In this document: piece after piece, positions 1-64,000 of the stretch
Position numbering within the stretch: position 1 is the stretch's first letter
Layout of the letters: every line of letters begins with the position of its first letter
Assembly: GCA_900539605.1 (NCBI GenBank)
Contig: UQCS01000005.1
Location: 10,564 to 74,563 of the forward strand
Source: an uncultured Azospirillum sp.
Lineage (GTDB): Bacteria; Pseudomonadota; Alphaproteobacteria; RF32; CAG-239
DNA: 64,000 nucleotides
Reading direction: 5' to 3'
Position numbers and translations under genes: made by a program
The notes under the pieces: model-generated
What the model was told of the DNA's origin: nothing
Databases searched by the model: none
What the model saw: the letters and a program-made list of their open reading frames with translations, nothing else

Positions 1-5
1 AAGAG

Positions 6-1817
6 TTGGAATTTCGGGGAGCTTATATTCTCAATCAACAAGAAGCTGAGCAGTTGTCGAAAATCATTCTTACCGAAAAAATGACAGTTAACGCCGACAT
101 TGTCGGACAAAGTGCCGCCATCATTGCCAAACTGGCCGGTTTTGAAGTTCCGCCGCATGCCAAGGTTTTGGTGAGTGAACAAACATCAACTGACCGTGAC
201 AATCCTTTTGCACATGAAAAACTGTCACCGATTTTGGCTTTGTATAAAGCGGACAATTTCGAACAGGCAACCGATATGGCGTTAGAACTGGTCAATTTGG
301 GCGGAGTGGGACACACTTCGGTTTTGTATACCGACAGCCGTTCTCAGGACCGAATCAACTTTTTTGCCACCAAATTGCCGACCGGGCGTTTGTTAATTAA
401 TTCGCCGTCGTCCCAAGGCGGTATCGGCGATTTGTTCAATTTTAAGCTTGAACCTTCGCTGACGCTGGGATGCGGTTCGTGGGGCGGCAATTCCGTCAGC
501 GAAAACGTCGGCGTCAAACATTTGCTTAATTATAAAACCGTTGCCGAAAGGAGAGAAAATATGTTGTGGTTCCGGGTTCCTCCGAAAATTTATTTCAAAC
601 GCGGCGCCGTCGATCAGGCTTTGCGTGAGTTGGAAGGCAAAAAACGCGCTTTTATCGTCACGGACCGCTATCTGTTTGACTCCGGCATTGTCAACAATGT
701 GACCCGGGTGCTGGAAGAAATGGATATCGACTATCAGATTTTCTTTGACGTCAAACCCGATCCTACCTTGTCAACCATTGATGAAGCATTGGCGATGGTT
801 CGTCCTTACCAACCGGATGTGTTTATTGCTTTGGGCGGCGGTTCGCCGATGGACGCGGCTAAAATCATTTGGCTGATGTACGAACATCCGGAAGTCAATT
901 TTGAAGATATTTCAATGCGTTTTATGGATATTCGCAAACGGATATGTTCTATTCCCGAGTTGGGCAAAAAAGCGCAGTTGGTGGCGATTCCGACCACTTC
1001 GGGCACCGGATCGGAGGTGACGCCGTTTGCAATCATCACCGATGATGAAACCCATGTCAAATATGCAATTGCCGATTATGCCCTGACGCCGAATATGGCG
1101 ATTATTGATGCCAACTTTGTTGACAACATGCCGAAAGGGCTGACGGCAGCATCGGGTTTTGACGCTTTGGTCCATGCCGTGGAAGCTTATGTCTCGGTGA
1201 TGGCGACCAACTTTACCAACTCGGCGGCGTTGGAAGCAATCAAACAGGTTTTTCGCTATCTGCCCCGTGCTTATCAAAACGGTGCTGCAGATCCGGTGGC
1301 GCGTGAAAAAGTGCATCATGCGGCAACCATTGCCGGAATGGCTTTTGCCAACTCGTTTCTCGGCCTTTGCCACTCAATGGCGCATAAGCTGGGCGGTGCC
1401 TTCAATATTCCGCACGGGATTGCCAACGCTTTGTTGTTTAACCAGGTGATTCGTTACAATGCCACCGATTGTCCACGTAAACAGGCCATTTTCCCGCAAT
1501 ACAAATTTCCGAATGCCAAACAGCGTTATGGACAGATTGCCGGTAACCTGAAACTGGGCGGTAAAAATGATGATGAAAAACTGGAAAATCTGCTGGCTGC
1601 CGTTTCCAAACTGAAAGAAGAAATCGAAATTCCGCACTCAATCAAGGAGTGGGGAATTAAGGAAGAGGATTTCTACGCCAAGTTGGACGATATGGTTGAA
1701 AAGGCTTTTGATGACCAGTGCACCGGTGCCAACCCGGTTTATCCGCTGATGGAAGATATCCGCCGGATTTATATTGACGCTTACAACGGCGTTGATTATC
1801 AGCCGGAACCGAAATAG
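6..1817 (+). CDS. adhE: Bifunctional aldehyde/alcohol dehydrogenase AdhE, C-terminal portion (5' end lies left of the window)
   Basis: The frame is open to the window edge. It holds an ALDH-domain tail followed by an iron-type ADH domain (GGGSPMDAAK, TTSGTGSEVTPF, CHSMAHKLGGAFNIPHG). The stop is followed by a terminator hairpin. Confidence 0.9.
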   Translation: MEFRGAYILNQQEAEQLSKIILTEKMTVNADIVGQSAAIIAKLAGFEVPPHAKVLVSEQTSTDRDNPFAHEKLSPILALYKADNFEQATDMALELVNLGGVGHTSVLYTDSRSQDRINFFATKLPTGRLLINSPSSQGGIGDLFNFKLEPSLTLGCGSWGGNSVSENVGVKHLLNYKTVAERRENMLWFRVPPKIYFKRGAVDQALRELEGKKRAFIVTDRYLFDSGIVNNVTRVLEEMDIDYQIFFDVKPDPTLSTIDEALAMVRPYQPDVFIALGGGSPMDAAKIIWLMYEHPEVNFEDISMRFMDIRKRICSIPELGKKAQLVAIPTTSGTGSEVTPFAIITDDETHVKYAIADYALTPNMAIIDANFVDNMPKGLTAASGFDALVHAVEAYVSVMATNFTNSAALEAIKQVFRYLPRAYQNGAADPVAREKVHHAATIAGMAFANSFLGLCHSMAHKLGGAFNIPHGIANALLFNQVIRYNATDCPRKQAIFPQYKFPNAKQRYGQIAGNLKLGGKNDDEKLENLLAAVSKLKEEIEIPHSIKEWGIKEEDFYAKLDDMVEKAFDDQCTGANPVYPLMEDIRRIYIDAYNGVDYQPEPK

Positions 1818-1831
1818 GGAGCGGCTAAAGG

Positions 1832-1860
1832 AAAAGCCCCGGAAAACCCGGGGCTTTTTG
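1832..1860. terminator. Rho-independent terminator between convergent adhE and nfeD-like gene
   Basis: GC stem AGCCCCGG / CCGGGGCT with an AAAAC loop, followed by TTTTT on the + strand. The A-run upstream gives partial function on the - strand. Confidence 0.8.
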
Positions 1861-1893
1861 GGCAGTTTTTTCCTTGGGGACCGGAAGCAACTG

Positions 1894-2346
1894 TCAGTCG
1901 GTGCTTTGATATTTGACGGCTTTCAGGATAACGCCGTTTTCGACTCCGGTTATTTTAACCCGGTCTCCTTTTTTCAAACCGTCTTTACATTCAACAATCC
2001 AGACTGTATCGCCGACAATTGCCTTGGAACGGCCGTCCGAGGCGTCTTCTGCCAGCAAATAGGTTTTGCCGATATGCTGGCCGGCCATGTCGTTAAGGTA
2101 TTTGTACTTTTCGGCGCCGGTGCTGCGTTTGATGACCTTAGCGTAAACAAACCAGCCGGCAACGGCAAAGACAACGGAAAACGCACCGAAAATAACTGAT
2201 TGTTCAATTACGCCGAAGTCGTTGTAAATGGTAAGTATTCCGGTGGCAAATGCCGACAGCCCGAACCAAACCAGATAAACGCCGGGGACAAACACTTCCA
2301 GCAAGACCAACGCCAGCCCGAGTGAAAACCATTCCATATAATTCAT
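1894..2346 (-). CDS. NfeD-family membrane protein (short form, partner of the SPFH protein)
   Basis: Hydrophobic N-terminal helices plus a C-terminal OB-like NfeD tail (GDTVWIVECKDGLKKGDRVKITGVENGVILKV-like). It sits 12 nt downstream of the SPFH gene, the classical nfeD-SPFH operon. Confidence 0.8.
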   Translation of the reverse strand: MNYMEWFSLGLALVLLEVFVPGVYLVWFGLSAFATGILTIYNDFGVIEQSVIFGAFSVVFAVAGWFVYAKVIKRSTGAEKYKYLNDMAGQHIGKTYLLAEDASDGRSKAIVGDTVWIVECKDGLKKGDRVKITGVENGVILKAVKYQSTD

Positions 2347-2358
2347 GGTATTTCTCCT

Positions 2359-3285
2359 TTACTTGCGGTTGGTAGCAGTATTCTTTTCTTGCAGTACTTC
2401 TTTGGCAATCTCCGCAATTCCGGCAATTGATCCCATAACATTAGCCGTATCCATCGGCATCATTAGCAATTTCTGGTTGGGCGAAGTGACAATTCCCTGC
2501 AGGGCTTCGATGTATTTTTGCCCCAGAAAATAGTTGAGCGATTGTGGACTGCCGTCGGCAATGGCATCAGACACCATTTTGGCGGCGTTTGCTTCGGCGA
2601 GGGCCAGCCGTTCACGGGCTTCCGCTTCACGGAACGCCGCTTCTTTCTGAGCTTCGGCAGCCAAAATGACCGATTGTTTTTCACCTTCGGCTTTTAAAAT
2701 TTCGGCCTGACGAAATCCTTCGGCTTCAAGAATATTGGCGCGTTTGTCGCGCTCGGCTTTCATTTGGCGCGCCATCGAATTGATCAGATCGGCAGGCGGG
2801 GTGATGTCTTTGATCTCTACCCGGGTTACTTTGACGCCCCACGGTATGGTTGCTTCGTCGACCACCGCCAGCAGTTTGTGGTTAATGGCGTCGCGCTGAG
2901 ACAGCAGTTCGTCAATTTCCATACTGCCGATGACGGTACGAATGTTGGTCATAATTAGATTCAGGATGGCAACGTTCAGATCTTTGACCTGATAAGCGGC
3001 GTTGGCCGCCTGTTGGATCTGAAAGAATAAAACCCCGTCCACACGGACAGTTGCGTTGTCTTTGGTGATAACGTCTTGAGAAGGTACATCAAGAACCTGT
3101 TCCATCCGATTGATTTTTGCTCCGATTTTTTCGACGATCGGAATGATGATGTGCAGTCCCGGCGAAAGGGTGCGGGTAAAGCGGCCGAAACTTTCCACCG
3201 TATATTCGTATCCTTGCCGGACAATGACCACCGAAGTCAACAACAGAAAAAAGACGACAACGGCGAGAAATAATGCAAACTCCAT
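2359..3285 (-). CDS. SPFH/band-7 (stomatin/QmcA-like) membrane protein
   Basis: N-terminal TM helix, SPFH core ([24 protein letters not shown]) and an Ala/Glu-rich coiled-coil tail. Confidence 0.9.
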
Positions 3286-3767
3286 AATTTTCTCCTTAGT
3301 TAGTTATTTAGATCTCGTTGTCAGAATAACGGAAATCTCGTTTTCATACAACCGGCACCGAAAGTTATATACAACAATCGTGAATTTGCCGATTCTTTGA
3401 TAGAGGCGGCCCCCAAGTATGGAATAAGATCTTTTTTACGGTTTTGGGGTTTCAAAACGAGTAACAATTTTGCCTCAATCTTTTAATGCTGATTGCCAAA
3501 AATTTTTTAAATTATTTTATATTTCGTCAACTTGCCGCTCCGGAATATCGGACGTTTTGTTCGTAATTTCGGGAGGTTGTCCGGCAGAGGAGGAAAAAAC
3601 GCCGAATCGATGATGTCGTTTGTCAAATATTATGTCGGAAATTTGACGGAAAAGCAGGCGGTTCTTTGTGTAAAAGTTTTGTTAAAAGCAGTGCCCGGCG
3701 CAAAAATTATGTTGCCAAAACAGCCGGTTTTATATTACAATTTAACTAATAACAGGGGGAGAAGCAA

Positions 3768-5267
3768 ATGGACGTGGTGGCAGGAAAAGGAGGAAATTTC
3801 TTCGTTGTTAACGGTTCCGTCAGCAACACCATTCTCAATATGCTGTCTGAGATCTCTTATGAAGAGTTTGGAAAATACAACGCTTATTCGACAATGAAGA
3901 AGATTTCACGCCAAAGCCCGGCGGAATACGCTGCCAAAAACGGGTTGCGTCAGAATATTGTTGAAAACTTTTCCCGTCTTGAAGAAGTGATCGATTATCA
4001 CGCTACTCAGGATCTGATGTATTTTATTGAGTCTGAAGACGGCCGGGAACGTTCGGACAGTTATGACAACGATGTTGTTGTCAATCCTGCAAACTATAAC
4101 AACGGTTTTCTGCATGCCGCTCCGCGGGAAGTGTCGGGGCTGATTACCGATTCTTTTCAAATTCCGGAAGATTTGGTGCCGCGTTTGCTGAAAAGCGTCG
4201 GCATATCAATCAAAAGGGAAACCCTGTCACATTTCGTAAAATGGAATAATATTACCTACAAGGTTGACATTACACCCGCTCGTACTCAGAACTATGTCAG
4301 CATGTTCAACAACAAGTCAATCATCGTTGTTGAAAATTGCTATGTTTTTCAGTCTGATGATTGGAATATTGTCAAAAAAATCGAGCAGAAATTTATTAAA
4401 GAAAAAGTTCGGCGCAAAAAATCGTGGTTTTTAAAAGAAAAACCGGATGAAGTCCTGCTGGAAGATATTTTGCGCAAAATGTTCAAAGATAAGGCTCTGA
4501 TTCGCTATACTGCCTTGTATCGCGCTTATCGCGAAATTCGTAAAATTCGTCATGATTATGCCGGGATTTTTATTCACGAGTTTCATCACTTGCGCAATAA
4601 AGTTTTGGTTGAAAATCGCAGCCTGCATCCAAAGTCGCTGGCTTTGAATGCAGCGGATCTTTATAATATTCAGGTGGAAGACGAGCGAAGCGCGGCTTTA
4701 GCGGTAACGATTTTCCGTTTGGGACGTTACTGGAAAAATAAAAGCTGGAACGAGCTTTTGAGCAAAGAGCCGTGCTTCGAAGTATTAAAAGACCGTCCGC
4801 AGGAAGTACGCGAAAACTTGCTTAAAAATATGGAATTTGTGGTTAATCTGAAGCTCAAGCATTGGACGGAAAACGAACTTGAACGCCATTATCCGAAATT
4901 TGTCAGTAATCTTCCGCTGATTGAAGCGCGTAATTCGATTGCCAAAGGCGAAGACGCCGAACGACGCGAATACTTCCGCCAGCGTTCGGTTATGTACAGT
5001 TTTTATATTTATAATCCCGACAGCGGAAAGTTTGAACTGCGCAATCTCAGCCGCTATATTAAGATTGATATTCCGGTTGACGGTTTTGTGCAGGAGAATA
5101 TAATTGACAAAGCCCGTTACTACATTGATCGTAAAAAAGCAGCCAAACGCTTTTTGCTGGCTAAAGACGGCATCAGCGAAGCGCTGGTGAAAAAAGCGGC
5201 GGTTGTTTTCGATGCGCCGCGCCGCCTCGGAGCGCGCCGACGGTTGAACGAACCGGGTAAAAAATAA
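3768..5267 (+). CDS. Hypothetical 499-aa protein with an HExxH motif (putative zinc metallopeptidase, family unassigned)
   Basis: SD GGGGGAGAAG lies 4-5 nt upstream of the ATG, and there is an in-frame stop just upstream. HEFHH is at aa 270-274 (nt 4575-4589). No signal peptide or TM segment, and a basic C-terminal tail. I recognise no family. Confidence 0.6.
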   Translation: MDVVAGKGGNFFVVNGSVSNTILNMLSEISYEEFGKYNAYSTMKKISRQSPAEYAAKNGLRQNIVENFSRLEEVIDYHATQDLMYFIESEDGRERSDSYDNDVVVNPANYNNGFLHAAPREVSGLITDSFQIPEDLVPRLLKSVGISIKRETLSHFVKWNNITYKVDITPARTQNYVSMFNNKSIIVVENCYVFQSDDWNIVKKIEQKFIKEKVRRKKSWFLKEKPDEVLLEDILRKMFKDKALIRYTALYRAYREIRKIRHDYAGIFIHEFHHLRNKVLVENRSLHPKSLALNAADLYNIQVEDERSAALAVTIFRLGRYWKNKSWNELLSKEPCFEVLKDRPQEVRENLLKNMEFVVNLKLKHWTENELERHYPKFVSNLPLIEARNSIAKGEDAERREYFRQRSVMYSFYIYNPDSGKFELRNLSRYIKIDIPVDGFVQENIIDKARYYIDRKKAAKRFLLAKDGISEALVKKAAVVFDAPRRLGARRRLNEPGKK

Positions 5268-5286
5268 AAACACAAAGGAGAAAAAT

Positions 5287-5520
5287 ATGAAAACGTTACT
5301 CTATCTGATCGGGCTGGTTGCCGTTGGTTTGGCAATTGCATGGTTTGGTTTTGGCATTCATCCAAAAAGCGTTTATTACAGAATGGTCAATATGTTTGCT
5401 TCAACATCGGAAACAACTGCCGGTCATGCGCAAGACGTTAAAAATACCGGCAGTCGTTTTGCCGATGTAATCAAAAATAATTATAACGATCAGGATATGA
5501 CCCAGCCGATGGCTCATTAG
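5287..5520 (+). CDS. Small membrane-anchored protein (77 aa), probably co-transcribed with the HExxH protein
   Basis: SD AAAGGAGAAA upstream. One N-terminal TM helix (LLYLIGLVAVGLAIAWFGFGI). Gap of 19 nt after the preceding gene. Confidence 0.55.
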   Translation: MKTLLYLIGLVAVGLAIAWFGFGIHPKSVYYRMVNMFASTSETTAGHAQDVKNTGSRFADVIKNNYNDQDMTQPMAH

Positions 5521-5531
5521 AAAGATTCTTC

Positions 5532-5567
5532 AACGTAAACAAGCACCGAAAGGTACTTGTTTACGTT
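5532..5567 (+). terminator. Strong hairpin downstream of the small membrane protein (probable terminator, no clean T-run)
   Basis: 12-bp stem AACGTAAACAAG / CTTGTTTACGTT. Confidence 0.5.
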
Positions 5568-5614
5568 CTGACGGGGCCGATCGTCGCAGATTGACCCAAA
5601 ATCGTTGTCCTGGC

Positions 5615-5644
5615 TTGACAACTGCTTAATTCAAAGTGTATAAA
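5615..5644 (+). promoter_or_regulatory. Sigma70-like promoter upstream of rnhB
   Basis: TTGACA, 18-nt spacer, TATAAA, about 45 nt upstream of the rnhB ATG. Confidence 0.45.
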
Positions 5645-5689
5645 TAAAACAGCCTAGACTTAACAGAAAACTTAAATTTGATTTTATAA

Positions 5690-6316
5690 ATGCCTGATTT
5701 TTATTTTGAAAATGAATATGATTGTGAAGTGGCGGGGGTCGACGAAGCCGGGCGGGGACCGTGGGCCGGACCGGTGGTTGCCGGCGCAGTCGTGATTAAA
5801 AATCGCTGTTTATGCGACGAGCTGTTAAACGGTTTGGATGATTCGAAAAAGCTTTCGGCTGCCAAAAGAGAAAAACTCTATTTAAAACTTTTCGAGGAGC
5901 AGGCGGCGGGAAATCTTCAAATCGGTATCGGGGAAGCTTCGGTGCAGGAAATTGACGAGTTAAATATTTTGCAGGCAACTTTTTTAGCGATGTGCCGGGC
6001 GGTCGAAAAACTGCCTGTTTGTCCGTCTGCAGCGTTGATCGACGGCAATCGTACGCCGCCGGCGTTTCCTTGTAAATGCCGAACGGTTGTCAAAGGCGAT
6101 TCACTTTCGTTGTCAATTTCGGCCGCGTCGATTGTTGCAAAGGTATACCGGGACCGTTTGATGCGCGAGTTAGGGCAACGATATCCCGGATACGGTTTCG
6201 AAAAAAATGTCGGTTACGGTACCGCTACTCATATCGAAGGGTTGAAAAAACAAGGCGTTACGCCCGAGCATCGTCGCAGCTATAAACCGATAAAAGAATT
6301 TATGGAACAAAAGTGA
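5690..6316 (+). CDS. rnhB: Ribonuclease HII
   Basis: N-terminal GVDEAGRGPWAGPVV catalytic motif. Size and the DDSKKL motif are typical of RNase HII. Confidence 0.93.
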   Translation: MPDFYFENEYDCEVAGVDEAGRGPWAGPVVAGAVVIKNRCLCDELLNGLDDSKKLSAAKREKLYLKLFEEQAAGNLQIGIGEASVQEIDELNILQATFLAMCRAVEKLPVCPSAALIDGNRTPPAFPCKCRTVVKGDSLSLSISAASIVAKVYRDRLMRELGQRYPGYGFEKNVGYGTATHIEGLKKQGVTPEHRRSYKPIKEFMEQK

Positions 6317-6325
6317 ATTTTAGGG

Positions 6326-6354
6326 TTGACTTTTTGTCTAAAATGTGAGATAGT
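6326..6354 (+). promoter_or_regulatory. Sigma70-like promoter for the 90-aa ORF
   Basis: TTGACT, 17 nt, GATAGT. The first 20 nt are nearly identical to the promoter at 63646. Confidence 0.5.
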
Positions 6355-6383
6355 TACTTTTGTAATAACTAATTATTAAACTT

Positions 6384-6656
6384 ATGAATATGAATAAAGC
6401 AACCCGTAACGGAAATGGAAATTCTCGTCTCGCAGAACAGTTAGGAATAATCAGAGGTAAGAACACCGGTAAAAAAGCCGCTTACCTCAAAGGTCACGAT
6501 CTCATGCCCGAGGTGCTGCCCGAGCTCTTCAAGTGTAACAACCTGGAACTCGCCGCTCTCTACCTCCACAAGTTCGAAACCGTTCCGCTGGAAGTCGCTG
6601 CTGCCGCCTGCAAGGCCGGCCGTGGTTCTCTCCTTCGAGGCTTAGCCGTTGCGTAG
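6384..6656 (+). CDS. Small hypothetical protein (90 aa) with its own promoter and tandem terminators
   Basis: ORF bracketed by a TTGACT promoter and two hairpin terminators. The 3' half uses C-ending codons (CTC, TTC, AAG, TAC, CAC, GCC) as the rpsD gene does. I recognise no family. Confidence 0.6.
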   Translation: MNMNKATRNGNGNSRLAEQLGIIRGKNTGKKAAYLKGHDLMPEVLPELFKCNNLELAALYLHKFETVPLEVAAAACKAGRGSLLRGLAVA

Positions 6657-6660
6657 CTTC

Positions 6661-6727
6661 ACTAAAAAGAACTGTTCTTTTTAGTTCTTTTATAAGCTGT
6701 TCGTCTCAGACGAGCAGCTTTTTTTGT
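6661..6727 (+). terminator. Two tandem rho-independent terminators
   Basis: Hairpin 1 has an 11-bp AT-rich stem (6661-6685) followed by TCTTTT. Hairpin 2 has a 12-bp stem AAGCTGTTCGTC / GACGAGCAGCTT followed by TTTTTTT. Confidence 0.8.
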
Positions 6728-6968
6728 TTAAATCTTTTGCTGACCGAACCGTCAGTGGAAAAAATTAAGCCAGAATTTTTGGCAATTATGGCTTTTATGG
6801 ATCTCCGGACCTGTTCTTAAAATTCTCACAGTGCCAGAAGCTGTTGCTTTTGCGCCTAAAATGAAAAACTAGCCAAAAAATATTTTCGATCAGTTTTTGT
6901 TAATAATTTTATAACTTCTTTTTGTCATACTGCCTCCATTGTCAAATGACCATAATGAAGTGAAATAA

Positions 6969-8063
<1,095 letters not shown>

Positions 8064-8082
8064 GCCGGATTTTATTTGTAAG

Positions 8083-8117
8083 TGCCGCTTCAGAAATCGA
8101 GGCGGCATTTTTTTGTT
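8083..8117 (+). terminator. Rho-independent terminator after ccrM
   Basis: Stem TGCCGC / GCGGCA followed by TTTTTTTG. Confidence 0.75.
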
Positions 8118-8294
8118 TTTAAGAATTATGCTGTTTGTTTGCCCGGAGTTCAAAATGATCGTGCTTTCAAAGTGGATGTTTGTGTAAAAATGAAATAAAA
8201 AATACCGTTTTGTTAAAAAAACACTTGTTCTGAAAGCGAAAATCGTACACAATAAGCAAAATTTAAAATTGTGGTAGAATGATTGATATGAAGA

Positions 8295-9377
8295 ATGCAA
8301 AAATTTAAAAGATACAGTCGCGGCGGCAAAGAAGAAAATGCCGTTCGCAACTATGCCGCCATTGATTTGGGCACCAATTCGTGCCGCTTGGTTATTGCTT
8401 CTCCGACACCGACGTCTTTTCATATCATAGAAACTTTTTCCCGCATCACCCGTCTGGGGGAGGGAATTATCAAAGAAAACGAGTTGGGCAGAGAAGCAAC
8501 CCGGCGCACGATCAAGGCGTTGAAGATATGTTCGGAGATCATTAGCGAATATGCGCCGATTTTCCGGGCGCGTTTCGTGGCAACAGCGGCTTGCCGGCGA
8601 GCCAAAAACTGTAAGGACTTTTTGAGTGATGTCAAACGACAGACCGGCCTCAATTTGGAGATTATTTCTTCGCAGGAAGAGTCTCGTCTGGCGGTTATCG
8701 GCTGCATGCCGCTTTTGAAACGCAATGTTAAACGAGCGTTGGTTTTTGATATCGGTGGCGGTTCAACCGAAATTTCGCTGGCACGGCTGGCCAACAGCGG
8801 CAAGGCTTTTATTGAAGGTTTCGTGTCGCTGCCTTACGGTGTTGTTACGGTTTCCGAAGCTTTTCCCAACAAAGATATGACCAACCTGGCTTACAACACC
8901 ATTATGGATCGCACGCACAAACTGCTGGAAAGTTTTGAAGAGCGTTACAAAATCGGAGAGGCGATTGCCAACGGCGAAATTCAGGTTATCGGCACTTCGG
9001 GCACGGTGACGGTGCTGGGCGCAATTCAGCTGAATCTTCAGCATTATAACCGTTCGGCCGTAGACGGTATCAGCATTACCGCGCAGGATATGAAACATGC
9101 AGTTTCAAAAATCCGCCGCATGGGCGACGACGGGCGCAGAAAACATCCCTGTATCGGTCCGCAAAAAGCGGATTTGACTATTGCCGGTTGTGCCATTATC
9201 GAGGCAATTTGTTCTTTTTGGCCGGTGAAAGACGTGACGGTGGCTGATCGCGGTATTCGCGAAGGAATATTGCTGGATATGATGCATAATCGCAAAAAAA
9301 CGCGTCGCGGTTTTATGCGCCGTAATAAGAACAAAAGGATGAATAAAGATGAAAAAAACAGCTCTGGCAGCCATTGA
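8295..9377 (+). CDS. Ppx/GppA-family phosphatase, short form, paralog 1
   Basis: ASKHA-fold motifs AAIDLGTNSCRLVIA and FDIGGGSTEIS. No C-terminal HD-like domain. Basic C-terminal tail. Confidence 0.85.
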   Translation: MQKFKRYSRGGKEENAVRNYAAIDLGTNSCRLVIASPTPTSFHIIETFSRITRLGEGIIKENELGREATRRTIKALKICSEIISEYAPIFRARFVATAACRRAKNCKDFLSDVKRQTGLNLEIISSQEESRLAVIGCMPLLKRNVKRALVFDIGGGSTEISLARLANSGKAFIEGFVSLPYGVVTVSEAFPNKDMTNLAYNTIMDRTHKLLESFEERYKIGEAIANGEIQVIGTSGTVTVLGAIQLNLQHYNRSAVDGISITAQDMKHAVSKIRRMGDDGRRKHPCIGPQKADLTIAGCAIIEAICSFWPVKDVTVADRGIREGILLDMMHNRKKTRRGFMRRNKNKRMNKDEKNSSGSH

Positions 9378-10335
9378 TCTCGGCACCAACTCCTGTCGGC
9401 TGCTGATTGCGGGGTCGGACGGCAAAACATTGTATAAAAACGCTATTGCAACCCGTCTTGGCGAAGGGATGAGCACTCATAACCGTTTTACCGACGAAGC
9501 GGTCAAACGCGGAATTGAGTGCTTTTGTACTTTCAAAATGAACATGGATGAATATGGGGTTGAAAAATATCGGGCAATTGCCACCGCTGCCTGCCGAATG
9601 GCCGGGAACGGTCCTGAATTTGTCAAAAAAATCAAACAGCATGCCGGTATTGATTTGGAGATCATCGACGGTTATGAAGAAGCGGTGCTTAATTTGAAAG
9701 GGGCTTTGCTGAATGTACGGCAAGAGTCGGCCGGTCATGTCGTTGTTTATGATTTGGGCGGTGGTTCGACCGAAATTACGTTGGCCGCGCGAGGTTCTGT
9801 TCCCAAGATCTTGCATACGGTATCGATTCCGTGGGGCGCGCGTAATGCCTCTGAAAAATTTGACTTGCGCGAATATAATAAATCTCATGCTGACCGGCTG
9901 GCAGAAGAAATCTCCGCTTACAGCCGGCGTTTTGCCGCTGAGGCCGAGTTGGAAAAATATCACGATGATTTATGTTTCGTTGCCACTTCCAGTACCCCGT
10001 TGCGACTTACTCACATTGCCCGCGGCTGGGAAAGCTATAACCGTTCGCGGGCCGACGGAGTGAAAATGAGTATTGAAGAATTTGAAGGTGCCGTTGCCAA
10101 AGTTCACGGCATGACTTGTGCCGAGATGGCGGAAGATCTGAATATTGGTCCGGTGCGTGCCGAGATATTTCATGCCGGTTGTGTTATTTTTTCGCAAATA
10201 TACCGCGACCTTGGTGCCCCGCATTTGATTTCTTCGTTAAAAAGCGCGGTGGACGGTATCATTATGGAACTGCAAAACGAACAGCGTCATCATGGAGTAA
10301 CAAAATGGTTAAAACCCAATCAGCAAAAAGTGTAA
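9349..10335 (+). CDS. Ppx/GppA-family phosphatase, short form, paralog 2
   Basis: AAIDLGTNSCRLLIA and YDLGGGSTEIT motifs. Overlaps paralog 1 by 29 nt and rlmE by 31 nt. Confidence 0.85.
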   Translation: MKKTALAAIDLGTNSCRLLIAGSDGKTLYKNAIATRLGEGMSTHNRFTDEAVKRGIECFCTFKMNMDEYGVEKYRAIATAACRMAGNGPEFVKKIKQHAGIDLEIIDGYEEAVLNLKGALLNVRQESAGHVVVYDLGGGSTEITLAARGSVPKILHTVSIPWGARNASEKFDLREYNKSHADRLAEEISAYSRRFAAEAELEKYHDDLCFVATSSTPLRLTHIARGWESYNRSRADGVKMSIEEFEGAVAKVHGMTCAEMAEDLNIGPVRAEIFHAGCVIFSQIYRDLGAPHLISSLKSAVDGIIMELQNEQRHHGVTKWLKPNQQKV

Positions 10336-11000
10336 CCGGCAAACGAAGTCTGACCGTGCGCGTAAAAACGGCGAAATACCGCAAAAAATCGTCCAACCGC
10401 TGGTTAGAACGCCAGTTGAACGATCCCTACGTCAGCGAGGCCAAACGGTTGGGCTATCGTTCCCGTGCCGCTTTCAAACTGATTCAGCTGGATGAAAAAT
10501 TCCGCTTTCTCGGCAAGGGCAAGACAATTGTCGACTTGGGTTGTGCACCCGGCGGATGGACCCAAATTGCAGTGATGCGCAACAAAGGCAGCGGGCAAGT
10601 GGTCGGTTTGGATATTCTGCCGACAGAGCCGATTGCCGGTGCTACGTTGATTCAGCAGGATTTCACCGCCGAAGACGCTGCCGACAAATTGAAAAAACGA
10701 CTTGACGGCAAAGCCGATATCGTTATGAGCGATATGGCTGCCAACACCATCGGCCACCAACAGACCGATCATTTGCGTACCATTGCGTTGGTAGAACTGG
10801 CTTATGATTTTGCCAAGGACGTTTTGGCGGAGGGAGGTATTTTTATTGCTAAAGTATTTAAAGGTGGTGCCGAAGCCGGTTTTTTGGCTGAGATAAAAAA
10901 GAATTTTGCCAAAGTGTCTCATTGCAAACCCGATGCCAGCCGCAAAGCGTCGCCGGAGGAATATCTGGTGGCGATCGGCTTTCGCGGCGGCAACGATTAA
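10305..11000 (+). CDS. rlmE: 23S rRNA 2'-O-ribose U2552 methyltransferase RlmE/FtsJ
   Basis: Start reassigned to the ATG at 10305, with GGAG 8 nt upstream. WLERQLNDPYV, DLGCAPGGWTQ and DMAANTIG motifs. The upstream part of track ORF 10116 overlaps the ppx paralog. Confidence 0.9.
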   Translation: MVKTQSAKSVTGKRSLTVRVKTAKYRKKSSNRWLERQLNDPYVSEAKRLGYRSRAAFKLIQLDEKFRFLGKGKTIVDLGCAPGGWTQIAVMRNKGSGQVVGLDILPTEPIAGATLIQQDFTAEDAADKLKKRLDGKADIVMSDMAANTIGHQQTDHLRTIALVELAYDFAKDVLAEGGIFIAKVFKGGAEAGFLAEIKKNFAKVSHCKPDASRKASPEEYLVAIGFRGGND

Positions 11001-11011
11001 GGAAACACAAT

Positions 11012-12223
11012 ATGCAGACGGCAGCACGCTATAAGGCGGTTTTGGAATTGATGCAACTGGTATTTGCCGATCAAAGGCCGGCCGATCATATAATCAATGC
11101 TTATTTTCGCGAACGTCGGTTTATCGGTTCGGCAGATCGTCGTTTTATCAGCGAGACGATATGGGATGTGATCCGTCACCGCAGACGGCTGGCATTTGAT
11201 GCCGGCAGTGCCGATCCGCGGCAGATGTTGATTTTTTATCTGAAAAACACCGATTTGGCAGAAATCTTTTGCGGCGGTACTTACGGGATAGCGATGCTTA
11301 CCGAAGCGGAGCAAAAACAGTTGTTGGCGGCAGAAGACAAAGTTTATCCGCCGGCGGTGGAAGGAGAATGTCCCGACTGGTTGTTTGAACGGATCAATAA
11401 TCCGGAACTCCTAAAAGCCTTAAATCAACCTGCAGGCGCTGATTTGCGGATAAATCGCGGCAGCCGCGAAGAACTAATGCAACAGTTGCAAAAAGAGGGC
11501 TTTGAAGTGATGCCGACGCCGTATTCGCCGCTCGGTGTGCGTTCTCTTAAAAGGATAAATCTCAATAACTGCCTGGCATATCAGGAGGGCTTGCTTGAAG
11601 TTCAGGACGAGGCGTCGCAGTTGGCGGCGTTGCTTTGCGATGTTGGGCCCAATGATCGGACGATTGATTATTGTTGCGGTGCCGGCGGCAAATCGTTGGC
11701 AATTGCCGCGTTGTTAAACGGGCAAGGCATGATCGAAGCCCATGATATTGACATGCGCCGCCTCGAACAACTGAAACCGCGGATGCAACGGTTGGAAATT
11801 CGAAATATAAAACCGGTAGCAAAAGCGGAAGAACGGCCGGTTTATACACGTTTTATCATTGATGCGCCTTGTTCCGGCACCGGCACCTGGCGGCGTTCTC
11901 CCGATGCAAAATTCCGGCTCAATTCGTCACGGCTTGCCGAATTGAACCGTATTCAGGCGGAAATACTGGAAACGGCTTATCCTTTGACGGCGCCCGGCGG
12001 CCGTATCGTCTATATTACCTGTTCGATTTTGGCGGAAGAAAACGGCCTGATTGTCCAGAGCTTTATGGAACGTCATCCGGATATGGTGCCGGCAGGTTTG
12101 CCGCAAATTTGGCAGGCCAAAACCGGGCTTCCGTATCCGGGAACGGATGAACGTTGGCTTGAACTCAATCCCCTGTCTACCGGTACCGACGGCTTTTTTG
12201 TCTGTGTGATGGAAAAACGATAA
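11012..12223 (+). CDS. rsmB: RsmB/Sun-family 16S rRNA m5C methyltransferase
   Basis: Start reassigned to the ATG at 11012, with AAGGAAA upstream. NusB-like N-terminal region, DAPCSGTGTWRR and ITCS catalytic-Cys motifs. Confidence 0.85.
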   Translation: MQTAARYKAVLELMQLVFADQRPADHIINAYFRERRFIGSADRRFISETIWDVIRHRRRLAFDAGSADPRQMLIFYLKNTDLAEIFCGGTYGIAMLTEAEQKQLLAAEDKVYPPAVEGECPDWLFERINNPELLKALNQPAGADLRINRGSREELMQQLQKEGFEVMPTPYSPLGVRSLKRINLNNCLAYQEGLLEVQDEASQLAALLCDVGPNDRTIDYCCGAGGKSLAIAALLNGQGMIEAHDIDMRRLEQLKPRMQRLEIRNIKPVAKAEERPVYTRFIIDAPCSGTGTWRRSPDAKFRLNSSRLAELNRIQAEILETAYPLTAPGGRIVYITCSILAEENGLIVQSFMERHPDMVPAGLPQIWQAKTGLPYPGTDERWLELNPLSTGTDGFFVCVMEKR

Positions 12224-12341
12224 AAAGGGCTTGTCGAGCGATTAAAAAATTTATTTTTGTGAAAAATTCACAATTATGTTAAAAAAAGCTTGATTATTTT
12301 TTCAAACCGGGGTATTTCTCCACTGTCTTTATGATATTTGC

Positions 12342-12427
12342 GCGCCTGTGGCGAAATTGGTAAACGCGTAACGTTGAGGTCGTTATGAGCTCTGCTCTTG
12401 GAAGTTCAAGTCTTCTCAGGCGCACCA
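12342..12427 (+). tRNA. tRNA-Leu (anticodon GAG), class II with long variable arm, CCA encoded
   Basis: Cloverleaf folded by hand: acceptor GCGCCTG/CAGGCGC, anticodon stem TAACG/CGTTA with loop TTGAGGT, variable hairpin GAGC-TCT-GCTC, T-arm GGAAG-TTCAAGT-CTTCT, 3' ACCA. Close to the E. coli tRNA-Leu layout. Confidence 0.92.
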
Positions 12428-12465
12428 ATCATAAAAAATGAAATTCCGATCATAAAGAGGAGGTT

Positions 12466-13905
12466 GTGATGAAGAAAAAAACAAAAAAGCACCAGCCTTT
12501 CTCGAAAAACAAAAACTTCCGTCATAAACAACTCAAACAGCAAAAAAATGCCGCCGATTATCTCGGTTTGGGGCCGAAGTTTGTCAATTCGATTATCATC
12601 GGACTGAACGAAGATGACGATATCCATGTCAAAAAAATTGTCGAAGGGCTAGACGAGTATGATCTTGCCCGCCTGATTGAGGTTTTGGATCTGCACCACC
12701 GGATGAAATTGGTTCGGATTCTCGGCGACAAAATTGATCCGGCCGTTTTTCCCGAATTAAACGAGGTCGTTCAGGAACAGGTTCTCGAAAGTTTAAACGA
12801 AAATCAGATTGTTAAAATCGTCAACGAACTCGATTCTGACGATGCCGTCGAGATTTTGGAGAATATGAACGACGAGGAACAGGAACAGATTATCAATCGT
12901 CTTGATCCGGAACTGAAATATCAGGTCAAATCGTCGCTCAATTATCCCGAAGATTCTGCCGGGCGTATCATGTCGCGTGATTTTGTGAGTATTCCTGACA
13001 GCTGGACGGTCAAGGAAGCCAAGCAATATCTGCTCACCAACGAAGAACTTCCGGATGATTTCTATACCATTTTTCTGGTTGACGAAAAAACGCTTAAACC
13101 CACCGGAGAAATTGCCTTAGACAAGCTGCTGCGTGCCAAGGCCGACGAAAAACTCGACAATGTCATGGACGGCGAAATCGTCCCGGTTGACGTTTACACT
13201 GATCAGGAAGAAGTAGCGCATATGTTTCGCGAATACGGCTGGATGTCGGCCATGGTGGTTGACAATAAGGGGCGTTTGATCGGCGTTATCAATATTGACG
13301 ACGTGGTTGAGATTGTTCACGAAGAAACCAACGAAGACATGATGCTGCTGACTGGTGCTGAAAGTAATGACGTGTACCGTTCGGTCTTCAGTATCTTCAA
13401 ATCGCGTTCGATCTGGTTGGTGACCAACCTGTTTGCCACCATTATTGCCGCTTCGGTGGTGGGCGAGTTTCAGGATATCATTGCCCAATTGTCGATTTTG
13501 GCGGTTTTGATGCCGATTGTCGCCTCAATGGGCGGCACCACCGGTCAACAAACTTTGGCGGTGGTGGTTCGTTCGCTGGCCACCAAAGAGCTGACTTCGC
13601 GCAATGCATTGAGAATGATCGGCAAAGAGTTCATGGTCGGCTTGTGCAACGGCCTCTTGTTTGCATTGATGATCGGAATTGCCGTGCGCATTTGGTTTCC
13701 CAGTCAGGAAACAATCAGTTACATCATTGCGTTGGCCATGTTGTGCAATCTGACGGTTGCCAGTTTGGCCGGGATCCTGATTCCGCTGACGATCAATCGT
13801 TTTAAAATTGATCCCGCGATCTCTTCGGGTGTTTTTCTGATTGCCTGTACTGATTCCGGCGGTTATTTTATTTTCCTCGGCCTGGCAAAGCTGCTGTTGT
13901 TTTAA
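12466..13905 (+). CDS. mgtE: Magnesium transporter MgtE
   Basis: N-domain, CBS pair and C-terminal five-helix MgtE membrane domain. SD AGAGGAGG upstream. Start is either GTG 12466 or ATG 12469. Confidence 0.9.
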   Translation: MMKKKTKKHQPFSKNKNFRHKQLKQQKNAADYLGLGPKFVNSIIIGLNEDDDIHVKKIVEGLDEYDLARLIEVLDLHHRMKLVRILGDKIDPAVFPELNEVVQEQVLESLNENQIVKIVNELDSDDAVEILENMNDEEQEQIINRLDPELKYQVKSSLNYPEDSAGRIMSRDFVSIPDSWTVKEAKQYLLTNEELPDDFYTIFLVDEKTLKPTGEIALDKLLRAKADEKLDNVMDGEIVPVDVYTDQEEVAHMFREYGWMSAMVVDNKGRLIGVINIDDVVEIVHEETNEDMMLLTGAESNDVYRSVFSIFKSRSIWLVTNLFATIIAASVVGEFQDIIAQLSILAVLMPIVASMGGTTGQQTLAVVVRSLATKELTSRNALRMIGKEFMVGLCNGLLFALMIGIAVRIWFPSQETISYIIALAMLCNLTVASLAGILIPLTINRFKIDPAISSGVFLIACTDSGGYFIFLGLAKLLLF

Positions 13906-14000
13906 TTATTTATGCATAGTTTGTATTTAGCGCTTTTTTCCGGCGGAAATATTGTTATAATGCACCACGGTTAATAAAGTTTTTTTTACAGGAGACGGAT

Positions 14001-14483
14001 TTGTTTTTGGGAATTATCGTTGCGGTTACTGTTTTGGCAGCCGACCAGCTTTCAAAATTCTGGATTTTAAATCATGTTCTGGAGGGGCGCCCGTTTATTG
14101 AAATAACTTCTTTTTTCAACCTTGTCCAGGCCTGGAATACTGGTGTCAGTTTTTCGATGTTCAGCGGGTCGGGGGCGGTCGGCACGATTGTGCTGTGTCT
14201 GGTTGCGGCGGCAATCGTGGTTTCGCTTTTATGGTGGCTGTATAAAGAAAATGTCCACCTGATTCAAATCGGTCTCGGAATGATTATTGGCGGCGCGTTA
14301 GGCAATATTGTTGACCGGGTGCGTCTCGGCGCGGTCTTCGATTTTCTGGATTTTCACTTTGCCGGGCATCATTGGCCGGCTTTCAACCTCGCCGACAGTT
14401 TTATTTGTATCGGCGCGGTCATAATTATATTACAGAGTCTGTTTACACAGAACCCAAAAAACGCTAAGGAGCAAAACAAATGA
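14001..14483 (+). CDS. lspA: Lipoprotein signal peptidase (signal peptidase II)
   Basis: TTG start with GGAGA 5 nt upstream. Four TM helices and the conserved NTGVSFS and FNLADSFI motifs. Confidence 0.9.
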   Translation: MFLGIIVAVTVLAADQLSKFWILNHVLEGRPFIEITSFFNLVQAWNTGVSFSMFSGSGAVGTIVLCLVAAAIVVSLLWWLYKENVHLIQIGLGMIIGGALGNIVDRVRLGAVFDFLDFHFAGHHWPAFNLADSFICIGAVIIILQSLFTQNPKNAKEQNK

Positions 14484-14719
14484 ATAAAATATTCTGTCTG
14501 ATGGTTGCAACCGCATTGCTGGGCGCCTGCAATGCGACGAAAGAAGATCTTGGGCTGGATCGCAAAGTTCCCGATGCCTCCAAAGTCTCTGAACAAAAAC
14601 GGCTGATTTTACCTCCGAATTATGATCTTCGTCCGGTGGTGCCGATGACTCAGCCCGCTCTCAGTGCGGAAACCGGTCGCGAAATTGATGAGGAAATAAA
14701 AAATTTGGCAAATGAATAA
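14480..14719 (+). CDS. DUF3035-like small lipoprotein
   Basis: Lipobox LLGAC and a proline-rich tail. ATGA overlap with the lspA stop. The lspA-DUF3035 pairing is typical of Alphaproteobacteria (from memory). Confidence 0.75.
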   Translation: MNKIFCLMVATALLGACNATKEDLGLDRKVPDASKVSEQKRLILPPNYDLRPVVPMTQPALSAETGREIDEEIKNLANE

Positions 14720-16049
14720 AATATTTTTCGTCATCTGCCTGATTCTGTTCGGATCGGCCTTTTCTGCTCATGCCCGTTTGTTTAACATCAGCGAATATAC
14801 CTTGTCCAACGGCATTAAACTGCTTGTTGTCCCCAACCACAAAGCCCCGATCGTCAAACATATGGTATGGTATAACGTCGGGGCGGTTGACGAAAAACCG
14901 GGCAAGGGCGGTTCGGCCCATTTGCTGGAGCATCTGATGTTTCGCGGCACCAAGAACATTCCGGGTTCCGAGTTTAACCGCATTCTGCAGCAAAATGGTG
15001 CCGACAGCAATGCTTTTACCTCTCAGGATTTTACAGCGTATCATCAAAATTTGGATATCAGCCGTCTGGAGTTGGCGATGTATATGGAAGCCGATCGGAT
15101 GCAAAATCTTGAGTTCTCACCAATTGATTTTGAGACCGAACGAAATATTGTCTATCAGGAACGTAAGCAGGTGGTAGAAAACCAACCCTTGTCGGCTTTT
15201 TCGGAAAATATGCAGCACATCCTATGGCAGGATCATCCTTACGCCAACCCTGTTAGCGGTACCGAAACGGAAATTTTAAATCTTACTTCGGAGGATGTTA
15301 TGGATATCTACCGGCGCTATTATGCTCCCGGTAATGCGGTAGTGGTCCTTGCCGGTGATATTGAACCGGAAACGGCTTATCGGTTGGCGGAGAAATATTA
15401 TGGTAAAGTTCCGCCGCGCGACACCGGCAGCCGTATTGTTTTTCCCGATATGAACCCAACGCTTAAAAGCCGTTTGAACATGGAACTGCCGCGGGTCGAA
15501 CTGCCGCGGATTATCCGTCGCTATATGGCGGATTCGTATAATACCGATCCCGGGCGCATTTACGCGTTGGCGGTTCTTTCGCGTTATCTCGGCGAAGGCG
15601 ATACCTCGGCGTTATACAAAGAGCTGGTGATTCGTCGCGAACTGGCCCTGGATGTTTCCTCTTCTTATAACTATGCTTCCCGCAGTTACGGCAGCTTTAA
15701 CATTGCGGCAGTGCCGCAAAACGGCGTTTCGGTTGAAAAATTGCAACAGGCGTTGGATGAGGCTGTGGCTAACGCCGTTGATGAGATTGATGACAAAAAA
15801 ATTGCCAAGATCAAAAACAAAATGCTGGCCGGACTGATTTATCTTAAGGACAATCCGTTTGACGCCGCTTACATCGTCGGTTCGTTATATAGTATCGGCA
15901 TGAGTCGGGAAGATATTGAGAATTATGCCGATAATATTCGCAAGGTGAGCGCCGGTGACGTTCGCAAAGCTGCTCAACAACTGCTGAAAAATTATGCCGT
16001 TGCCGAAGGCGTGGTCAAACCGCAAAGCCGGGAGAAAGCGCATGATTAA
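14712..16049 (+). CDS. M16 (pitrilysin-family) zinc peptidase, active subunit
   Basis: Signal peptide and the inverted zinc motif HLLEH (HxxEH) followed by the downstream E. Confidence 0.88.
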   Translation: MNKIFFVICLILFGSAFSAHARLFNISEYTLSNGIKLLVVPNHKAPIVKHMVWYNVGAVDEKPGKGGSAHLLEHLMFRGTKNIPGSEFNRILQQNGADSNAFTSQDFTAYHQNLDISRLELAMYMEADRMQNLEFSPIDFETERNIVYQERKQVVENQPLSAFSENMQHILWQDHPYANPVSGTETEILNLTSEDVMDIYRRYYAPGNAVVVLAGDIEPETAYRLAEKYYGKVPPRDTGSRIVFPDMNPTLKSRLNMELPRVELPRIIRRYMADSYNTDPGRIYALAVLSRYLGEGDTSALYKELVIRRELALDVSSSYNYASRSYGSFNIAAVPQNGVSVEKLQQALDEAVANAVDEIDDKKIAKIKNKMLAGLIYLKDNPFDAAYIVGSLYSIGMSREDIENYADNIRKVSAGDVRKAAQQLLKNYAVAEGVVKPQSREKAHD

Positions 16050-17418
16050 AAAATATTTTTGGTTGTGGATACTTCTGGTTGCCGGGCTTGTTTTCGGCGG
16101 TATGATGTTTTCTAAATCTGTTTTTGATCCGGCAGCGCTGGTCAAAAATTCCGAACTGGGCGGCCGTCGTTTTTCTGTGCCGGTTACTGAAGTGGTGTCG
16201 CCGCAATACGGAATAAAAGCCTATTTGCTGGAAGACCGTTCCAATCCGATTATCAGCGTCAGTTTTATTTTTGCACATGCCGGACTTGGTGCCGAACCGG
16301 AAGGTCAGGCCGGCATTTCCAAGGTAAGCGCGGCAATGATCAGCGAAGCTGCCGGTGGTATGAATTCGCAGCAGTTTAAGGAAAAACTGGAAGACTATGC
16401 CATTTCGATCGGCTACAGTGCGGACAAAGATGATTTTTCGGGGCAATTGCTGACGATAAAGGAATTTGCGCCGGTCGCTTTTGAAATGCTGCGACAAACT
16501 TTGTTTGAGGCCCAACTTGATTCCGATGACCTGAAACGGATTAAAAGACAGATGCTGGCCATGTTAAAACGGCAGAACGAAAGCCCGGAAAACAAACTAA
16601 GTTTGATTGCCAACCGAGAGATTTTCGGCAATCACCCCTACGGACGTAATCCGTTGGGCCGCAAGGAAGACATTCAAAAAATAACGGCGCAGGATATTCG
16701 TGGCTTTGTTGCCGCCAATTTAGGACTTGGCAATCTGATTGTCGGTATTGCGGGCGATCTGAATCCCCAAGAGGCGGGCCGGATGCTGGATCAAATTTTT
16801 GGGGCGTTGCCGGAACAGGGAGCTGCTGACCGAGTGGCCGAAATCGTGCCCGATTTCGGCCTTGAGACGGTTAATGTCAATCAGGAATTAGCGCAAAGCG
16901 TTTCTTTTATTGCAGCAAAAGGAACCCGGCGTACCGCTGAAGACTTTTATCCCCTATATATTGCCAATTATATTCTCGGCGGTTCCGGATTAAATTCGCG
17001 TCTGAACTTATCGGCGCGGGAAAAAGAGGGCTTGACATACGGCATTTATACCGGGTTGTCGATTCCGGATAAAAGTGCTCTGATTGTCGGCGGTTTTTCT
17101 TCCATGCCACAAAATTTTGCCCGCGTAGCGGAAATCTTTAGCCGGGAATGGAAAAAAATGGGACAGGAAGGCGTTTCGGCGTCAGAATTAAAAGAAGCCC
17201 AAGACTATTTGATTGCTTCTTACAATCTTCGGTTTGCCGATATTACGGCTATTTCCGATATGCTGGTTTATATGCAAAAAACCGGATTAGGCATCGATTT
17301 TTTACAAAAACGAAATGATTATGTTGCCGCGGTAACGGCAGAACAGGTTAATCAGGCCGCAGCCCGTTATTTTACGCCTGAAAATCTGCGCATGATTAAC
17401 CTCGGAAAGTTTAATTAG
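16042..17418 (+). CDS. M16-family peptidase, non-catalytic partner subunit
   Basis: Start reassigned to the ATG at 16042, with GGGAGAAAG upstream and an 8-nt overlap with the preceding gene. M16 fold-like sequence without HxxEH. N-terminal TM or signal segment. Confidence 0.8.
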   Translation: MIKKYFWLWILLVAGLVFGGMMFSKSVFDPAALVKNSELGGRRFSVPVTEVVSPQYGIKAYLLEDRSNPIISVSFIFAHAGLGAEPEGQAGISKVSAAMISEAAGGMNSQQFKEKLEDYAISIGYSADKDDFSGQLLTIKEFAPVAFEMLRQTLFEAQLDSDDLKRIKRQMLAMLKRQNESPENKLSLIANREIFGNHPYGRNPLGRKEDIQKITAQDIRGFVAANLGLGNLIVGIAGDLNPQEAGRMLDQIFGALPEQGAADRVAEIVPDFGLETVNVNQELAQSVSFIAAKGTRRTAEDFYPLYIANYILGGSGLNSRLNLSAREKEGLTYGIYTGLSIPDKSALIVGGFSSMPQNFARVAEIFSREWKKMGQEGVSASELKEAQDYLIASYNLRFADITAISDMLVYMQKTGLGIDFLQKRNDYVAAVTAEQVNQAAARYFTPENLRMINLGKFN

Positions 17419-17433
17419 ACTAGGAGAAATAAA

Positions 17434-19074
17434 ATGGAAAAAAATCTAACAAAAACCAAGGCTTGGAAAAAACTGGCCCTCCATTATCGTTTTTTTAAAG
17501 ACGTAGAAATGAAAAATCTGTTTGCTTTGGATGCCCAGCGCGGTTCAAAATACACAATTCCGCTCGGACCGCTTCATCTCGACTACTCCAAAAACAGATT
17601 TAATGAAAAAACGATGCGTTATTTGCTGGATTTGGCAAACGAGGTTAAACTTCATGATAAAATAGAAGCGATGTTTACCGGTCAAAAAATCAATGTAACC
17701 GAAAACCGTGCGGTTTTGCATACGGCACTTCGCAACCGCCAGAATACGCCGGTATATGTCGACGGCAAAAATGTTATGCCGGATATTAATGCGGTGTTGG
17801 TCAAAATGAAGAAATTTACCGAAGCTGTCCGTTACGGCGAGTTTAAAGGTGCTACCGGAAAAAAACTTACCAACATTGTTAACATCGGTATCGGTGGCTC
17901 CGATCTCGGTCCTTACATGGCCACCGCGGCTTTGAAAGAATATTGGGCCAAAGATATTAAGTGCTATTTTATCTCCAACATTGACGGTTCTGCCTGCGAA
18001 GACGTCTTCAGCCAGGTTGATCCCGAAACCACTTTGTTTGTTGTAGTTTCCAAAACCTTTACCACTATCGAAACGCTGACCAACGCCAGAACCTGCCGCA
18101 AATGGCTGGTTGATGCACTGGGTGAATATGCGGTTGCCAAACATTTTGTTGCGGTGTCGACCAATACGGCCGAAGTTGAAAAATTCGGCATTAATCCGGA
18201 AAATATGTTTGAGTTCTGGGATTTTGTCGGCGGCCGTTACTCAATGTGGTCAGCGGTTGGTTTAACGATTGCGCTTGCGGTCGGTATGGATAATTTTGAA
18301 AAAATGCTGGATGGTGCCAACGAAATGGATCTGCATTTCCGCCATACGCCTTTTGAGCGCAACATTCCGGTTATTATGGCTTTGCTGGGGGTCTGGTACA
18401 ACAACTTTTTCGGTTTTCACCAGCAGGGCATTATTCCTTATGACCAGGATTTGCGCTATCTGCCCAACTACTTGCAACAGTTGGATATGGAAAGCAACGG
18501 GAAATCAACCAACAAGAACAACAAGTTTGTCAAATATGCCACCGGTCCGATTTTGTTCGGCGGTCCGGGGACCGATGTCCAGCATTCGTTTTTCCAGTTG
18601 ATCCATCAGGGAACATCGATCGTGCCGTTGGATCTGATTATTCCGGCAATTTCACATAACGAAATCGGTGATCATCACGAAATTTTGGTTGCGAACGCTC
18701 TCGCACAGGGCGAAGCTCTGATGTGCGGCAAAACGGTGGCCGAAGCGGCAATGGAGTTGTCCAAGGCCGGCAAAAACGCTGCTGAAATCAGCCGGTTGAA
18801 ACGATATAAATCCTTTACAGGCAATCGTCCGACCAACACCATTGTTATTAAAAAGGTTGATCCGTATACGCTTGGCATGCTGGTTGCGATGTATGAACAT
18901 AAAGTGTTTGTCGAAGGAGTAATTTGGGATATCAATTCGTTTGACCAGATGGGTGTCGAACTCGGCAAACAAATGGCTTTGAGCATCTTGCCCGAGTTGC
19001 AGGGCCATGCGTCGGGACTTCATGACAGTTCGACCCGCGGCCTGATTACTCTGATTAATAAAATTCGGAAATAA
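17434..19074 (+). CDS. pgi: Glucose-6-phosphate isomerase
   Basis: Length of 546 aa with the IGIGGSDLGP and DQMGVELGK signatures. Confidence 0.95.
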   Translation: MEKNLTKTKAWKKLALHYRFFKDVEMKNLFALDAQRGSKYTIPLGPLHLDYSKNRFNEKTMRYLLDLANEVKLHDKIEAMFTGQKINVTENRAVLHTALRNRQNTPVYVDGKNVMPDINAVLVKMKKFTEAVRYGEFKGATGKKLTNIVNIGIGGSDLGPYMATAALKEYWAKDIKCYFISNIDGSACEDVFSQVDPETTLFVVVSKTFTTIETLTNARTCRKWLVDALGEYAVAKHFVAVSTNTAEVEKFGINPENMFEFWDFVGGRYSMWSAVGLTIALAVGMDNFEKMLDGANEMDLHFRHTPFERNIPVIMALLGVWYNNFFGFHQQGIIPYDQDLRYLPNYLQQLDMESNGKSTNKNNKFVKYATGPILFGGPGTDVQHSFFQLIHQGTSIVPLDLIIPAISHNEIGDHHEILVANALAQGEALMCGKTVAEAAMELSKAGKNAAEISRLKRYKSFTGNRPTNTIVIKKVDPYTLGMLVAMYEHKVFVEGVIWDINSFDQMGVELGKQMALSILPELQGHASGLHDSSTRGLITLINKIRK

Positions 19075-19088
19075 GAAGGTGATTGCCC

Positions 19089-20921
19089 ATGTCTATCCGC
19101 ATTCTGCCCAATAATCTGGTCAATCAGATTGCCGCCGGCGAAGTTATTGAACGTCCGGCTTCGGTGGTTAAAGAGTTGGTTGAAAACTCTATTGACGCCG
19201 GTGCAACCTCAATAGAAATAACTTTGGTGGACGGCGGAAAATCGCTGATTGCGGTCAGCGACAACGGCAAAGGCATGGATAAAGAAGACTTAAATTTGGC
19301 GGTGGAAAGGCATGCCACGTCAAAGCTCCCGGACGATGATTTGTTTCATATCAACTATCTCGGGTTTCGCGGCGAGGCCTTGCCGTCAATTTCGTCCGTG
19401 GCGCGGCTGAGCATAGTGTCGCGAACCCGGGAGGCGGAAAACGGATGGAGGCTTGAAGTCAACGGCGGGGTCAGACAGGAAGCGGTTCCTTCGGCGTCCG
19501 CAATCGGTACCAGAATCGAAGTCAGAGACTTGTTCTATGCCACGCCGGCACGGCTCAAGTTTCTGAAAACCGGCAGCAGCGAAACCGCCCAGTGTATTGA
19601 CATGGTTAATCGGATTGCTATGGCCAACCCGCAGGTGTCTTTTTATCTGATGGATGATCAAAAGAAAAAAATCAGTCTCAACGCGTGTCAGGGGGAATTG
19701 TTCGATGCCCGCCTGAAACGTCTCAGCGATGTGATGGGGCGGGAGTTTGGCGAAAATGCGCTGCTGATTGATGCGGCACGCGACAATATCCGCATCAGTG
19801 GCTACGTCAGTCTGCCGACTTTTAACAAAGCCAACTCGCTTTCTCAATATTTGTTTGTGAACGACCGGCCGGTGCGTGATAAATTGCTTCTTGGCGCAAT
19901 CAGGGGGGCATATCAGGGAGTGCTGGAAAACGGACGTTATCCGGTTTGCGCGCTTTTCTTTGATGTCAACCCCGATTATGTTGACGTCAATGTTCATCCG
20001 GCTAAAGCCGAAGTTCGTTTTTTTGACAATGCATCTGTTCGTGATTTGTTGGTAAGCGCGATTCGTAATGTTTTGGCTGCCGGCAGTCGGCAGACCGCGG
20101 CACCGCTCAATCTGGAGAATTTTTTGCAAGACAGTCTGGAGGCTTCGGCGGCGGCCGTATCTTCTACCACAGAAAATGAAATGGTGTTTTTGAACGATTA
20201 TGGCGTAGCGGTGTCGCCGGCACGTTTGCAAATGCCTTTGCCTTCGCGCGCGCCGAGAACAGGTTCGTTGCCGGAATTGGAACGACGTTTTTCGGTGCGA
20301 GCCGAAGAAGTATCTTTCTCTGAATCTGTCCCCGAAACCGACGGTGTTCTGGGACAGGCCAAGGCTCAGTTTCATAATACCTATATCATTTCTCAAACTG
20401 CCGACAGTATTATATTAATTGACCAGCACGCTGCCCATGAACGCATTGTGATGGAGAAAATGAAAAAAGTGCTGACGGAAGGAAGAAAGCCAGCCACTCA
20501 GATGTTATTGATTCCCGAAATTGTGGAATTGAATCTGCCGGATAAACAACGCCTGCTGGAAAATGCTGCCGGTCTGTCCGACTTGGGACTGGTGATTGAA
20601 GAATTTGGCCCGGCAGCGGTGATTGTCCGGGAGATTCCGGCCCTGATTAAAGATTGTGACGTGCGCCGCCTGGTCAATGATCTGGCCGAGCAAATTGCCG
20701 AATGGGGAACCGATTTTGCTCTTGAAGATAAGCTTAACCACATTTGTGCCACCATCGCCTGTCACGGTTCAGTACGGGCAGGGCGAAGTCTTAATCTGGC
20801 GGAAATGAATCATTTGCTGCGTGAAATGGAAAAGACACCTAACGCTGGTCAGTGCAACCACGGCCGTCCGACATATATCGAATTGAAAATAAAGGATATT
20901 GATAAGCTGTTTCATCGCTGA
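19089..20921 (+). CDS. mutL: DNA mismatch repair protein MutL (endonuclease type)
   Basis: GHKL ATPase N-terminus (IAAGEVIERPASVVKELVENSIDAG). C-terminal DQHAAHERIVME fits DQHA-x2-E-x4-E. ATG at 19089 preferred over TTG at 19083. Confidence 0.93.
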   Translation: MSIRILPNNLVNQIAAGEVIERPASVVKELVENSIDAGATSIEITLVDGGKSLIAVSDNGKGMDKEDLNLAVERHATSKLPDDDLFHINYLGFRGEALPSISSVARLSIVSRTREAENGWRLEVNGGVRQEAVPSASAIGTRIEVRDLFYATPARLKFLKTGSSETAQCIDMVNRIAMANPQVSFYLMDDQKKKISLNACQGELFDARLKRLSDVMGREFGENALLIDAARDNIRISGYVSLPTFNKANSLSQYLFVNDRPVRDKLLLGAIRGAYQGVLENGRYPVCALFFDVNPDYVDVNVHPAKAEVRFFDNASVRDLLVSAIRNVLAAGSRQTAAPLNLENFLQDSLEASAAAVSSTTENEMVFLNDYGVAVSPARLQMPLPSRAPRTGSLPELERRFSVRAEEVSFSESVPETDGVLGQAKAQFHNTYIISQTADSIILIDQHAAHERIVMEKMKKVLTEGRKPATQMLLIPEIVELNLPDKQRLLENAAGLSDLGLVIEEFGPAAVIVREIPALIKDCDVRRLVNDLAEQIAEWGTDFALEDKLNHICATIACHGSVRAGRSLNLAEMNHLLREMEKTPNAGQCNHGRPTYIELKIKDIDKLFHR

Positions 20922-20976
20922 GAATGCGTAATGGTATTTTTGTTTTATTGATAATAACAATTTGTTATTTTTTAGC

Positions 20977-21005
20977 TTGACTTTATATGACTAATTTTGT
21001 AAAAA
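20977..21005 (+). promoter_or_regulatory. Sigma70-like promoter for tRNA-His
   Basis: TTGACT, 17 nt, TAAAAA, ending about 13 nt before the tRNA. Confidence 0.5.
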
Positions 21006-21018
21006 CACTTTCAGCAAT

Positions 21019-21096
21019 GGCGAAAGTAGCTCAGTTGGTTAGAGTACCGGTTTGTGGTACCGGGTGTCGTGGGTTCGAGTCCCATCTTTCGCCCCA
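21019..21096 (+). tRNA. tRNA-His (anticodon GTG) with encoded G-1 and CCA
   Basis: Hand fold: G-1 opposite C73, acceptor GCGAAAG/CTTTCGC, anticodon stem CCGGT/ACCGG with loop TTGTGGT, T-arm GTGGG-TTCGAGT-CCCAT. Confidence 0.93.
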
Positions 21097-21100
21097 TTAA

Positions 21101-21128
21101 AAAATCCTCCTTCGGGAGGTTTTTTTTA
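21101..21128 (+). terminator. Rho-independent terminator after tRNA-His
   Basis: CCTCC-TTCG-GGAGG hairpin followed by TTTTTTTT. Confidence 0.85.
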
Positions 21129-21308
21129 TGGTGGAGCGATCTATAAACACATTAAAAAAATGACTGATAAATATCCGAGAAATCTTAATTTATATTCCTG
21201 CAAAAAATGAAATCGTCAAAAAAAGTTTTTTTGTCTAGAGTTTGACGCGTATATCGGATATATTGATCAAATCAATTTATTTTTTTGCAAATTAAAAACA
21301 CCTATTAT

Positions 21309-22670
21309 ATGAAAACAAACCATCAACTTAGCAGCAATTACGATGTTGTGATTATTGGCAGCGGTCCTTCCGGTCTTGCGGCTGCTTATTTTTTGCTCAA
21401 TACCTCTCCGGCCTTAAAAATTCTGATGATTGACGCCGGATATTTGAGAAAAAAAGATAAGTGCTTTATGGAAGAAGACCTGAAACGTTTTTTCGAAAAT
21501 CCCGAAGACGATGCAGACGAACCGCGTTTTTTTCAAGGCTGTCGTTATGCATCAAAGTGCGGTGTTTGTCAGACGATTGCCGGTTTTGGCGGTTGTTTGT
21601 CTCCCAATGTGTCGGCCAAGCTTTGCTTTCCGCCGTCGGGAAAACGATTACCCCGTTTGATTGGCGAACAAAAAGTGGATCAAATTGCCGCTCGGGTATG
21701 GGCGTTCTATTCCGGTTTTGCCGGTTTGAACCTGCCATATCCGGTCTGTGACAGCAACGAAGGCAAGCAAAATATTGTCCGGATTGTTGCGACACAAGGA
21801 CTGTCCCTGTTTGAGCATCCTTCTCATGTTGCGGGGGAACTCGAAATGAACCGTTTTTCGCGTGGCGTATATGACTGGCTTGATCAACGGATTGATATGG
21901 CACTCGGTTGTCCGGTCGATCCGGTGAAGGATATCGATATCCATCGTCATCAGATTTGTCTGAATGACGGCAGTATGGTGGCTTATGATAAGCTTTTGCT
22001 GGCTACCGGAAGATTTGGGCATACGACAATCAAAGACTTTTTTGATTGTCATGATATTGCGTACGAAACCGAAAATCTTGGATTTGGACAGAGAATGGTA
22101 TTGCCAAACCGCTATTTGTGGCCGATCGGCCGCTATTATCCCGATTTTAAGCTGAAGGGAGAAGACGAATTTTTCAAATATGAAACTTTCTGCTTTAACG
22201 GGTGTCGGCGAGGAGGGCGGCTCAAATGCATGAATTACGGCGGTTTTGTTAATGTGGACGGGCTGGTGTCGGTTGACTTTGACGGAGATCGTTTCCATGA
22301 TGTCGTCTATGGTAATTTTGCCGTTTTAACCGAATGCAAAGTGGCTGGAGTCGACTATAACAACGGGCGTCCCCAAGACGGTATTTCATTGCAGCGAATG
22401 CCGGTTTTGGGGACGGTGGCGTTTATGCGAAAGATTTATCGGATTCTGGCCGAAGTCAATGGGGTTTCAGAAGCTGAAATCGGTCGTCAGGCTTTTTTCA
22501 CGCCGATGGAGTATGAAAACATCTGGGCCCGGATTAAAACTGACAATGGCTTCTGGGTTCTTCCCGATGTTGCGGTCATCGGCGATGCATCCGGTATTGC
22601 AATGGACATTATTGCTTCAATGATTACCGGTTTTTATACCGCTGAACAACTGATTGAAGGGAGAGTGTAA
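21309..22670 (+). CDS. FAD/NAD(P)-binding oxidoreductase, family uncertain (resembles uncharacterised COG2509-type FAD proteins)
   Basis: N-terminal dinucleotide fold VVIIGSGPSGLAAAYF and a C-terminal GDASGIA..ASMITG motif. Cys-rich segment CRYASKCGVCQTIAGFGGC. ATG at 21309 preferred, no clear SD. Confidence 0.65.
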   Translation: MKTNHQLSSNYDVVIIGSGPSGLAAAYFLLNTSPALKILMIDAGYLRKKDKCFMEEDLKRFFENPEDDADEPRFFQGCRYASKCGVCQTIAGFGGCLSPNVSAKLCFPPSGKRLPRLIGEQKVDQIAARVWAFYSGFAGLNLPYPVCDSNEGKQNIVRIVATQGLSLFEHPSHVAGELEMNRFSRGVYDWLDQRIDMALGCPVDPVKDIDIHRHQICLNDGSMVAYDKLLLATGRFGHTTIKDFFDCHDIAYETENLGFGQRMVLPNRYLWPIGRYYPDFKLKGEDEFFKYETFCFNGCRRGGRLKCMNYGGFVNVDGLVSVDFDGDRFHDVVYGNFAVLTECKVAGVDYNNGRPQDGISLQRMPVLGTVAFMRKIYRILAEVNGVSEAEIGRQAFFTPMEYENIWARIKTDNGFWVLPDVAVIGDASGIAMDIIASMITGFYTAEQLIEGRV

Positions 22671-22715
22671 AAGCTCTCTCTTTTTTTGATGCCCGAAAGG
22701 GCAGATTTTCCGGCA

Positions 22716-22758
22716 AAAATAAAAAACCGCTTTTCTTACCAACGGTAAAAAAAGCGGT
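22716..22758 (-). terminator. Hairpin terminator downstream of the 56-aa ORF
   Basis: 9-bp stem ACCGCTTTT / AAAAGCGGT with an inner 4-bp stem. The A-run on + gives a T-run on the - strand. Confidence 0.6.
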
Positions 22759-22774
22759 GATATTTCGGCAACCG

Positions 22775-22945
22775 TTAATGAATTGAGGTTGCGGATTGTT
22801 TTTCGTCTTCCAGAATTTTGATCTGGGAGAGCAGGGCTTGTACGACTCTTTGATTGAGATTATGAACTTTGGCATACTCAATCAGTTGATTGTATTGCTT
22901 GTTTTTCAGCAATTCCAATTGTTGGTTGATCGTGAGATACTTCAT
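22775..22945 (-). CDS. Small hypothetical helical protein (56 aa), below the ORF-track threshold
   Basis: ATG..TAA frame MKYLTINQQLELLKNKQYNQLIEYAKVHNLNQRVVQALLSQIKILEDEKQSATSIH, followed by a terminator. No clear SD. Confidence 0.35.
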   Translation of the reverse strand: MKYLTINQQLELLKNKQYNQLIEYAKVHNLNQRVVQALLSQIKILEDEKQSATSIH

Positions 22946-23011
22946 ACGGTAATTTGTTAAATAATTAATTTCATCATGTATTTAGCATGATTTTATTGCC
23001 TTGGCAAGTAC

Positions 23012-23811
23012 CTAATTGCGTTTTAAAGATATCATCTCCAGGTGGCGGTTATTCAAAAATTGTTCATAGAGATCTTTTTCAGTTAACAACGGTTTATTGC
23101 GGCTGGTCTCAATTCCGTGAAGCTTGCCGTCTTTTCCGATCTCCAATCCTTCCTGCTGCAGTTCTTCGGCAAACTTTTGCAAAAACTTGTCACCGTTGGG
23201 AACCTTCTCGGCGGTTTGTTGTTTTTTGATCACGATATCTCTGATCAGCATCTTATCAATAAGCAGAGAAGACTGAAACCGTGTCTCCGGTTTGTCAACC
23301 GCCAGTCCTTTGTGGCGGCAGCGGGCATGATGAACCTGGTCAATTTCGGCATCGCTGATTTTACGGTCGCCCTGAAAACGCATTTGCGACAGGTTGCCGT
23401 GTTCGTCAATCGCAAAACTGACGTTATAGGAACCGAAGTCATATCCATGGACCTTTGAGGCGGTGGTATGATCCTTTTTATCCAGCAAAATGCCCGAAAC
23501 TTTGAGGGCTTCTTCTTTGCTTAGGCCTGTCAGACTGAAAACTTCAATTAATTCGGATGGGGTAATACAGCCGTTGGAATCGATTTTTTGGAGATAAGTA
23601 TCAAGAAAACGGTCACACTTCTCCTCACCGGCGTTAATCTCGGTGAGAGCCAAGGCCAATTTTTGGGGCTGAAATATGCTTTGGGTGCCGTCTGCCGGTC
23701 GTGGGAAGAACTATGTTCCTGGGCGTTTACATTGGCGGATGAGAGTACGGCAACGCTTGTAACTAATATCAGAGCACGCCACTTTTGTGTCAGTTTGTCT
23801 TTGAGCTTCAT
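23012..23811 (-). pseudogene. Secreted hypothetical protein split by a frameshift (or sequencing error)
   Basis: The signal-peptide ORF (23548-23811, MKLKDKLTQKWRALILVTSVAVLSSANVNAQ) and the 215-aa body ORF (23012-23659) overlap in different frames. One extra nucleotide between 23548 and 23710 would fuse them, for example in the T5G4 run at 23660-23668. Confidence 0.55.
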
Positions 23812-23942
23812 CGGCGTCTTCCTTATATGATAAATAATGAATAATATTATAACATTTTTGATAAGAGGTCAAATAATATTGTTTGGGAGAAGAGAGAAAA
23901 CGATTATAGGACTGTTTGACCGCCTCGGGCCCTTCCGGGTTC

Positions 23943-23970
23943 GATCCCCTTAATATTGATTATGCGGAAA
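23943..23970 (-). other. dif-like 28-mer (conserved XerC-arm and spacer, degenerate XerD arm), copy 1
   Basis: The - strand reads TTTCCGCATAA-TCAATA-TTAAGGGGATC. It shares the 16-mer CGCATAATCAATATTA with the candidate dif at 35689-35704. Confidence 0.45.
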
Positions 23971-23973
23971 GTT

Positions 23974-23992
23974 TGGAGCGGGTAACGGGAAT
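23974..23992 (-). pseudogene. Orphan 3' fragment of tRNA-Gly (T-loop to CCA, 19 nt)
   Basis: ATTCCCGTTACCCGCTCCA is identical to the 3' end of the intact tRNA-Gly. The preceding sequence cannot form the rest of a tRNA. Confidence 0.8.
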
Positions 23993-24097
23993 ACGCGGCG
24001 CTGCCGCTCGCTGCTCGGTTGCCGGCTTCGCCGAAAGCGGTTGTCACCGCTTTGGCTCAGACTGCCAACCTACGCCCGTCGTTGTCAAACAGTTCAC

Positions 24098-24182
24098 AGG
24101 ACTGTTTGACTGTCTCCGGCCCTTTCGGGTTCGATTCTCTTAATATTGATTATGCGGAAAGTTTGGAGCGGGTAACGGGAAT
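24098..24182. repeat. 85-bp direct repeat, copy 2 (abuts and overlaps the 3' end of the intact tRNA-Gly)
   Basis: See copy 1. A 9-bp inverted repeat GTCAAACAG/CTGTTTGAC straddles its left boundary (24084-24110). Confidence 0.9.
24133..24160 (-). other. dif-like 28-mer, copy 2, 3 nt downstream of the tRNA-Gly CCA end
   Basis: The - strand reads TTTCCGCATAA-TCAATA-TTAAGAGAATC, with the same 16-mer as the candidate dif. Confidence 0.45.
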
Positions 24183-24237
24183 CGAACCCGCATTAAAAGC
24201 TTGGGAAGCTCTCATTCTACCATTGAATTATACCCGC
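24164..24237 (-). tRNA. tRNA-Gly (anticodon CCC), CCA encoded
   Basis: Hand fold of the reverse complement: acceptor GCGGGTA/TACCCGC, anticodon stem AGAGC/GCTTT with loop TTCCCAA, T-arm GCGGG-TTCGATT-CCCGT, discriminator T, CCA. Confidence 0.92.
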
Positions 24238-24392
24238 AAAAGGTATTTCTGTTATATTATGATCTCGGCAAAAATCAATAAAAAAATGAAGGGCAGGGAT
24301 AATATTTTCCCCATTGATGAATTATTTCTTTGAAAAATGGTATCGGAGATCTTATAAAGTTATTGAATATAATTTTGATTCAGGAGAAAGTA

Positions 24393-24710
24393 ATGAAAAA
24401 ACTGTTTATTTTACTGGCAGCTGCCGGAATCCTCGCAACTTCTCAGGTTAATGCGGCCGATTTAGTCGATTATGCGAAGACTGCGCAAGAAAAAATTGAT
24501 TCCGCAACTGCTGAAGTTGAAAGCAAAAAAGCCGAAATAGCTGCAAAAAAAGCCGAAAAAGAAGCGGCATTCAAAGCACGGAAGGCAGAGAAAGAAGCTA
24601 AAAAAGCCGAAAAGAAAGCAGCAGAAGAAGCCCAGAAAGCCGAACGGGAAAAAGCTTTGGAAGATACCAAAAACAGCCTTGATAACCTTAAAAAGGCTTG
24701 GACAAAGTAA
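24393..24710 (+). CDS. Secreted Lys/Ala/Glu-rich low-complexity protein (105 aa)
   Basis: Start reassigned to the ATG at 24393, with AGGAGA 6 nt upstream. Signal peptide MKKLFILLAAAGILATSQVNA, then KAEKEA-type repeats. Confidence 0.65.
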   Translation: MKKLFILLAAAGILATSQVNAADLVDYAKTAQEKIDSATAEVESKKAEIAAKKAEKEAAFKARKAEKEAKKAEKKAAEEAQKAEREKALEDTKNSLDNLKKAWTK

Positions 24711-24724
24711 GTGCCTGCCTGATT

Positions 24725-24758
24725 AAAAGAACTCCGGAATTTTCCGGAGTTCTTTTTT
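24725..24758 (+). terminator. Rho-independent terminator
   Basis: 10-bp stem GAACTCCGGA / TCCGGAGTTC followed by TTTTTT. Confidence 0.85.
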
Positions 24759-24865
24759 AAAAATGATACCTTACAGATTATCCCCGGTTTATTGGGGACA
24801 TCTATTTAAATAAACGAAGGCCGCCTTTACAAAAAAAGCGGCCTTTAACGAGAACTAAACTTAGT

Positions 24866-26740
24866 TTAATCGGCTAATCCGAGCAAACGATATTTTACCC
24901 GTACGTCGTAATTTTTGCCATAGCTGTCGATTAAGGCAGACGCAGCCTGTTGGGCAAGATCGAGATTAAGACGACGTGCCAAAATCTCCATATCCTGATC
25001 AGACAATTGACGCGCATCGGCGTCGCGATCAGCAACTGCAATGATATGACGGTTGCCGAGATTGATCAGCTTGGGAGTGCCGGCTATTTCATTAAACAGT
25101 TCCAGCATTTGCGGCTGTCCCAGATCGGCGAAGTTCTCACTACGTGAAAGCGGTTCTGTTGTTGTTACCTTGAGGTTATAACGACCGGCGACGTCATCCA
25201 TCGAATCACCGCTGTCCAGATCATGGATAACGTCGTTGATAATTTCCTGAGCAATTGCAGCTTTTTCGTTTTCCTGCCACATTTTGCGGATTTTCGGCAA
25301 CGCTTTTTCCATTTCTTGGGGATGACTGTCTGTTATGGCATCGATTTTTACGAAAACAAAGCCGTCGTCGGTTTCTACTGCCTGCGAAATTTCGCCCTGA
25401 TTATAGGAAAAAACAGCATCGATAAAATCGTTGTTGGTCAGCAAACCGGTATGCGCTCCCGGCAGAGAAGCCGCATCGCCTGCTTCATTGAGGCCTTTAA
25501 CGCGATAGGTAGCAAGACCCATTTGAGCGGCAATTTCATCCAACGAGGAACCGGCACCGATTTTATCTTCAATTTGATTAATCAGGTCATAGGCCGTTTC
25601 ATAAACTTTTTCTTTCGCCAACGTTTTGGCAATTGTTTTTCTGGCTTTTGCTTCATCCTGTTTGGAACCGGCTTTGATGTCGGTCACTTTCATAAGATGC
25701 CAGCCGAGATCCGATTGCAGGGGACCGACGGTTTCGTTATTTTTGGCAGCAAAAACCGCACTACCGGTTTCGCCGATCAACATATCTTCGGCAACATATT
25801 CGAGGTTTGTTTCTTCGTCAGTCTGACCGGCTTTTTCCCGGGCAACTTTGTAAAAATCCTCTCCGGCATCCAGAGCCTTCTTAGCGGCTGCGGCATCTTG
25901 TTCCGACGCAAAGACCATTTGCAGAACGTTACGGGTTTCCGGCGTAACAAACTGGCTGAGGTTTTCTTTATAATACTGGTCGATTTCTTCTTCGCTAATG
26001 ACGGCATGAGCGGCAACGTCATCTATTGACAGCAACAGAAATTCGGTATCGCGGGTTTCGGGGTCGGTGAACTCAATGCTGAAATCGTCATAATATTGTT
26101 TAATCTCATCATCGGAAATCTCACGGTCGACCGTTACATCATTGTCATTAACGGTTACATATTTAAAAACCTTGCGCTGGGCTTCGGCTGCAGCAGCATA
26201 TTTTTTCAATACCGACGGAACGTTAAAACCACTGACCGGGTTTTGTACCAGATATTGTTTTTTCAGATCCTGACGGATGGTGTCAATATATTGCTGTTCA
26301 CTCCAGTTGGACGAAGAAAGGAAATATTTGAGACGGTCACGGCTGAATTTTCCGTTTTCATCCAAAAACTGAACCTGAGAAAAGATGATGTTGCGAATCA
26401 ACGTGTCGCTGACCGAAACTTTGTTTTTGGCGGCCGTTTCTTCAACAATCATCGAATTAAGGTCTCTCTGAACCAGTCCGGCCAGCATGGCATTGCGGAT
26501 TTCATCGGTAATTTCGACGTCGCCGAAAATTTTCTGGGCGGTACGGATTTCCCGATCCAGCTGTTGGTTGATGTCGAACTGACTGATTTTCCGGTCATTT
26601 ACCTTTATCACGGTGCGGTTGCCGGCTGCACTGTTAATATATCCGGAAACGCCGAACAACGACATAAAGCTCAGGGCGGTTAAAATCAGGATGGCTTTTG
26701 CAGCCCATGAATCTTGTGCTTTGCGTAATTTGGTAATCAT
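24866..26740 (-). CDS. ppiD: Periplasmic chaperone PpiD-like (SurA-N plus parvulin-like domain)
   Basis: N-terminal membrane anchor and 624 aa length. SurA_N-like region, then a parvulin-like segment (GPLQSDLGWHLMKV). Confidence 0.8.
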   Translation of the reverse strand: MITKLRKAQDSWAAKAILILTALSFMSLFGVSGYINSAAGNRTVIKVNDRKISQFDINQQLDREIRTAQKIFGDVEITDEIRNAMLAGLVQRDLNSMIVEETAAKNKVSVSDTLIRNIIFSQVQFLDENGKFSRDRLKYFLSSSNWSEQQYIDTIRQDLKKQYLVQNPVSGFNVPSVLKKYAAAAEAQRKVFKYVTVNDNDVTVDREISDDEIKQYYDDFSIEFTDPETRDTEFLLLSIDDVAAHAVISEEEIDQYYKENLSQFVTPETRNVLQMVFASEQDAAAAKKALDAGEDFYKVAREKAGQTDEETNLEYVAEDMLIGETGSAVFAAKNNETVGPLQSDLGWHLMKVTDIKAGSKQDEAKARKTIAKTLAKEKVYETAYDLINQIEDKIGAGSSLDEIAAQMGLATYRVKGLNEAGDAASLPGAHTGLLTNNDFIDAVFSYNQGEISQAVETDDGFVFVKIDAITDSHPQEMEKALPKIRKMWQENEKAAIAQEIINDVIHDLDSGDSMDDVAGRYNLKVTTTEPLSRSENFADLGQPQMLELFNEIAGTPKLINLGNRHIIAVADRDADARQLSDQDMEILARRLNLDLAQQAASALIDSYGKNYDVRVKYRLLGLAD

Positions 26741-26893
26741 TTTAAATTATGTCCTGCAGATTTTACTTAAATTATTAAACTAAGCATAGAATATAATAGA
26801 TTTCTTAATATATGCAATTGCAAAATATTAGTGTTGAAAAGTTTTTTTTAGTATGTTAATTTTGCGGCAACGTAAACATTTGAGGAAAAAATA

Positions 26894-27652
26894 ATGGCTA
26901 GAAAAATTATGATTGCCGGCAACTGGAAAATGAACGGTCTCTCCGAAGACGGAGTTGCCCTTGCCAAAGCGGTTGCTGCCGGTGTAAAGGAAATGGGAAA
27001 ACCTGCCTGCGAATTTTTGGTATGCCCGCCTTTTACGTTGTTGTATCAGGTAAAAAAGGCGCTTCGCGGCGCTAAAGTCGCGCTGGGTGCACAAGACGCT
27101 CATTTCGCGGTTAAAGGTGCCCATACCGGCGACATCAGCCCGTTAATGCTCAAAGATCTCGGATGCACTTATGTCATCCTCGGCCATTCCGAACGCCGTG
27201 CCGACCATTTTGAAACCAACGAACTGGTTGCCAAAAAAGCAGCTGCCGTTTACGAAGCCGGTTTGAAAACAATCATTTGCATCGGAGAAACCGAACAGCA
27301 GCGTGAAGAGGGCAAAACCATTGACGTTTGTTCTGCTCAGATTATGGGCTCGGTTCCGGAAAATGCCGATGCTTCCAACACCGTGATTGCCTATGAACCG
27401 GTTTGGGCAATCGGAACCGGAAAAACACCGACAGCAGCCGACGTTGAAGAAGTTCATGCTGCTGTACGTAAAGTTTTGGCTAAAAAACTGGGAAAAGCAA
27501 CGGCCAACAAAATGCGCATTTTATACGGCGGATCGGTTAAACCTTCCAACGCAAAAGAATTCTTATCGTTGCCCGATGTTGACGGTGCCCTGATCGGCGG
27601 TGCCAGCCTGAAGGCCGAAGATTTTCTGGCAATTGCCAAGTCTGTTTGTTAA
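26894..27652 (+). CDS. tpiA: Triosephosphate isomerase
   Basis: IAGNWKMN, GHSERR and AYEPVWAIGTG motifs. Confidence 0.95.
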   Translation: MARKIMIAGNWKMNGLSEDGVALAKAVAAGVKEMGKPACEFLVCPPFTLLYQVKKALRGAKVALGAQDAHFAVKGAHTGDISPLMLKDLGCTYVILGHSERRADHFETNELVAKKAAAVYEAGLKTIICIGETEQQREEGKTIDVCSAQIMGSVPENADASNTVIAYEPVWAIGTGKTPTAADVEEVHAAVRKVLAKKLGKATANKMRILYGGSVKPSNAKEFLSLPDVDGALIGGASLKAEDFLAIAKSVC

Positions 27653-27679
27653 AACAAAATAATAGAGGATTATAAAATA

Positions 27680-28021
27680 ATGAGTACGGTTTTATTAGTA
27701 GTACATTTGCTGGTGGCCATTTTTCTGGTTGCCCTGATTCTGTTGCAGCGTTCCGGCGGCGGTGCGTTGGACGGTCTGGGCGGCGGCAGCGGTGCCGGCA
27801 ATTTTTTGACTGCCCGCGGTACCGGAAATCTGTTGACCCGCTTAACGGCGATCATGGCGACGATTTTTTTCCTGACCAGCCTTTCGTTGTCTCTTTATTA
27901 TAAAGATCACGGCAAAGTTGTTGCTCAGTCGATTTTGGATAAGCCTGCTACCGAAGCTTCGGTACCGGCAGAACCCGCACCGGCTCCCGCTGCACCCAGC
28001 GCACCGGTTGCAGAGAAATAA
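27680..28021 (+). CDS. secG: Preprotein translocase subunit SecG
   Basis: Two TM helices with a Gly-rich loop (LLQRSGGGALDGLGGGSGAG). The tpiA-secG linkage is common. Confidence 0.88.
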   Translation: MSTVLLVVHLLVAIFLVALILLQRSGGGALDGLGGGSGAGNFLTARGTGNLLTRLTAIMATIFFLTSLSLSLYYKDHGKVVAQSILDKPATEASVPAEPAPAPAAPSAPVAEK

Positions 28022-28046
28022 ACCGGCAATGATGAGTTCAACCGAT

Positions 28047-28076
28047 CAAGGGCACCTTTTTGATAAGGTGCCCTTG
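28047..28076 (+). terminator. Hairpin terminator after secG
   Basis: 10-bp stem CAAGGGCACC / GGTGCCCTTG. The T-tract is weak. Confidence 0.6.
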
Positions 28077-28098
28077 TCACTTTAAAATACATGGGAAT

Positions 28099-29751
28099 AT
28101 GACTGAAATGACTGAAAAAGCAAATTCGAAAACCAAATTTATTTTTATTACCGGCGGCGTCGTCTCATCCCTTGGCAAAGGACTGGCTTCGGCCTCGTTG
28201 GCAGCACTGTTGCAGGCGCGCGGTTTTAAGGTGCGGTTGCGCAAGCTTGATCCGTATCTTAATGTAGATCCAGGAACGATGAATCCATGTCAGCACGGCG
28301 AAGTTTTTGTCACCGATGACGGTACCGAAGCCGACCTCGATCTGGGGCATTATGAACGTTTTTCCGGAATTCCTGCTACCCGGCACGACAGTGTCACTTC
28401 CGGAAAAATTTATCAACGGGTTCTCGACCGTGAACGCCGCGGTGATTATCTCGGTGCCACCATTCAGGTTATTCCCCATGTGACCAACGAAATCAAAAAC
28501 TTTATTCTTTCCGATCTGGAAGATGAAGATTTTGTTTTGTGCGAAATCGGTGGTACGGTGGGAGATATTGAAGGGCAGCCGTATCTGGAGACGATCCGCC
28601 AGCTGGCTTACGAATTGGGACGCGAACATACGATGTTTGTTCATCTGACTTTGCTGCCTTATATTCCGACCGCCGGCGAGCTGAAAACCAAACCGACGCA
28701 GCATTCGGTCAAGCAGCTTCAGGAATACGGGATTCAGCCGGATATTCTGCTGTGCCGTTCTCAGGTAGAGATTCCGCAAAACGAAAAACGAAAGATTGCT
28801 TTGTTTTGCAATGTCCGTGAGGAAAGGGTGATTGCGGCGCTGGACGCAAAATCAATTTATCATGTTCCGATGGTCTATTCATGCGAAGGTCTGGACAACG
28901 AAGTCTGTAAATATTTCGGCCTTGAAGCACTGGTCGCTGATTTGAGCAAATGGGAACATATTGCCGATGTGATTGAAAATCCCGAAGGCGAAGTCAAAAT
29001 AGCCGTTGTCGGCAAATATCAGTTGTTGGAAGCCTACAAATCTTTGAGCGAAGCATTGGCTCACGGCGGTATTGCCAACCGGTTTAAAGTGAAAATCAAG
29101 TGGATTGATGCCGAGGAAATCGAAAAGAACGGCGCCGATCAATATTTATCGGACGTCGGCGGTATCTTGGTGCCGGGAGGATTTGGCAGCCGCGGCACCG
29201 AAGGGAAAATTGCCGCTGTCCGTTATGCCCGTGAGCACAATATTCCGTATTTGGGAATTTGTTTCGGTATGCAAATGGCTGTTATAGAAACCTTACGTCA
29301 TGTTGCCGGAATTGCAAATGCCAACAGTACCGAACTTTCTTCCGACTGTGAACCGGTGGTCGGTTTGATGACGGAATGGGATAAGGAAGGTGCGCGCCAA
29401 ATACGTGCCAAAGACGGAGATTTGGGCGGAACGATGCGGCTGGGAGCTTATCCCTGCATTCTGCAATCAGGATCTAAAGCCGTTGATATCTACGGCAACA
29501 AAGAGATCAGCGAACGCCATCGTCACCGCTATGAAGTGAATATTAAATATGAAGCTTTACTTAAAAAATCCGGTATGCTAATAACAGGTAAATCACCGGA
29601 CGGAAAACTTCCGGAAATAGTAGAACGGCCGGAGCATCCCTGGTTTGTCGCCGTTCAGTTTCATCCTGAACTGAAATCTAAGCCGTTTGCGCCGCACCCG
29701 TTATTTGTCGCTTTTGTAAAAGCAGCAATTGACAACAGCCGTCTTTTGTAA
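28099..29751 (+). CDS. pyrG: CTP synthase
   Basis: [13 protein letters not shown] and the glutaminase LGICFGMQ Cys motif. The ATG at 28099 is the first start after the secG terminator; 28108 is an alternative. Confidence 0.93.
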
Positions 29752-29782
29752 TTAACTGGTAAAAAATAAAAGTAAAGGAACT

Positions 29783-30325
29783 ATGAGAAATAAAATATTG
29801 ACTATCGCGTGTCTGGCTCTGTCCGTTTCGTCGGCACAGGCCGGAACTGTCAGCGACTTTTTCTATCGTGCCGCCGATAACGCAAAATATGCTTTTTCAT
29901 GTGGCAACAATGACCTCTATATACCGATAAGAACGTGGCATAACCGCTTATTCTACGATAAGGAACATCTTGATAAATATAATGAAGAACCATGGGGAAT
30001 CGGTTTTGGACGCAGTGTCTGGGACGGCAACGAGTGGCACGGGGTGTATGTCATGGGTTTTAAAGATTCTAACTTTTATTTGGAAACAATTGCCGGGTAT
30101 GCCTATCTGTACAATTGGGGTATCGGTGATTCCGAAAATTGGAAAGTTGGTGTCGGATATACGCTCGGTCTGACCCAGCGACACGAATACAAGTATATCC
30201 CGGTTCCGGTGCCGTTGCCGATTGCAGCTGTCTCTTATCAGAGATTTTCTTTGCAGGCAACCTACATTCCCGGTATTAAAAACGACGGTAATGTTCTGTT
30301 TGCCTGGATGAGATGGTCATTTTAA
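29783..30325 (+). CDS. pagP: Lipid A palmitoyltransferase PagP (outer-membrane beta-barrel)
   Basis: Aligns by eye along its whole length with E. coli PagP, including TWH (His33), YNEEPWG, FKDS (Asp76/Ser77) and the C-terminal YIPG..NGNVLFAWMRWSF. A signal peptide is present. Confidence 0.88.
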   Translation: MRNKILTIACLALSVSSAQAGTVSDFFYRAADNAKYAFSCGNNDLYIPIRTWHNRLFYDKEHLDKYNEEPWGIGFGRSVWDGNEWHGVYVMGFKDSNFYLETIAGYAYLYNWGIGDSENWKVGVGYTLGLTQRHEYKYIPVPVPLPIAAVSYQRFSLQATYIPGIKNDGNVLFAWMRWSF

Positions 30326-30350
30326 CTTCTAAACTCAAAAGGAAATTCTT

Positions 30351-31193
30351 ATGGAAAATCAAAAAACAATTAAAATAGGCAATTTTGAAATCGGCAATAA
30401 ACTGCCGCTGGCCATTATTGCAGGTCCGTGCCAGATCGAAAGCCATCAGCATGCCGTTGATATTGCCGGCGCTATGGTTGAAATCACCAACGCCCTTGGC
30501 ATTAATTACATTTTTAAGGCTTCGTATGACAAAGCCAACCGCACTTCGCTCAGATCGCCGCGGGGAGTCGGAATTGACGAGGGAATGCGGACTTTTGCCG
30601 AAATCAAAAAATTGTACGGCTGTCCGATCCTGACCGATGTTCACGAAACGGCGCAATGTGCCGTCGCAGCCGAGCAGGTTGACGTTTTGCAAATTCCTGC
30701 ATTTTTGTGTCGGCAGACCGATTTGGTGGTTGCTGCCGCCGAAACCGGAAAAGTCGTTAACATTAAAAAAGGGCAGTTTTTGGCACCGTGGGACATGAAA
30801 AATCTGGTTATGAAATCGGTTGACAGCGGCAATCCCAATGTTTGTATCACCGAGCGCGGAACCAGCTTCGGCTACAATACGCTGGTTACCGATATGCGCG
30901 CCTTTCCGCAAATGGCCAAAGATACGGGCTGTCCGCTTATTTTTGACGCCACGCACTCGGTTCAGCAGCCGGGCGGTTTGGGCGGTTGTTCGGGCGGTCA
31001 GCGCGAGTTTGCACCGATACTGGCGCGGGCAGCGGTTGCAGTCGGCGTTGCCGCCGTTTTCATCGAAACGCACGAAAACCCGGATAAAGCGCTCTCGGAC
31101 GGTCCAAATACCATTGCTTTAAAAGATATGAAAAGAGTCATTTCAGAGTTGATGGCTTATGATAAAATAACAAAAAGCCTAGTTTCTGAATAA
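30351..31193 (+). CDS. kdsA: 3-deoxy-8-phosphooctulonate (KDO-8-P) synthase
   Basis: 280 aa. AGPCQIES, KASYDKANR and DATHSVQ.PGG motifs. Confidence 0.93.
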   Translation: MENQKTIKIGNFEIGNKLPLAIIAGPCQIESHQHAVDIAGAMVEITNALGINYIFKASYDKANRTSLRSPRGVGIDEGMRTFAEIKKLYGCPILTDVHETAQCAVAAEQVDVLQIPAFLCRQTDLVVAAAETGKVVNIKKGQFLAPWDMKNLVMKSVDSGNPNVCITERGTSFGYNTLVTDMRAFPQMAKDTGCPLIFDATHSVQQPGGLGGCSGGQREFAPILARAAVAVGVAAVFIETHENPDKALSDGPNTIALKDMKRVISELMAYDKITKSLVSE

Positions 31194-31224
31194 GCTGCTG
31201 CAAAATCTATGACGTTTGAATCAT

Positions 31225-31261
31225 AAAAAGCTTCGGTTAGAAATAATCGAAGCTTTTTTTA
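31225..31261 (+). terminator. Rho-independent terminator after kdsA
   Basis: Stem AAAAGCTTCG / CGAAGCTTTT followed by a T-run. Confidence 0.85.
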
Positions 31262-31340
31262 CCCTCAACAAATCTTCGAAGATAAATAAGGACAACAGCA
31301 TTTTTTTATAAGACAGTTGAGTCGACGAAATAGAAAGCAG

Positions 31341-31384
31341 AAAACCAAAAGTCCGGTGTTTAAAACATCCGGACTTTTGGTAAA
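31341..31384 (-). terminator. Rho-independent terminator for the 118-aa membrane protein gene
   Basis: 13-bp stem ACCAAAAGTCCGG / CCGGACTTTTGGT followed by TTTT on the - strand. Confidence 0.8.
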
Positions 31385-31407
31385 GAGAGAAAAGCTCAAA
31401 ACGGCTT

Positions 31408-31764
31408 TTACGGTTGTTTCGGTGAATTGTCATCATCGGATGGGGAAATCATAATTCCGTCGATAATCCAATACACGAAAGCGTTCAACAATACCAGAAC
31501 GACGACAGTGGCGGTAAAAGACATCATGCCCGCGTCTTCTTTAAGAAGCAGGGTGTCCATAATCAGCAATACCGATCCGGTAAAAATATAATACCATCTG
31601 CAGCGCTCACGTTCATTGTGTGACCATGCCAAATAGGAGATGACGGCAACAATCAGCAAACCAACCATAAGTTTGGTGACGTCACAGTCGCGAAAATACC
31701 CCATAAAATCAGTCAAAATTACCGAACTGACGCAGTTTGCAATCAGCAAAGAAATGGTTTTCAT
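31408..31764 (-). CDS. Hypothetical integral membrane protein (118 aa, about 4 TM)
   Basis: Hydrophobic helices throughout, with its own terminator. No family recognised. Confidence 0.6.
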   Translation of the reverse strand: MKTISLLIANCVSSVILTDFMGYFRDCDVTKLMVGLLIVAVISYLAWSHNERERCRWYYIFTGSVLLIMDTLLLKEDAGMMSFTATVVVLVLLNAFVYWIIDGIMISPSDDDNSPKQP

Positions 31765-31877
31765 ATCATGAATAATTTAATTAATTGTTTTTTGAGAGGC
31801 TTTATCGTACGGTTTTTATTGCAATAAGTCAAGACTGTCGTTAATATAAATTCGATTTAATTTTAACGGATAAAAAA

Positions 31878-32594
31878 ATGCAGTTCAATGACGAAGGGTA
31901 TATTGTCGCCGTCCGCCGCTATGGAGAAAATTCTTTGATTGTCAATGTGATCAGCAAAGAACACGGTCTGATCAGCGGCTTTATCAAGGGCGGCAGCAGC
32001 AAAAAAAATGCCGGGGTTTATCAAATCGGCAATCAGATAAGCTTTGAAGCTTATGCCCGGATTGAGGAAAATATGCTGACACTTAAAACAGAGTTACTGG
32101 CACCTGTTGCAGTCAATTTTATGTCATCTTCCGCCAAACTGGCAGCTCTGTCTTCTTTGTGTGCGCTTTGCCTGAGCTGTTTACCGGAAAAAGAAAATTT
32201 AGAGCGTTTTTATTATTATATCGATAGTTTTTTCCAGTTAATAAATCAAGAAAACTGGATAACTCATTATTGTTTCTTCGAATTTTATCTTTTAGAGTAT
32301 TTGGGTATCGGGTTGGATCTTTCCAAATGTGCCGCAACCGGAAGTCGCGAAAATCTGGCCTACGTCTCTCCGAAAAGCGGGCGGGCAGTCTGCCGGGAGT
32401 CGGGAGAAATCTATGCTTCGCGCCTGTATGCCTACCCGCATTTCATTGTGGATAAAAATTATTTTCCGACCCCGCGCGAGATGGCGGATTTGTTGAAAAT
32501 GACGGCTTTTTTTCTTTCCAAAAACTTTTTTCAAACACACGGCTTGAAATTCCCGAAAAACCGTGCTAATTTGCTGGAAAACTTAGATCTATAA
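31878..32594 (+). CDS. recO: DNA repair protein RecO
   Basis: N-terminal OB-fold pattern ([34 protein letters not shown]). The size and the position next to parC fit RecO. Confidence 0.8.
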
Positions 32595-32602
32595 GAGAAA
32601 AA

Positions 32603-34834
32603 ATGCAGGAAATCGAAGAAAAAATTAAAGATGTCCAACTGGCCGAAGAATTGAGCAAAAGATATCTTTCTTATGCCATGTCCACAATTGTTTCCCGGTC
32701 GCTTCCGGATGTTCGCGACGGCTTAAAACCGGTACACCGCCGGCTTTTGTATGCCATGCGGCAATTGCACCTCGACCCGAAGTCGGGTTTCAAAAAATGT
32801 GCCCGTGTCGTCGGCGATGTAATCGGTAAATATCACCCTCACGGTGACAGTGCTGTTTACGGCGCAATGGTACGCCTGGCACAAGACTTTTCAGTCCGTT
32901 ATCCGCTGGTGGACGGGCAGGGCAATTTTGGCAATATCGATGGTGACGGCGCAGCGGCAATGCGTTATACCGAGGCTCGGTTGACTGAATTTGCCATTGC
33001 GATGATGGAAGGTCTTAATGATAATGCCGTCGATTTCATGGAGACTTATGATGGTGAGGAAAGCGAACCGGTCGTTATGCCTTCTATGGTTCCGAATTTG
33101 CTGTGTAACGGATCGGCCGGCATTGCCGTCGGAATGGCTACCAATATCCCGCCGCACAATCTGAGCGAAGTCAGTGATGCCCTGTTATATCTGATTGATA
33201 ATCCCGATTGTGAGATTGAACCCCTGGTAAAAAGAATTAAAGGTCCCGATTTTCCGACCGGTGGTTTTATCATTGATAAATTTGAGAGTATTTTGGACAC
33301 TTATCGTCAGGGGAAGGGTGTATTTCGTATCCGTGCCAAATGGGAAAAAGAAGATCTCGGTCATGGCCAGTATCAGATTGTTATTACCGAAATTCCTTAT
33401 ATGGTGCAAAAAGCCAAACTGATTGAAAAGATTGCCGCTTTATTGCTGGAACGCAAGGTTCCGTTGCTAAATGACGTCCGGGATGAGTCCACCCATGATA
33501 TCCGAATTGTGCTGGAGCCCAAAAGTCGTCTCGTTGACGCCAACTTGCTGATGGAACATCTGTTTAAACAAACTGAGTTGGAAAGCCGCTTTAACCTTAA
33601 TATGAACGTTCTTGATTCTGACGGGGTTCCGCGGGTAATGTCCATCAAGGAAGTTTTGCGCGAGTTCTTAAATCATCGTCATATTGTCTTGATTCGTCGC
33701 GTTAATTACCGGCTTGAAAAAATAAACTACCGGTTGGAAATTTTGAGCGGTTATCTGGTCGCTTATCTTAATTTGGATCGCATTATTCAAATTATCCGCG
33801 AAGAAGACGAACCTAAAGCGGTTATGATGAAAGAGTTTGCTTTGACAGACAATCAATCGGAAGCTATTTTGAACATGAAACTCCGTTCTCTGCGCAAGCT
33901 GGAGGAAAGTCAAATTCGCGAAGAATACGATGATCTTTCGAATGAAAAGTCTGGATTGGAGGAACTACTCGGCAACGAAGATAAACGTTGGCAGGCGATT
34001 GCTGGCGAAATCAGGCAAATGAAGGAAAAATTTGGCAAGAAAACGGCTCTGGGGCGTCGTCGTACCGAGTTCTCCGAAGTTTCCGAAGAAATAGAAGTTC
34101 CGCTTGAGGTCCTGATTGAAAAAGAGCCGATTACAGTTATTCTGTCACAAAAAGGCTGGATACGCAGTCTTAAAGGGTATGCCAACCTGAATGATGAATT
34201 TAAATTCAAAGATGACGATGCCTTGCAGTTTGCCATCCATGCCCAAACCACCGACAAAATCGTGATTATGGACAGTTCCGGTAAGTTCTTTAATATTGCG
34301 GCCAACGAAATTCCGAGCGGTCGCGGGTTCGGACAACCGTTGCGCCTGATGATTGATATCGCCAACAATGACGAAGTGGTGTCTATGTTTGTTTTTGAGC
34401 CTAAAGTTTCCTATCTGATTGCCTCCAAACGCGGATACGGTTTTGTTGTTGACGAAAATCATTTGATCGCTCAAACCCGCAACGGACGGAAGATTATGAA
34501 TGTTTCCGATGGTGATGCAACGATGTTCTGTCTGAAAGTTGATGGTGATATGGTTGCCGTTGTCGGTGACAATCGCAAGCTGTTGGTATTCAAAGCCGAA
34601 GAAATTCCGACCATGGCGCGCGGGCGGGGCGTTTGTCTGCAAAAATATAAAGACGGCGGCTTGTCGGATATCCAATTCTTTAACGAAGCAAATGGTTTCA
34701 GCTTCAATCGTTCTGGCGGTGTCAGCACTGAAAAAGAATTGCTCACTTGGCTGGGACACCGGGCACAAATCGGTAAGTTGGTTCCGTTCGGTTTTCCAAA
34801 AAACAATAAATTTTTCAACCAAAACAATACTTAG
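32603..34834 (+). CDS. parC: DNA topoisomerase IV subunit A
   Basis: [25 protein letters not shown] and the AAMRYTE active-site Tyr. Length of 743 aa and a ParC-type C-terminal domain. Confidence 0.9.
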
Positions 34835-34880
34835 AAGACACTATAAAAGGTAAAGGGTTAAAAGATGCCCCGCGAAAGCA

Positions 34881-35060
34881 GGGTTGTCTTGATGCTTTAC
34901 AGACAACCCCCATTTTAATGGGGGTGAATGCTAAAATAGCGTTAGACACCGCTCCACGCCAGCGATTGTGGTCAAACCGCCAGGTTTGTAGCTGCTATAA
35001 TCCCCCAGTTTACGGGGGATATCTATTGTATCCTGACCCCGCTGCACCTGGGGCCTTTTA
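34881..35060. other. Cluster of GC-rich hairpins in an otherwise AT-rich ORF-free gap (candidate structured RNA or element remnant)
   Basis: Stems GGGTTGTCT/AGACAACCC (34881-34909), CCCCCA/TGGGGG (34907-24), ATCCCCC/GGGGGAT (35000-20) and CCCC/GGGG (35037-53), the last followed by CCTTTT. Confidence 0.35.
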
Positions 35061-35684
35061 GCCTCTGGCTTGCATGCAAAAGAATTTTATCAAATGAATA
35101 TGCACACAATATCCACATCCGTTGAAATTATAAAGATTATGTTGTCATTGGGCCGAGACGTTGTTTGAGTGGGTGTTGCGAAAGAAAAGACAATTTAGAG
35201 AAGGGTATTGTATTGTCATAATACCCTTGAGATGCCTTCAGTCTTCTGGAACATTTACGGGGCTTGACCTTCAGCAGCAAAACAGAGACGTTCTGTTTTA
35301 TTTTTATGATGGGCTGCAACATTCAGATGTTTAGAGCATAAAGAAACGGCTCATCCAAAGATTCTCTTGATAAACTTATTAATATGAGCTGTATGAGTTG
35401 GGTACTTGATAATCTTTCCGAGTTGGCAATCACATTTTTGTAGACGGGTGTCCGGATGTAATACAAAGCAGAGATGTTCTAAGGTGTACGAAAGAGCCTT
35501 GTTTTTTTCCGGGCTTTTGGCGCCCCAAATATCTAAGTGTAATTGTTCTATAAAATTATGCAGTTAGAGGCGTTTCTAACTGTCTGGACGTCATACCAGA
35601 CAAAATATAACAAAAAAGCACAAAACTACAATACGTTACTGTGATGGGTTAAAGCTAAAAAACACTAACTGTATAATTACACAT

Positions 35685-35712
35685 TTGTCGCATAATCAAT
35701 ATTATGTATAGT
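35685..35712 (+). other. Candidate chromosome dimer resolution site dif (XerC/XerD)
   Basis: TTGTCGCATAA-TCAATA-TTATGTATAGT matches 19 of 28 positions of E. coli dif GGTGCGCATAATGTATATTATGTTAAAT, including GCATAA-N6-TTATGT. It sits in the gap between convergent genes where CDS strand bias flips. Confidence 0.6.
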
Positions 35713-36010
35713 AATGAGCATAAGAAAGCATAAGGTTAATCGTATTTAATGCATTGAAATCAAGTCATTTTATTAGTTTAAATGTTATTATTTCGCCCCG
35801 GACAAACATGGAACGCAATGAGCAAGTTATTTTGCTTTAAGTCTGCACCAGCAGTTGATAAAAGATTGGTCGATTTTTTCAGGCGTTTGCTTTATATTTT
35901 AATTAACAATAGCTTCGTTGATTGTTAGCTCCGATTGTGATCGTCGATTTGTTTTCAACGCCACCGCGTTCGGAATTATTTTTTATCTCACAATTCCGAT
36001 TTATTCACGC

Positions 36011-37597
36011 CTATAAGGCAGCAGCGATCAATTTCTTGGTATAATCTTGCTGAGGATGTTCAAATATATCTTCACAACTGCCAATTTCGACCGCCTGGCC
36101 GTCTTTCATTACCAGAATCTGATCGGACATTGCGCGAACCGCATTCATGTCATGAGATATAAAGATATAACTCAAATTCCGTTTTTCTTGGATTTCTTGT
36201 AGCAATTTTATGATTTGTGCCTGGATTGTAACGTCAAGCGCGGACGTTGGCTCATCCAAGATCAACAATTGCGGTTTCAGAATCAAGGCACGTGCAATTG
36301 CAATTCTTTGTCGTTGACCGCCGGAGAATTCATGCGGATACTTAACCAAATCGCTTTCGGACAATCCGGTCTCTTCAAGAGTTTCAATCACCATTTTCCG
36401 TCTTTCGACTTTACTTATTTCGGGATAATGAACCGAAACGCCTTCTCCGACAATCTCTTCAATGTTCATCCGCGGGTTGAGAGAATTGTACGGATCTTGA
36501 AAAACCACCTGAATATCCTTACATAGCTTTTGACGCTCTTTAGATGTAAGTGATTGTATTTCAATATTTTTGAATAATATCTTCCCCTGGTACCTGTTCA
36601 ATCCGGCAATGGCGGAACCAAGGGTTGTTTTCCCCGAGCCGGACTCTCCGACGATCCCCAGGGTTGTTCCTTTGGCCAGAGAAAAAGAAACATTATCAAC
36701 TGCATTGAGTTGTTCCAGTACCCTTCCCCACAAGTTCTTCTTCAAGGGAAAAGTTACTTTGATTTTTTCGGCTTGCAGCAGAATATCATTACTTTTTTTA
36801 TTGTTTTTCTGCAGCATATGGGCATTAATCAAATCTTTGGTATAAGAATGACGCGGATGTTCAAAAACCTGTTTTATCAAACCCTGTTCAATGATCTTCC
36901 CATTTTTCATCACCATGACACGATCGGCGATTTTACGGATCACAGTCAGGTCGTGACTGATGAAAATGATAGCCATATTCAGCTTTTCTTTGAGTTCAAT
37001 CAACAAATTAATAATTTGTTCCTGAACTGTTACATCAAGTGCGGTTGTCGGTTCATCGGCAATCAGAATATCCGGTTTATTGGCAATAGCCATTGCAATC
37101 ATCACTCGCTGTCTTTGACCGCCGGAAAGTTCAAAAGGATAAGATTTCATCCGTTTTTCGGCATTTTGAATTCCGGTTATTTTCAGTAATCGCAAAACTT
37201 CTTTTCGAGCTTGTTTGAAAGTAAGTTTTTGATGCAGCATCAGGCTTTCTGCAATTTGTTTTTCAATGCTATGCAACGGATTGAGAGAAGACATCGGTTC
37301 CTGAAAAATATAGGCAATCCGGTTGCCGCGAATTTGCCGGAACCTCTTGTCGTCTAAACCGATCAATTCCGTCCCTTCAAATTTTATTGAAGAAGCTTCT
37401 TCATGAAACGCTTTCGGATAAGGCAACAGCCCGAGCACAGCCAACGAGGTCACAGATTTCCCCGAACCGGACTCTCCGACAATTCCCAAGACTTCTCCGG
37501 CTTGCAGCTCAAAAGAGACATCATCCGTCGCTGTTTTGGAAAGATTACCGTCTTGAGCAAATTTTACGGTCAGATTTTTGACTTCCAGTATGCTCAT
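36011..37597 (-). CDS. yejF: ABC transporter ATP-binding protein, fused double ATPase (YejF type)
   Basis: Two Walker A sites (GESGSGKS and GESGSGKT), two LSGGQRQR signatures and 528 aa length. Confidence 0.88.
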   Translation of the reverse strand: MSILEVKNLTVKFAQDGNLSKTATDDVSFELQAGEVLGIVGESGSGKSVTSLAVLGLLPYPKAFHEEASSIKFEGTELIGLDDKRFRQIRGNRIAYIFQEPMSSLNPLHSIEKQIAESLMLHQKLTFKQARKEVLRLLKITGIQNAEKRMKSYPFELSGGQRQRVMIAMAIANKPDILIADEPTTALDVTVQEQIINLLIELKEKLNMAIIFISHDLTVIRKIADRVMVMKNGKIIEQGLIKQVFEHPRHSYTKDLINAHMLQKNNKKSNDILLQAEKIKVTFPLKKNLWGRVLEQLNAVDNVSFSLAKGTTLGIVGESGSGKTTLGSAIAGLNRYQGKILFKNIEIQSLTSKERQKLCKDIQVVFQDPYNSLNPRMNIEEIVGEGVSVHYPEISKVERRKMVIETLEETGLSESDLVKYPHEFSGGQRQRIAIARALILKPQLLILDEPTSALDVTIQAQIIKLLQEIQEKRNLSYIFISHDMNAVRAMSDQILVMKDGQAVEIGSCEDIFEHPQQDYTKKLIAAAL

Positions 37598-38655
37598 CGA
37601 CGGTTTTTCCTTGTATCCAAAGCGTCGCGAACCCCTTCACCAATAAAAATCAGCAATGTCAGTAAAAGCGACAAAACCACAAAAATAGAAATTCCGATCC
37701 ACGGCGCCTGCAGATTATCTTTTCCTTGCCGAACCAGATCGCCCAGCGACGGATATTCGTGAGAAAGTCCCAAACCGAGAAAATCAAGTGCCGTTAAAGA
37801 AACGATGGCTTCCGATATCAGAAACGGAATAAATGTTACCGCGGCAACCAGAGCGTTTGGCAGAATATGACGCCAAATAATCTGCCAGTTACTGACCCCC
37901 AGTACCCGCGCCGCTTTTACAAATTCGAAATTGCGCGTCCGCATAAATTCGGCACGCACCATGCCGGTCAAAGAAGTCCAGGAAAAGAAAAGCAATATCA
38001 ACAGCAAAGTTCCGAAACTGGGAAGAAAAATGCTGGAAACAATAATTAAAATGAACAGTTGCGGCAAAGAGTCCCAGATCTCTATGAAACGTTGCATAAA
38101 AATATCCAACTTGCCGCCGAAATATCCCTGGATCGCACCGACGGTTATTCCGATTGCCGAAGATATCAGCGTCAGCACAAAAGCAAAAAACAATGACAGC
38201 CGCAGCCCATATAAGATACGCGCAAAAATATCACGCCCCTCGTCATCTGTTCCCAGCCAGTGGCGCCGTGAAGGTGCAGCCGGAGTTGGCTGATTCATCT
38301 CCATATCCACCGTATTAAAAGAAAACGGTACCGGCGGCATCAGCATCCAGCCGTGTTGTTCGATATTACGACGCAGATAAGGATCGGCGAAATCGGCCAG
38401 CGTGGGAAAATCGCCCCCGAAATCGATATCCCGATAGTTTTGTACTAACGGAAAATACCACTGATCCCGATACTTGACAATCAACGGGCGGTCATTGGCC
38501 AAAAGTTCCGCCAACAAGCTCAGCAAGACGATGACGGCCAGCAAAACAAGTGACCACCAAGCACGGCGGTTTTGCTTAAAAATCCGCCATTTTCTGATTG
38601 TCAATGGTGACAACGCGCTGTTTGTTCCCCTATTCTGCAGCAACAGATCCCTCAC
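37594..38655 (-). CDS. yejE: ABC transporter permease YejE (peptide/microcin-type, OppC/DppC class)
   Basis: Collinear by eye with E. coli YejE (NRRAWWSL, WLGTDDEGRDIFARILYG, VRAEFMRTRNFEFVKAARVLG, LQAPWIG). 4-nt overlap with yejF. Confidence 0.88.
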   Translation of the reverse strand: MRDLLLQNRGTNSALSPLTIRKWRIFKQNRRAWWSLVLLAVIVLLSLLAELLANDRPLIVKYRDQWYFPLVQNYRDIDFGGDFPTLADFADPYLRRNIEQHGWMLMPPVPFSFNTVDMEMNQPTPAAPSRRHWLGTDDEGRDIFARILYGLRLSLFFAFVLTLISSAIGITVGAIQGYFGGKLDIFMQRFIEIWDSLPQLFILIIVSSIFLPSFGTLLLILLFFSWTSLTGMVRAEFMRTRNFEFVKAARVLGVSNWQIIWRHILPNALVAAVTFIPFLISEAIVSLTALDFLGLGLSHEYPSLGDLVRQGKDNLQAPWIGISIFVVLSLLLTLLIFIGEGVRDALDTRKNRR

Positions 38656-40714
38656 TTGCTGCGCCGGACAAAGACTCTACTTTTGCTTCGGCGCCGACCT
38701 TAATTTCTCCGCTCATAATCTTTTGTGAGCCGATGTTTTTTTCTTCCAACGGCATCAGCGGCGACGTCGGGACGGCTTGCGGCTGTCCGATACCTTTATT
38801 ATTTCGGTTACCGGACGCCTGTAATGGCGATTTTACCGGCGTGCGATAATTGATTCGGTTCCATTCTTTAAACCATCGATTAAATTCTTGCAAAGACTTT
38901 TGAGCGCTGTCATTGGTGTACTTAACTGTATCGACGGCGGCTTTTACTGCTTTTTTGGTGGTTTTGGAAAGTTTGGTCCGTCCAAACTCGCTGCATTTGG
39001 GACCGTTTTCAAATAAGTTGTTCAAAATTTCCTCAATCGGACAAATTGAACGGTTAATGACCAGTTGTTTGTTGCCGGGTGTCTTGACCGCCAAGGCAAC
39101 CAGTTGCCCGTTGCGAAAACGTTCGGACAAATCCTGATTGGGAGTTCCGATCAAATCGTCCATTCCCGCCAGTCCTTCGATAACAACCGTCGTGTCGGCC
39201 GCGTCCGGAAGCTTGCGAATTGCCTGCATAACTTTTTCCAACTGACCGAACAGGCACATTGTTTGTCTCAAATAGGCATTGCGTTTTTCCATCAGGTTGC
39301 GGCTGTCCACCCAGGGGTGGTTCAGTTTGGGCAACCATTCCGCGGTAGGTTTCAGCCGGCACATATCATCATAAATATACATGTCGGACGGCAGGTCGAG
39401 ATACAAGAAATAAGCATTGTTTCCTTTATCTTCCGCCAGATCGTCCAGCATCATGTCGATGCTTTTGAAAGAATTGACCACATACAGCTTGTTATAACTA
39501 AAACCGATCATCGGCGTTTTAGAAGGATTGTAAAAAGGTTTCAGATAACCGTAAAGTTTTTCCATCATTGCTTCATTTTTGAACCAACCGGTACTCTCAA
39601 GCCATTGAACCAACAGAATTTGAATCTTGTCGCCGGCGGTCATCGGCACTCCATCAAGATTCAACGGCGTGTTAACTTTGGTCACGCAACGGTCAACCGC
39701 AACCTGATTGTCTTTTTTGCAAAGGTTGACGCCGTGCGACTGATAAGCGCTGATTTTATAACCTTTTTGTTTTAATTTGTCATAAACGGTGTTGTTCTGC
39801 AGATAAGCTTCAAAATTTTCGCGGTTTTTAAACTGCCAATAACCGTTTTTCAGTACCTGATTTTGTAAAAAGTCAATTTCTTCGCCGTTGCCGTAATTCA
39901 AATTGCGGGCAGCATTGATAAACTGGTTATTGTTGGTGACATAGGCGTTCGGGTACAGTCGAAAACCGTTTTTGGCATAAAATCCGAGCATGATTTTCAA
40001 CAATTGATCCCGGTAAATCAGAGCGGCATCGGTGTTCTTTAAACTGCTTACATAGTTATATGACGGCAGGTTGGCAACCATAATCGTTACTGTTTTTTTC
40101 GACGGAACTTGTTCTTCAGCCACAGCCGGCACGGATATCATATCCGGATTGACGGTAAATTCGCTTCTATCCTTATTTTGATTAATCAGTACGGCGCCGA
40201 AACAGAAAACCGCCGTCATAACCACCAGAGCTTTGATTCTTTTGGGTGTCAGTGCCAACAAGGCAAACATAATCACCGCAACAATCACCGCGGCAAAAGT
40301 TTCGGAACGTCCGCTGGACAGGTTCTCGGCGTTAAAGTTGGCAAATTGGTTAAACATTGCCAAGGTGAACAAGCCGGAAACCAGTGCCGTCAGCAAATAA
40401 AGGATAATGCTCAAAAAAGAAAGACAGAAAAACAGCAAGATCACGCCGGCGGCAATGGCTATCAGAATATAAAGAGCTTCCGGTCTCAGGCTGCTTGGTC
40501 CGCTGAAAATATTGATCGGCCCTGAAGACGCAAATAAAACAAAATCAATTCCCAAAAGAGAGATCGTGATCAGACAGCAGGCGGCAAAATTAAACAAATA
40601 GTTTAAAAAACCGCTGTTTTTACGTTTCTTCTTGACCGCTCTGCCCTGTGCAGCCGGCGGGGTTGCTTCGGTATGTTTATCCAATATAACGTCATCCATT
40701 AGCCTGTTCCTCAT
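38630..40714 (-). CDS. Large hypothetical membrane protein (about 5 N-terminal TM helices plus a roughly 480-aa extracytoplasmic domain)
   Basis: The topology resembles membrane-anchored alkaline-phosphatase/sulfatase-superfamily transferases, but I could not find their catalytic motifs. The 3' end overlaps the yejE start by 26 nt. Confidence 0.6.
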   Translation of the reverse strand: MRNRLMDDVILDKHTEATPPAAQGRAVKKKRKNSGFLNYLFNFAACCLITISLLGIDFVLFASSGPINIFSGPSSLRPEALYILIAIAAGVILLFFCLSFLSIILYLLTALVSGLFTLAMFNQFANFNAENLSSGRSETFAAVIVAVIMFALLALTPKRIKALVVMTAVFCFGAVLINQNKDRSEFTVNPDMISVPAVAEEQVPSKKTVTIMVANLPSYNYVSSLKNTDAALIYRDQLLKIMLGFYAKNGFRLYPNAYVTNNNQFINAARNLNYGNGEEIDFLQNQVLKNGYWQFKNRENFEAYLQNNTVYDKLKQKGYKISAYQSHGVNLCKKDNQVAVDRCVTKVNTPLNLDGVPMTAGDKIQILLVQWLESTGWFKNEAMMEKLYGYLKPFYNPSKTPMIGFSYNKLYVVNSFKSIDMMLDDLAEDKGNNAYFLYLDLPSDMYIYDDMCRLKPTAEWLPKLNHPWVDSRNLMEKRNAYLRQTMCLFGQLEKVMQAIRKLPDAADTTVVIEGLAGMDDLIGTPNQDLSERFRNGQLVALAVKTPGNKQLVINRSICPIEEILNNLFENGPKCSEFGRTKLSKTTKKAVKAAVDTVKYTNDSAQKSLQEFNRWFKEWNRINYRTPVKSPLQASGNRNNKGIGQPQAVPTSPLMPLEEKNIGSQKIMSGEIKVGAEAKVESLSGAASEGSVAAE

Positions 40715-40766
40715 TTTGTGGTATCAAGTATTTAACATATAAGCATAATCAATTGAACATTTAAAG

Positions 40767-40803
40767 CAAAAAACCCCAAGATTACACAATCTCGGGGCTT
40801 TTT
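40767..40803 (-). terminator. Rho-independent terminator after rpsD
   Basis: - strand stem CCCCGAGATT / AATCTTGGGG followed by TTTTTTG. Confidence 0.85.
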
Positions 40804-40826
40804 CGCCAAAGGCGTTATAATGCCGA

Positions 40827-41438
40827 TTATCTGGAATAGAATTCGATAACCAGGTTCGGTTCCATAACGGATGCATACGGAACATCGTCAAACTTCGGAA
40901 CGAAAGTATATTTGACGCTGAACTTGGAATCGGCTTCCAAATAAGACGGAACTTCATGCAACGAAGATTCGAGAGCAGCAATAACCATCGGCATCTGCTG
41001 AGATTTTTCTCTGACCGAGATAACATCACCGGCTTTTACCATGTAGGAAGGAATGTTAACTCTTTTGCCGTTAACCAGAACATGACCATGGTTAACAAAC
41101 TGACGGGCAGCGAAAATGGTCGGCACGAACTTGGCTTTGTAAACCAGGTTATCCAAACGCGATTCCAAAATACCGATCAGGTTTTCAGCCGCGTCACCAC
41201 GTCTTCTGATGGCTTCGGCATAATATTTCTGGAACTGCTTTTCCGAAACATTGCCATAATAGGTTTTCAATCTCTGTTTAGCCTGCAGCTGTTCACCATA
41301 GTCGGTCATTTTTTTCTTGCGGGCGCCGTGTTGTCCCGGACCGTATTCACGCTTCAGCAACGGGCTCTTGGGATCGCCCCACAGGTTGGCGTGCAAACTG
41401 CGGTTTGTTTTTTTCTTGGCTTTAACAATACTTTTCAT
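40827..41438 (-). CDS. rpsD: 30S ribosomal protein S4
   Basis: [15 protein letters not shown] and the S4 RNA-binding domain. 203 aa, with strongly biased (C-ending) codon usage. Confidence 0.95.
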
Positions 41439-41572
41439 TAAGTTTATCCTTAAAATTTTATTACATTATTGTCCCGGTAGTCTTGAGAATAATCTCAAGC
41501 GGGGCGCTAAAGGCCCGCGTTTCCGGAAGTGACTGCAACTTAGTATAATTTAAACAAAAAATCAAGCACTTT

Positions 41573-42304
41573 TTACTGTTTCAAAGATTTTTTATAATCT
41601 TCCAGGCTACTGTTATAATAAATCGGCATGAACCGTTTCTTTCTGAGAACTCGCTCGATTTTAACGGCAACTTTAAATCTGAATACATTAAAGAGCTCTA
41701 GATTAACCGGAAGCCACCAGTCGTTCAGCGCCCCAAAAGGATGTTTTTCTTTGATCAGGACAATTTTTTTTCGCAGTATCTTTTTGTCAAGCTTTTCATC
41801 CAAGTCAAGAACAATAAGCGTGAATGGCTTGCCTTTTCTTAATTTTTTCAAATTTTTGTAAAGTTTGTTAAATTCGTTTTCAGAGGGAGAAAATGCATTA
41901 CAAACAAAAAATATATGTGCATCGCTCTGCATTATGCCCTGAAAGTTCTGAATTCTTTTTTTATATCGGGAAACAATCTTTTCTTTTCCCTCAGAACTGT
42001 TTGGACAGTCTTTGTCATGATTATATTCAATTCTGTATTTGGCATTGTGATATAAACCGGCTTCATCATTAAATACAATATTTTGAAGCAGATCCTTAAA
42101 ATTATTTTGAAGAATCCGATTTAATGAAGATAGGTGGGTAACACACAGATCAAAGGGAAAGGAAACTTGCCCCTGTTGCGCTGTTTTTATAAAACCACAT
42201 TCTGTAAAAATCCGTCGGGGAAGACAATTGTATCCAAGTGAGACAAACTCGTAGCAATCTGATTTTCCTTCGAAAAGATGTTTGATAAACTTTGTGAAAT
42301 TCAT
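41573..42304 (-). CDS. DUF1796-like protein (putative papain-like cysteine peptidase family)
   Basis: Start reassigned to MNFTKF (42304). N-terminal SLGYNC...FPFD pattern as I recall it for DUF1796. It lies 1 nt downstream of the DUF502 gene stop. Confidence 0.55.
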   Translation of the reverse strand: MNFTKFIKHLFEGKSDCYEFVSLGYNCLPRRIFTECGFIKTAQQGQVSFPFDLCVTHLSSLNRILQNNFKDLLQNIVFNDEAGLYHNAKYRIEYNHDKDCPNSSEGKEKIVSRYKKRIQNFQGIMQSDAHIFFVCNAFSPSENEFNKLYKNLKKLRKGKPFTLIVLDLDEKLDKKILRKKIVLIKEKHPFGALNDWWLPVNLELFNVFRFKVAVKIERVLRKKRFMPIYYNSSLEDYKKSLKQ

Positions 42305-42305
42305 T

Positions 42306-43022
42306 CTATTTTCTCCCTTTTTCTTCCGGTGCCACAATACCGCCGGAAATAACAAACTTCAACCCTTCTTCCACCGTCATTTGCAAAAAGACAACATCTT
42401 CTTTGGGAACAAAAATCAAAAAGCCGGAGGTCGGGTTGGGTGTGGTTGGTATAAAGACGTTCAACATTTCTTTGTTCATGATTTTTTTCACTTCACCGCC
42501 GGTCTCGGTGCTGACAAACCCCAAAATCCAAATTCCCTTGCGCGGATATTCCAGCAGTACAACCTGGCTGAAGGCTTGGTTTTTGTTGGAAAGAAAAGTT
42601 TCAAACACTTGTTTGAGTAATGAATATACGGTTGAAACAACCGGCATTTTTTTAACAATCCAGTCGCCGAGACGGATGAAGAAACGTCCCACAAATCCGG
42701 CGGCAAACATACCGATCACGATCATCGATACGATCAAAACCACTACGCCGAGGCCGGGAATGGTAAATGGCAGATCATTGTAATAAGTTTTCAGTTGTGG
42801 CGGCAACAGGCGCCCCACCCCGGCGTCAATCCACAAAATGATTTTGTAGGCCATATAAAAAGTGATCGACACCGGTGCCGTTACCAAAATGCCGGTAAAG
42901 AAATAAGCGCGAATTTTGGCACCGAGTTTCATAAACACGTGTTGTTCCCGCATTTTGGCATTTTGAATCGCCAATGCCCGTGCCTTGAGTTCAGCGCTTT
43001 TTTTCTTTCTTTTTCGTGACAT
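42306..43022 (-). CDS. DUF502-family membrane protein
   Basis: Two TM helices and the conserved PTTPNPTSGFL motif. Confidence 0.8.
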   Translation of the reverse strand: MSRKRKKKSAELKARALAIQNAKMREQHVFMKLGAKIRAYFFTGILVTAPVSITFYMAYKIILWIDAGVGRLLPPQLKTYYNDLPFTIPGLGVVVLIVSMIVIGMFAAGFVGRFFIRLGDWIVKKMPVVSTVYSLLKQVFETFLSNKNQAFSQVVLLEYPRKGIWILGFVSTETGGEVKKIMNKEMLNVFIPTTPNPTSGFLIFVPKEDVVFLQMTVEEGLKFVISGGIVAPEEKGRK

Positions 43023-43023
43023 T

Positions 43024-44748
43024 TTAACCTCTCATTGCGTCTTCAATAATAAATTGCACCTGATTGCGCCCTTGCCAATTGTCTTTACGCAAGGTTCCGG
43101 CCAGGTTAAACACTTCGCCGTGATGATTCAGCAGCGCTTTGCCGACTTCGTTATCAGCGGCGCGAAAAGCCATTGCTTTTAGAGTTCCGCCGCTCAGTGA
43201 ACCAAGCTGACAACGTATGTGACCGCTGCCGACAATATCGGAGTGTAAGACGCGTACATTGCTTAGCATCAGCCGCGGTTCGGGATTGCCGGCACCGAAA
43301 GGTTCCAGCAGTGCCAGGCAGTCGGCAAATTCCGGGGTGGCCGCGTTAAGACTGACAATCCCGTCAATTTCCACGACCGGGGTCAGTGTTTCCGTTCCCA
43401 AATATTTTTCGGCATATTCTCCGGCAAAGGTACGAAAGGCTTCCAGATTGCTTTCTTCAAGTGAAAAACCGGCTGCCATATTGTGGCCGCCTCCTTTTGT
43501 CAGCAACCCTTTTTCTTTGGCGGCCATCACCAAAGCGCCGATATTGAGTCCGGGAACTGAGCGGGCGGAGCCTTTAACTTCGTCGGCTTCAACCGACATC
43601 ACAAACGACGGCAGATTATATCTTTCTTTCAGTTTGCCGGCTACAATTCCGATTACGCCCTGATGCCAGTCTTGTCCGTACACAAAAGCTATCGGGTATT
43701 GCTGAGGCGTTCCTTCCAGTGTTTCTATGGCTTGCAACAGGACATAGGCTTCTATTTCCTTGCGAAGCGCATTAAAAGAGTCCAGTTTGTCGGCCAACAT
43801 AGCGGCTTCAAAATCGTTGGCGGCGCATAACAGCCGGTTACCGATCGAGGCCTCGCCGACCCGTCCGCCGGCATTGATCCTCGGTCCCAGTACATAACCG
43901 AGATGATAACTTGAAGGCGCTTCCGTAACCGAAGCTTTGTCAATCAGCGCCTTGATGCCGCAGTTCTGCCGTAACGACATAATTTTCAGCCCCTGACGGA
44001 CAAACGCCCGGTTCAATCCCAACAACGGCACCACATCGCAAACAGTTCCCAAAGCGACCAGATCCAACCATTTCATCAGATCCGGTGCCGGACGGACGGC
44101 ATAAAAACCGCGCTTGCGAAGTTGACGGTTGACCGCGACCACGGTAAGAAACACCACACCGACGGCGGCCAGATATTTTAAATCGGGATGTTCATCGTTT
44201 TCGTCAAGACGCTTCGGATTGACAATCGCATAGATATCGGGCAGTTTGGTTTCCGCTTCGTGATGATCCAGTACGATCACGTCCATTCCCTGATCGTGTG
44301 CATATTCCAAAACCTCAAAGGCCGTCGTTCCGCAATCGGTTGTTATCAGCAGTTTTGTGCCAATGGCAGCAAATTCGTCAACCGCGCTTTTGCTCGGTCC
44401 GTAACCTTCTTCCCGTTCTGGAATATGGACCGGAACCTCGCAGCCGACCGATTGCAGGAACAGTTTCAACAGAGATGATGAGGTGGCACCGTCAACGTCA
44501 TAATCGCCGATGATGGCCGTTTGTTCTCCGTTTTCCACCGCCGCGGCAATTCGTGCCGCTGCTTTTTCCATATCTTTCAGGCAAGCCGGATCGGGCATCA
44601 GATTTTGCAGTTTCGGATATAAAAAATCATTGCTTTGCCCTATGTCAATTCCACGCGAGACCATGATTTGTGCCACCACCGATGGGAGACCGTAACGGGC
44701 GGCAACAAGCTCGGCGGTATTTTCGTCAAACCCGGCAAATTTCCACAT
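43024..44748 (-). CDS. recJ: Single-stranded-DNA-specific exonuclease RecJ
   Basis: DHH-family motifs (IIGDYDVDGATS, VIVLDHHE, GGGH). Start reassigned to MWKFAGF (44748), which avoids overlap with the upstream lipoprotein gene. Confidence 0.9.
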   Translation of the reverse strand: MWKFAGFDENTAELVAARYGLPSVVAQIMVSRGIDIGQSNDFLYPKLQNLMPDPACLKDMEKAAARIAAAVENGEQTAIIGDYDVDGATSSSLLKLFLQSVGCEVPVHIPEREEGYGPSKSAVDEFAAIGTKLLITTDCGTTAFEVLEYAHDQGMDVIVLDHHEAETKLPDIYAIVNPKRLDENDEHPDLKYLAAVGVVFLTVVAVNRQLRKRGFYAVRPAPDLMKWLDLVALGTVCDVVPLLGLNRAFVRQGLKIMSLRQNCGIKALIDKASVTEAPSSYHLGYVLGPRINAGGRVGEASIGNRLLCAANDFEAAMLADKLDSFNALRKEIEAYVLLQAIETLEGTPQQYPIAFVYGQDWHQGVIGIVAGKLKERYNLPSFVMSVEADEVKGSARSVPGLNIGALVMAAKEKGLLTKGGGHNMAAGFSLEESNLEAFRTFAGEYAEKYLGTETLTPVVEIDGIVSLNAATPEFADCLALLEPFGAGNPEPRLMLSNVRVLHSDIVGSGHIRCQLGSLSGGTLKAMAFRAADNEVGKALLNHHGEVFNLAGTLRKDNWQGRNQVQFIIEDAMRG

Positions 44749-44806
44749 ATTTCCGCCCAAGGATTTAGTATTGTCAAAGCGGTTATCCACGGTAGTCTTC
44801 CTTATT

Positions 44807-45454
44807 TTAGTAACTGATATAAATTTCGGCACGTCGGTTGAGACGTTCGCCCTCGGGCATAATTTCCCGATACAGCGGCTGACTGTCCGACAACGCTTCA
44901 ACGGCAACCGATTTTTGGAGTACACCAGCTCGGATTAAAGCAGCGGCAACGCTTTCGGCCCGTTTGAGCGAGGTTTGGAAGTTGATCATTTTGTGGGTGG
45001 CCATATCGGTGTTGCGGGTTCGGCTGGATGAAAAGCCGTAAACCGTAATATGAGCGTTTTTACGTTTGGCCAGCCGGGCAATATAACGGATTTCACTGTC
45101 ATATTCCGGCGCAATAACGGCGCTGCCGTCTGCAAACAAAATGGTTGCTGCCTGATAAGCGACGGACGGTTCAACGACAGCTGCCGGTACCGCAACCGTT
45201 TTTTTCGTCGTGTTCATACGTTTTTCAGCCTTTGGAGCTTTTTCAGCGTTTGAAGCTTTTTCTCGGGTTACTGGCTTGACCGGCGTTGCGGTTGTTTGTT
45301 CGCCTTGTTTGTGAATCGGCTGATAGCTGTCTGCTGCCGATTGAGGCGTTTCTTCCGGTTTGGGGGTCGGTTGTTCGGCTGATATGCATGCACTCAGAAA
45401 ACCGCACAGGATCATTACTGTCGCATACCCGGCCTTCTTGTTTTTCCGCAACAT
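44807..45454 (-). CDS. OmpA-family (peptidoglycan-associated) lipoprotein
   Basis: Start reassigned to 45454 (AAGGGG SD). Lipobox LSAC. C-terminal OmpA-like domain ending NRRAEIYISY. Confidence 0.8.
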   Translation of the reverse strand: MLRKNKKAGYATVMILCGFLSACISAEQPTPKPEETPQSAADSYQPIHKQGEQTTATPVKPVTREKASNAEKAPKAEKRMNTTKKTVAVPAAVVEPSVAYQAATILFADGSAVIAPEYDSEIRYIARLAKRKNAHITVYGFSSSRTRNTDMATHKMINFQTSLKRAESVAAALIRAGVLQKSVAVEALSDSQPLYREIMPEGERLNRRAEIYISY

Positions 45455-45614
45455 TTTTTTCCCCTTTTGATTGATAAGCTTTAACAGTTTTAACGTAATA
45501 ATTATGATAACACAAGCAGAAAAATTGTAAAATCGAAACTTTTTAAAAATCAATTTGTCTTTTACAAAATATTGTTATATCATTTTAGAACAGTTGATAA
45601 GGGAGGAATATATT

Positions 45615-46211
45615 ATGTCAAAAATATGCAAACTTTTTATGATGTTGATGCTGGTTGCCGCCTGCTCCGAAAAAGACAGCCGCGAACCGCTGACGATTAC
45701 CACTTCGGAAGGAAATACGGTCACATATAAAGTAGAACTGGCGCAAAACCGTGAAGAGCTTACCACCGGTCTGATGAACCGTACCGCCATGGAAGCCGAT
45801 TCCGGGATGATTTTTGATCTGTCCGCTTTCAACAATGTTCCGACCGCTATGTGGATGAAAGACACCAAGCTGGCGTTGGATATGCTTTTTATTGATCGTG
45901 ACGGCATGATCTTCTGGATCTATGAAAACGCCGAGCCGGATTCTTTGAAAATGATCATTTCACCCTATCCCGCTTTTGCGGTTCTGGAAGTTAATGCCGG
46001 TGACGTCGCCGCCAAAGGTATCAAAATCGGCGATACCGTAAATCACAAAATTTTCAATCGGAACAGCGAGGAAAAAAATGTCCGCGCTGACCCGGTTGTC
46101 GAAGATAAAAACGAAACCGACGTTTCTGAGACCAAAGAGCCGGAAGCAGCAGAAAATGTTGCCGCGGATGAAGCGCAGGCGACTGAGGCCGAAAAGAAAG
46201 CCGAAGAATAG
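45615..46211 (+). CDS. DUF192-family lipoprotein with acidic C-terminal tail
   Basis: Start at 45615 (GGGAGGA SD). Lipobox LVAAC. DUF192 core (GLMNRT...GMIFDL...MWMKDT...LDMLFID). Confidence 0.75.
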   Translation: MSKICKLFMMLMLVAACSEKDSREPLTITTSEGNTVTYKVELAQNREELTTGLMNRTAMEADSGMIFDLSAFNNVPTAMWMKDTKLALDMLFIDRDGMIFWIYENAEPDSLKMIISPYPAFAVLEVNAGDVAAKGIKIGDTVNHKIFNRNSEEKNVRADPVVEDKNETDVSETKEPEAAENVAADEAQATEAEKKAEE

Positions 46212-46301
46212 ACATTGCATAGCAACGGTCATTACTTTTAATACTCCGAAAGACACTGTTTTTCGGAGTATTTTTTTACGAAACAACTCGTTTGTCTCAC
46301 A

Positions 46302-49300
46302 TTAAAGCCGGTTGATCCTGGCTACATAATCCTTGATCGTTTCCAAACGACGGCTATAGTTTTCCAAATCTTTCTCCACCAACAGCTTCTGATCGGGACG
46401 AACTTTCAACGAACCAAAAGAACGGGCCACCAATTCTACCAGCTTTTCCGGCGCGCGAAAAACATTATTGTGAAAAGTGATCAAAAATCCTTTTGTCCCA
46501 GCATCAATTTTTTCAATGTTGGCACAGCGGCATAATTGCTTGATTTCAACCGTCTTAAGCAAATTTTCCACTTCCGGCGGCACCGGACCGAAACGGTCCA
46601 CCAACTCTTCGCGCATATCCAGCAATGCTTCCGGTGTTTCCAAACTGCCGATGCGTTTATACAATCCCAGCCGTACGCCCAGATCGCGCACATAGGTTTC
46701 GGGAATCATGATCGGCACACCGGTAACGATTTGCGGGCTCCAGTCGCTGGTTCCTTTAGTCTCTGTTTCGGCATCCGCGCCAGCTTTGATGCGGGCAATT
46801 TCTTCTTCCAGCATATGATGATACATGGCAATACCGACCTCTTTGATATGCCCCGACTGTTCTTCGCCGAGAATATTTCCCGATCCGCGGATATCCATAT
46901 CGTGACTGGCCAGAGAGAATCCGGCACCCAGGCTGTCCAGCGCTTGCAAAATGCTCAAACGCCGCTCGGCAATCGGCTTCAAATTCTTTTTCGGCGGCAC
47001 TGTAAAATAGCAGTAACCACGCACTTTTGAACGCCCGATCCGCCCCCGCAGCTGATAAAGTTGAGCCAAACCGAACATATCCGCCCGATAAACGATCATG
47101 GTATTAACCGACGGCATATCAATTCCCGACTCGATAATCGTCGTCGAAAGCAAAATGTCTCCCTTGCGGTCGGCAAAAGCGTTCATCACCTCTTCCAGCT
47201 GTTTAGCCGGCATTTGTCCGTGAGCGACCAAAATTTTGGCATCGGGTGCCAGCTCCTGCAATACGTCATGAACCCGCGCAATATCCGAAACCCGGGGACA
47301 GACGACAAAGGTCTGACCGCCGCGGAATTTCTCACGGTAGATTGCCTCCTTGATCATTACGCCGTCAAACGGCATCACAAAAGTTCGCGCTGCCAACCTG
47401 TCAACCGGCGGGGTGGCGATAATGCTCAGCTGTTTCACGCCGGTCAAAGACATTTGCAATGTTCGCGGAATCGGCGTGGCCGTCAGAGTCAGTACATGAA
47501 TGTCAGCTTTCAGATTTTTGAGTTTTTCTTTATGAGCAACCCCAAAATGCTGTTCTTCATCAATAATCAGCAGCCCAAGATTGCTGAATTCGATATTGTT
47601 GGCCAGCAGTGCATGAGTGCCGATGACAATATCCACCGAACCGTCTTTCAGGGCTTCTTTGATTTTACGGGCCTCGGTCGCCGTCTGTAAACGCGAAAGC
47701 ATCCTCACCTTGAGCGGAAAACCGGCCATTCGTTGCATAAAATTGTAATAATGTTGCCGGGCCAGCAAAGTTGTCGGCACAATCAACGCTGCCTGGGCAC
47801 CGGACATTGCCACGGCAAAGGCAGCCCGGAGCGCCACCTCGGTTTTGCCGAAACCGACGTCGCCGCAAACCAGCCGGTCCATCGGAATCCCCGCCGACAA
47901 ATCTCCGAGAACGTCGCCGATCGCATTCAGTTGATCTTCGGTTTCATTATAGGGAAAACCGGAACAAAATTCGTCATATAATCCTTCCGGTGCAATATAG
48001 GACTCTGCTTTTTTCAATTGTCGCTGTGCTGCTATTGCGATCAGCTTTTCGGCAATTTCGTGAATACGTTTTTTAACCTTCGCCTTTTTCGCTTCCCACG
48101 CCGAACCTCCGAGAGTGTCCAGCTGAATATTGTCATCGTCAATCCCGTAGCGGGAAACCGTTTCGATGTTTTCGACCGGAACAAACAGTTTGTCGCCGTT
48201 GGCATAAATAATTTTCAGGCAATCGTGCGGCGCACCACCGGCCGTAATGTTCTCCAACCCCATAAAACGCCCGATACCGTGCTCAATATGAACAACCGGT
48301 TCGCCGACATTGAGTGCGGAAATGTCCGCGATAAAATCCTTGGAAGTTACCTTTTTTACGGCACGGCGGTTTTGTCTGGCCCCCAGAATATCCTGTTCGG
48401 CCACCATGCACAATCCGTCACCGCGAAATCCGTGCGGCAGATTAAGCACAATCATTGCCACCTTGCGGATATCCGCTTTGTCAACCGCTTCTTTCCAACT
48501 GTCGGCAAAGGTAAATTCCAGTGAAGCGAAACGGCTCTCGGCTTTGGCGTCATTGATCAAAGTAAACAACCGCTCGCGTGATCCCGGAGAATAACAGCAG
48601 ATGATCCGCTTCATTTTTCCGTATTCGGTCAAATAGGCAAGCAAATCCAAATAAACCTGAGCCGCATTCACGCTTTTGGCAGCCGAGAAATCGCGTCCCG
48701 GTAAAACACCGGTATCGTAATTGTCGTTGTTTTCGAGCAGATTCATTCCGGTAAGAAAGACAGCACGACGATTTCGGGTAATATTGCCAAACTCTTTTTC
48801 GTCGAGATATAGTTGTTCCGGCGGTACCGGACGATAATTGTCGACTTCTCCGGCATTTTTGACTTTCAGAGCTTCCAACCGCGATATATAGTGGTCGGCA
48901 ATGCTTTCGCTTTTTGAAGATAAGGCGGCATCGGCATTGCGTCCGATCACGATTTTGGCACGCGGCAGGTATTCAAACAGGTTCGGCAACGGTTCTTCAT
49001 AAAAAAACGGCAGCCAGTTTTCCATTCCCATATACTTGCGCCCGTTAGAGACGGCTTCGTAAATCTCGTCGTCTTTGAAGGCGGCGCCAAAGGCTTCGCG
49101 ATAACGGCCGCGAAAACTTCTGATCGTATTCTCGTCCAACACCACTTCCCCGGCAGCTTGGAACAAATAGCTTTTGATTTCGCCGGTGGTCCGTTGGTTC
49201 AAAGCATCAAAAGTGCGGATTTTTTCAACTTCGTCGCCAAACAGGTCAATTCGCAGCGGTTCTGCCGATCCGGTGGGGAATATGTCGACAATATCGCCAC

Positions 49301-49775
49301 GAACCGCATATTCGCCGGGTTCCATTACTTGTTCGACCCGGCTGTAGCCGTTGATTGACATATAATGAACAAAGTTGTTAAAATTCAGCGTGCTGCCAAC
49401 CCTGACCACCTTCCTTGAGTTAAGAAAAATCTTTTTGGGCGGCAATTTTTGTAAAACCGCGCCGACGCTGGTCACAATTATCCGCGGACGCTTGGTTTGG
49501 GGTTCAACCGCCAGCCGTCCCAGCGTGTCGGTACGCCGGGCAATCAGGTTAATATTGGGAGAAACGCGGTCATAAGGCACGGTGTCCCAGGCCGGAAAAC
49601 GCAAAATTTCCGTATCCGGCAGCAAGACCTGTAGGATATCGGCATTTTGTTCAAGCGCCGTACCGTCGCTGGCAATATACAAAACATCGTCGGCGCTGTG
49701 GCGATACAGTTCGGCTACGGCAAAAGGCTCATAGCCTTCGCTGACGGAAGAAATGGAAATCGGATCTTTTGGCAT
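46302..49775 (-). CDS. mfd: Transcription-repair coupling factor Mfd
   Basis: 1157 aa. UvrB-homology N-terminus, CarD-like domain, superfamily-2 helicase motifs (GDVGFGKTEVA, DEEQHFGV) and TRG motif region. Confidence 0.95.
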   Translation of the reverse strand: MPKDPISISSVSEGYEPFAVAELYRHSADDVLYIASDGTALEQNADILQVLLPDTEILRFPAWDTVPYDRVSPNINLIARRTDTLGRLAVEPQTKRPRIIVTSVGAVLQKLPPKKIFLNSRKVVRVGSTLNFNNFVHYMSINGYSRVEQVMEPGEYAVRGDIVDIFPTGSAEPLRIDLFGDEVEKIRTFDALNQRTTGEIKSYLFQAAGEVVLDENTIRSFRGRYREAFGAAFKDDEIYEAVSNGRKYMGMENWLPFFYEEPLPNLFEYLPRAKIVIGRNADAALSSKSESIADHYISRLEALKVKNAGEVDNYRPVPPEQLYLDEKEFGNITRNRRAVFLTGMNLLENNDNYDTGVLPGRDFSAAKSVNAAQVYLDLLAYLTEYGKMKRIICCYSPGSRERLFTLINDAKAESRFASLEFTFADSWKEAVDKADIRKVAMIVLNLPHGFRGDGLCMVAEQDILGARQNRRAVKKVTSKDFIADISALNVGEPVVHIEHGIGRFMGLENITAGGAPHDCLKIIYANGDKLFVPVENIETVSRYGIDDDNIQLDTLGGSAWEAKKAKVKKRIHEIAEKLIAIAAQRQLKKAESYIAPEGLYDEFCSGFPYNETEDQLNAIGDVLGDLSAGIPMDRLVCGDVGFGKTEVALRAAFAVAMSGAQAALIVPTTLLARQHYYNFMQRMAGFPLKVRMLSRLQTATEARKIKEALKDGSVDIVIGTHALLANNIEFSNLGLLIIDEEQHFGVAHKEKLKNLKADIHVLTLTATPIPRTLQMSLTGVKQLSIIATPPVDRLAARTFVMPFDGVMIKEAIYREKFRGGQTFVVCPRVSDIARVHDVLQELAPDAKILVAHGQMPAKQLEEVMNAFADRKGDILLSTTIIESGIDMPSVNTMIVYRADMFGLAQLYQLRGRIGRSKVRGYCYFTVPPKKNLKPIAERRLSILQALDSLGAGFSLASHDMDIRGSGNILGEEQSGHIKEVGIAMYHHMLEEEIARIKAGADAETETKGTSDWSPQIVTGVPIMIPETYVRDLGVRLGLYKRIGSLETPEALLDMREELVDRFGPVPPEVENLLKTVEIKQLCRCANIEKIDAGTKGFLITFHNNVFRAPEKLVELVARSFGSLKVRPDQKLLVEKDLENYSRRLETIKDYVARINRL

Positions 49776-49855
49776 CTTTCTATCTTCTTGTTTACATCTT
49801 TTTCAAAAATATATACAATCAGGAGCGATAGCAACCTTTTTTTGGGCAAAAAATC

Positions 49856-51937
49856 ATGCGGCCGTCATTTTTATATCCGTTGTTTGCTTCACCTTCATCA
49901 ATTCGGGGGGTCGGCGACAAATATCTCGGACTTTTGCACAACCTCGGGATCGACCGGATCACCGACCTGCTCTGGCATCTGCCGTACACCTGTAACGACC
50001 GGCGACGTTCTTCCTCGGTAGCCAATTTGAAAAACGGCGAAATAAATACCGTAAAGATTCGGGTTGTGGAACACTTAGCCCCCAAGAGCCGCAAACAGCC
50101 TTATCAGGTTTTATGCGAAGATGACAGCGGACAAATCACTCTGGTCTTTTTCAAAGCTTATCCCGATTCTATCCAAAAGAACCTGCCGCTTGGCGCCGAA
50201 CGGGTCATCAGCGGCAAAGTTGAACTTTTTAATGGTCGCTGGCAAATGAGCCACCCCGATTATATTGCCGCGCCCGAAAACAGCCGGCAGATTCCCGAAA
50301 TTGAACCGGTTTACGGTCTCACGGCCGGCATTACCAACAAATTTATCAGCCGGCTGATATACAATGCCCTGCCCCTGATTCCGGCTTTGCCGGAATGGCT
50401 GGAATCCAACCATATGAAAACGCTCGGTTTTCCGGCTTTCAAAACCGCATTGCAACAGGTTCACCATCCTGATGGCACCGTGGCTTTACTGCCGTCTTCT
50501 CCGGCACGGATGCGGCTGGCTTATGACGAACTGCTCGCCAACCAGCTGTCACTGGCTCTGGTACGTGCCAAAGTCAAGAAGCAGCCGGGACGCCAAATTG
50601 CCGGCAACGGATTGTTGCGCCGCAAAGTTTTAGACCACTTGCCATTTAAACTGACCGCTGCGCAACAAAAAGTTCTTGCCGAAATATCGGCCGATCAGGC
50701 GGCAGCAAGCCGAATGCTGCGGCTGCTTCAGGGAGATGTCGGCAGCGGCAAAACAATCGTCGCGCTTTTAACCATGCTCAATGCGGTTGAATGCGGTTAT
50801 CAGGCAGCCATCATGGCACCGACAGAAATTCTGGCCAAACAGCATTTTGACACTATTGCACCCTTATGTGAAGAAGCGGGATTGAAAGCAGCCTTGCTTA
50901 CCGGCCGCATAAAAGGAAAATCGCGCACTTTGCTGTTAGAACAATTGCAACAGGGGAAAATCAATATTTTGATCGGCACCCATGCGTTGTTTGTCGAAGA
51001 TGTTGTTTTTAACGATCTTGCCTGTGTCGTGATAGACGAGCAACACCGTTTCGGCGTTCATCAGCGTTTGAACTTGTCCGCCAAAGGCAACCGCGCCGAC
51101 GTGTTGGTGATGACGGCAACGCCAATTCCACGGACGCTGATCCTCACCGCATTCGGTGATATGGAATACTCGAAAATTGACCAACTTCCGGAAGGACGAA
51201 AGCCGGTAGACACCCGGGTAATACCGTTAACGCGGATTGATGAGATTATTCCGGCCTTGCAGCGTAAAATCGCTGCCGGCGAGAGAGTTTACTGGGTGTG
51301 TCCGTTGGTCGAAGAATCCGAAAAGCTTGATCTTGCCGCTGCCGAAAATCGTTTTGAAATCTTGCAAAAAACTTTTGGCGCCGATGTCGGGTTGGTTCAC
51401 GGCAAAATGAAAGAAAAGCAAAAAGATGAAATTATGGAACGTTTCAAAAACGGCGAAATCAAATTGCTGGTGGCAACCACCGTTATTGAAGTCGGCGTCA
51501 ATGTGCCGGAAGCTACGGTGATGATTATCGAACATGCCGAACGCTTCGGTCTTGCCCAGCTTCACCAGCTGCGCGGCCGGGTTAAACGCGGCTGCCGGCC
51601 CGCCATCTGTATTTTGTTGTACGGCTATCCGCTGGGGGCAACTTCTCGTGCGCGCCTCAACATTATGCGCGACACCGAAGACGGCTTTGCGATCGCCGAA
51701 GAAGACTTAAAACTGCGCGGCGGCGGCGAAATCCTCGGAACCCGCCAATCGGGTTGCGAAAACTTCAAGTTGGCGCAAATGCCTGAACATCAAAATCTGT
51801 TAATTACAGCCAATAAAGACGCCCGAATGATTCTTGCCGCCGATCCCGAACTGACCTCGCCCCGCGGACAAGCCTTGCGTACCCTGCTTTATTTGTTCGA
51901 ACGCGATGATGCGGTCAAAACTTATCTGGCGGGATAA
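49856..51937 (+). CDS. recG: ATP-dependent DNA helicase RecG
   Basis: Wedge (OB) domain, then the helicase motifs GDVGSGKT, DEQHRFGV and QLHQLRGRV. Confidence 0.95.
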   Translation: MRPSFLYPLFASPSSIRGVGDKYLGLLHNLGIDRITDLLWHLPYTCNDRRRSSSVANLKNGEINTVKIRVVEHLAPKSRKQPYQVLCEDDSGQITLVFFKAYPDSIQKNLPLGAERVISGKVELFNGRWQMSHPDYIAAPENSRQIPEIEPVYGLTAGITNKFISRLIYNALPLIPALPEWLESNHMKTLGFPAFKTALQQVHHPDGTVALLPSSPARMRLAYDELLANQLSLALVRAKVKKQPGRQIAGNGLLRRKVLDHLPFKLTAAQQKVLAEISADQAAASRMLRLLQGDVGSGKTIVALLTMLNAVECGYQAAIMAPTEILAKQHFDTIAPLCEEAGLKAALLTGRIKGKSRTLLLEQLQQGKINILIGTHALFVEDVVFNDLACVVIDEQHRFGVHQRLNLSAKGNRADVLVMTATPIPRTLILTAFGDMEYSKIDQLPEGRKPVDTRVIPLTRIDEIIPALQRKIAAGERVYWVCPLVEESEKLDLAAAENRFEILQKTFGADVGLVHGKMKEKQKDEIMERFKNGEIKLLVATTVIEVGVNVPEATVMIIEHAERFGLAQLHQLRGRVKRGCRPAICILLYGYPLGATSRARLNIMRDTEDGFAIAEEDLKLRGGGEILGTRQSGCENFKLAQMPEHQNLLITANKDARMILAADPELTSPRGQALRTLLYLFERDDAVKTYLAG

Positions 51938-51953
51938 AGCGTTGCAGATTCCG

Positions 51954-52397
51954 TTAAGCCAGTTCTTCCACGGTTTTGTGTCCGGTGGCAAAATCTTTAA
52001 CAACCAACGTTGTTACCGGTGCCAGCGAATGTTTTTCAAACAGCAGCCCGTGCCCTAGGCACAATCCCATAATAATGTTAAGGTCCGTGTTCTGACTGTT
52101 CAGATAATCGGCCTGAGAAACCGGGTCACAACTGGGTCCGCACATGCCGGCGTCAATTTCCGAAGCGTTAAGACCGCTTTCCTTACAATGAACCAGGTAA
52201 ATTTCAAATCCGGCTTCCTGCAGCAAAACGGCAAGCTTTTTGGCATAAGCAAACATGCCGGCACAGCTGGCAATACCCAGCCGTTCAAAGTCCGACAGCT
52301 TGGAAAAATCGATCAGTTCCTGCAGTCTGGATTTGTTTTTTGCTTGCGCCGTTATCTGCATTTGACGTTTTTCGGCATCGGAATAATGACCTTTCAT
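51954..52397 (-). CDS. DUF1847-family putative metal-binding protein
   Basis: Cys pattern (GIASCAG, HCK, CGPSCDP, GLCLGH) as I recall it for DUF1847. 147 aa. Confidence 0.65.
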   Translation of the reverse strand: MKGHYSDAEKRQMQITAQAKNKSRLQELIDFSKLSDFERLGIASCAGMFAYAKKLAVLLQEAGFEIYLVHCKESGLNASEIDAGMCGPSCDPVSQADYLNSQNTDLNIIMGLCLGHGLLFEKHSLAPVTTLVVKDFATGHKTVEELA

Positions 52398-52443
52398 AAC
52401 AGTTTTTCTCCTTATGATAATGTGCTCTCCTTCGTATTAACGC

Positions 52444-52486
52444 AAAAAAAATAAACACTCAAGCTTTTTATGCTTAAGTGTTTATT
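52444..52486 (-). terminator. Rho-independent terminator
   Basis: 14-bp stem with one mismatch (AATAAACACTTAAG / CTTGAGTGTTTATT on -), followed by TTTTTTTT. Confidence 0.8.
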
Positions 52487-52504
52487 CAATAGCCGGCAAG
52501 CAGT

Positions 52505-52882
52505 TTATGCTTCCCGATACTTTTTCCATTCTGCCGAGGCTTTGTCTTGTGCCTCGAGCGCATTAGCCAGCTTGAGACACACCGGCTTCAGAGGGTTTCC
52601 GTCGACGATAGAAGTTTCGACATAGCTGAGGAAACGTCGTTCGTGCTTCAGAACCAGCCAAATCAGCTGTTCTTTCTGATCGTTCAGAAATACGAAGTCC
52701 GGAAACTCGGATGTCGTTTTTGCCTGTGCCGCCTTTTCCAACCAACATTGAGCTACTTCAAACATCATCAGGACTTCGCCCGGATTTTTGGGCATGATTT
52801 CACCGGTTAAAAACATAGAAGCCATGTTAACGGCGACATCGTAGTTTTCTTTGGCTGCATTGATAAGCTGTTGCATATTCAT
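52505..52882 (-). CDS. Hypothetical cytoplasmic protein (125 aa from the ATG)
   Basis: ORF with a near-consensus promoter 33 nt upstream and a terminator downstream. No family recognised and no clear SD. Confidence 0.55.
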   Translation of the reverse strand: MNMQQLINAAKENYDVAVNMASMFLTGEIMPKNPGEVLMMFEVAQCWLEKAAQAKTTSEFPDFVFLNDQKEQLIWLVLKHERRFLSYVETSIVDGNPLKPVCLKLANALEAQDKASAEWKKYREA

Positions 52883-52914
52883 AGTAATCAAGTTTATAAT
52901 TTTCTAACTTTTAA

Positions 52915-52942
52915 ATTATACAAAAAAACAACATTTTGTCAA
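52915..52942 (-). promoter_or_regulatory. Near-consensus sigma70 promoter
   Basis: On the - strand: TTGACA, 16 nt, TATAAT. Confidence 0.7.
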
Positions 52943-53010
52943 TCGGGCTTTTTCTTTTAAAAATCAGACTGTTTTTTTATATTTTCAACGTTCTGTTTCA
53001 AAAGACAACG

Positions 53011-53285
53011 ACCGAAAACCTTGCTGCTTTGACCCGGCCGCGCCGGCCCTACCGCTAACCGTCATACATACAATGGCAAAGGAGTTTTTTTCCGCAAAGC
53101 TGTAAGCTTTTTGGGGCCATGCACCTAGCGCATGGTTTTCGGGATACAATAAATTTCCGCTAACTAACGCAAGTGGTATTAGCTGTTGGAACTACGTTCG
53201 CCCGGTCCAACGGCTGCGTAAGCCTGACGGCTGGGCTGGTATGCTTACATCTGCCTGCTTGCGCCGGTCATGTTACGCTCAAACC
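53011..53285. ncRNA. Candidate structured non-coding RNA or element, family and strand unresolved
   Basis: GC-rich and ORF-free. It lies between the rpoD terminator and the next promoter. Nested helices: CCGAAAACC/GGTTTTCGG (53012/53135), CCATGC/GCATGG, AGCTGTTGGA/TCCAACGGCT (one G-U), GTAAGC/GCTTAC and CGCAAG/CTTGCG. The bidirectional terminator at 53291-53324 could end a + strand transcript. Confidence 0.35.
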
Positions 53286-53290
53286 ATAAG

Positions 53291-53324
53291 AAAAAAAACT
53301 CCCTCAAACCGGGAGTTTTTTCTT
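53291..53324. terminator. Bidirectional rho-independent terminator (rpoD on -, possible ncRNA on +)
   Basis: A8 run, stem AACTCCC / GGGAGTT, then T6CTTTT. Confidence 0.85.
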
Positions 53325-55412
53325 TTATTGATCCAGAAACGAACGCAACTTGCGTGACCGGCTCGGATGTTTCAGCTTGCGCAGCGCCTTGGCCTCAATT
53401 TGGCGGATACGCTCACGGGTAACGTTAAATTGTTGTCCCACTTCTTCCAAAGTATGGTCGGTATTCATACCGATACCGAAACGCATCCGCAAAACCCGTT
53501 CTTCACGCGGTGTCAGCGACGACAGAATGCGGGTGCAGGTCTCTTTTAGGTTGGTATGAATGGCCGAATCAAGCGGCTGCAGAGCGCTCTCGTCGGGAAT
53601 AAAATCGCCGAGGGAAGAATCTTCTTCATCGCCGACCGGAGATTCCAAACTGACCGGTTCTTTGGCAATTTTCATCACTTTGCGCACTTTTTCAAGCGGC
53701 ATCGACAACCGGGCAGCCAGTTCTTCCGGTACCGGTTCCCGCCCCATTTCAGACAACATTTGTCGTGAAGTTCTAACCAGTTTATTAATCGTTTCAATCA
53801 TATGAACCGGGATACGGATTGTTCTTGCCTGATCGGCAATCGAACGCGTAATTGCCTGGCGGATCCACCAGGTGGCATAAGTTGAGAATTTATAACCGCG
53901 GCGATATTCAAACTTGTCAACCGCCTTCATCAGTCCGATATTGCCTTCCTGAATCAGATCCAGGAACTGCAAACCGCGGTTGGTATATTTTTTTGCAATT
54001 GAGATAACCAGGCGCAGGTTGGCTTCAATCATCTCTTTTTTGGCACGTTCGGCTTCACGTTCGCCTTTCTTAATGGTGTCAACCATCCGACGATATTCGG
54101 TAATCGGCAAACCGCATTCCTGAGCCATACGGGCAACGCTGTCGCGTAGTTCGACGACCTCGGCACCGTATTTGTTTACAAAATCCTGCCAGTGCTTGTC
54201 TTTTTTGTGCGAAACGTTTTCGACCCAGTTCGGATCCAATTCCGATTTTTGATACACATCAAGAAAATCTTCCCGCTTAATCTTGCAGGCAAGTGCATAA
54301 CGCAGCAATTTGCCTTCCAAGCCCATCAAACGTTTGTTAAGATCGTTCAGTTGTTCTACCAGTTGTTCAATTCGGACGGTATTAAGGTGGATTGAGCTCA
54401 TCAGTTCGACTAACTCTTTTTTGACTTGAACATATTGCTTTTCAACGGCAGGTTTAATGCTTTTTCCTGCCAGAATCGCTTCCACCCGTTGGCTCTGGAT
54501 TTTTTTCAAATCGTCGTAATAGCTGGAGATGCGGGTTAAAATTTCCAGAACCGGTTCCCACAAGGCTTCTTCCATCGCTGAGACAGAAGCCGACGAATGG
54601 CCGCCGACCCCGTCTTCGGAATCATCCATATGCGCCACGCCGTCAACGGCTTCGTCGCCGGCTTCACCGTCAATTCCGGCAGTGTCTTCGTCTTCATCAG
54701 CGTTTTCTTCGTCGTCTACGGTGTCTTCCAGATCAATATCGTCGGTCAGATCCTCGTCAATATCATCCAGGTTTTCTTTCTTTTCCAACTCGGCGGCCAC
54801 TTTTTCCAAGTCGTCTACCGGTGCACTTTCTTCATCTTCATAAACCAGAGCTTCCGGGTCGTCGCCGTACATCATTTCCAAGTCGACTACATCGCGCAGC
54901 TGCATTTTGCCGGAAAGCAGATCATCTTTCCATCCCGCAATCGCCTTAATCGTCATGGGGCTTTCGCACAAACCGTCGATCATGACGGTTTTGCCAGCTT
55001 CAATCCGTTTGGCGATCGCAATTTCACCTTCGCGCGACAGCAGTTCCACCGAGCCCATTTCTTTTAAATACATCCGGACCGGGTCATCGTAACGCCCCAT
55101 GTCTTTTTCGTCAAAATTGCCTGATTCTTCAAAGTCGGTATCGTCTTCCGTTTCTTCTTCGGGTTCAAAATTATCGGCTTCGGATTCAGAGATAATACTG
55201 ATTCCCATATCCGAAATTTCCGACATTATATCCTCAATTTGTTCGGAAGATTCCTTATCGGACGGCAAAGCTTTGTTGAGTTCTTCCACCGTGATGTAGC
55301 CGCGGGCTTTTCCTTTTTCGACCACCCGTTTGATAGCGCTTCCCAAACTGTCAATCAACGGGGCGTCGACAGCGCCGGCCTCATAAAAGTCTTGATTTTC
55401 TGTATCTGACAT
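53325..55412 (-). CDS. rpoD: RNA polymerase primary sigma factor RpoD
   Basis: Regions 1.1 to 4.2 are present ([34 protein letters not shown]) with a long acidic non-conserved insert. ATG at 55412. Confidence 0.95.
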
Positions 55413-55479
55413 ATTTTTTCCCAAAAATCGATTTTTTCTGCCGAACCTTGCATTCGGAGAACAAGTTGCTAGCCGCTCT

Positions 55480-55508
55480 TTTTTAGAGTTTTCTTGTCAA
55501 TTTGTCAA
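55480..55508 (-). promoter_or_regulatory. Sigma70-like promoter in the dnaG-rpoD spacer
   Basis: On the - strand: TTGACA, 17 nt, TAAAAA. Confidence 0.45.
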
Positions 55509-55590
55509 CACCACTCTTATAAATAATTTCGTCTTTGCAAACGACAATACAACTAAAGTAAGTAATTGTGCCGTTTTGGGAACACCGCTG

Positions 55591-57423
55591 TCATTCGATA
55601 TTTTTTTCAGCCAGCAGGAGAGCACGCTCTTTTTTCAACATTTGATAGCGTTGATAAACTTCCTCGGGAAACGACTCGGCAGTTTCAATCCGGCGCCGAC
55701 AATCGCATATTTCATTGTCAAGCTGCTTCAGCTGCATTTCTAAAATCGTATTGTCAATATCGCGGCGCAGCTTGCGCAAATCGGGATTTTGCTGCCGAAT
55801 CATCTGAACCTGCCACAAAGCGTCAATATAACGGGAAAAGCCTTCCTCTTTCAAAGCCTGATACAAAGCGGAACTCTCCGTCGGCTCATGTTGATGATAA
55901 ACTTCCGCCATTTTTTCCAACAGCAGCCGTAGGCTTTCGTCCCCGATTTCAAACATTCCGGCCTTTTCCTCATATTCGCCGATCAGACACGGATAACAAA
56001 ACATAGCGGCGGCAATAAACTTGGCGACCATCTCGTCCAACGTAATTTTAACCGGCTGCGGTTTGGCGGTATTGTTACGGACTGAAGCATTTTTGCGTTT
56101 TGCCGCATTAACAAAGCTTCGTTTTTCGTCCCCGTTTTCCGGACGCGCAACAACAACCGGTCGAAAACGTGCATAAATACGGCTTTTCATGTCTTGCAAA
56201 TAATAGCCGCGCACTTTTTCGTCGGTAATTTTGGACACTTCTTCCAAAAGCGTTTTCTCAAACAGCGCTTTCTGCTCCGGAGTTTCGTCCGGAACAGATT
56301 CGACATTTTTGCGCCATAACAAATCTGCCAACGGCACTGTATTTTGCAGAGCGTTTTCATATTCTTCCGCCCCTTTGGCACGCAGGAACTCGTCCGGATC
56401 CATCTTGTCGGGCAAAAAGACATATTTGAGCGAATAACCGGCTTTCAAAATCGGCAATACCCGATCAATTGAACGCGTCGCAGCATGAACACCGGCATTG
56501 TCGCCGTCAAAACACAAAGTTGGTTCGGGGCAGATTTTCCAAGCTTCGGTAATTTGTTCCTCGGTCAGTGCGGTTCCGAGCGGCGCTACCGCATATTCAA
56601 AACCGTATTTTGCCTGGGCAATCACATCCATATATCCTTCGCAGACAACAATCCGCCGTTTTTCAAACGCCTTATCGCGCGCATAATTCAAGTTGTAGAG
56701 CACTCGCCGTTTGTTAAAAATCGGCGTATCCGGCGAATTCAGATACTTGGGCTGGCCGTCTCCCATCACCCGTCCGCCGAAAGCGATCACCCTTCCCCGT
56801 TTGTCCATGATCGGAATAATGACACGATCGCGGAAAAAGTCGTAGATTTTGCCATTTTTTTCCGACAATACAGCCAACCCCAGCTCAATCATATCGCTTT
56901 CGCTGACATTCCTCGAAGCCAGCCAGGCTCTCAATCCGTTATTGTCCGGCGCGTAACCGAGACGAAATTTCTTAATGATGTTTTCGTCAAATCCACGCCG
57001 TTCCAAATAGGCCATCGCCGCTTTTCCGCCGGTCAGACGCAGATTTTTTTCAAAATAGGCAGCCGCCATTTCAGTAATTTCATACCATGAACTGCGTTTT
57101 TGGACTTCTTCGGGATTCTCACGACTGATTTGCGGCACTCTCAAACCGGCTTTGTTAGCCAATTTGGTTACCGCATCAATAAAAGGTAGTCCGTTGGCAT
57201 CCATTTCGAATTTGATGATGTCTCCATGGGCGCCGCAACCGAAACAATGATAAAACCCTTTGGCTTCGTTCACGGTAAAAGACGGCGTTTTTTCATTGTG
57301 AAAAGGACACAGTCCCATATATTCCTTACCCTTGCGGACAAGCTTAACCTTGGCGCCGACGACATCGGCCACCGAGATCCGGGAACGCAGTTCATCCAAA
57401 AATTTCTGAAAGTCGGTTTCCAT
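55591..57423 (-). CDS. dnaG: DNA primase
   Basis: Zinc finger CPFHNEKTPSF..HCFGCGAHGD and TOPRIM (VVCEGYMDV). Confidence 0.95.
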   Translation of the reverse strand: METDFQKFLDELRSRISVADVVGAKVKLVRKGKEYMGLCPFHNEKTPSFTVNEAKGFYHCFGCGAHGDIIKFEMDANGLPFIDAVTKLANKAGLRVPQISRENPEEVQKRSSWYEITEMAAAYFEKNLRLTGGKAAMAYLERRGFDENIIKKFRLGYAPDNNGLRAWLASRNVSESDMIELGLAVLSEKNGKIYDFFRDRVIIPIMDKRGRVIAFGGRVMGDGQPKYLNSPDTPIFNKRRVLYNLNYARDKAFEKRRIVVCEGYMDVIAQAKYGFEYAVAPLGTALTEEQITEAWKICPEPTLCFDGDNAGVHAATRSIDRVLPILKAGYSLKYVFLPDKMDPDEFLRAKGAEEYENALQNTVPLADLLWRKNVESVPDETPEQKALFEKTLLEEVSKITDEKVRGYYLQDMKSRIYARFRPVVVARPENGDEKRSFVNAAKRKNASVRNNTAKPQPVKITLDEMVAKFIAAAMFCYPCLIGEYEEKAGMFEIGDESLRLLLEKMAEVYHQHEPTESSALYQALKEEGFSRYIDALWQVQMIRQQNPDLRKLRRDIDNTILEMQLKQLDNEICDCRRRIETAESFPEEVYQRYQMLKKERALLLAEKNIE

Positions 57424-57430
57424 CCGCCGC

Positions 57431-57883
57431 CTAACTCAACATCGCTTTGATTTTGCCTGAAACAGCGCCGAAATCCATTTGACCGGCATATTTCTGCTTC
57501 AAAACCCCCATCACTTTGCCCATATCTTTCATTGATGCGGCGCCGGTTTCGTCAATCGCCGCTCTGACGGCAGCTTCAACTTCGCCATCATCCATTTGCT
57601 TGGGCAAAAAGCCCTGAATCACTGCAATTTCGGCTTCTTCTTTTTCCGCCAGCTCGGCACGGTCGCCCTCGCGATAAATTTTAGCAGATTCCTGACGCTG
57701 TTTAATCATTGTCTGCATCATCGACAGAATATCGGCCTCGCTTGCACATTCTTTGCCTTTGCCGCGGGCATCAACGTCTTTTTCCTTTATGCCGGCCAAA
57801 ATCATCCTTACCGTGCTCAAACGTTCGGTTTCGTGGTTCTTCATGGCTTCTTTGACGGCAGTCTGAATTTCGTCTCTTAACAT
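57431..57883 (-). CDS. GatB/YqeY-domain protein
   Basis: 150 aa with typical YqeY sequence (LKEAMK, ILSMMQTMIKQRQES). Sits upstream of dnaG. Confidence 0.85.
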   Translation of the reverse strand: MLRDEIQTAVKEAMKNHETERLSTVRMILAGIKEKDVDARGKGKECASEADILSMMQTMIKQRQESAKIYREGDRAELAEKEEAEIAVIQGFLPKQMDDGEVEAAVRAAIDETGAASMKDMGKVMGVLKQKYAGQMDFGAVSGKIKAMLS

Positions 57884-57994
57884 TTTATTCTCCTTTTATA
57901 ACCATCTGTATCAAAAACTCTCACAGTTTGTGATAAAAAATATAACGCTTACAGGCAAAATGCAAGCTAAACATACAAAAGATTTAAAAGGCAA

Positions 57995-59815
57995 TTAGAA
58001 GAAATAGCGCAAAGATGCCGTCCACTCTTCCATCTTTCCGTTATCCGAATAATCTTTAAAATGATACTCGACTGCAGCTCGCCAGTTTATGGAGAGCGGC
58101 ATCGCAGCTTCTGCCCGATATTCGGTTTTTGAACCGAACCGAGAACCGGCACACGTTTTCTCCGCTTCACCCAGCAACTTAAAATACCTGAAATCAGCAA
58201 AGGTTCCGATTGATAAACCGACGCTGACATATTGATTATGAGGCAAAAAACCGCCGTAGCTGCCGTAAAGATTTCCCATGGCATACAAGTAAAAACCGTG
58301 CACCGGTTCAATGGTTTTGCCGCCGCCTGCTTTGGCGTTTAAGGCATATCCTTCCTTTCCATTGTCCGGATCGAATTCTCGCGCCACATCGATGTTGATT
58401 GCAAACGAAACCGGATCAAAAACGGCATCGGCCGGCGCCAACGACTTGATTCCCAGCAGATTAAGCGAATTTAAGACGATTTTGTCGGTTTGCTGATATC
58501 GGCGTATGCTGGTGTTCAAAAAATTAATTTCGGCCCCCGACACCAGACCGTCATTTGCATCTGTCAGCGAATGATAGGCCGGCCGGTACGAAATTTCCTG
58601 AAAAATCTTACCGTTACGGCTTCCGATTCCAAAAGTTGTCCGCATCGCTTCGTGCGAACGGAGAGGTGATGAGCCTTCCGGTTTTTCCACCGTTTCCACT
58701 TTTTGAACCCTAAGGCGGTTTCGGGCGGTAAGAGCAGCAAAACTCCGACGACGATATGCGGAAATCTCAAGTTCCTTGCTTACAAACTGATATTGTATAT
58801 ATTGATAAACCGTTTCCAACACTTCGGCCTTTTCGGTAGCGTCGATTTCCGGCAAATCATAGTCTTGCTTGCGAACAGCGTTCAAAAAAGCCCTTTTCTG
58901 CCGCAAATTCATTTGCTCAAGCCGATTAACAATTTCGGTCCGGCGCGACGGACGATAATTGACGTCCTTAACCAGACCGGTTGCACGGAAAACCGCTTTG
59001 ACCGTATCAAGCGGAATCGTTTGCAGCGGAAATTGCCGTGCCAGCACCAACGACGGCCGCACCGCATCCAACACTTCCATAATCATGTAAGAACAGTTGT
59101 TGGTAAAAAAGTAATAACGACTACGGGTATGCCCCAGTTCCCATAAGTGTGCCGCCAGCATATCGCGTTCCTCAGCCGAAAAATCAAGCTGAAATTCCCA
59201 AATATCTCGATTTTCAATATTGTTGTAGGTGTTGATGACGTTATGATAAGGCCTGACCGTCCACCCGGCATCATAACCGCCGCTCAGACCGTAAACGGCA
59301 TACAACAGCGTATTTTCTTTTCCTTCCGTAAAAGCGCCGTAATTCGCCCCGTGAGCCAACATCTGGGTCCCGTTGCGGCTGGTATTAATCCGAAGCAGCG
59401 TATGTCCAAACATTGAAGATGGATTATTCATATACGCATCCGTAAACAACAAAGCGATTCCGGCAGGACGAAGGTCGGAGAGAAAATCGTCGTATTCTTT
59501 ACATTTAACATCAACTTCTTTAATTAATCGGTTGTTTAGCAATAGTTTATATCTTGCGGGAAAACGACATATCGTTTCATGATCAACCCCTTGGGAAAAT
59601 AATTCGACCGTGGCTCGCAGTTCCGCTTCCGGATCGTAACGGCCGTTTTCGGCCAGGTAAAAATCGGCAGAGTCAATAGTGCCGACATATCCCGAAAATA
59701 TTCCGGGCTGATAATGCAGCAACGCCAGCCACTGCTGATCGTAGGCAAAAAAAACTTCTTTCGCCGCAACACCGTGACAAAACAGAAAGAAGAGAAAAAA
59801 CAGTCCGAATTTCAT
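57995..59815 (-). CDS. DUF4105 (Lnb N-terminal domain) protein with predicted C-terminal outer-membrane region
   Basis: Signal peptide, MFGHTLLRI motif and a C-terminal alternating beta-strand pattern ending in F. Confidence 0.7.
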   Translation of the reverse strand: MKFGLFFLFFLFCHGVAAKEVFFAYDQQWLALLHYQPGIFSGYVGTIDSADFYLAENGRYDPEAELRATVELFSQGVDHETICRFPARYKLLLNNRLIKEVDVKCKEYDDFLSDLRPAGIALLFTDAYMNNPSSMFGHTLLRINTSRNGTQMLAHGANYGAFTEGKENTLLYAVYGLSGGYDAGWTVRPYHNVINTYNNIENRDIWEFQLDFSAEERDMLAAHLWELGHTRSRYYFFTNNCSYMIMEVLDAVRPSLVLARQFPLQTIPLDTVKAVFRATGLVKDVNYRPSRRTEIVNRLEQMNLRQKRAFLNAVRKQDYDLPEIDATEKAEVLETVYQYIQYQFVSKELEISAYRRRSFAALTARNRLRVQKVETVEKPEGSSPLRSHEAMRTTFGIGSRNGKIFQEISYRPAYHSLTDANDGLVSGAEINFLNTSIRRYQQTDKIVLNSLNLLGIKSLAPADAVFDPVSFAINIDVAREFDPDNGKEGYALNAKAGGGKTIEPVHGFYLYAMGNLYGSYGGFLPHNQYVSVGLSIGTFADFRYFKLLGEAEKTCAGSRFGSKTEYRAEAAMPLSINWRAAVEYHFKDYSDNGKMEEWTASLRYFF

Positions 59816-59901
59816 TAGTTAAAACATAGCTTGCTAGCTTTTGAAAAAAACAACAGAAACAAAGGCGGTGCGGAATTTTTCCGCAGCCGCCTGATAACAA
59901 G

Positions 59902-60357
59902 TTAAACAGCAAAAATTTCAAAAATTTTTGCTGTCACATAAACGGCATCAACATTTTCGTCGGGAAAAATCGAAGCAAAATACTGCTGTGATTTTGCCGC
60001 AAACATTTCTTTGTCCACATTCAGCATCCCGGCCACTGTTTCCAACGTTTCCCCTTCGCCGCGCGCCGCGTCCAGTGCATATTGTTCCATATTACTTTGA
60101 ATAAAATCAAACACCATTCTCTGGGTTCCGCCGGTTACCCGGCCTTGCGGATCACATCCCGACGTACCGAAAGTAATACCGAAAGTCTGGCTTCCGGTAG
60201 ACGTATTGGTGGTTACAGCCAGCACTTGCGCCTCCGGTCCCGACACGCCGCGCCAGGCCATTGACCCCAGCCCGCAGCCGGTGCTGTCAATGGCTTGGGC
60301 ACCTGAAGCGACACAGGCCAAGGCGGATACGACCGCCAACATATAAATTTTTCTCAT
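59902..60357 (-). CDS. DUF3015-family secreted protein
   Basis: Start reassigned to 60357 (GGGAGA SD). Signal peptide, then the GCGLGSM...TSGC pattern I associate with DUF3015. Confidence 0.65.
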   Translation of the reverse strand: MRKIYMLAVVSALACVASGAQAIDSTGCGLGSMAWRGVSGPEAQVLAVTTNTSTGSQTFGITFGTSGCDPQGRVTGGTQRMVFDFIQSNMEQYALDAARGEGETLETVAGMLNVDKEMFAAKSQQYFASIFPDENVDAVYVTAKIFEIFAV

Positions 60358-60574
60358 TGCCACATCTCCCGATAGTTCTGAATTGATATTGTCAATATAT
60401 ACCACACCTTCCGGGGATGTATAGCAAAAAATCACGTTTTGGCAGAAATTTCTCTTGCCAAATTCATTTTATGTGTTATATGATGTTTAACATCAAAATA
60501 ACGTATCAATGACTGTGAAAGGTAATCCTTTTCGCAGTCAAAATTTTTTAATTTTAATCACAGAGGTAACAAAG

Positions 60575-61045
60575 ATGGATAAGTTCCCTTTAACCAAAGA
60601 AGGGTTTACTGCACTTGAGCAGGAACTGAAAAATTTAAAAGGCGTCGAACGCCCTAACATTATTGCCGCCATATCCGAAGCACGTTCTCACGGCGATTTG
60701 TCCGAAAATGCCGAATATTCTGCCGCTAAGGAAAAACAAAGCTTTATCGAAGGACGGATTCAGGAACTGGAAGCAGTTATCAGCCGTGCCCAGGTCATTG
60801 ATCCCAGTCTCAACAAAGGCAGCGTTGTCCGTTTCGGCGCCGTGGTTCTGGTGGTTGACGAAGATACCGACCGCGAAAGCAAATACCAGATCGTCGGCGA
60901 TTATGAAGCCGATATCGAAAAAAACAAAATCTCCCTTTCTTCGCCGCTGGCCAAAGCACTAATCGGCAAAGAAGTGGGCGATATTGCCGAATATACGGCA
61001 CCAGGTGGAAAAAAATCCTTTGAGATTCTCGAAGTCATCTATTAG
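60575..61045 (+). CDS. greA: Transcription elongation factor GreA
   Basis: Start at 60575 (AGAGG SD). GDLSENAEY motif, 156 aa. Confidence 0.93.
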   Translation: MDKFPLTKEGFTALEQELKNLKGVERPNIIAAISEARSHGDLSENAEYSAAKEKQSFIEGRIQELEAVISRAQVIDPSLNKGSVVRFGAVVLVVDEDTDRESKYQIVGDYEADIEKNKISLSSPLAKALIGKEVGDIAEYTAPGGKKSFEILEVIY

Positions 61046-61078
61046 CCCCCTTTAAATCTCATAAAGACGAAATAACTT

Positions 61079-61116
61079 TAAAGCCGGATATCAACAGATC
61101 CGGCTTTAATTTTTTA
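61079..61116 (+). terminator. Rho-independent terminator after greA
   Basis: Stem AAAGCCGGAT / ATCCGGCTTT followed by AATTTTTT. Confidence 0.8.
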
Positions 61117-61127
61117 ACGAGGTTATT

Positions 61128-61295
61128 ATGAGAAAAAAAGAAAAAAAGATGATTATCGAAAATTTCGAAGATAAATGCGAATGCCGCGAAGATGACAAAT
61201 GCGGTTGTTCTTTTCCAAACAATACTCATCACGACTTTGATGCCGAAACTTATAAAGAAACCGCCGGCAGCGATGTTGTTTTGCCCGAAGAATAA
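61128..61295 (+). CDS. Mini-ORF encoding a 55-aa acidic, Cys/His-containing peptide
   Basis: GAGG lies 6 nt upstream of the ATG. Sequence MRKKEKKMIIENFEDKCECREDDKCGCSFPNNTHHDFDAETYKETAGSDVVLPEE. Bracketed by two terminators and below the ORF-track threshold. Confidence 0.4.
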   Translation: MRKKEKKMIIENFEDKCECREDDKCGCSFPNNTHHDFDAETYKETAGSDVVLPEE

Positions 61296-61298
61296 TCC

Positions 61299-61324
61299 CG
61301 GCGGCAACATTGCCGCCGTTTTTC
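61299..61324 (+). terminator. Rho-independent terminator
   Basis: Stem CGGCGGCA / TGCCGCCG followed by TTTTT. Confidence 0.8.
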
Positions 61325-61343
61325 TTGTCGAACACAGATCAGT

Positions 61344-62288
61344 TTAAGACTTACATTCCTGCAAATAACGCTGAGCTTCCAAAAATGCCTGACACCCCGA
61401 TCCAGCAGCCGTAACGGCCTGACGGTAAACGGCGTCTTTTACGTCTCCGGCCGCAAAAACCCCGTTAACGCTGGTGCGGCAACTGCCCGGAGATGTCACA
61501 ACATAGCCGTCCTTGTCCAGATCTACCGCATTCTTAAATATTTCGGTATTGGGTTTGTGTCCGATCGCAATAAAGACGCCGTCCACTTCAAGATCCTTGT
61601 ATTTATCCGTTTTCAAATTCTTAATCCGAACGCTGGTCACGCCTTTGGGCGCATCGGTTCCGAAAATATCTTCTATCACACTGTCCCATTCTACCTGAAT
61701 TTTCGGATTATTTTTTATCCTGTCCTGCATCACCTTATCAGCACGCAACTGATCTCGACGATGTATCAGAGTGACGTTTTTGGCAATCCCCGACAGATAC
61801 AGCGCTTCTTCGGCTGCCGTATTGCCGCCGCCGACGACCACAACATCCTTATTGCGATAGAAAAAGCCGTCACAGGTCGCACATCCTGAAACACCGAAGC
61901 CGCGAAACTTTTCTTCATTAGGCAGTCCCAACCAACGCGCCGAAGCCCCGGTGGCAATAATCACACTGTCAGCACAATAGGAATTTGCGCCTTCGGAAAT
62001 TAAAATGAACGGATTTTCGGCAAAGTAAACTTCGGAGATTTGATCTTCAATGATGGTCACTCCGACATTAACCGCCTGATCATGCATCCGTTGCATCAGT
62101 TCGCTCCCGTTGATCGGCTCGGGAAAACCGGGGAAATTCTCTACATCGGTGGTAATTGTCAGTTGTCCGCCTTTTTGAGTGCCGCTGACCAACACCGGAC
62201 GCATCCCCGCCCGTGCGGCATAGATGCCGGCGGTATAGCCGGCCGGTCCCGATCCGATAATCAAAACTTTTGTCTTATATTCCGCCAT
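61344..62288 (-). CDS. trxB: Thioredoxin-disulfide reductase
   Basis: GSGPAG FAD fold, redox-active CATCDG and the GGGNTAAEEA NADPH fold. Confidence 0.95.
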   Translation of the reverse strand: MAEYKTKVLIIGSGPAGYTAGIYAARAGMRPVLVSGTQKGGQLTITTDVENFPGFPEPINGSELMQRMHDQAVNVGVTIIEDQISEVYFAENPFILISEGANSYCADSVIIATGASARWLGLPNEEKFRGFGVSGCATCDGFFYRNKDVVVVGGGNTAAEEALYLSGIAKNVTLIHRRDQLRADKVMQDRIKNNPKIQVEWDSVIEDIFGTDAPKGVTSVRIKNLKTDKYKDLEVDGVFIAIGHKPNTEIFKNAVDLDKDGYVVTSPGSCRTSVNGVFAAGDVKDAVYRQAVTAAGSGCQAFLEAQRYLQECKS

Positions 62289-62421
62289 TTCTCTGCTCCT
62301 TATTCAAATATATCTGATAAAATACTATTTTTATGCTTCTATTCAAGCCAAAAAAATAAATTATTGCCAACCGGCACAAAATTATCTACTATGCGGCAGA
62401 CATAACTTTCGGGAAAGTAAC

Positions 62422-63606
62422 ATGAAAAAAATTCTGGTGCTCAATTCCGGCTCTTCCAGCCTCAAATATCAATTGTTTAATATGGATGACAGCGCTCACC
62501 GCGTCATAGCAAAAGGTCTTGCCGAACGGATCGGCGAAAAGGATTCTAACCTGACGTTAAAAATGCCGGATGGGCAAGTCATTACTAAAAATATGCCGCT
62601 GCCGGATCACAAAACAACACTCGAACAAATTTTCCGGTTGCTGATCCCCGCTGTTTTATCTGATATTTCCGAACTGTCCGCGGTTGGGCATCGTCTCGGT
62701 CACGGCGGCGAGTATTTTGACAAATCTGTTCTCATCAATGATGACGTTATGGAAAAGATTTATGAAACCGCCGATTTGCTGCCGTTGCACGGTCATGCCT
62801 TCATTCTCGGCATTGAGGCAATAAAAAAGCTATTGCCGCAAATGCCGCAAACGGCAACTTTTGATTCGGCCTTTCATCAAAGCATGCCCAAAGAAGCCTG
62901 TATGTACGCTCTGCCCGCCGAACAATATCAAAAGTATCGCATCCGCCGCTATGGCTTCCACGGCACTTCCCATTATTACGTTTCGCAAAAAGCGGCTGAA
63001 TATCTGGGTAAAAGCGGCCGTTTCATTACCTGTCATCTTGGCAACGGTGCTTCCGTCACCGCGGTCAAAAACGGCAAAAGCATCGACACATCGATGGGAT
63101 TCGGCGGTGTTCCGGGCATTTTTATGGGTACACGCTGTGGCGACATTGATCCGTTCATTCCGTTGTACATTATGAAAACCCAAAACAAAACTGCCGATGA
63201 AGTTAACATGATGCTGAACAAACAATGCGGCCTCTATGCCCTCTCCGGCGGTCACAATGACCGCCGTGACATCGAAGCTCTTTTTCATCAGAACGACCCG
63301 GCTGCCATTCGGGCCATGAACAGCTATGTTTACCAAATTGTTAAATACATCGGTGCTTATACCGCGGCAATGAACGGCGTCGACGCGATCGTTTTCACCG
63401 CCGGCATCGGCGAAAATTCCGATTTCATCCGCCGCCGCATCTGCGAAAAACTGGCCTGGTTGGGGGTCGATTTCGATCCCGAGGCCAACGCCGCCGTCCA
63501 CGGATTTGGCGAAATCACCAAACCAAACTCACCGGTACGGGTATTGGTTATTCCTACCGATGAAGAATTGGTGATTGCTCAAGATGCGTACAAGCTTACA
63601 ATCTGA
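62422..63606 (+). CDS. ackA: Acetate kinase
   Basis: VLVLNSGSSSLKYQL N-terminus, GFHGTSH, 394 aa. Confidence 0.93.
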   Translation: MKKILVLNSGSSSLKYQLFNMDDSAHRVIAKGLAERIGEKDSNLTLKMPDGQVITKNMPLPDHKTTLEQIFRLLIPAVLSDISELSAVGHRLGHGGEYFDKSVLINDDVMEKIYETADLLPLHGHAFILGIEAIKKLLPQMPQTATFDSAFHQSMPKEACMYALPAEQYQKYRIRRYGFHGTSHYYVSQKAAEYLGKSGRFITCHLGNGASVTAVKNGKSIDTSMGFGGVPGIFMGTRCGDIDPFIPLYIMKTQNKTADEVNMMLNKQCGLYALSGGHNDRRDIEALFHQNDPAAIRAMNSYVYQIVKYIGAYTAAMNGVDAIVFTAGIGENSDFIRRRICEKLAWLGVDFDPEANAAVHGFGEITKPNSPVRVLVIPTDEELVIAQDAYKLTI

Positions 63607-63645
63607 TCTGCCTGTTGCTCTATTTTTCCGAAAATATAAATTGAC

Positions 63646-63673
63646 TTGACTTTTTGTCCAAAATTCTTATACT
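63646..63673 (+). promoter_or_regulatory. Sigma70-like promoter
   Basis: TTGACT, 16 nt, TATACT. The first 20 nt nearly repeat the promoter at 6326. Confidence 0.6.
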
Positions 63674-63705
63674 GAATTTAACAGATAATTATTAATTTTA
63701 AGAAT

Positions 63706-64000
63706 ATGACAAAAAAACAAGTTTTCAGTGCCTGGATTTCCTGCACTAATGGTATTGAACCGGATAAACTGATACAACATGTATCCTCGGCTTTATTTAA
63801 GGTTTTTGCAACAACGTCTCTTATCGTGGCGGTCTTCGCACCCTGGGTCGATTTTTTCAACCCGTTCATAAACTCCGTCAGAGATATCAGCAGTTTTGCA
63901 ACTCTGTTCAGCTTCCTGATCCTGCTGATCGGACGCAAACATCTTCGGCGCTGGCGTTTTCCGGCTCTGATGATCTTTGCAGCCTCTTTCGGCACTTTCA
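63706..64000 (+). CDS. Hypothetical membrane protein, 5' part (runs off the right edge)
   Basis: ATG 33 nt after the -10 element, with the frame open to the window end. Hydrophobic segments (TSLIVAVFAPWV, FATLFSFLILLI). Preferred over the Arg-rich antisense track ORF 63678-63995. Confidence 0.5.
   Translation, partial: MTKKQVFSAWISCTNGIEPDKLIQHVSSALFKVFATTSLIVAVFAPWVDFFNPFINSVRDISSFATLFSFLILLIGRKHLRRWRFPALMIFAASFGTF

Follow-up and report, generated by a model that had tools for sequence, protein, structure and literature searches.

Within the 64,000-nucleotide stretch of DNA from an uncultured Azospirillum sp. analyzed here (hereafter, the window), a tRNA-Gly(CCC) gene is followed by two sites that look like dif and share an exact 16-mer with a candidate chromosomal dif 11.5 kb away. 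A sequence-only reading had taken these two sites for attachment sites worked by Xer, of the kind known from Xer-exploiting integrative elements (IMEX) or plasmid pdif modules, with the host Xer system as recombinase. We asked whether the sites beside the tRNA gene are Xer sites, and what else might have produced the structure in which they lie.

A tRNA-Gly gene followed by a 190-bp direct repeat

The locus reads on the minus strand and comprises the following features.

24164-24237 (-): intact tRNA-Gly(CCC) gene (ARAGORN; Rfam tRNA, 67.7 bits)
24098-24182 (-): proximal 85-nt repeat, attL-like (repeat search and strain comparison)
24133-24160 (-): proximal dif-like 28-mer, TTTCCGCATAA-TCAATA-TTAAGAGAATC
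23993-24097 (-): insert X, 105 nt, between the repeats
23974-23992 (-): displaced 3' fragment of tRNA-Gly, 19 nt, which opens the distal repeat
23943-23970 (-): distal dif-like 28-mer, TTTCCGCATAA-TCAATA-TTAAGGGGATC
23908-23992 (-): distal 85-nt repeat, attR-like

A repeat search returned a direct repeat of 96 nt with 89% identity and a spacing of 190 bp, and the limits of its 85-nt core were set by comparison with other strains. Each core is made of 19 nt of tRNA 3' end and 66 nt of flank, the latter starting with a linker AAC, continuing with the dif-like stretch of 28 nt, and closing with 35 nt that include a CCC-GNRA-GGG hairpin; the proximal copy ends in GTCAAACAGTCCT. The left end of the proximal repeat is formed by the last 19 nt of the tRNA itself (24164-24182, from A58 of the T-loop to CCA), and the displaced fragment (ATTCCCGT...CCA) is identical to this tRNA-Gly 3' end over its 19 nt. 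Each 28-mer begins 3 nt past a ...GCTCCA end, and the repeat as a whole starts 22 nt to the left of the dif-like site and runs 35 nt to its right. The two dif-like sites are a single 28-nt sequence that was copied along with the 190-bp repeat, and not independent Xer sites.

The two copies in the window are identical over their first 44 nt and then show 6 differences, five of which are an A in the proximal and a G in the distal copy. The right half of the distal copy equals the single-copy allele found in another strain (contig L053) save at repeat position 66, where a C stands for a G. The distal repeat continues into chromosomal flank and the proximal repeat into X, which contains no ORF and has a GC content of 63.8%, versus 43.6% in its neighbourhood. 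A search of the window and of all loci retrieved gave no further copy of X, nor a module like this one after tRNA-His or tRNA-Leu.

Some smaller elements were observed in the same region. An inverted copy of the tRNA T-arm lies in the hairpin region (CGGGTTCGATTC / GAATCGAACCCG, 24126-24137 / 24179-24190), the two parts being 41 nt apart and enclosing the dif-like site. A 9-bp hairpin (GTCAAACAG / CTGTTTGAC) spans the junction between repeat and insert at 24084-24110. An AT-rich motif was considered as an IHF site; by eye, it matched just the WATCAA half of the IHF consensus, and a complete site was rejected.

The locus is a probable remnant of a tRNA-targeted element

When islands integrate into tRNA genes, the tRNA is regenerated and a 3' fragment of it is left displaced; crossovers occur at the anticodon loop, at the T-loop, or at the T/acceptor junction (PMC4383910). 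Here, a regenerated tRNA is followed downstream by a 3' fragment in the same orientation, and the boundary of this fragment at A58 in the T-loop falls on one of these subsites. The fixed T-loop boundary, the regenerated tRNA, the displaced fragment and the foreign composition of the insert are the features by which integration into a tRNA gene through a tyrosine integrase is recognized (PMC4383910), and together they led us to read the locus as a gene-less remnant. We give an even chance to the view that 23908-24237 comprises tRNA-Gly(CCC) and the scar of an integrative element, arranged as attL, remnant, and attR.

Under this scenario, the attachment site of the element would have been made of the tRNA 3' end and homologous downstream sequence, and would have recombined in the T-loop or at the acceptor junction. 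Integration would have been driven by a tyrosine integrase that the locus no longer encodes, such that the proximal repeat completes the tRNA and the distal one begins with the displaced fragment. The genes of the element would then have been lost, leaving a remnant similar to a CIME, and the copy number would now shift in 190-bp steps through recombination between the 85-bp repeats. CIMEs are decayed elements in which attL and attR are kept and the genes are lost (PMC5704250); at our locus, attL-like and attR-like repeats are kept, and integration and transfer genes are absent. Because the 105-bp interval lacks an integrase, the locus qualifies as a remnant only and not as an island.

The differences between the two copies can be accommodated in the same scheme. 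If the incoming circle had a homologous but diverged right arm and crossed over somewhere in the identical 44 nt, the resulting B-O-P' and P-O-B' junctions would have a diverged right half in the proximal copy and an L053-like right half in the distal copy, which is the arrangement found. These 44 nt hold both the T-loop and the dif-like spacer, and thus the junction pattern alone cannot name the recombinase.

A second species provided another view of the module. In another gut alphaproteobacterium (contigs L183 and L184-L189), tRNA-Gly(CCC) is followed, after approximately 120-140 nt, by a copy of the 3'-terminal 19 nt of that species' own tRNA (ATTCCCGTCACCTGCTCCA). In L183/L184, the displaced fragment has the same T-loop start as in the window, and the segment after the tRNA can be aligned between the two species (CACAATCAAGGGAAnCGAACCCGC in the related species versus CATAATCAATATTAAGGGGATCGAACCCGG in the window). 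A dif-like motif is absent from the tRNA-Gly module of L183 and L184-L189. In relatives with 67-75% PpiD identity, either tRNA-Gly was not beside ppiD or the contigs ended too early.

Further observations were made on tRNA-Gly genes elsewhere. In L184-L189 (about 600-8064), tailed-phage genes for the large and small terminase and a gene for a glucosyltransferase (PF14264 family) lie directly upstream of the module-bearing tRNA-Gly, on the side where a prophage that had integrated at this tRNA would not be expected. In the genome collection, the tRNA-Gly 3' end was found duplicated about 90-130 nt past the intact gene in L109, L155, L079, and L098. The hosts are unrelated Gammaproteobacteria and candidate-phyla genomes, and such scars seem common.

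Comparison with Islander-type tRNA elements brings out both sides of the argument. The window shares with them the intact tRNA, the direct 3' fragment downstream, the start at a crossover subsite, the foreign DNA, and possible tandem copies (PMC4383910, PMC5704250). Unlike Islander elements and CIMEs, its interval is 105 bp long and gene-less, its repeat measures 85 bp, a mini-module exists in a second species, and there is no known parent element. For an att core, an identity block of 85 bp that extends 66 nt past the tRNA is unusually long. A small module present in two species and matching in each the acceptor stem of its own tRNA is odd for passive decay, and its persistence in both hints at ongoing mobility or gene conversion. 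Searches of IMG/VR, JGI metagenomes, phages, and plasmids returned no integrase-bearing full-length element with the flank attachment site.

Copy number differs between assemblies in steps of 190 bp

Assemblies showed the length steps of 190 bp that had been proposed as a check on the locus. Contig L056 carries two identical 85-nt copies. Contig L053 carries one copy and no X and is 99.99% identical to L056 across 13.7 kb; this one-copy allele comes from one low-coverage contig only (SPAdes, 5x), in which a perfect 85-nt repeat may have been collapsed. Scaffold L198 contains two copies, then an N gap, then a further partial copy, that is, possibly three copies or more. The spacing between copies was exactly 190 bp in every multi-copy contig, and copies were more alike within a strain than between strains. 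In about 20 contigs from three lineages, no element longer than 105 bp was found between or at the flank sites. In contigs that span both the flank sites and the inverted dif, the 11.5 kb between them was not inverted.

A possibility was that the structure is a plain tandem duplication, in which slippage or unequal crossing-over copied 190 bp and RecA-type recombination then alters the copy number, with no recombinase or element involved. The constant spacing agrees with this, the greater likeness of copies within a strain suggests concerted evolution, and a repeat of 85 bp lends itself well to homologous recombination. Two features fit poorly: X has 64% GC in a context of 44%, and the same T-loop boundary is found in a second species whose tRNA has a different acceptor sequence. 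Moreover, since the single-copy allele of L053 is devoid of X, X appears as inserted DNA rather than as a duplicated neighbour. All in all, we hold a duplication of this kind to be unlikely.

Other variation was noticed near the tRNA-Gly locus. At 23012-23811 (-), the window has a 213-aa ORF and, overlapping it, an 87-aa ORF with a signal peptide, in place of which L053, L056, and L206 have a single 266-aa gene. The A-run at about 23657-23661 counts five A in the window lineage versus six in the others, which points to a frameshift or to phase variation. A variable cargo spot lies by tRNA-His, between this gene and a Thi4-like gene (window 21097-21284). The window has no cargo at this spot, which is occupied by a PDDEXK_4 nuclease gene in L053 (3290-4925) and L056, and by PDDEXK_4, an AbiEi/AbiEii toxin-antitoxin pair, and another gene in L206 (15703-20281) and L207.

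The chromosomal dif is used by an integrase-less microvirus

The site with which the tRNA flank shares its 16-mer had been proposed as dif from its sequence, and this proposal proved right.

35685-35712 (+): chromosomal dif, TTGTCGCATAA TCAATA TTATGTATAGT (GC skew and prophage occupancy)

The sign of GC skew turns from positive to negative at about 35-36 kb; this switch, the mark of a replication terminus, puts the peak of cumulative skew at the dif site. In addition, human-gut metagenome contigs that match the window at 100% identity leave it exactly after 35712 and enter a Microviridae genome, in which replication initiator (PF23343) and major capsid (PF02305) genes are present. The right junction, ...ATGACTCATAA TCAATA TTATGTATAGT, is found in contigs that approach from the opposite direction, and in these the window resumes at 35691. 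The attL of the prophage is a full dif, and its attR is ATGACTCATAA TCAATA TTATGTATAGT. In otherwise 100% identical contigs, dif is either empty or occupied by the prophage; besides the window, the stretches concerned are as follows.

L001, 18792-20759: dif region
L004, 11880-12103: dif region
L194, 13808-18061: dif region

As in the window, dif is empty in contigs L003 and L193, and contig L196 ends exactly at the end of dif. The closest free virus is Bajarodmic virus 140 (PQ006236.1), with a capsid protein 83.7% identical to that of the prophage; its circular genome has an attP-like sequence, AAGACTCATAA TGCATA TTATGTATAGT, in non-coding DNA. Among the window genes checked, none codes for an integrase or a Xer protein, in line with the earlier remark that no tyrosine integrase lies near the tRNA. 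Integration at dif without an integrase has been described for other microviruses (PMC3091885, PMC7062461). Thus, 35685-35712 is a genuine dif, and it is used by an integrase-less Microviridae phage, that is, an IMEX. Separately, ERZ1755352 NODE_115 (L192 beyond about 18030) looks like an assembly chimera that passes from the microvirus to a GC-rich region with PadR genes; where L192 switches to that region, other contigs go on with phage sequence.

The spacer of dif is not the same in all lineages. In the sister lineage L206/L207, which is 93.5% identical to the window, dif reads TTGTCGCATAA TGTACG TTATGTATAGT. Between TCAATA in the window (35696-35701) and TGTACG in L206/L207 (about 1077-1082), 4 of the 6 positions differ and both 11-bp arms are unchanged; just past dif, the identity of the two falls to about 76%. 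The flank sites of the sister lineage retain the TCAATA spacer. A change of spacer between constant arms may reflect turnover driven by Xer-exploiting phages. Spacers vary in phage attP and host dif alike (TCAATA, TGCATA, and TGTACG), which makes a link between dif and the flank spacer through microvirus traffic conceivable.

The likeness of the flank to dif rests on one lineage's spacer

We recomputed the resemblance on which the Xer interpretation had been founded, and its positions and counts were confirmed. The window contains the 16-mer CGCATAATCAATATTA at three places only, 23951-23966(-), 24141-24156(-), and 35689-35704(+), and the 28-mers beside the tRNA match dif at 9 of 11 positions in the XerC arm, 6 of 6 in the spacer, and 5 of 11 in the XerD arm. 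Allowing up to 2 mismatches, there were still 3 matches in the window versus 0.05 expected from shuffles. To this extent, the claim that a 16-nt identity exceeds chance is borne out. Without the spacer, the likeness of the tRNA-side sites is reduced to the arms-only pattern CGCATAA-N6-TTA, for which chance alone predicts 0.26 occurrences per window, and hence the excess significance comes entirely from the shared spacer. The dif spacer of the sister lineage being TGTACG, the identity over 16 nt is peculiar to the window lineage. With this lineage-specific spacer allowed for, we estimate at about 1% the probability that an exact 16-mer match to a dif 11.5 kb away arises by chance, and we count this oddity against the remnant reading. 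The XerC-like arm of the flank was itself polymorphic, with three alleles among strains and copies (CCGCATAA, CTGCATAA, and CCACATAA).

One objection foreseen for this resemblance was that the 16-mer might be a dispersed repeat. Searches of IMG/VR and JGI metagenomes indicated that it is not. In IMG/VR, the 16-mer gave 47 matches, located in unrelated coding sequence or in the dif-like sites of other organisms, and none extended into the flank version; the junctions of the 105-bp insert, the flank 27-mer, and the prophage attP gave 0 matches each. A flank 21-mer gave 3 matches in JGI metagenomes, two of them chance matches in coding sequence and the third in L181 (ERZ778496 NODE-20232). L181 was rejected as a carrier of the flank site, being a probable assembly chimera of two species: a glucosyltransferase gene from a GC-richer species is joined to the module of the window species via 57 nt of identical tRNA, and the acceptor strands are mismatched (GCAGGTG versus TACCCGC). 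The last 19 nt of the tRNA occur in at least 120 loci of the genome collection, and no dif-like flank was seen among the matches listed, which do not include the window species. A blastn search of phages and plasmids with the hairpin region and insert (23993-24163) returned no match.

Could the flank sites nevertheless be pseudo-dif sites? XerC and XerD might bind their strong XerC and weak XerD arms and excise or re-insert the 190-bp unit, or a phage or IMEX with a TCAATA spacer might use them as a secondary attachment site. Such a view draws on the match of XerC arm and spacer to what is now a validated dif, on the 190-bp steps in assemblies, and on the presence, in the window lineage, of an active Xer-exploiting Microviridae prophage with a TCAATA spacer. 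The differences between copies also switch sides of the spacer, all 6 lying to its right in the window and the only one in L197 to its left. Finally, a gokushovirus dif motif with variable spacer and XerD arm has been documented (PMC7062461).

The structure of the repeat is hard to reconcile with this. A crossover in the spacer leaves unexplained the 22 nt by which the 85-bp repeat extends leftward, as far as the T-loop; a repeat that starts inside the T-loop is a signature of the sites of tRNA-targeted integrases and not of a crossover in a 6-bp Xer spacer. Nor is the duplication confined to the site, as it covers 85 bp. The flank motif is kept in the sister lineage, and in the related species a homologous module, with the same tRNA-fragment layout, is devoid of any dif-like motif. 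Full strand exchange requires a spacer equal to that of host dif; the flank spacer matches it in the window lineage and fails to track it in L206/L207, where dif changed at 4 of 6 positions and the flank did not, and the XerC-like arm is mutated at normally conserved positions (GCATAA to ACATAA). No phage or island, and no mobile element of any sort, was found at the sites in the roughly 20 contigs or in the viral, phage, and plasmid searches; no viral or metagenomic contig has the flank version of the site, the probable chimera L181 apart; and the contigs spanning flank and dif show no inversion between the two.

The known Xer-exploiting systems are matched in part. Like CTXphi, TLC, VGJ, the gonococcal island, and gokushovirus or other microvirus prophages, the flank site combines a good XerC arm with a degenerate XerD arm in an 11-6-11 layout, its spacer equals that of host dif in the window lineage, and a real microvirus IMEX sits at dif 11.5 kb away (PMC7062461, PMC3091885). 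Unlike in these systems, the site is not at dif, the repeat far exceeds 28 bp, no element lies between the copies, and flank and host dif differ in spacer in the sister lineage. With a degenerate arm in both flank copies, a full dif is kept at neither junction.

The pdif modules of Acinetobacter plasmids have inversely oriented sites (XerC/D then XerD/C) and carry genes. The window resembles them in having a short segment bounded by dif-like sites away from chromosomal dif. It departs from them in its chromosomal location, its cargo of 105 non-coding bases, and the orientation of its sites, both of which are on the minus strand, direct to one another and inverted relative to dif at 35685-35712.

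On this evidence, the proposal of IMEX or pdif attachment sites worked by host Xer is not supported. Involvement of Xer at tRNA-Gly appears neither needed nor supported, and we judge a Xer module at this place decidedly unlikely. We regard the likeness of the flank to dif as largely coincidental, or at most as a by-product of phage-driven turnover of the dif spacer, and not as evidence that Xer built the structure.

Two further readings were weighed. The 190-bp unit could be a living, gene-less mini-element that enters and leaves the tail of tRNA-Gly, mobilized in trans by host XerC/XerD at its half-degenerate dif-like core or by an unlinked integrase, or else the flank site could be a secondary landing pad or decoy for microviruses with TCAATA as attP spacer; this we find more doubtful still. 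Least probable of all, and very improbable indeed, is a functional RNA or transcription module in which the hairpin and tRNA-like tail are co-transcribed as a processing signal, terminator, or small RNA: the CGAACCCG-hairpin segment can be aligned across two species, the loop variants GGAA, GAAA, and GAGA are all GNRA on a CCC/GGG stem, and RNAalifold gave a few pairs with changes on both sides, but there is no Rfam family besides tRNA, the consensus fold is weak (-15 kcal/mol for four sequences from two clades), no terminator-like site lies downstream of the tRNA on the tRNA strand, and the second unit is missing in one assembly. Strain differences in X break its small predicted hairpins, which makes X unlike a constrained RNA. 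We also considered whether the unit might contain another, degenerate tRNA or a gene of the tmRNA type, and discarded the idea, as it had no Rfam support at permissive thresholds.

Implications

The remnant of a tRNA-targeted element thus remains the reading under which we place this locus: it is best filed as another example of decayed tRNA-integrated elements. It is also a cautionary case, in which a striking 16-nt identity to dif, located inside a classical tRNA-integration scar, hinges on the dif spacer of one lineage. Should the mini-module prove mobile, few known integrative elements would be smaller. If the flank were a landing pad or decoy, this would matter most in lineages whose dif spacer has changed. 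Of the two by-products of greater interest, one is an uncultured human-gut alphaproteobacterium with a validated dif that is occupied by a microvirus in some strains, and the other concerns the dif spacer. The change of dif spacer from lineage to lineage and the differing attP spacers of related phages fit a phage-host sparring over the Xer spacer.

Follow-up and report, generated by a model that had tools for sequence, protein, structure and literature searches.

The chromosomal dif site of Escherichia coli, the target of the XerC–XerD/FtsK–KOPS system, is an intergenic 28-bp element of 11-6-11 layout with partly palindromic inner arms (GCATAA...TTATGT), and it lies at a GC-skew switch. Several small mobile elements are tied to such sites. 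The enterobacterial gokushovirus EC6098 and its relatives are microvirus prophages that reside at dif, and the dependence of this phage architecture on XerCD has been shown experimentally in E. coli (Kirchberger & Ochman 2020, PMC7062461); the phage-derived copy of the site in prophages of this type varies mainly in the spacer and in the XerD arm (PMC7062461). TLCphi of Vibrio cholerae likewise exploits the Xer proteins, with an attP that binds XerD poorly (PMC9226527, PMC6744903). For the NO16-like vibriophages (‘Asemoviridae’), which are small tailless double-jelly-roll prophages with dif-like sites and no integrase, integration by XerCD has been proposed (PMC9966536). In the Legionellales, an atypical dif system previously thought absent was reportedly found by way of an integrated mobile element with flanking dif-like repeats (PMC9765430).

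Here, we describe a site that shares the above features of E. coli dif, located in a 64-kb stretch of DNA from an uncultured gut alphaproteobacterium (the window, by which we mean the whole stretch analysed). Positions 35685–35712 of the window are very likely the chromosomal dif of this organism, placed at the junction of its replichores. The kind of site is ordinary and already known; what is new is the dif of an uncultured lineage of gut Alphaproteobacteria, with an arm variant of its own.

A dif-like 28-mer in a gene-free gap

Read directly from the window, the + strand at 35685–35712 is TTGTCGCATAATCAATATTATGTATAGT, exactly the sequence and coordinates given in the first-pass annotation. 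Two 11-bp arms, which are partial inverted repeats of each other, surround a 6-bp centre, as in the layout of dif. The left arm TTGTCGCATAA (35685–35695, +) resembles the XerC arms of alphaproteobacteria (nnnTCGCATAA; PMC2731167 Table 1), and the right arm TTATGTATAGT (35702–35712, +) agrees at 9–10 of 11 positions with published XerD arms such as TTATGTAAAGT and TTATGTATTCT; by this homology, an assignment that is not airtight, the left arm would bind XerC and the right arm XerD. The central region TCAATA (35696–35701, +) is the presumed region of strand exchange, as judged from its variation between species and its identical sequence in attR (below). The inner palindrome GCATAA-N6-TTATGT, singled out in the earlier annotation, is indeed rare, with 0.005 copies expected per window and the one at this site the sole copy found.

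The earlier annotation also compared the 28-mer with E. coli dif. Its count of 19 identities in 28 positions holds, and no other stretch of the window does better, yet 19 or more are also reached in 40% of first-order Markov shuffles, and this identity was therefore discarded as evidence. Chance-level identity favours a different reading, in which the 28-mer is a fortuitous AT-rich palindrome, a promoter or an operator, and the accompanying skew flip stems from convergent transcription, a local inversion or an assembly join; the 28-mer does fit a weak sigma-70 pattern (TTGTCG-16-TATAGT, 9 of 12 positions), and it is here too that the genes change orientation. Against this, there is no + strand gene downstream for such a promoter to drive, and the similarity to dif sites as a class is far above chance. 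A matrix derived from 48 published proteobacterial dif sites (PMC2731167 Table 1) scored the 28-mer at 23.1 bits in the + orientation, rank 1 in the window (14.3 bits in reverse). The next unrelated 28-mer of the window reached 8.5 bits, and the shuffle maximum was 9.9 ± 2.8 bits, with none of 100 shuffles attaining 23.1. The score lies inside the range of the training sites (6.0–41.1 bits), below their median of 31.7. The closest single published site is that of Bordetella pertussis (22/28), and the 28-mer in reverse orientation shares 20–21 of 28 positions with three published sites as printed, which calls for caution over the assignment of the arms. Position 25, at which A is highly conserved according to Carnoy & Roten (PMC2731167), is T in the 28-mer, as it also is in the site of Rhodobacter sphaeroides chromosome 1.

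The site lies in a gap of 1176 bp (34835–36010; GC 38.6%), which also holds the GC-skew switch, between two convergent genes. These are parC, encoding topoisomerase IV subunit A (32603–34834, +; TIGR01062 parC_Gneg, 900 bits), the final gene of the left replichore, and a gene for a yejF-like ABC transporter ATPase (36011–37597, −), the final gene of the right replichore, worded ‘yejF-like’ since its NF011713 score of 661 bits is below the model cut-off of 834 bits. The claim that the gap holds no credible open reading frame stands: its ORFs span only 40–61 codons, and independent gene calls on the identical metagenome contig L002 place no gene in it. Conservation within the gap across species is confined to ~30 bp at the site. 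Rfam searches of the gap, at gathering thresholds and at E ≤ 1, returned nothing credible, the only match being STnc560 at E = 0.82, and a tblastn search of the gap with a 230-aa ORF that lies between parC and dif in L014–L016 gave no match. The suggestion that decayed DNA accumulates here was not borne out, as tblastx and blastn comparisons of the gap with three inserts turned up neither a pseudogene nor the relic of a phage, the site itself aside.

Besides the 28-mer, the gap contains only a ~140-nt hairpin-rich repeated element (34884–35030, +), which is separate from dif. Copies occur in L011 (two), L013, MT839539 and MT838190; covariation in this element is weak (5 of 34 pairs, five sequences), and it belongs to no Rfam family. 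Matches of the gap to a phage database, two faecal ‘Bacteriophage sp.’ records, arise solely through this element and do not speak for a phage relic. Elsewhere, a half-site-like 16-mer lies near tRNA-Gly; the tRNA-Gly repeat was spotted by eye, and Tandem Repeats Finder gave no rows for it.

Skew and oligomer polarity around the site

The cumulative GC-skew maximum and the likelihood change-point both fall at 35951, and the 2-log support interval (35476–36346) includes the site, in line, at the local scale, with the extremum anticipated near 35.7 kb. GC skew is +0.075 on the left side and −0.080 on the right side, and the change of sign is sustained for 35 kb on the left and 28 kb on the right. 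Gene strand follows the same division: a crude ORF caller placed 24 of 29 genes on the + strand to the left and 18 of 22 on the − strand to the right, a recount that upholds the bias reported earlier (26/32 and 17/23). In genes oriented against most of their neighbours, third-codon-position skew nonetheless agrees in sign with the side on which they lie (+0.18 left, −0.17 right), as does the skew of intergenic regions (+0.10 left, −0.06 right). Because third-position and intergenic skew follow the side and not the gene strand, the skew is of the replication type rather than the transcription type, contrary to an origin in convergent transcription.

Of 12 related loci, 11 show a change of skew sign at the site, or 12 of 13 once the window is counted; in the remaining one, L017, it drops strongly at the site with its sign unchanged. 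A negative control was furnished by more distant relatives, whose loci lack the site beside parC: a +/− switch past parC occurs in 7 of 9 loci with the site and in 1 of 34 without it (Fisher p 8.5e-6). The skew switch thus goes with the site and not with parC. An assembly join is countered by two independent assemblies, L002 and L006, with the same layout and 100% identity over 12.2 kb, and by another species, L010, which is collinear across the site. The matrix score, the replication-type skew and the negative control together already disfavour a chance palindrome or promoter. The relatives are MAG contigs of up to about 300 kb, with no closed replicon among them, so that the skew evidence is local; that the local switch marks the global terminus of the replicon is what we infer from it.

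The octamer GGGNAGGG, which is KOPS-like, converges on the site, as the terminus reading in the first-pass annotation would have it on this local scale. All eight copies in the window point toward the site and none away from it, namely those at 8457–8464, 20776–20783, 24291–24298, 32915–32922 and 33311–33318 on the + strand of the left replichore, and those at 36721–36728, 50367–50374 and 56790–56797 on the − strand of the right replichore. Over 12 loci, the tally is 46 copies toward the site and 1 away, where strand-specific composition would predict 9.8 and 5.6 (p about 2e-8, from pooled counts that are partly non-independent owing to the shared ancestry of the loci). We take it as an assumption that the FtsK of this lineage reads GGGNAGGG.

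Constant arms and variable spacers among related species

When the 28-mer was aligned with related genomes, near-identical arms around a variable spacer were found in 12 species, in keeping with the dif reading. The site lies 370–1725 bp past parC in these relatives, with the exception of L009, in which an insertion accounts for a distance of 9.2 kb. The right arm TTATGTATAGT is unchanged in all 13 host sites; the left arm is unchanged in 10 of the 12 related species, and 2 of the 13 host sites have a single change in it. The spacer, on the other hand, occurs in seven variants among the 13 host sites (TCTATA, TGTACG, TGTATA, TCTATC, TTTATA and TATGTA besides TCAATA) and differs even between hosts with 99% identical ParC. 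The flanks of the site are unrelated and cannot be aligned past the closest species, and three related species carry the site in inverted orientation with respect to parC. Arms that stay invariant despite such differing neighbours and such inversion are not what a fortuitous palindrome, promoter or operator would leave, and we regard the probability of that reading as practically negligible.

Integrase-less viruses inserted at the 28-mer

The most direct evidence for recombination comes from phage insertions. The empty site, or attB, is seen in the window, L002 and L006. In sister strains with flanks identical to the window, a microvirus of 4.4 kb is inserted with its junction exactly at the 28-mer: the attL contigs L001, L003 and L004 match the window base for base through 35712 and then continue into microvirus DNA, and the attR contigs L007 and L008, which come from the same samples as the attL contigs, run from the phage through ATGACTCATAA-TCAATA-TTATGTATAGT into host DNA from 35713. 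The corresponding attP is carried upstream of Rep by free circular relatives of 93% identity (4410 bp) as AAGACTCATAA-TCAAGA-TTATGTATAGT, the spacer TCAAGA of the free relative contrasting with TCAATA of the host. These sequences place the exchange inside the shared 22 bp CATAATCAATATTATGTATAGT.

The free 4410-bp genome encodes seven genes (Rep, capsid, pilot and small ORFs), and an integrase was found neither in it nor in the complete 4.43-kb prophage of L015, which holds microvirus genes only. For the prophage of the window's own species, the last few hundred bases are in no contig (L003 and L004 end, and L007 and L008 begin, around them), and its size and gene content are taken from the free genome of 93% identity and the L015 prophage. 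L001 was left out past position 17305, where its GC content is 60% against 45% for the host and it diverges from L003 and L004, and was treated as a chimeric join. IMG/VR was searched for the exact phage flank, and JGI metagenome contigs for the exact attP junction predicted, each with 0 matches; both results are probably uninformative since the host contigs derive from ENA human-gut assemblies. The attP of the relative was reached through the capsid protein in Logan and JGI contigs; in IMG/VR, capsid relatives amounted to one distant fragment.

Related species carry, at the same site, a second microvirus lineage and a PM2-like element. The latter, an 8.3-kb element in L009, encodes proteins with a PM2-type P2 coat domain, a HerA-type ATPase, a tail-collar protein and a cell-wall hydrolase, and its ten largest ORFs contain no recombinase domain. 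Its junctions share CACACAC-TTGTCGCATAA-TCTATA-TT, and the half contributed by the element has no recognisable right arm (TTTATCGGAGA, 4/11), which together imply an attP with a perfect XerC-type arm and spacer in which the XerD-type arm is missing. All microvirus attP sites found keep the right arm TTATGTATAGT.

Since phages that lack an integrase and carry a matching attP lie as prophages at the 28-mer, site-specific recombination takes place at exactly this sequence in nature, as read from the insertion products of the phage. The insertions have no integrase of their own, carry a dif-like attP, and lie integrated at dif between direct dif-like repeats, the features by which integrative mobile elements exploiting Xer (IMEX) are recognised, and by analogy with the E. 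coli gokushovirus such IMEX-like elements would be inserted by the host XerC and XerD.

Two further explanations have to be weighed at this point. The 28-mer could be a mere phage attB for some other recombinase and not a site of dimer resolution, its position at the skew switch being coincidental; that the most direct recombination evidence is phage-borne speaks for this, as does the outcome of strict motif screens, in which neither the window nor 1.68 Mb of related parC loci gave a tyrosine recombinase or FtsK. A Pfam search of ten large window ORFs likewise yielded no tyrosine recombinase and no FtsK. The genes xerC, xerD and ftsK need not be near dif. Three elements without an integrase, however, require that a host recombinase act, and they are mutually unrelated and mimic different halves of the 28-mer, like known Xer-exploiting elements. 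The matrix match far above chance, the position of the site within the skew change-point interval and at the KOPS convergence, and the retention of its arms in 12 species, phage present or not, are equally at odds with a plain attB, and we judge that explanation to be very unlikely.

The site could also be a hybrid scar of a past insertion, similar to attL or attR, with the functional dif elsewhere in the genome. Integrations do leave dif-like copies behind (the attR copy in L007 and L008, one of 24/28 in L015 and one of 20/28 in L009), and the half-site-like 16-mer near tRNA-Gly could be taken in the same sense. Yet the site in its empty state is single and perfect: there is one copy in the window and, phage-derived copies aside, one per related locus, and no other 28-mer of the window exceeds 8.5 bits. 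The degenerate copies are the phage-derived ones, and the perfect copy is the one conserved in 12 species at the skew switch, which makes a scar highly improbable. Taken together, the matrix, the local skew, the KOPS-like octamers, the conservation and the phage insertions back the reading of TTGTCGCATAA-TCAATA-TTATGTATAGT as the dif of the terminus, proposed in the first-pass annotation.

Proposed mechanism

A model for the site can be carried over from the one established for E. coli, Vibrio and Caulobacter, with XerC, XerD and FtsK as the proteins that would act on it. XerC would occupy the left arm TTGTCGCATAA and XerD the right arm TTATGTATAGT. When sister chromosomes are joined as a dimer, FtsK anchored at the septum would read the oriented GGGNAGGG on each arm of the chromosome, move toward the site and activate XerD. 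The recombinases would then exchange strands across the 6-bp spacer, and the one added crossover would convert the dimer into two monomers.

Discussion

For a lineage without a cultured member or a closed genome, the site would fix the terminus and the two replichores, a routine and useful annotation that can serve MAG scaffolding, assembly checks and the reading of coverage-based growth-rate estimates. Contigs break exactly at the site when cells with and without the phage coexist. Through the site, a specific uncultured host is also assigned to ~4.4-kb circular gut microviruses and to a PM2-like element, with junctions known to the base; host assignment for gut microviruses is a chronic gap, and dif-flanked insertions offer a simple route to it.

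The spacers TCAATA, TCTATA and TCTATC are each matched by phage attP spacers, and in the two ~4.4-kb microvirus lineages attP is oriented oppositely relative to the phage genes. A more speculative proposal, which we put forward tentatively and hold to be possible rather than probable, is that the dif of this gut alphaproteobacterial group serves as a common insertion target for three or more independent viruses without an integrase, namely the two microvirus lineages and the PM2-like element, and that the spacer of dif may set host range and may diversify under that pressure. If true, otherwise hostless tiny gut microviruses would gain a concrete host, and a 6-bp spacer may decide which host a phage lysogenises.

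The locus and E. coli dif have in common, beyond layout and placement, that GGGNAGGG is polarised toward the site from both sides; they differ in that only 19 of 28 positions are identical, outer arm positions and the spacer being different. The dif of Rhodobacter sphaeroides chromosome 1, GAGTCGGATAATCTGTATTATGTATTCT (PMC2731167), is identical to the site at 21 of 28 positions, including the unusual T at 25. Among alphaproteobacterial dif sites in general (Carnoy & Roten 2009, PMC2731167), the left arm nnnTCGCATAA corresponds to the Rhizobiales type and the right arm begins with TTATGTA as it does in those sites, whereas the pair TTGTCGCATAA / TTATGTATAGT is a variant particular to this lineage.

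As with EC6098-type phages, the microviruses at the site lack an integrase, measure 4.3–4.7 kb and carry attP in a short non-coding region, and an intact bacterial dif stands on one side of the prophage with a phage-derived dif-like copy on the other. Unlike the EC6098-type copies, the phage copies here retain the right (XerD-type) arm intact together with a spacer matching that of the host, and it is the left (XerC-type) arm that differs, at 3 of 11 positions; moreover, the host is an alphaproteobacterium and the capsids are only distantly related. The L009 element, whose attP has a perfect XerC-type arm and a missing XerD-type arm, is in this respect close to TLCphi with its poor binding of XerD; TLCphi, however, is a satellite filamentous phage, and the element in L009 is PM2-like and virus-like, of the double-jelly-roll kind, with no XafT-like activator recognised in it. 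With the NO16-like phages it shares a small, tailless, integrase-less double-jelly-roll nature, whereas host class and gene content differ. Finally, as reported for the Legionellales, the integration of a mobile element reveals the site of dimer resolution; unlike the atypical system there, the site described here is a conventional proteobacterial dif.

A dif site between parC and a yejF-like gene

The convergent genes parC (32603-34834, + strand; TIGR01062, 900 bits) and yejF-like, encoding a YejF-type ABC ATPase (36011-37597, - strand), enclose a 1176-bp gap at 34835-36010; we use the label yejF-like because its score of 661 bits falls under the NF011713 cut-off. The gap has a G+C content of 38.6%, its ORFs span only 40-61 aa, and no gene is called within it on L002, a metagenome contig identical to the window. 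The window itself is core chromosome, with pgi, mutL, recO, parC, rpsD, recJ, mfd, recG, rpoD, and dnaG present. As neither relics of inserted elements nor pseudogenes were detected in the gap, the view of the first-pass annotation that decayed DNA accumulates there is unsupported. Within the yejF-like ABC transporter operon, a 694-aa ORF (38630-40714, - strand) with no NCBIfam or Pfam match occupies the place of a substrate-binding or second permease gene.

On the + strand, positions 35685-35712 read TTGTCGCATAA-TCAATA-TTATGTATAGT, exactly as first annotated; this 28-mer lies 851 bp beyond the parC stop and 298 bp ahead of the stop of the yejF-like gene. It is very probably the chromosomal dif site at the replichore junction of an uncultured gut alphaproteobacterial lineage. 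The 19 of 28 positions shared with E. coli dif, cited in the first-pass annotation, were counted correctly and constitute the top match within the window, but their value as evidence is poor, since the window, when shuffled under a first-order Markov model, attains at least 19/28 in 40% of cases. The inner palindrome GCATAA-N6-TTATGT occurs once in the window against an expectation of 0.005. On a position weight matrix built from 48 dif sites (Table 1 of Carnoy & Roten 2009, PMC2731167), the 28-mer scores 23.1 bits, the reverse orientation 14.3 bits, and the runner-up unrelated 28-mer in the window 8.5 bits; shuffle maxima averaged 9.9 +/- 2.8 and peaked at 18.0, and 0/100 attained 23.1 bits. 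The nearest published site is that of Bordetella pertussis (22/28 identical), while the Rhodobacter sphaeroides chromosome 1 dif (21/28) has an unusual T at position 25 in common with the 28-mer. Three published dif sites, as printed, fit the reverse orientation at 20-21/28. Judged from the 23.1 versus 14.3 bits and from likeness to Rhizobiales and Rhodobacter sites, XerC most likely occupies the left arm and XerD the right. As a feature it is of a familiar type, an ordinary proteobacterial dif, here a new member from a lineage without earlier dif annotation.

Strand asymmetry at the site

GC skew is +0.075 on the left side of the gap and -0.080 on the right side. Cumulative skew peaks at 35951, where a two-segment likelihood model also places the change-point; the 2-log support interval, 35476-36346, contains the 28-mer. 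That the flip is a by-product of convergent transcription is ruled out by third-codon-position and intergenic skew, both of which follow the side: + strand third-position skew is +0.18 in five minus-strand genes left of the gap and -0.17 in four plus-strand genes right of it, and left and right intergenic DNA give +0.10 and -0.06, respectively. A crude ORF caller placed 24/29 genes on the + strand at left and 18/22 on the - strand at right, near the counts reported initially. The E. coli-type KOPS motif GGGNAGGG shows the anticipated polarity in the window, with five + strand copies at left and three - strand copies at right, all eight directed toward the 28-mer and none away. We infer that this local skew switch marks the global terminus.

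Conservation of the site in related species

ParC relatives among GTDB species representatives were all MAGs of uncultured gut Alphaproteobacteria, with record names including 'Azospirillum sp. 51_20', 'Proteobacteria bacterium CAG:495', and 'Candidatus Scatocola', labels that fall within GTDB order RF32. Comparison with the 12 closest species that had enough flank (ParC 82-99% identical) bore the 28-mer out: a site with the same arms and a variable spacer lies 370-1725 bp 3' of parC, apart from L009, where an insertion extends the distance to 9.2 kb. Across the 13 host sites, the right arm is invariant, the left arm carries one substitution in two species, and the spacer exists in seven versions (TCAATA, TCTATA, TGTACG, TGTATA, TCTATC, TTTATA, and TATGTA). 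The flanks are unrelated between species, with the exception of the two nearest, and the only stretch of the gap conserved across species is the ~30 bp at the site. This alignment displays the pattern described for dif, in which the arms are conserved and the centre is constant within species and variable between species (PMC2731167).

Eleven of the 12 related loci have a + to - change in GC skew at the site; in the exception, L017, it drops from 0.20 to 0.07 and keeps its sign. The site is inverted relative to parC in three species (L017 12563, L019 12973, and L029 12563), with the skew changing sign in L019 and L029 and only dropping in L017; these inversions fit the orientation independence of dif function known from E. 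coli. When the window and 11 related loci are counted together, 46 copies of GGGNAGGG face the site and one faces away, against 9.8 and 5.6 expected from strand-specific dinucleotide composition (p about 2e-8, an optimistic value since some instances are common by descent). In a negative control restricted to loci with full flanks, a +/- skew switch just beyond parC was present in 7/9 loci with the site versus 1/34 without (Fisher p 8.5e-6); the switch therefore follows the site and not parC. L060 accounts for the single switch among the 34 loci in which no dif could be recognised near parC, and it may hold a divergent dif site. In L014, L015, and L016 (~12239-12931), a 230-aa ORF in which a GFSQG motif of the serine-hydrolase type was noted by eye lies between parC and dif; no trace of it was found in the window.

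A microvirus integrated at the 28-mer in sister strains

Contigs encoding an identical ParC fall into two classes, with either an empty site or foreign DNA at the site. The empty site (attB) is represented by L002 and L006, which are 100% identical to the window throughout the gap. In L001, L003, and L004, 100% identity to the window ends together with the 28-mer, at base 35712, and foreign DNA follows; a fourth contig terminates at the same base (L005 13110 = window 35712). The foreign DNA is an integrated microvirus of ~4.4 kb without an integrase (L001/L003 13111-17336; L004 11764-15977; L007 11886-12103; L008 6779-6974) that encodes a replication initiator (phrog_942), a major capsid protein (phrog_514, 611 bits), and a DNA pilot protein (phrog_8689); L090-L096 represent the free form of a 93%-identical relative. 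The right junction (attR) resides on the separate contigs L007 and L008 from the same two samples, in the order phage sequence, ATGACTCATAA-TCAATA-TTATGTATAGT, and host from 35713 on, with identity to the window starting at 35691. The attL and attR junctions thus border the prophage with a 22-bp direct repeat, CATAATCAATATTATGTATAGT; the left side is the intact host site, and the right side is a hybrid in which 3/11 left-arm positions are changed.

The predicted circular junction was located in a close relative with a 98% identical capsid (P0001). The contigs carrying P0001 are 4440 bp long and are circular permutations with 30-bp terminal overlaps, corresponding to a circular genome of 4410 bp that has seven genes, none for an integrase, and aligns to the prophage with 93% identity over 4028 bp. 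Its attP, AAGACTCATAA-TCAAGA-TTATGTATAGT, lies in a non-coding stretch upstream of Rep.

Contigs break either at the last base of the 28-mer (L005) or within the last few hundred bases of the phage (L003/L004 ends, L007/L008 starts), which points to a mixture, in those samples, of chromosomes with and without the phage, or of phage variants. L001 departs from L003/L004 within the phage, and its 17306-22232 region (PadR, HTH, and ABC genes) has 60% G+C, compared with a host value of 45% and a phage value of 41%; it is thus probably a chimeric assembly join, and L001 past 17305 was handled as such.

Other elements at dif and matching of spacers

The free genomes L098 and L099 (70% identical) carry TAGTCG(C/T)ATAC-TCTAT(A/C)-TTATGTATAGT; this attP and their genes lie on opposite strands, unlike in the first microvirus lineage. 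A complete prophage of this second lineage (4.43 kb, capsid 70% identical) resides at the dif of another species (L015 13050-17481), with an intact site at 13022 and a 24/28 copy at 17454. Between a half site and a full site, L009 harbors an 8.3-kb PM2-like element without an integrase (13170-21463), which encodes a PM2-type P2 double-jelly-roll coat domain, a HerA/DUF87-type ATPase, an HTH/DnaD-like protein, a tail-collar protein, and a cell-wall hydrolase; none of its products could be identified as a XafT-like activator. Its two junctions have CACACAC-TTGTCGCATAA-TCTATA-TT in common, and its attP has retained the spacer and the left arm together with seven upstream bases, with an element-derived half that lacks the right arm. 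Three unrelated integrase-less elements mimicking different halves of the 28-mer would be expected of exploiters of host Xer.

Comparison of the window spacer (35696-35701) with homologous spacers in L009-L019, L029, L056, L098, and L099 revealed that dif spacers differ between hosts with 99% identical ParC (TCAATA, TCTATA, and TGTACG) and that phage attP spacers match those of particular hosts: TCAATA in the species of the window, TCTATA in several species, and TCTATC in L016 and phage L098. The spacer match may set lysogeny specificity.

Repeated elements in the gap and at tRNA-Gly

A ~140-nt repeated element (34884-35030, + strand), with a conserved core and a pair of GC-rich hairpins, lies just downstream of parC. 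L011 carries two copies of it and L013 a partial one; it also recurs in GenBank MT839539 and MT838190, two faecal 'Bacteriophage sp.' records with nothing else in common with the window. It matches no Rfam family, and covariation is weak, with compensatory changes at 5/34 predicted pairs among five sequences, too few to judge the structure; the element may represent a small RNA or a repeat of the REP/MITE type.

Two stretches (23943-23970 and 24133-24160, - strand) lie next to tRNA-Gly(CCC) (24164-24237). The last 19 nt of the tRNA and ~60 nt are duplicated 190 bp downstream, with three copies in L010, and the duplication looks like an att scar. Each copy holds TTTCCGCATAATCAATATTAAG, which has 16 contiguous bases in common with dif (left-arm core and spacer); this motif did not co-vary with the dif spacer of each genome.

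Proposed mechanism and relation to known systems

Sequence, skew, KOPS polarity, conservation, and recombination products at the exact site agree with the principal claim of the first-pass annotation, a dif site where replichores meet. The proteins acting there are most likely XerC, XerD, and FtsK; a strict motif screen covering the window and 1.68 Mb of parC loci found none of their genes. FtsK, steered by GGGNAGGG polarity, would arrive at the 28-mer at division and activate XerD, and XerC/XerD strand exchange over the 6-bp centre would resolve chromosome dimers. Phages would use the same host enzymes to integrate their double-stranded replicative form. The phage insertions validate the 28-mer as dif and give a host, an uncultured gut alphaproteobacterium, to a group of very small gut microviruses and to a PM2-like element; the assignment of the microvirus group rests on the insertion exactly at the 28-mer and on the attP of the 93%-identical free circular genome.

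Dif-like sites have been proposed for tailless double-jelly-roll vibriophages (PMC9966536). The attP of the L009 element, without a right arm, is reminiscent of TLCphi, the attP of which is poor in the XerD arm (PMC9226527). The analogue of the microviruses described here is the E. coli gokushovirus, for which dependence on XerC and XerD has been proven by experiment (PMC7062461).
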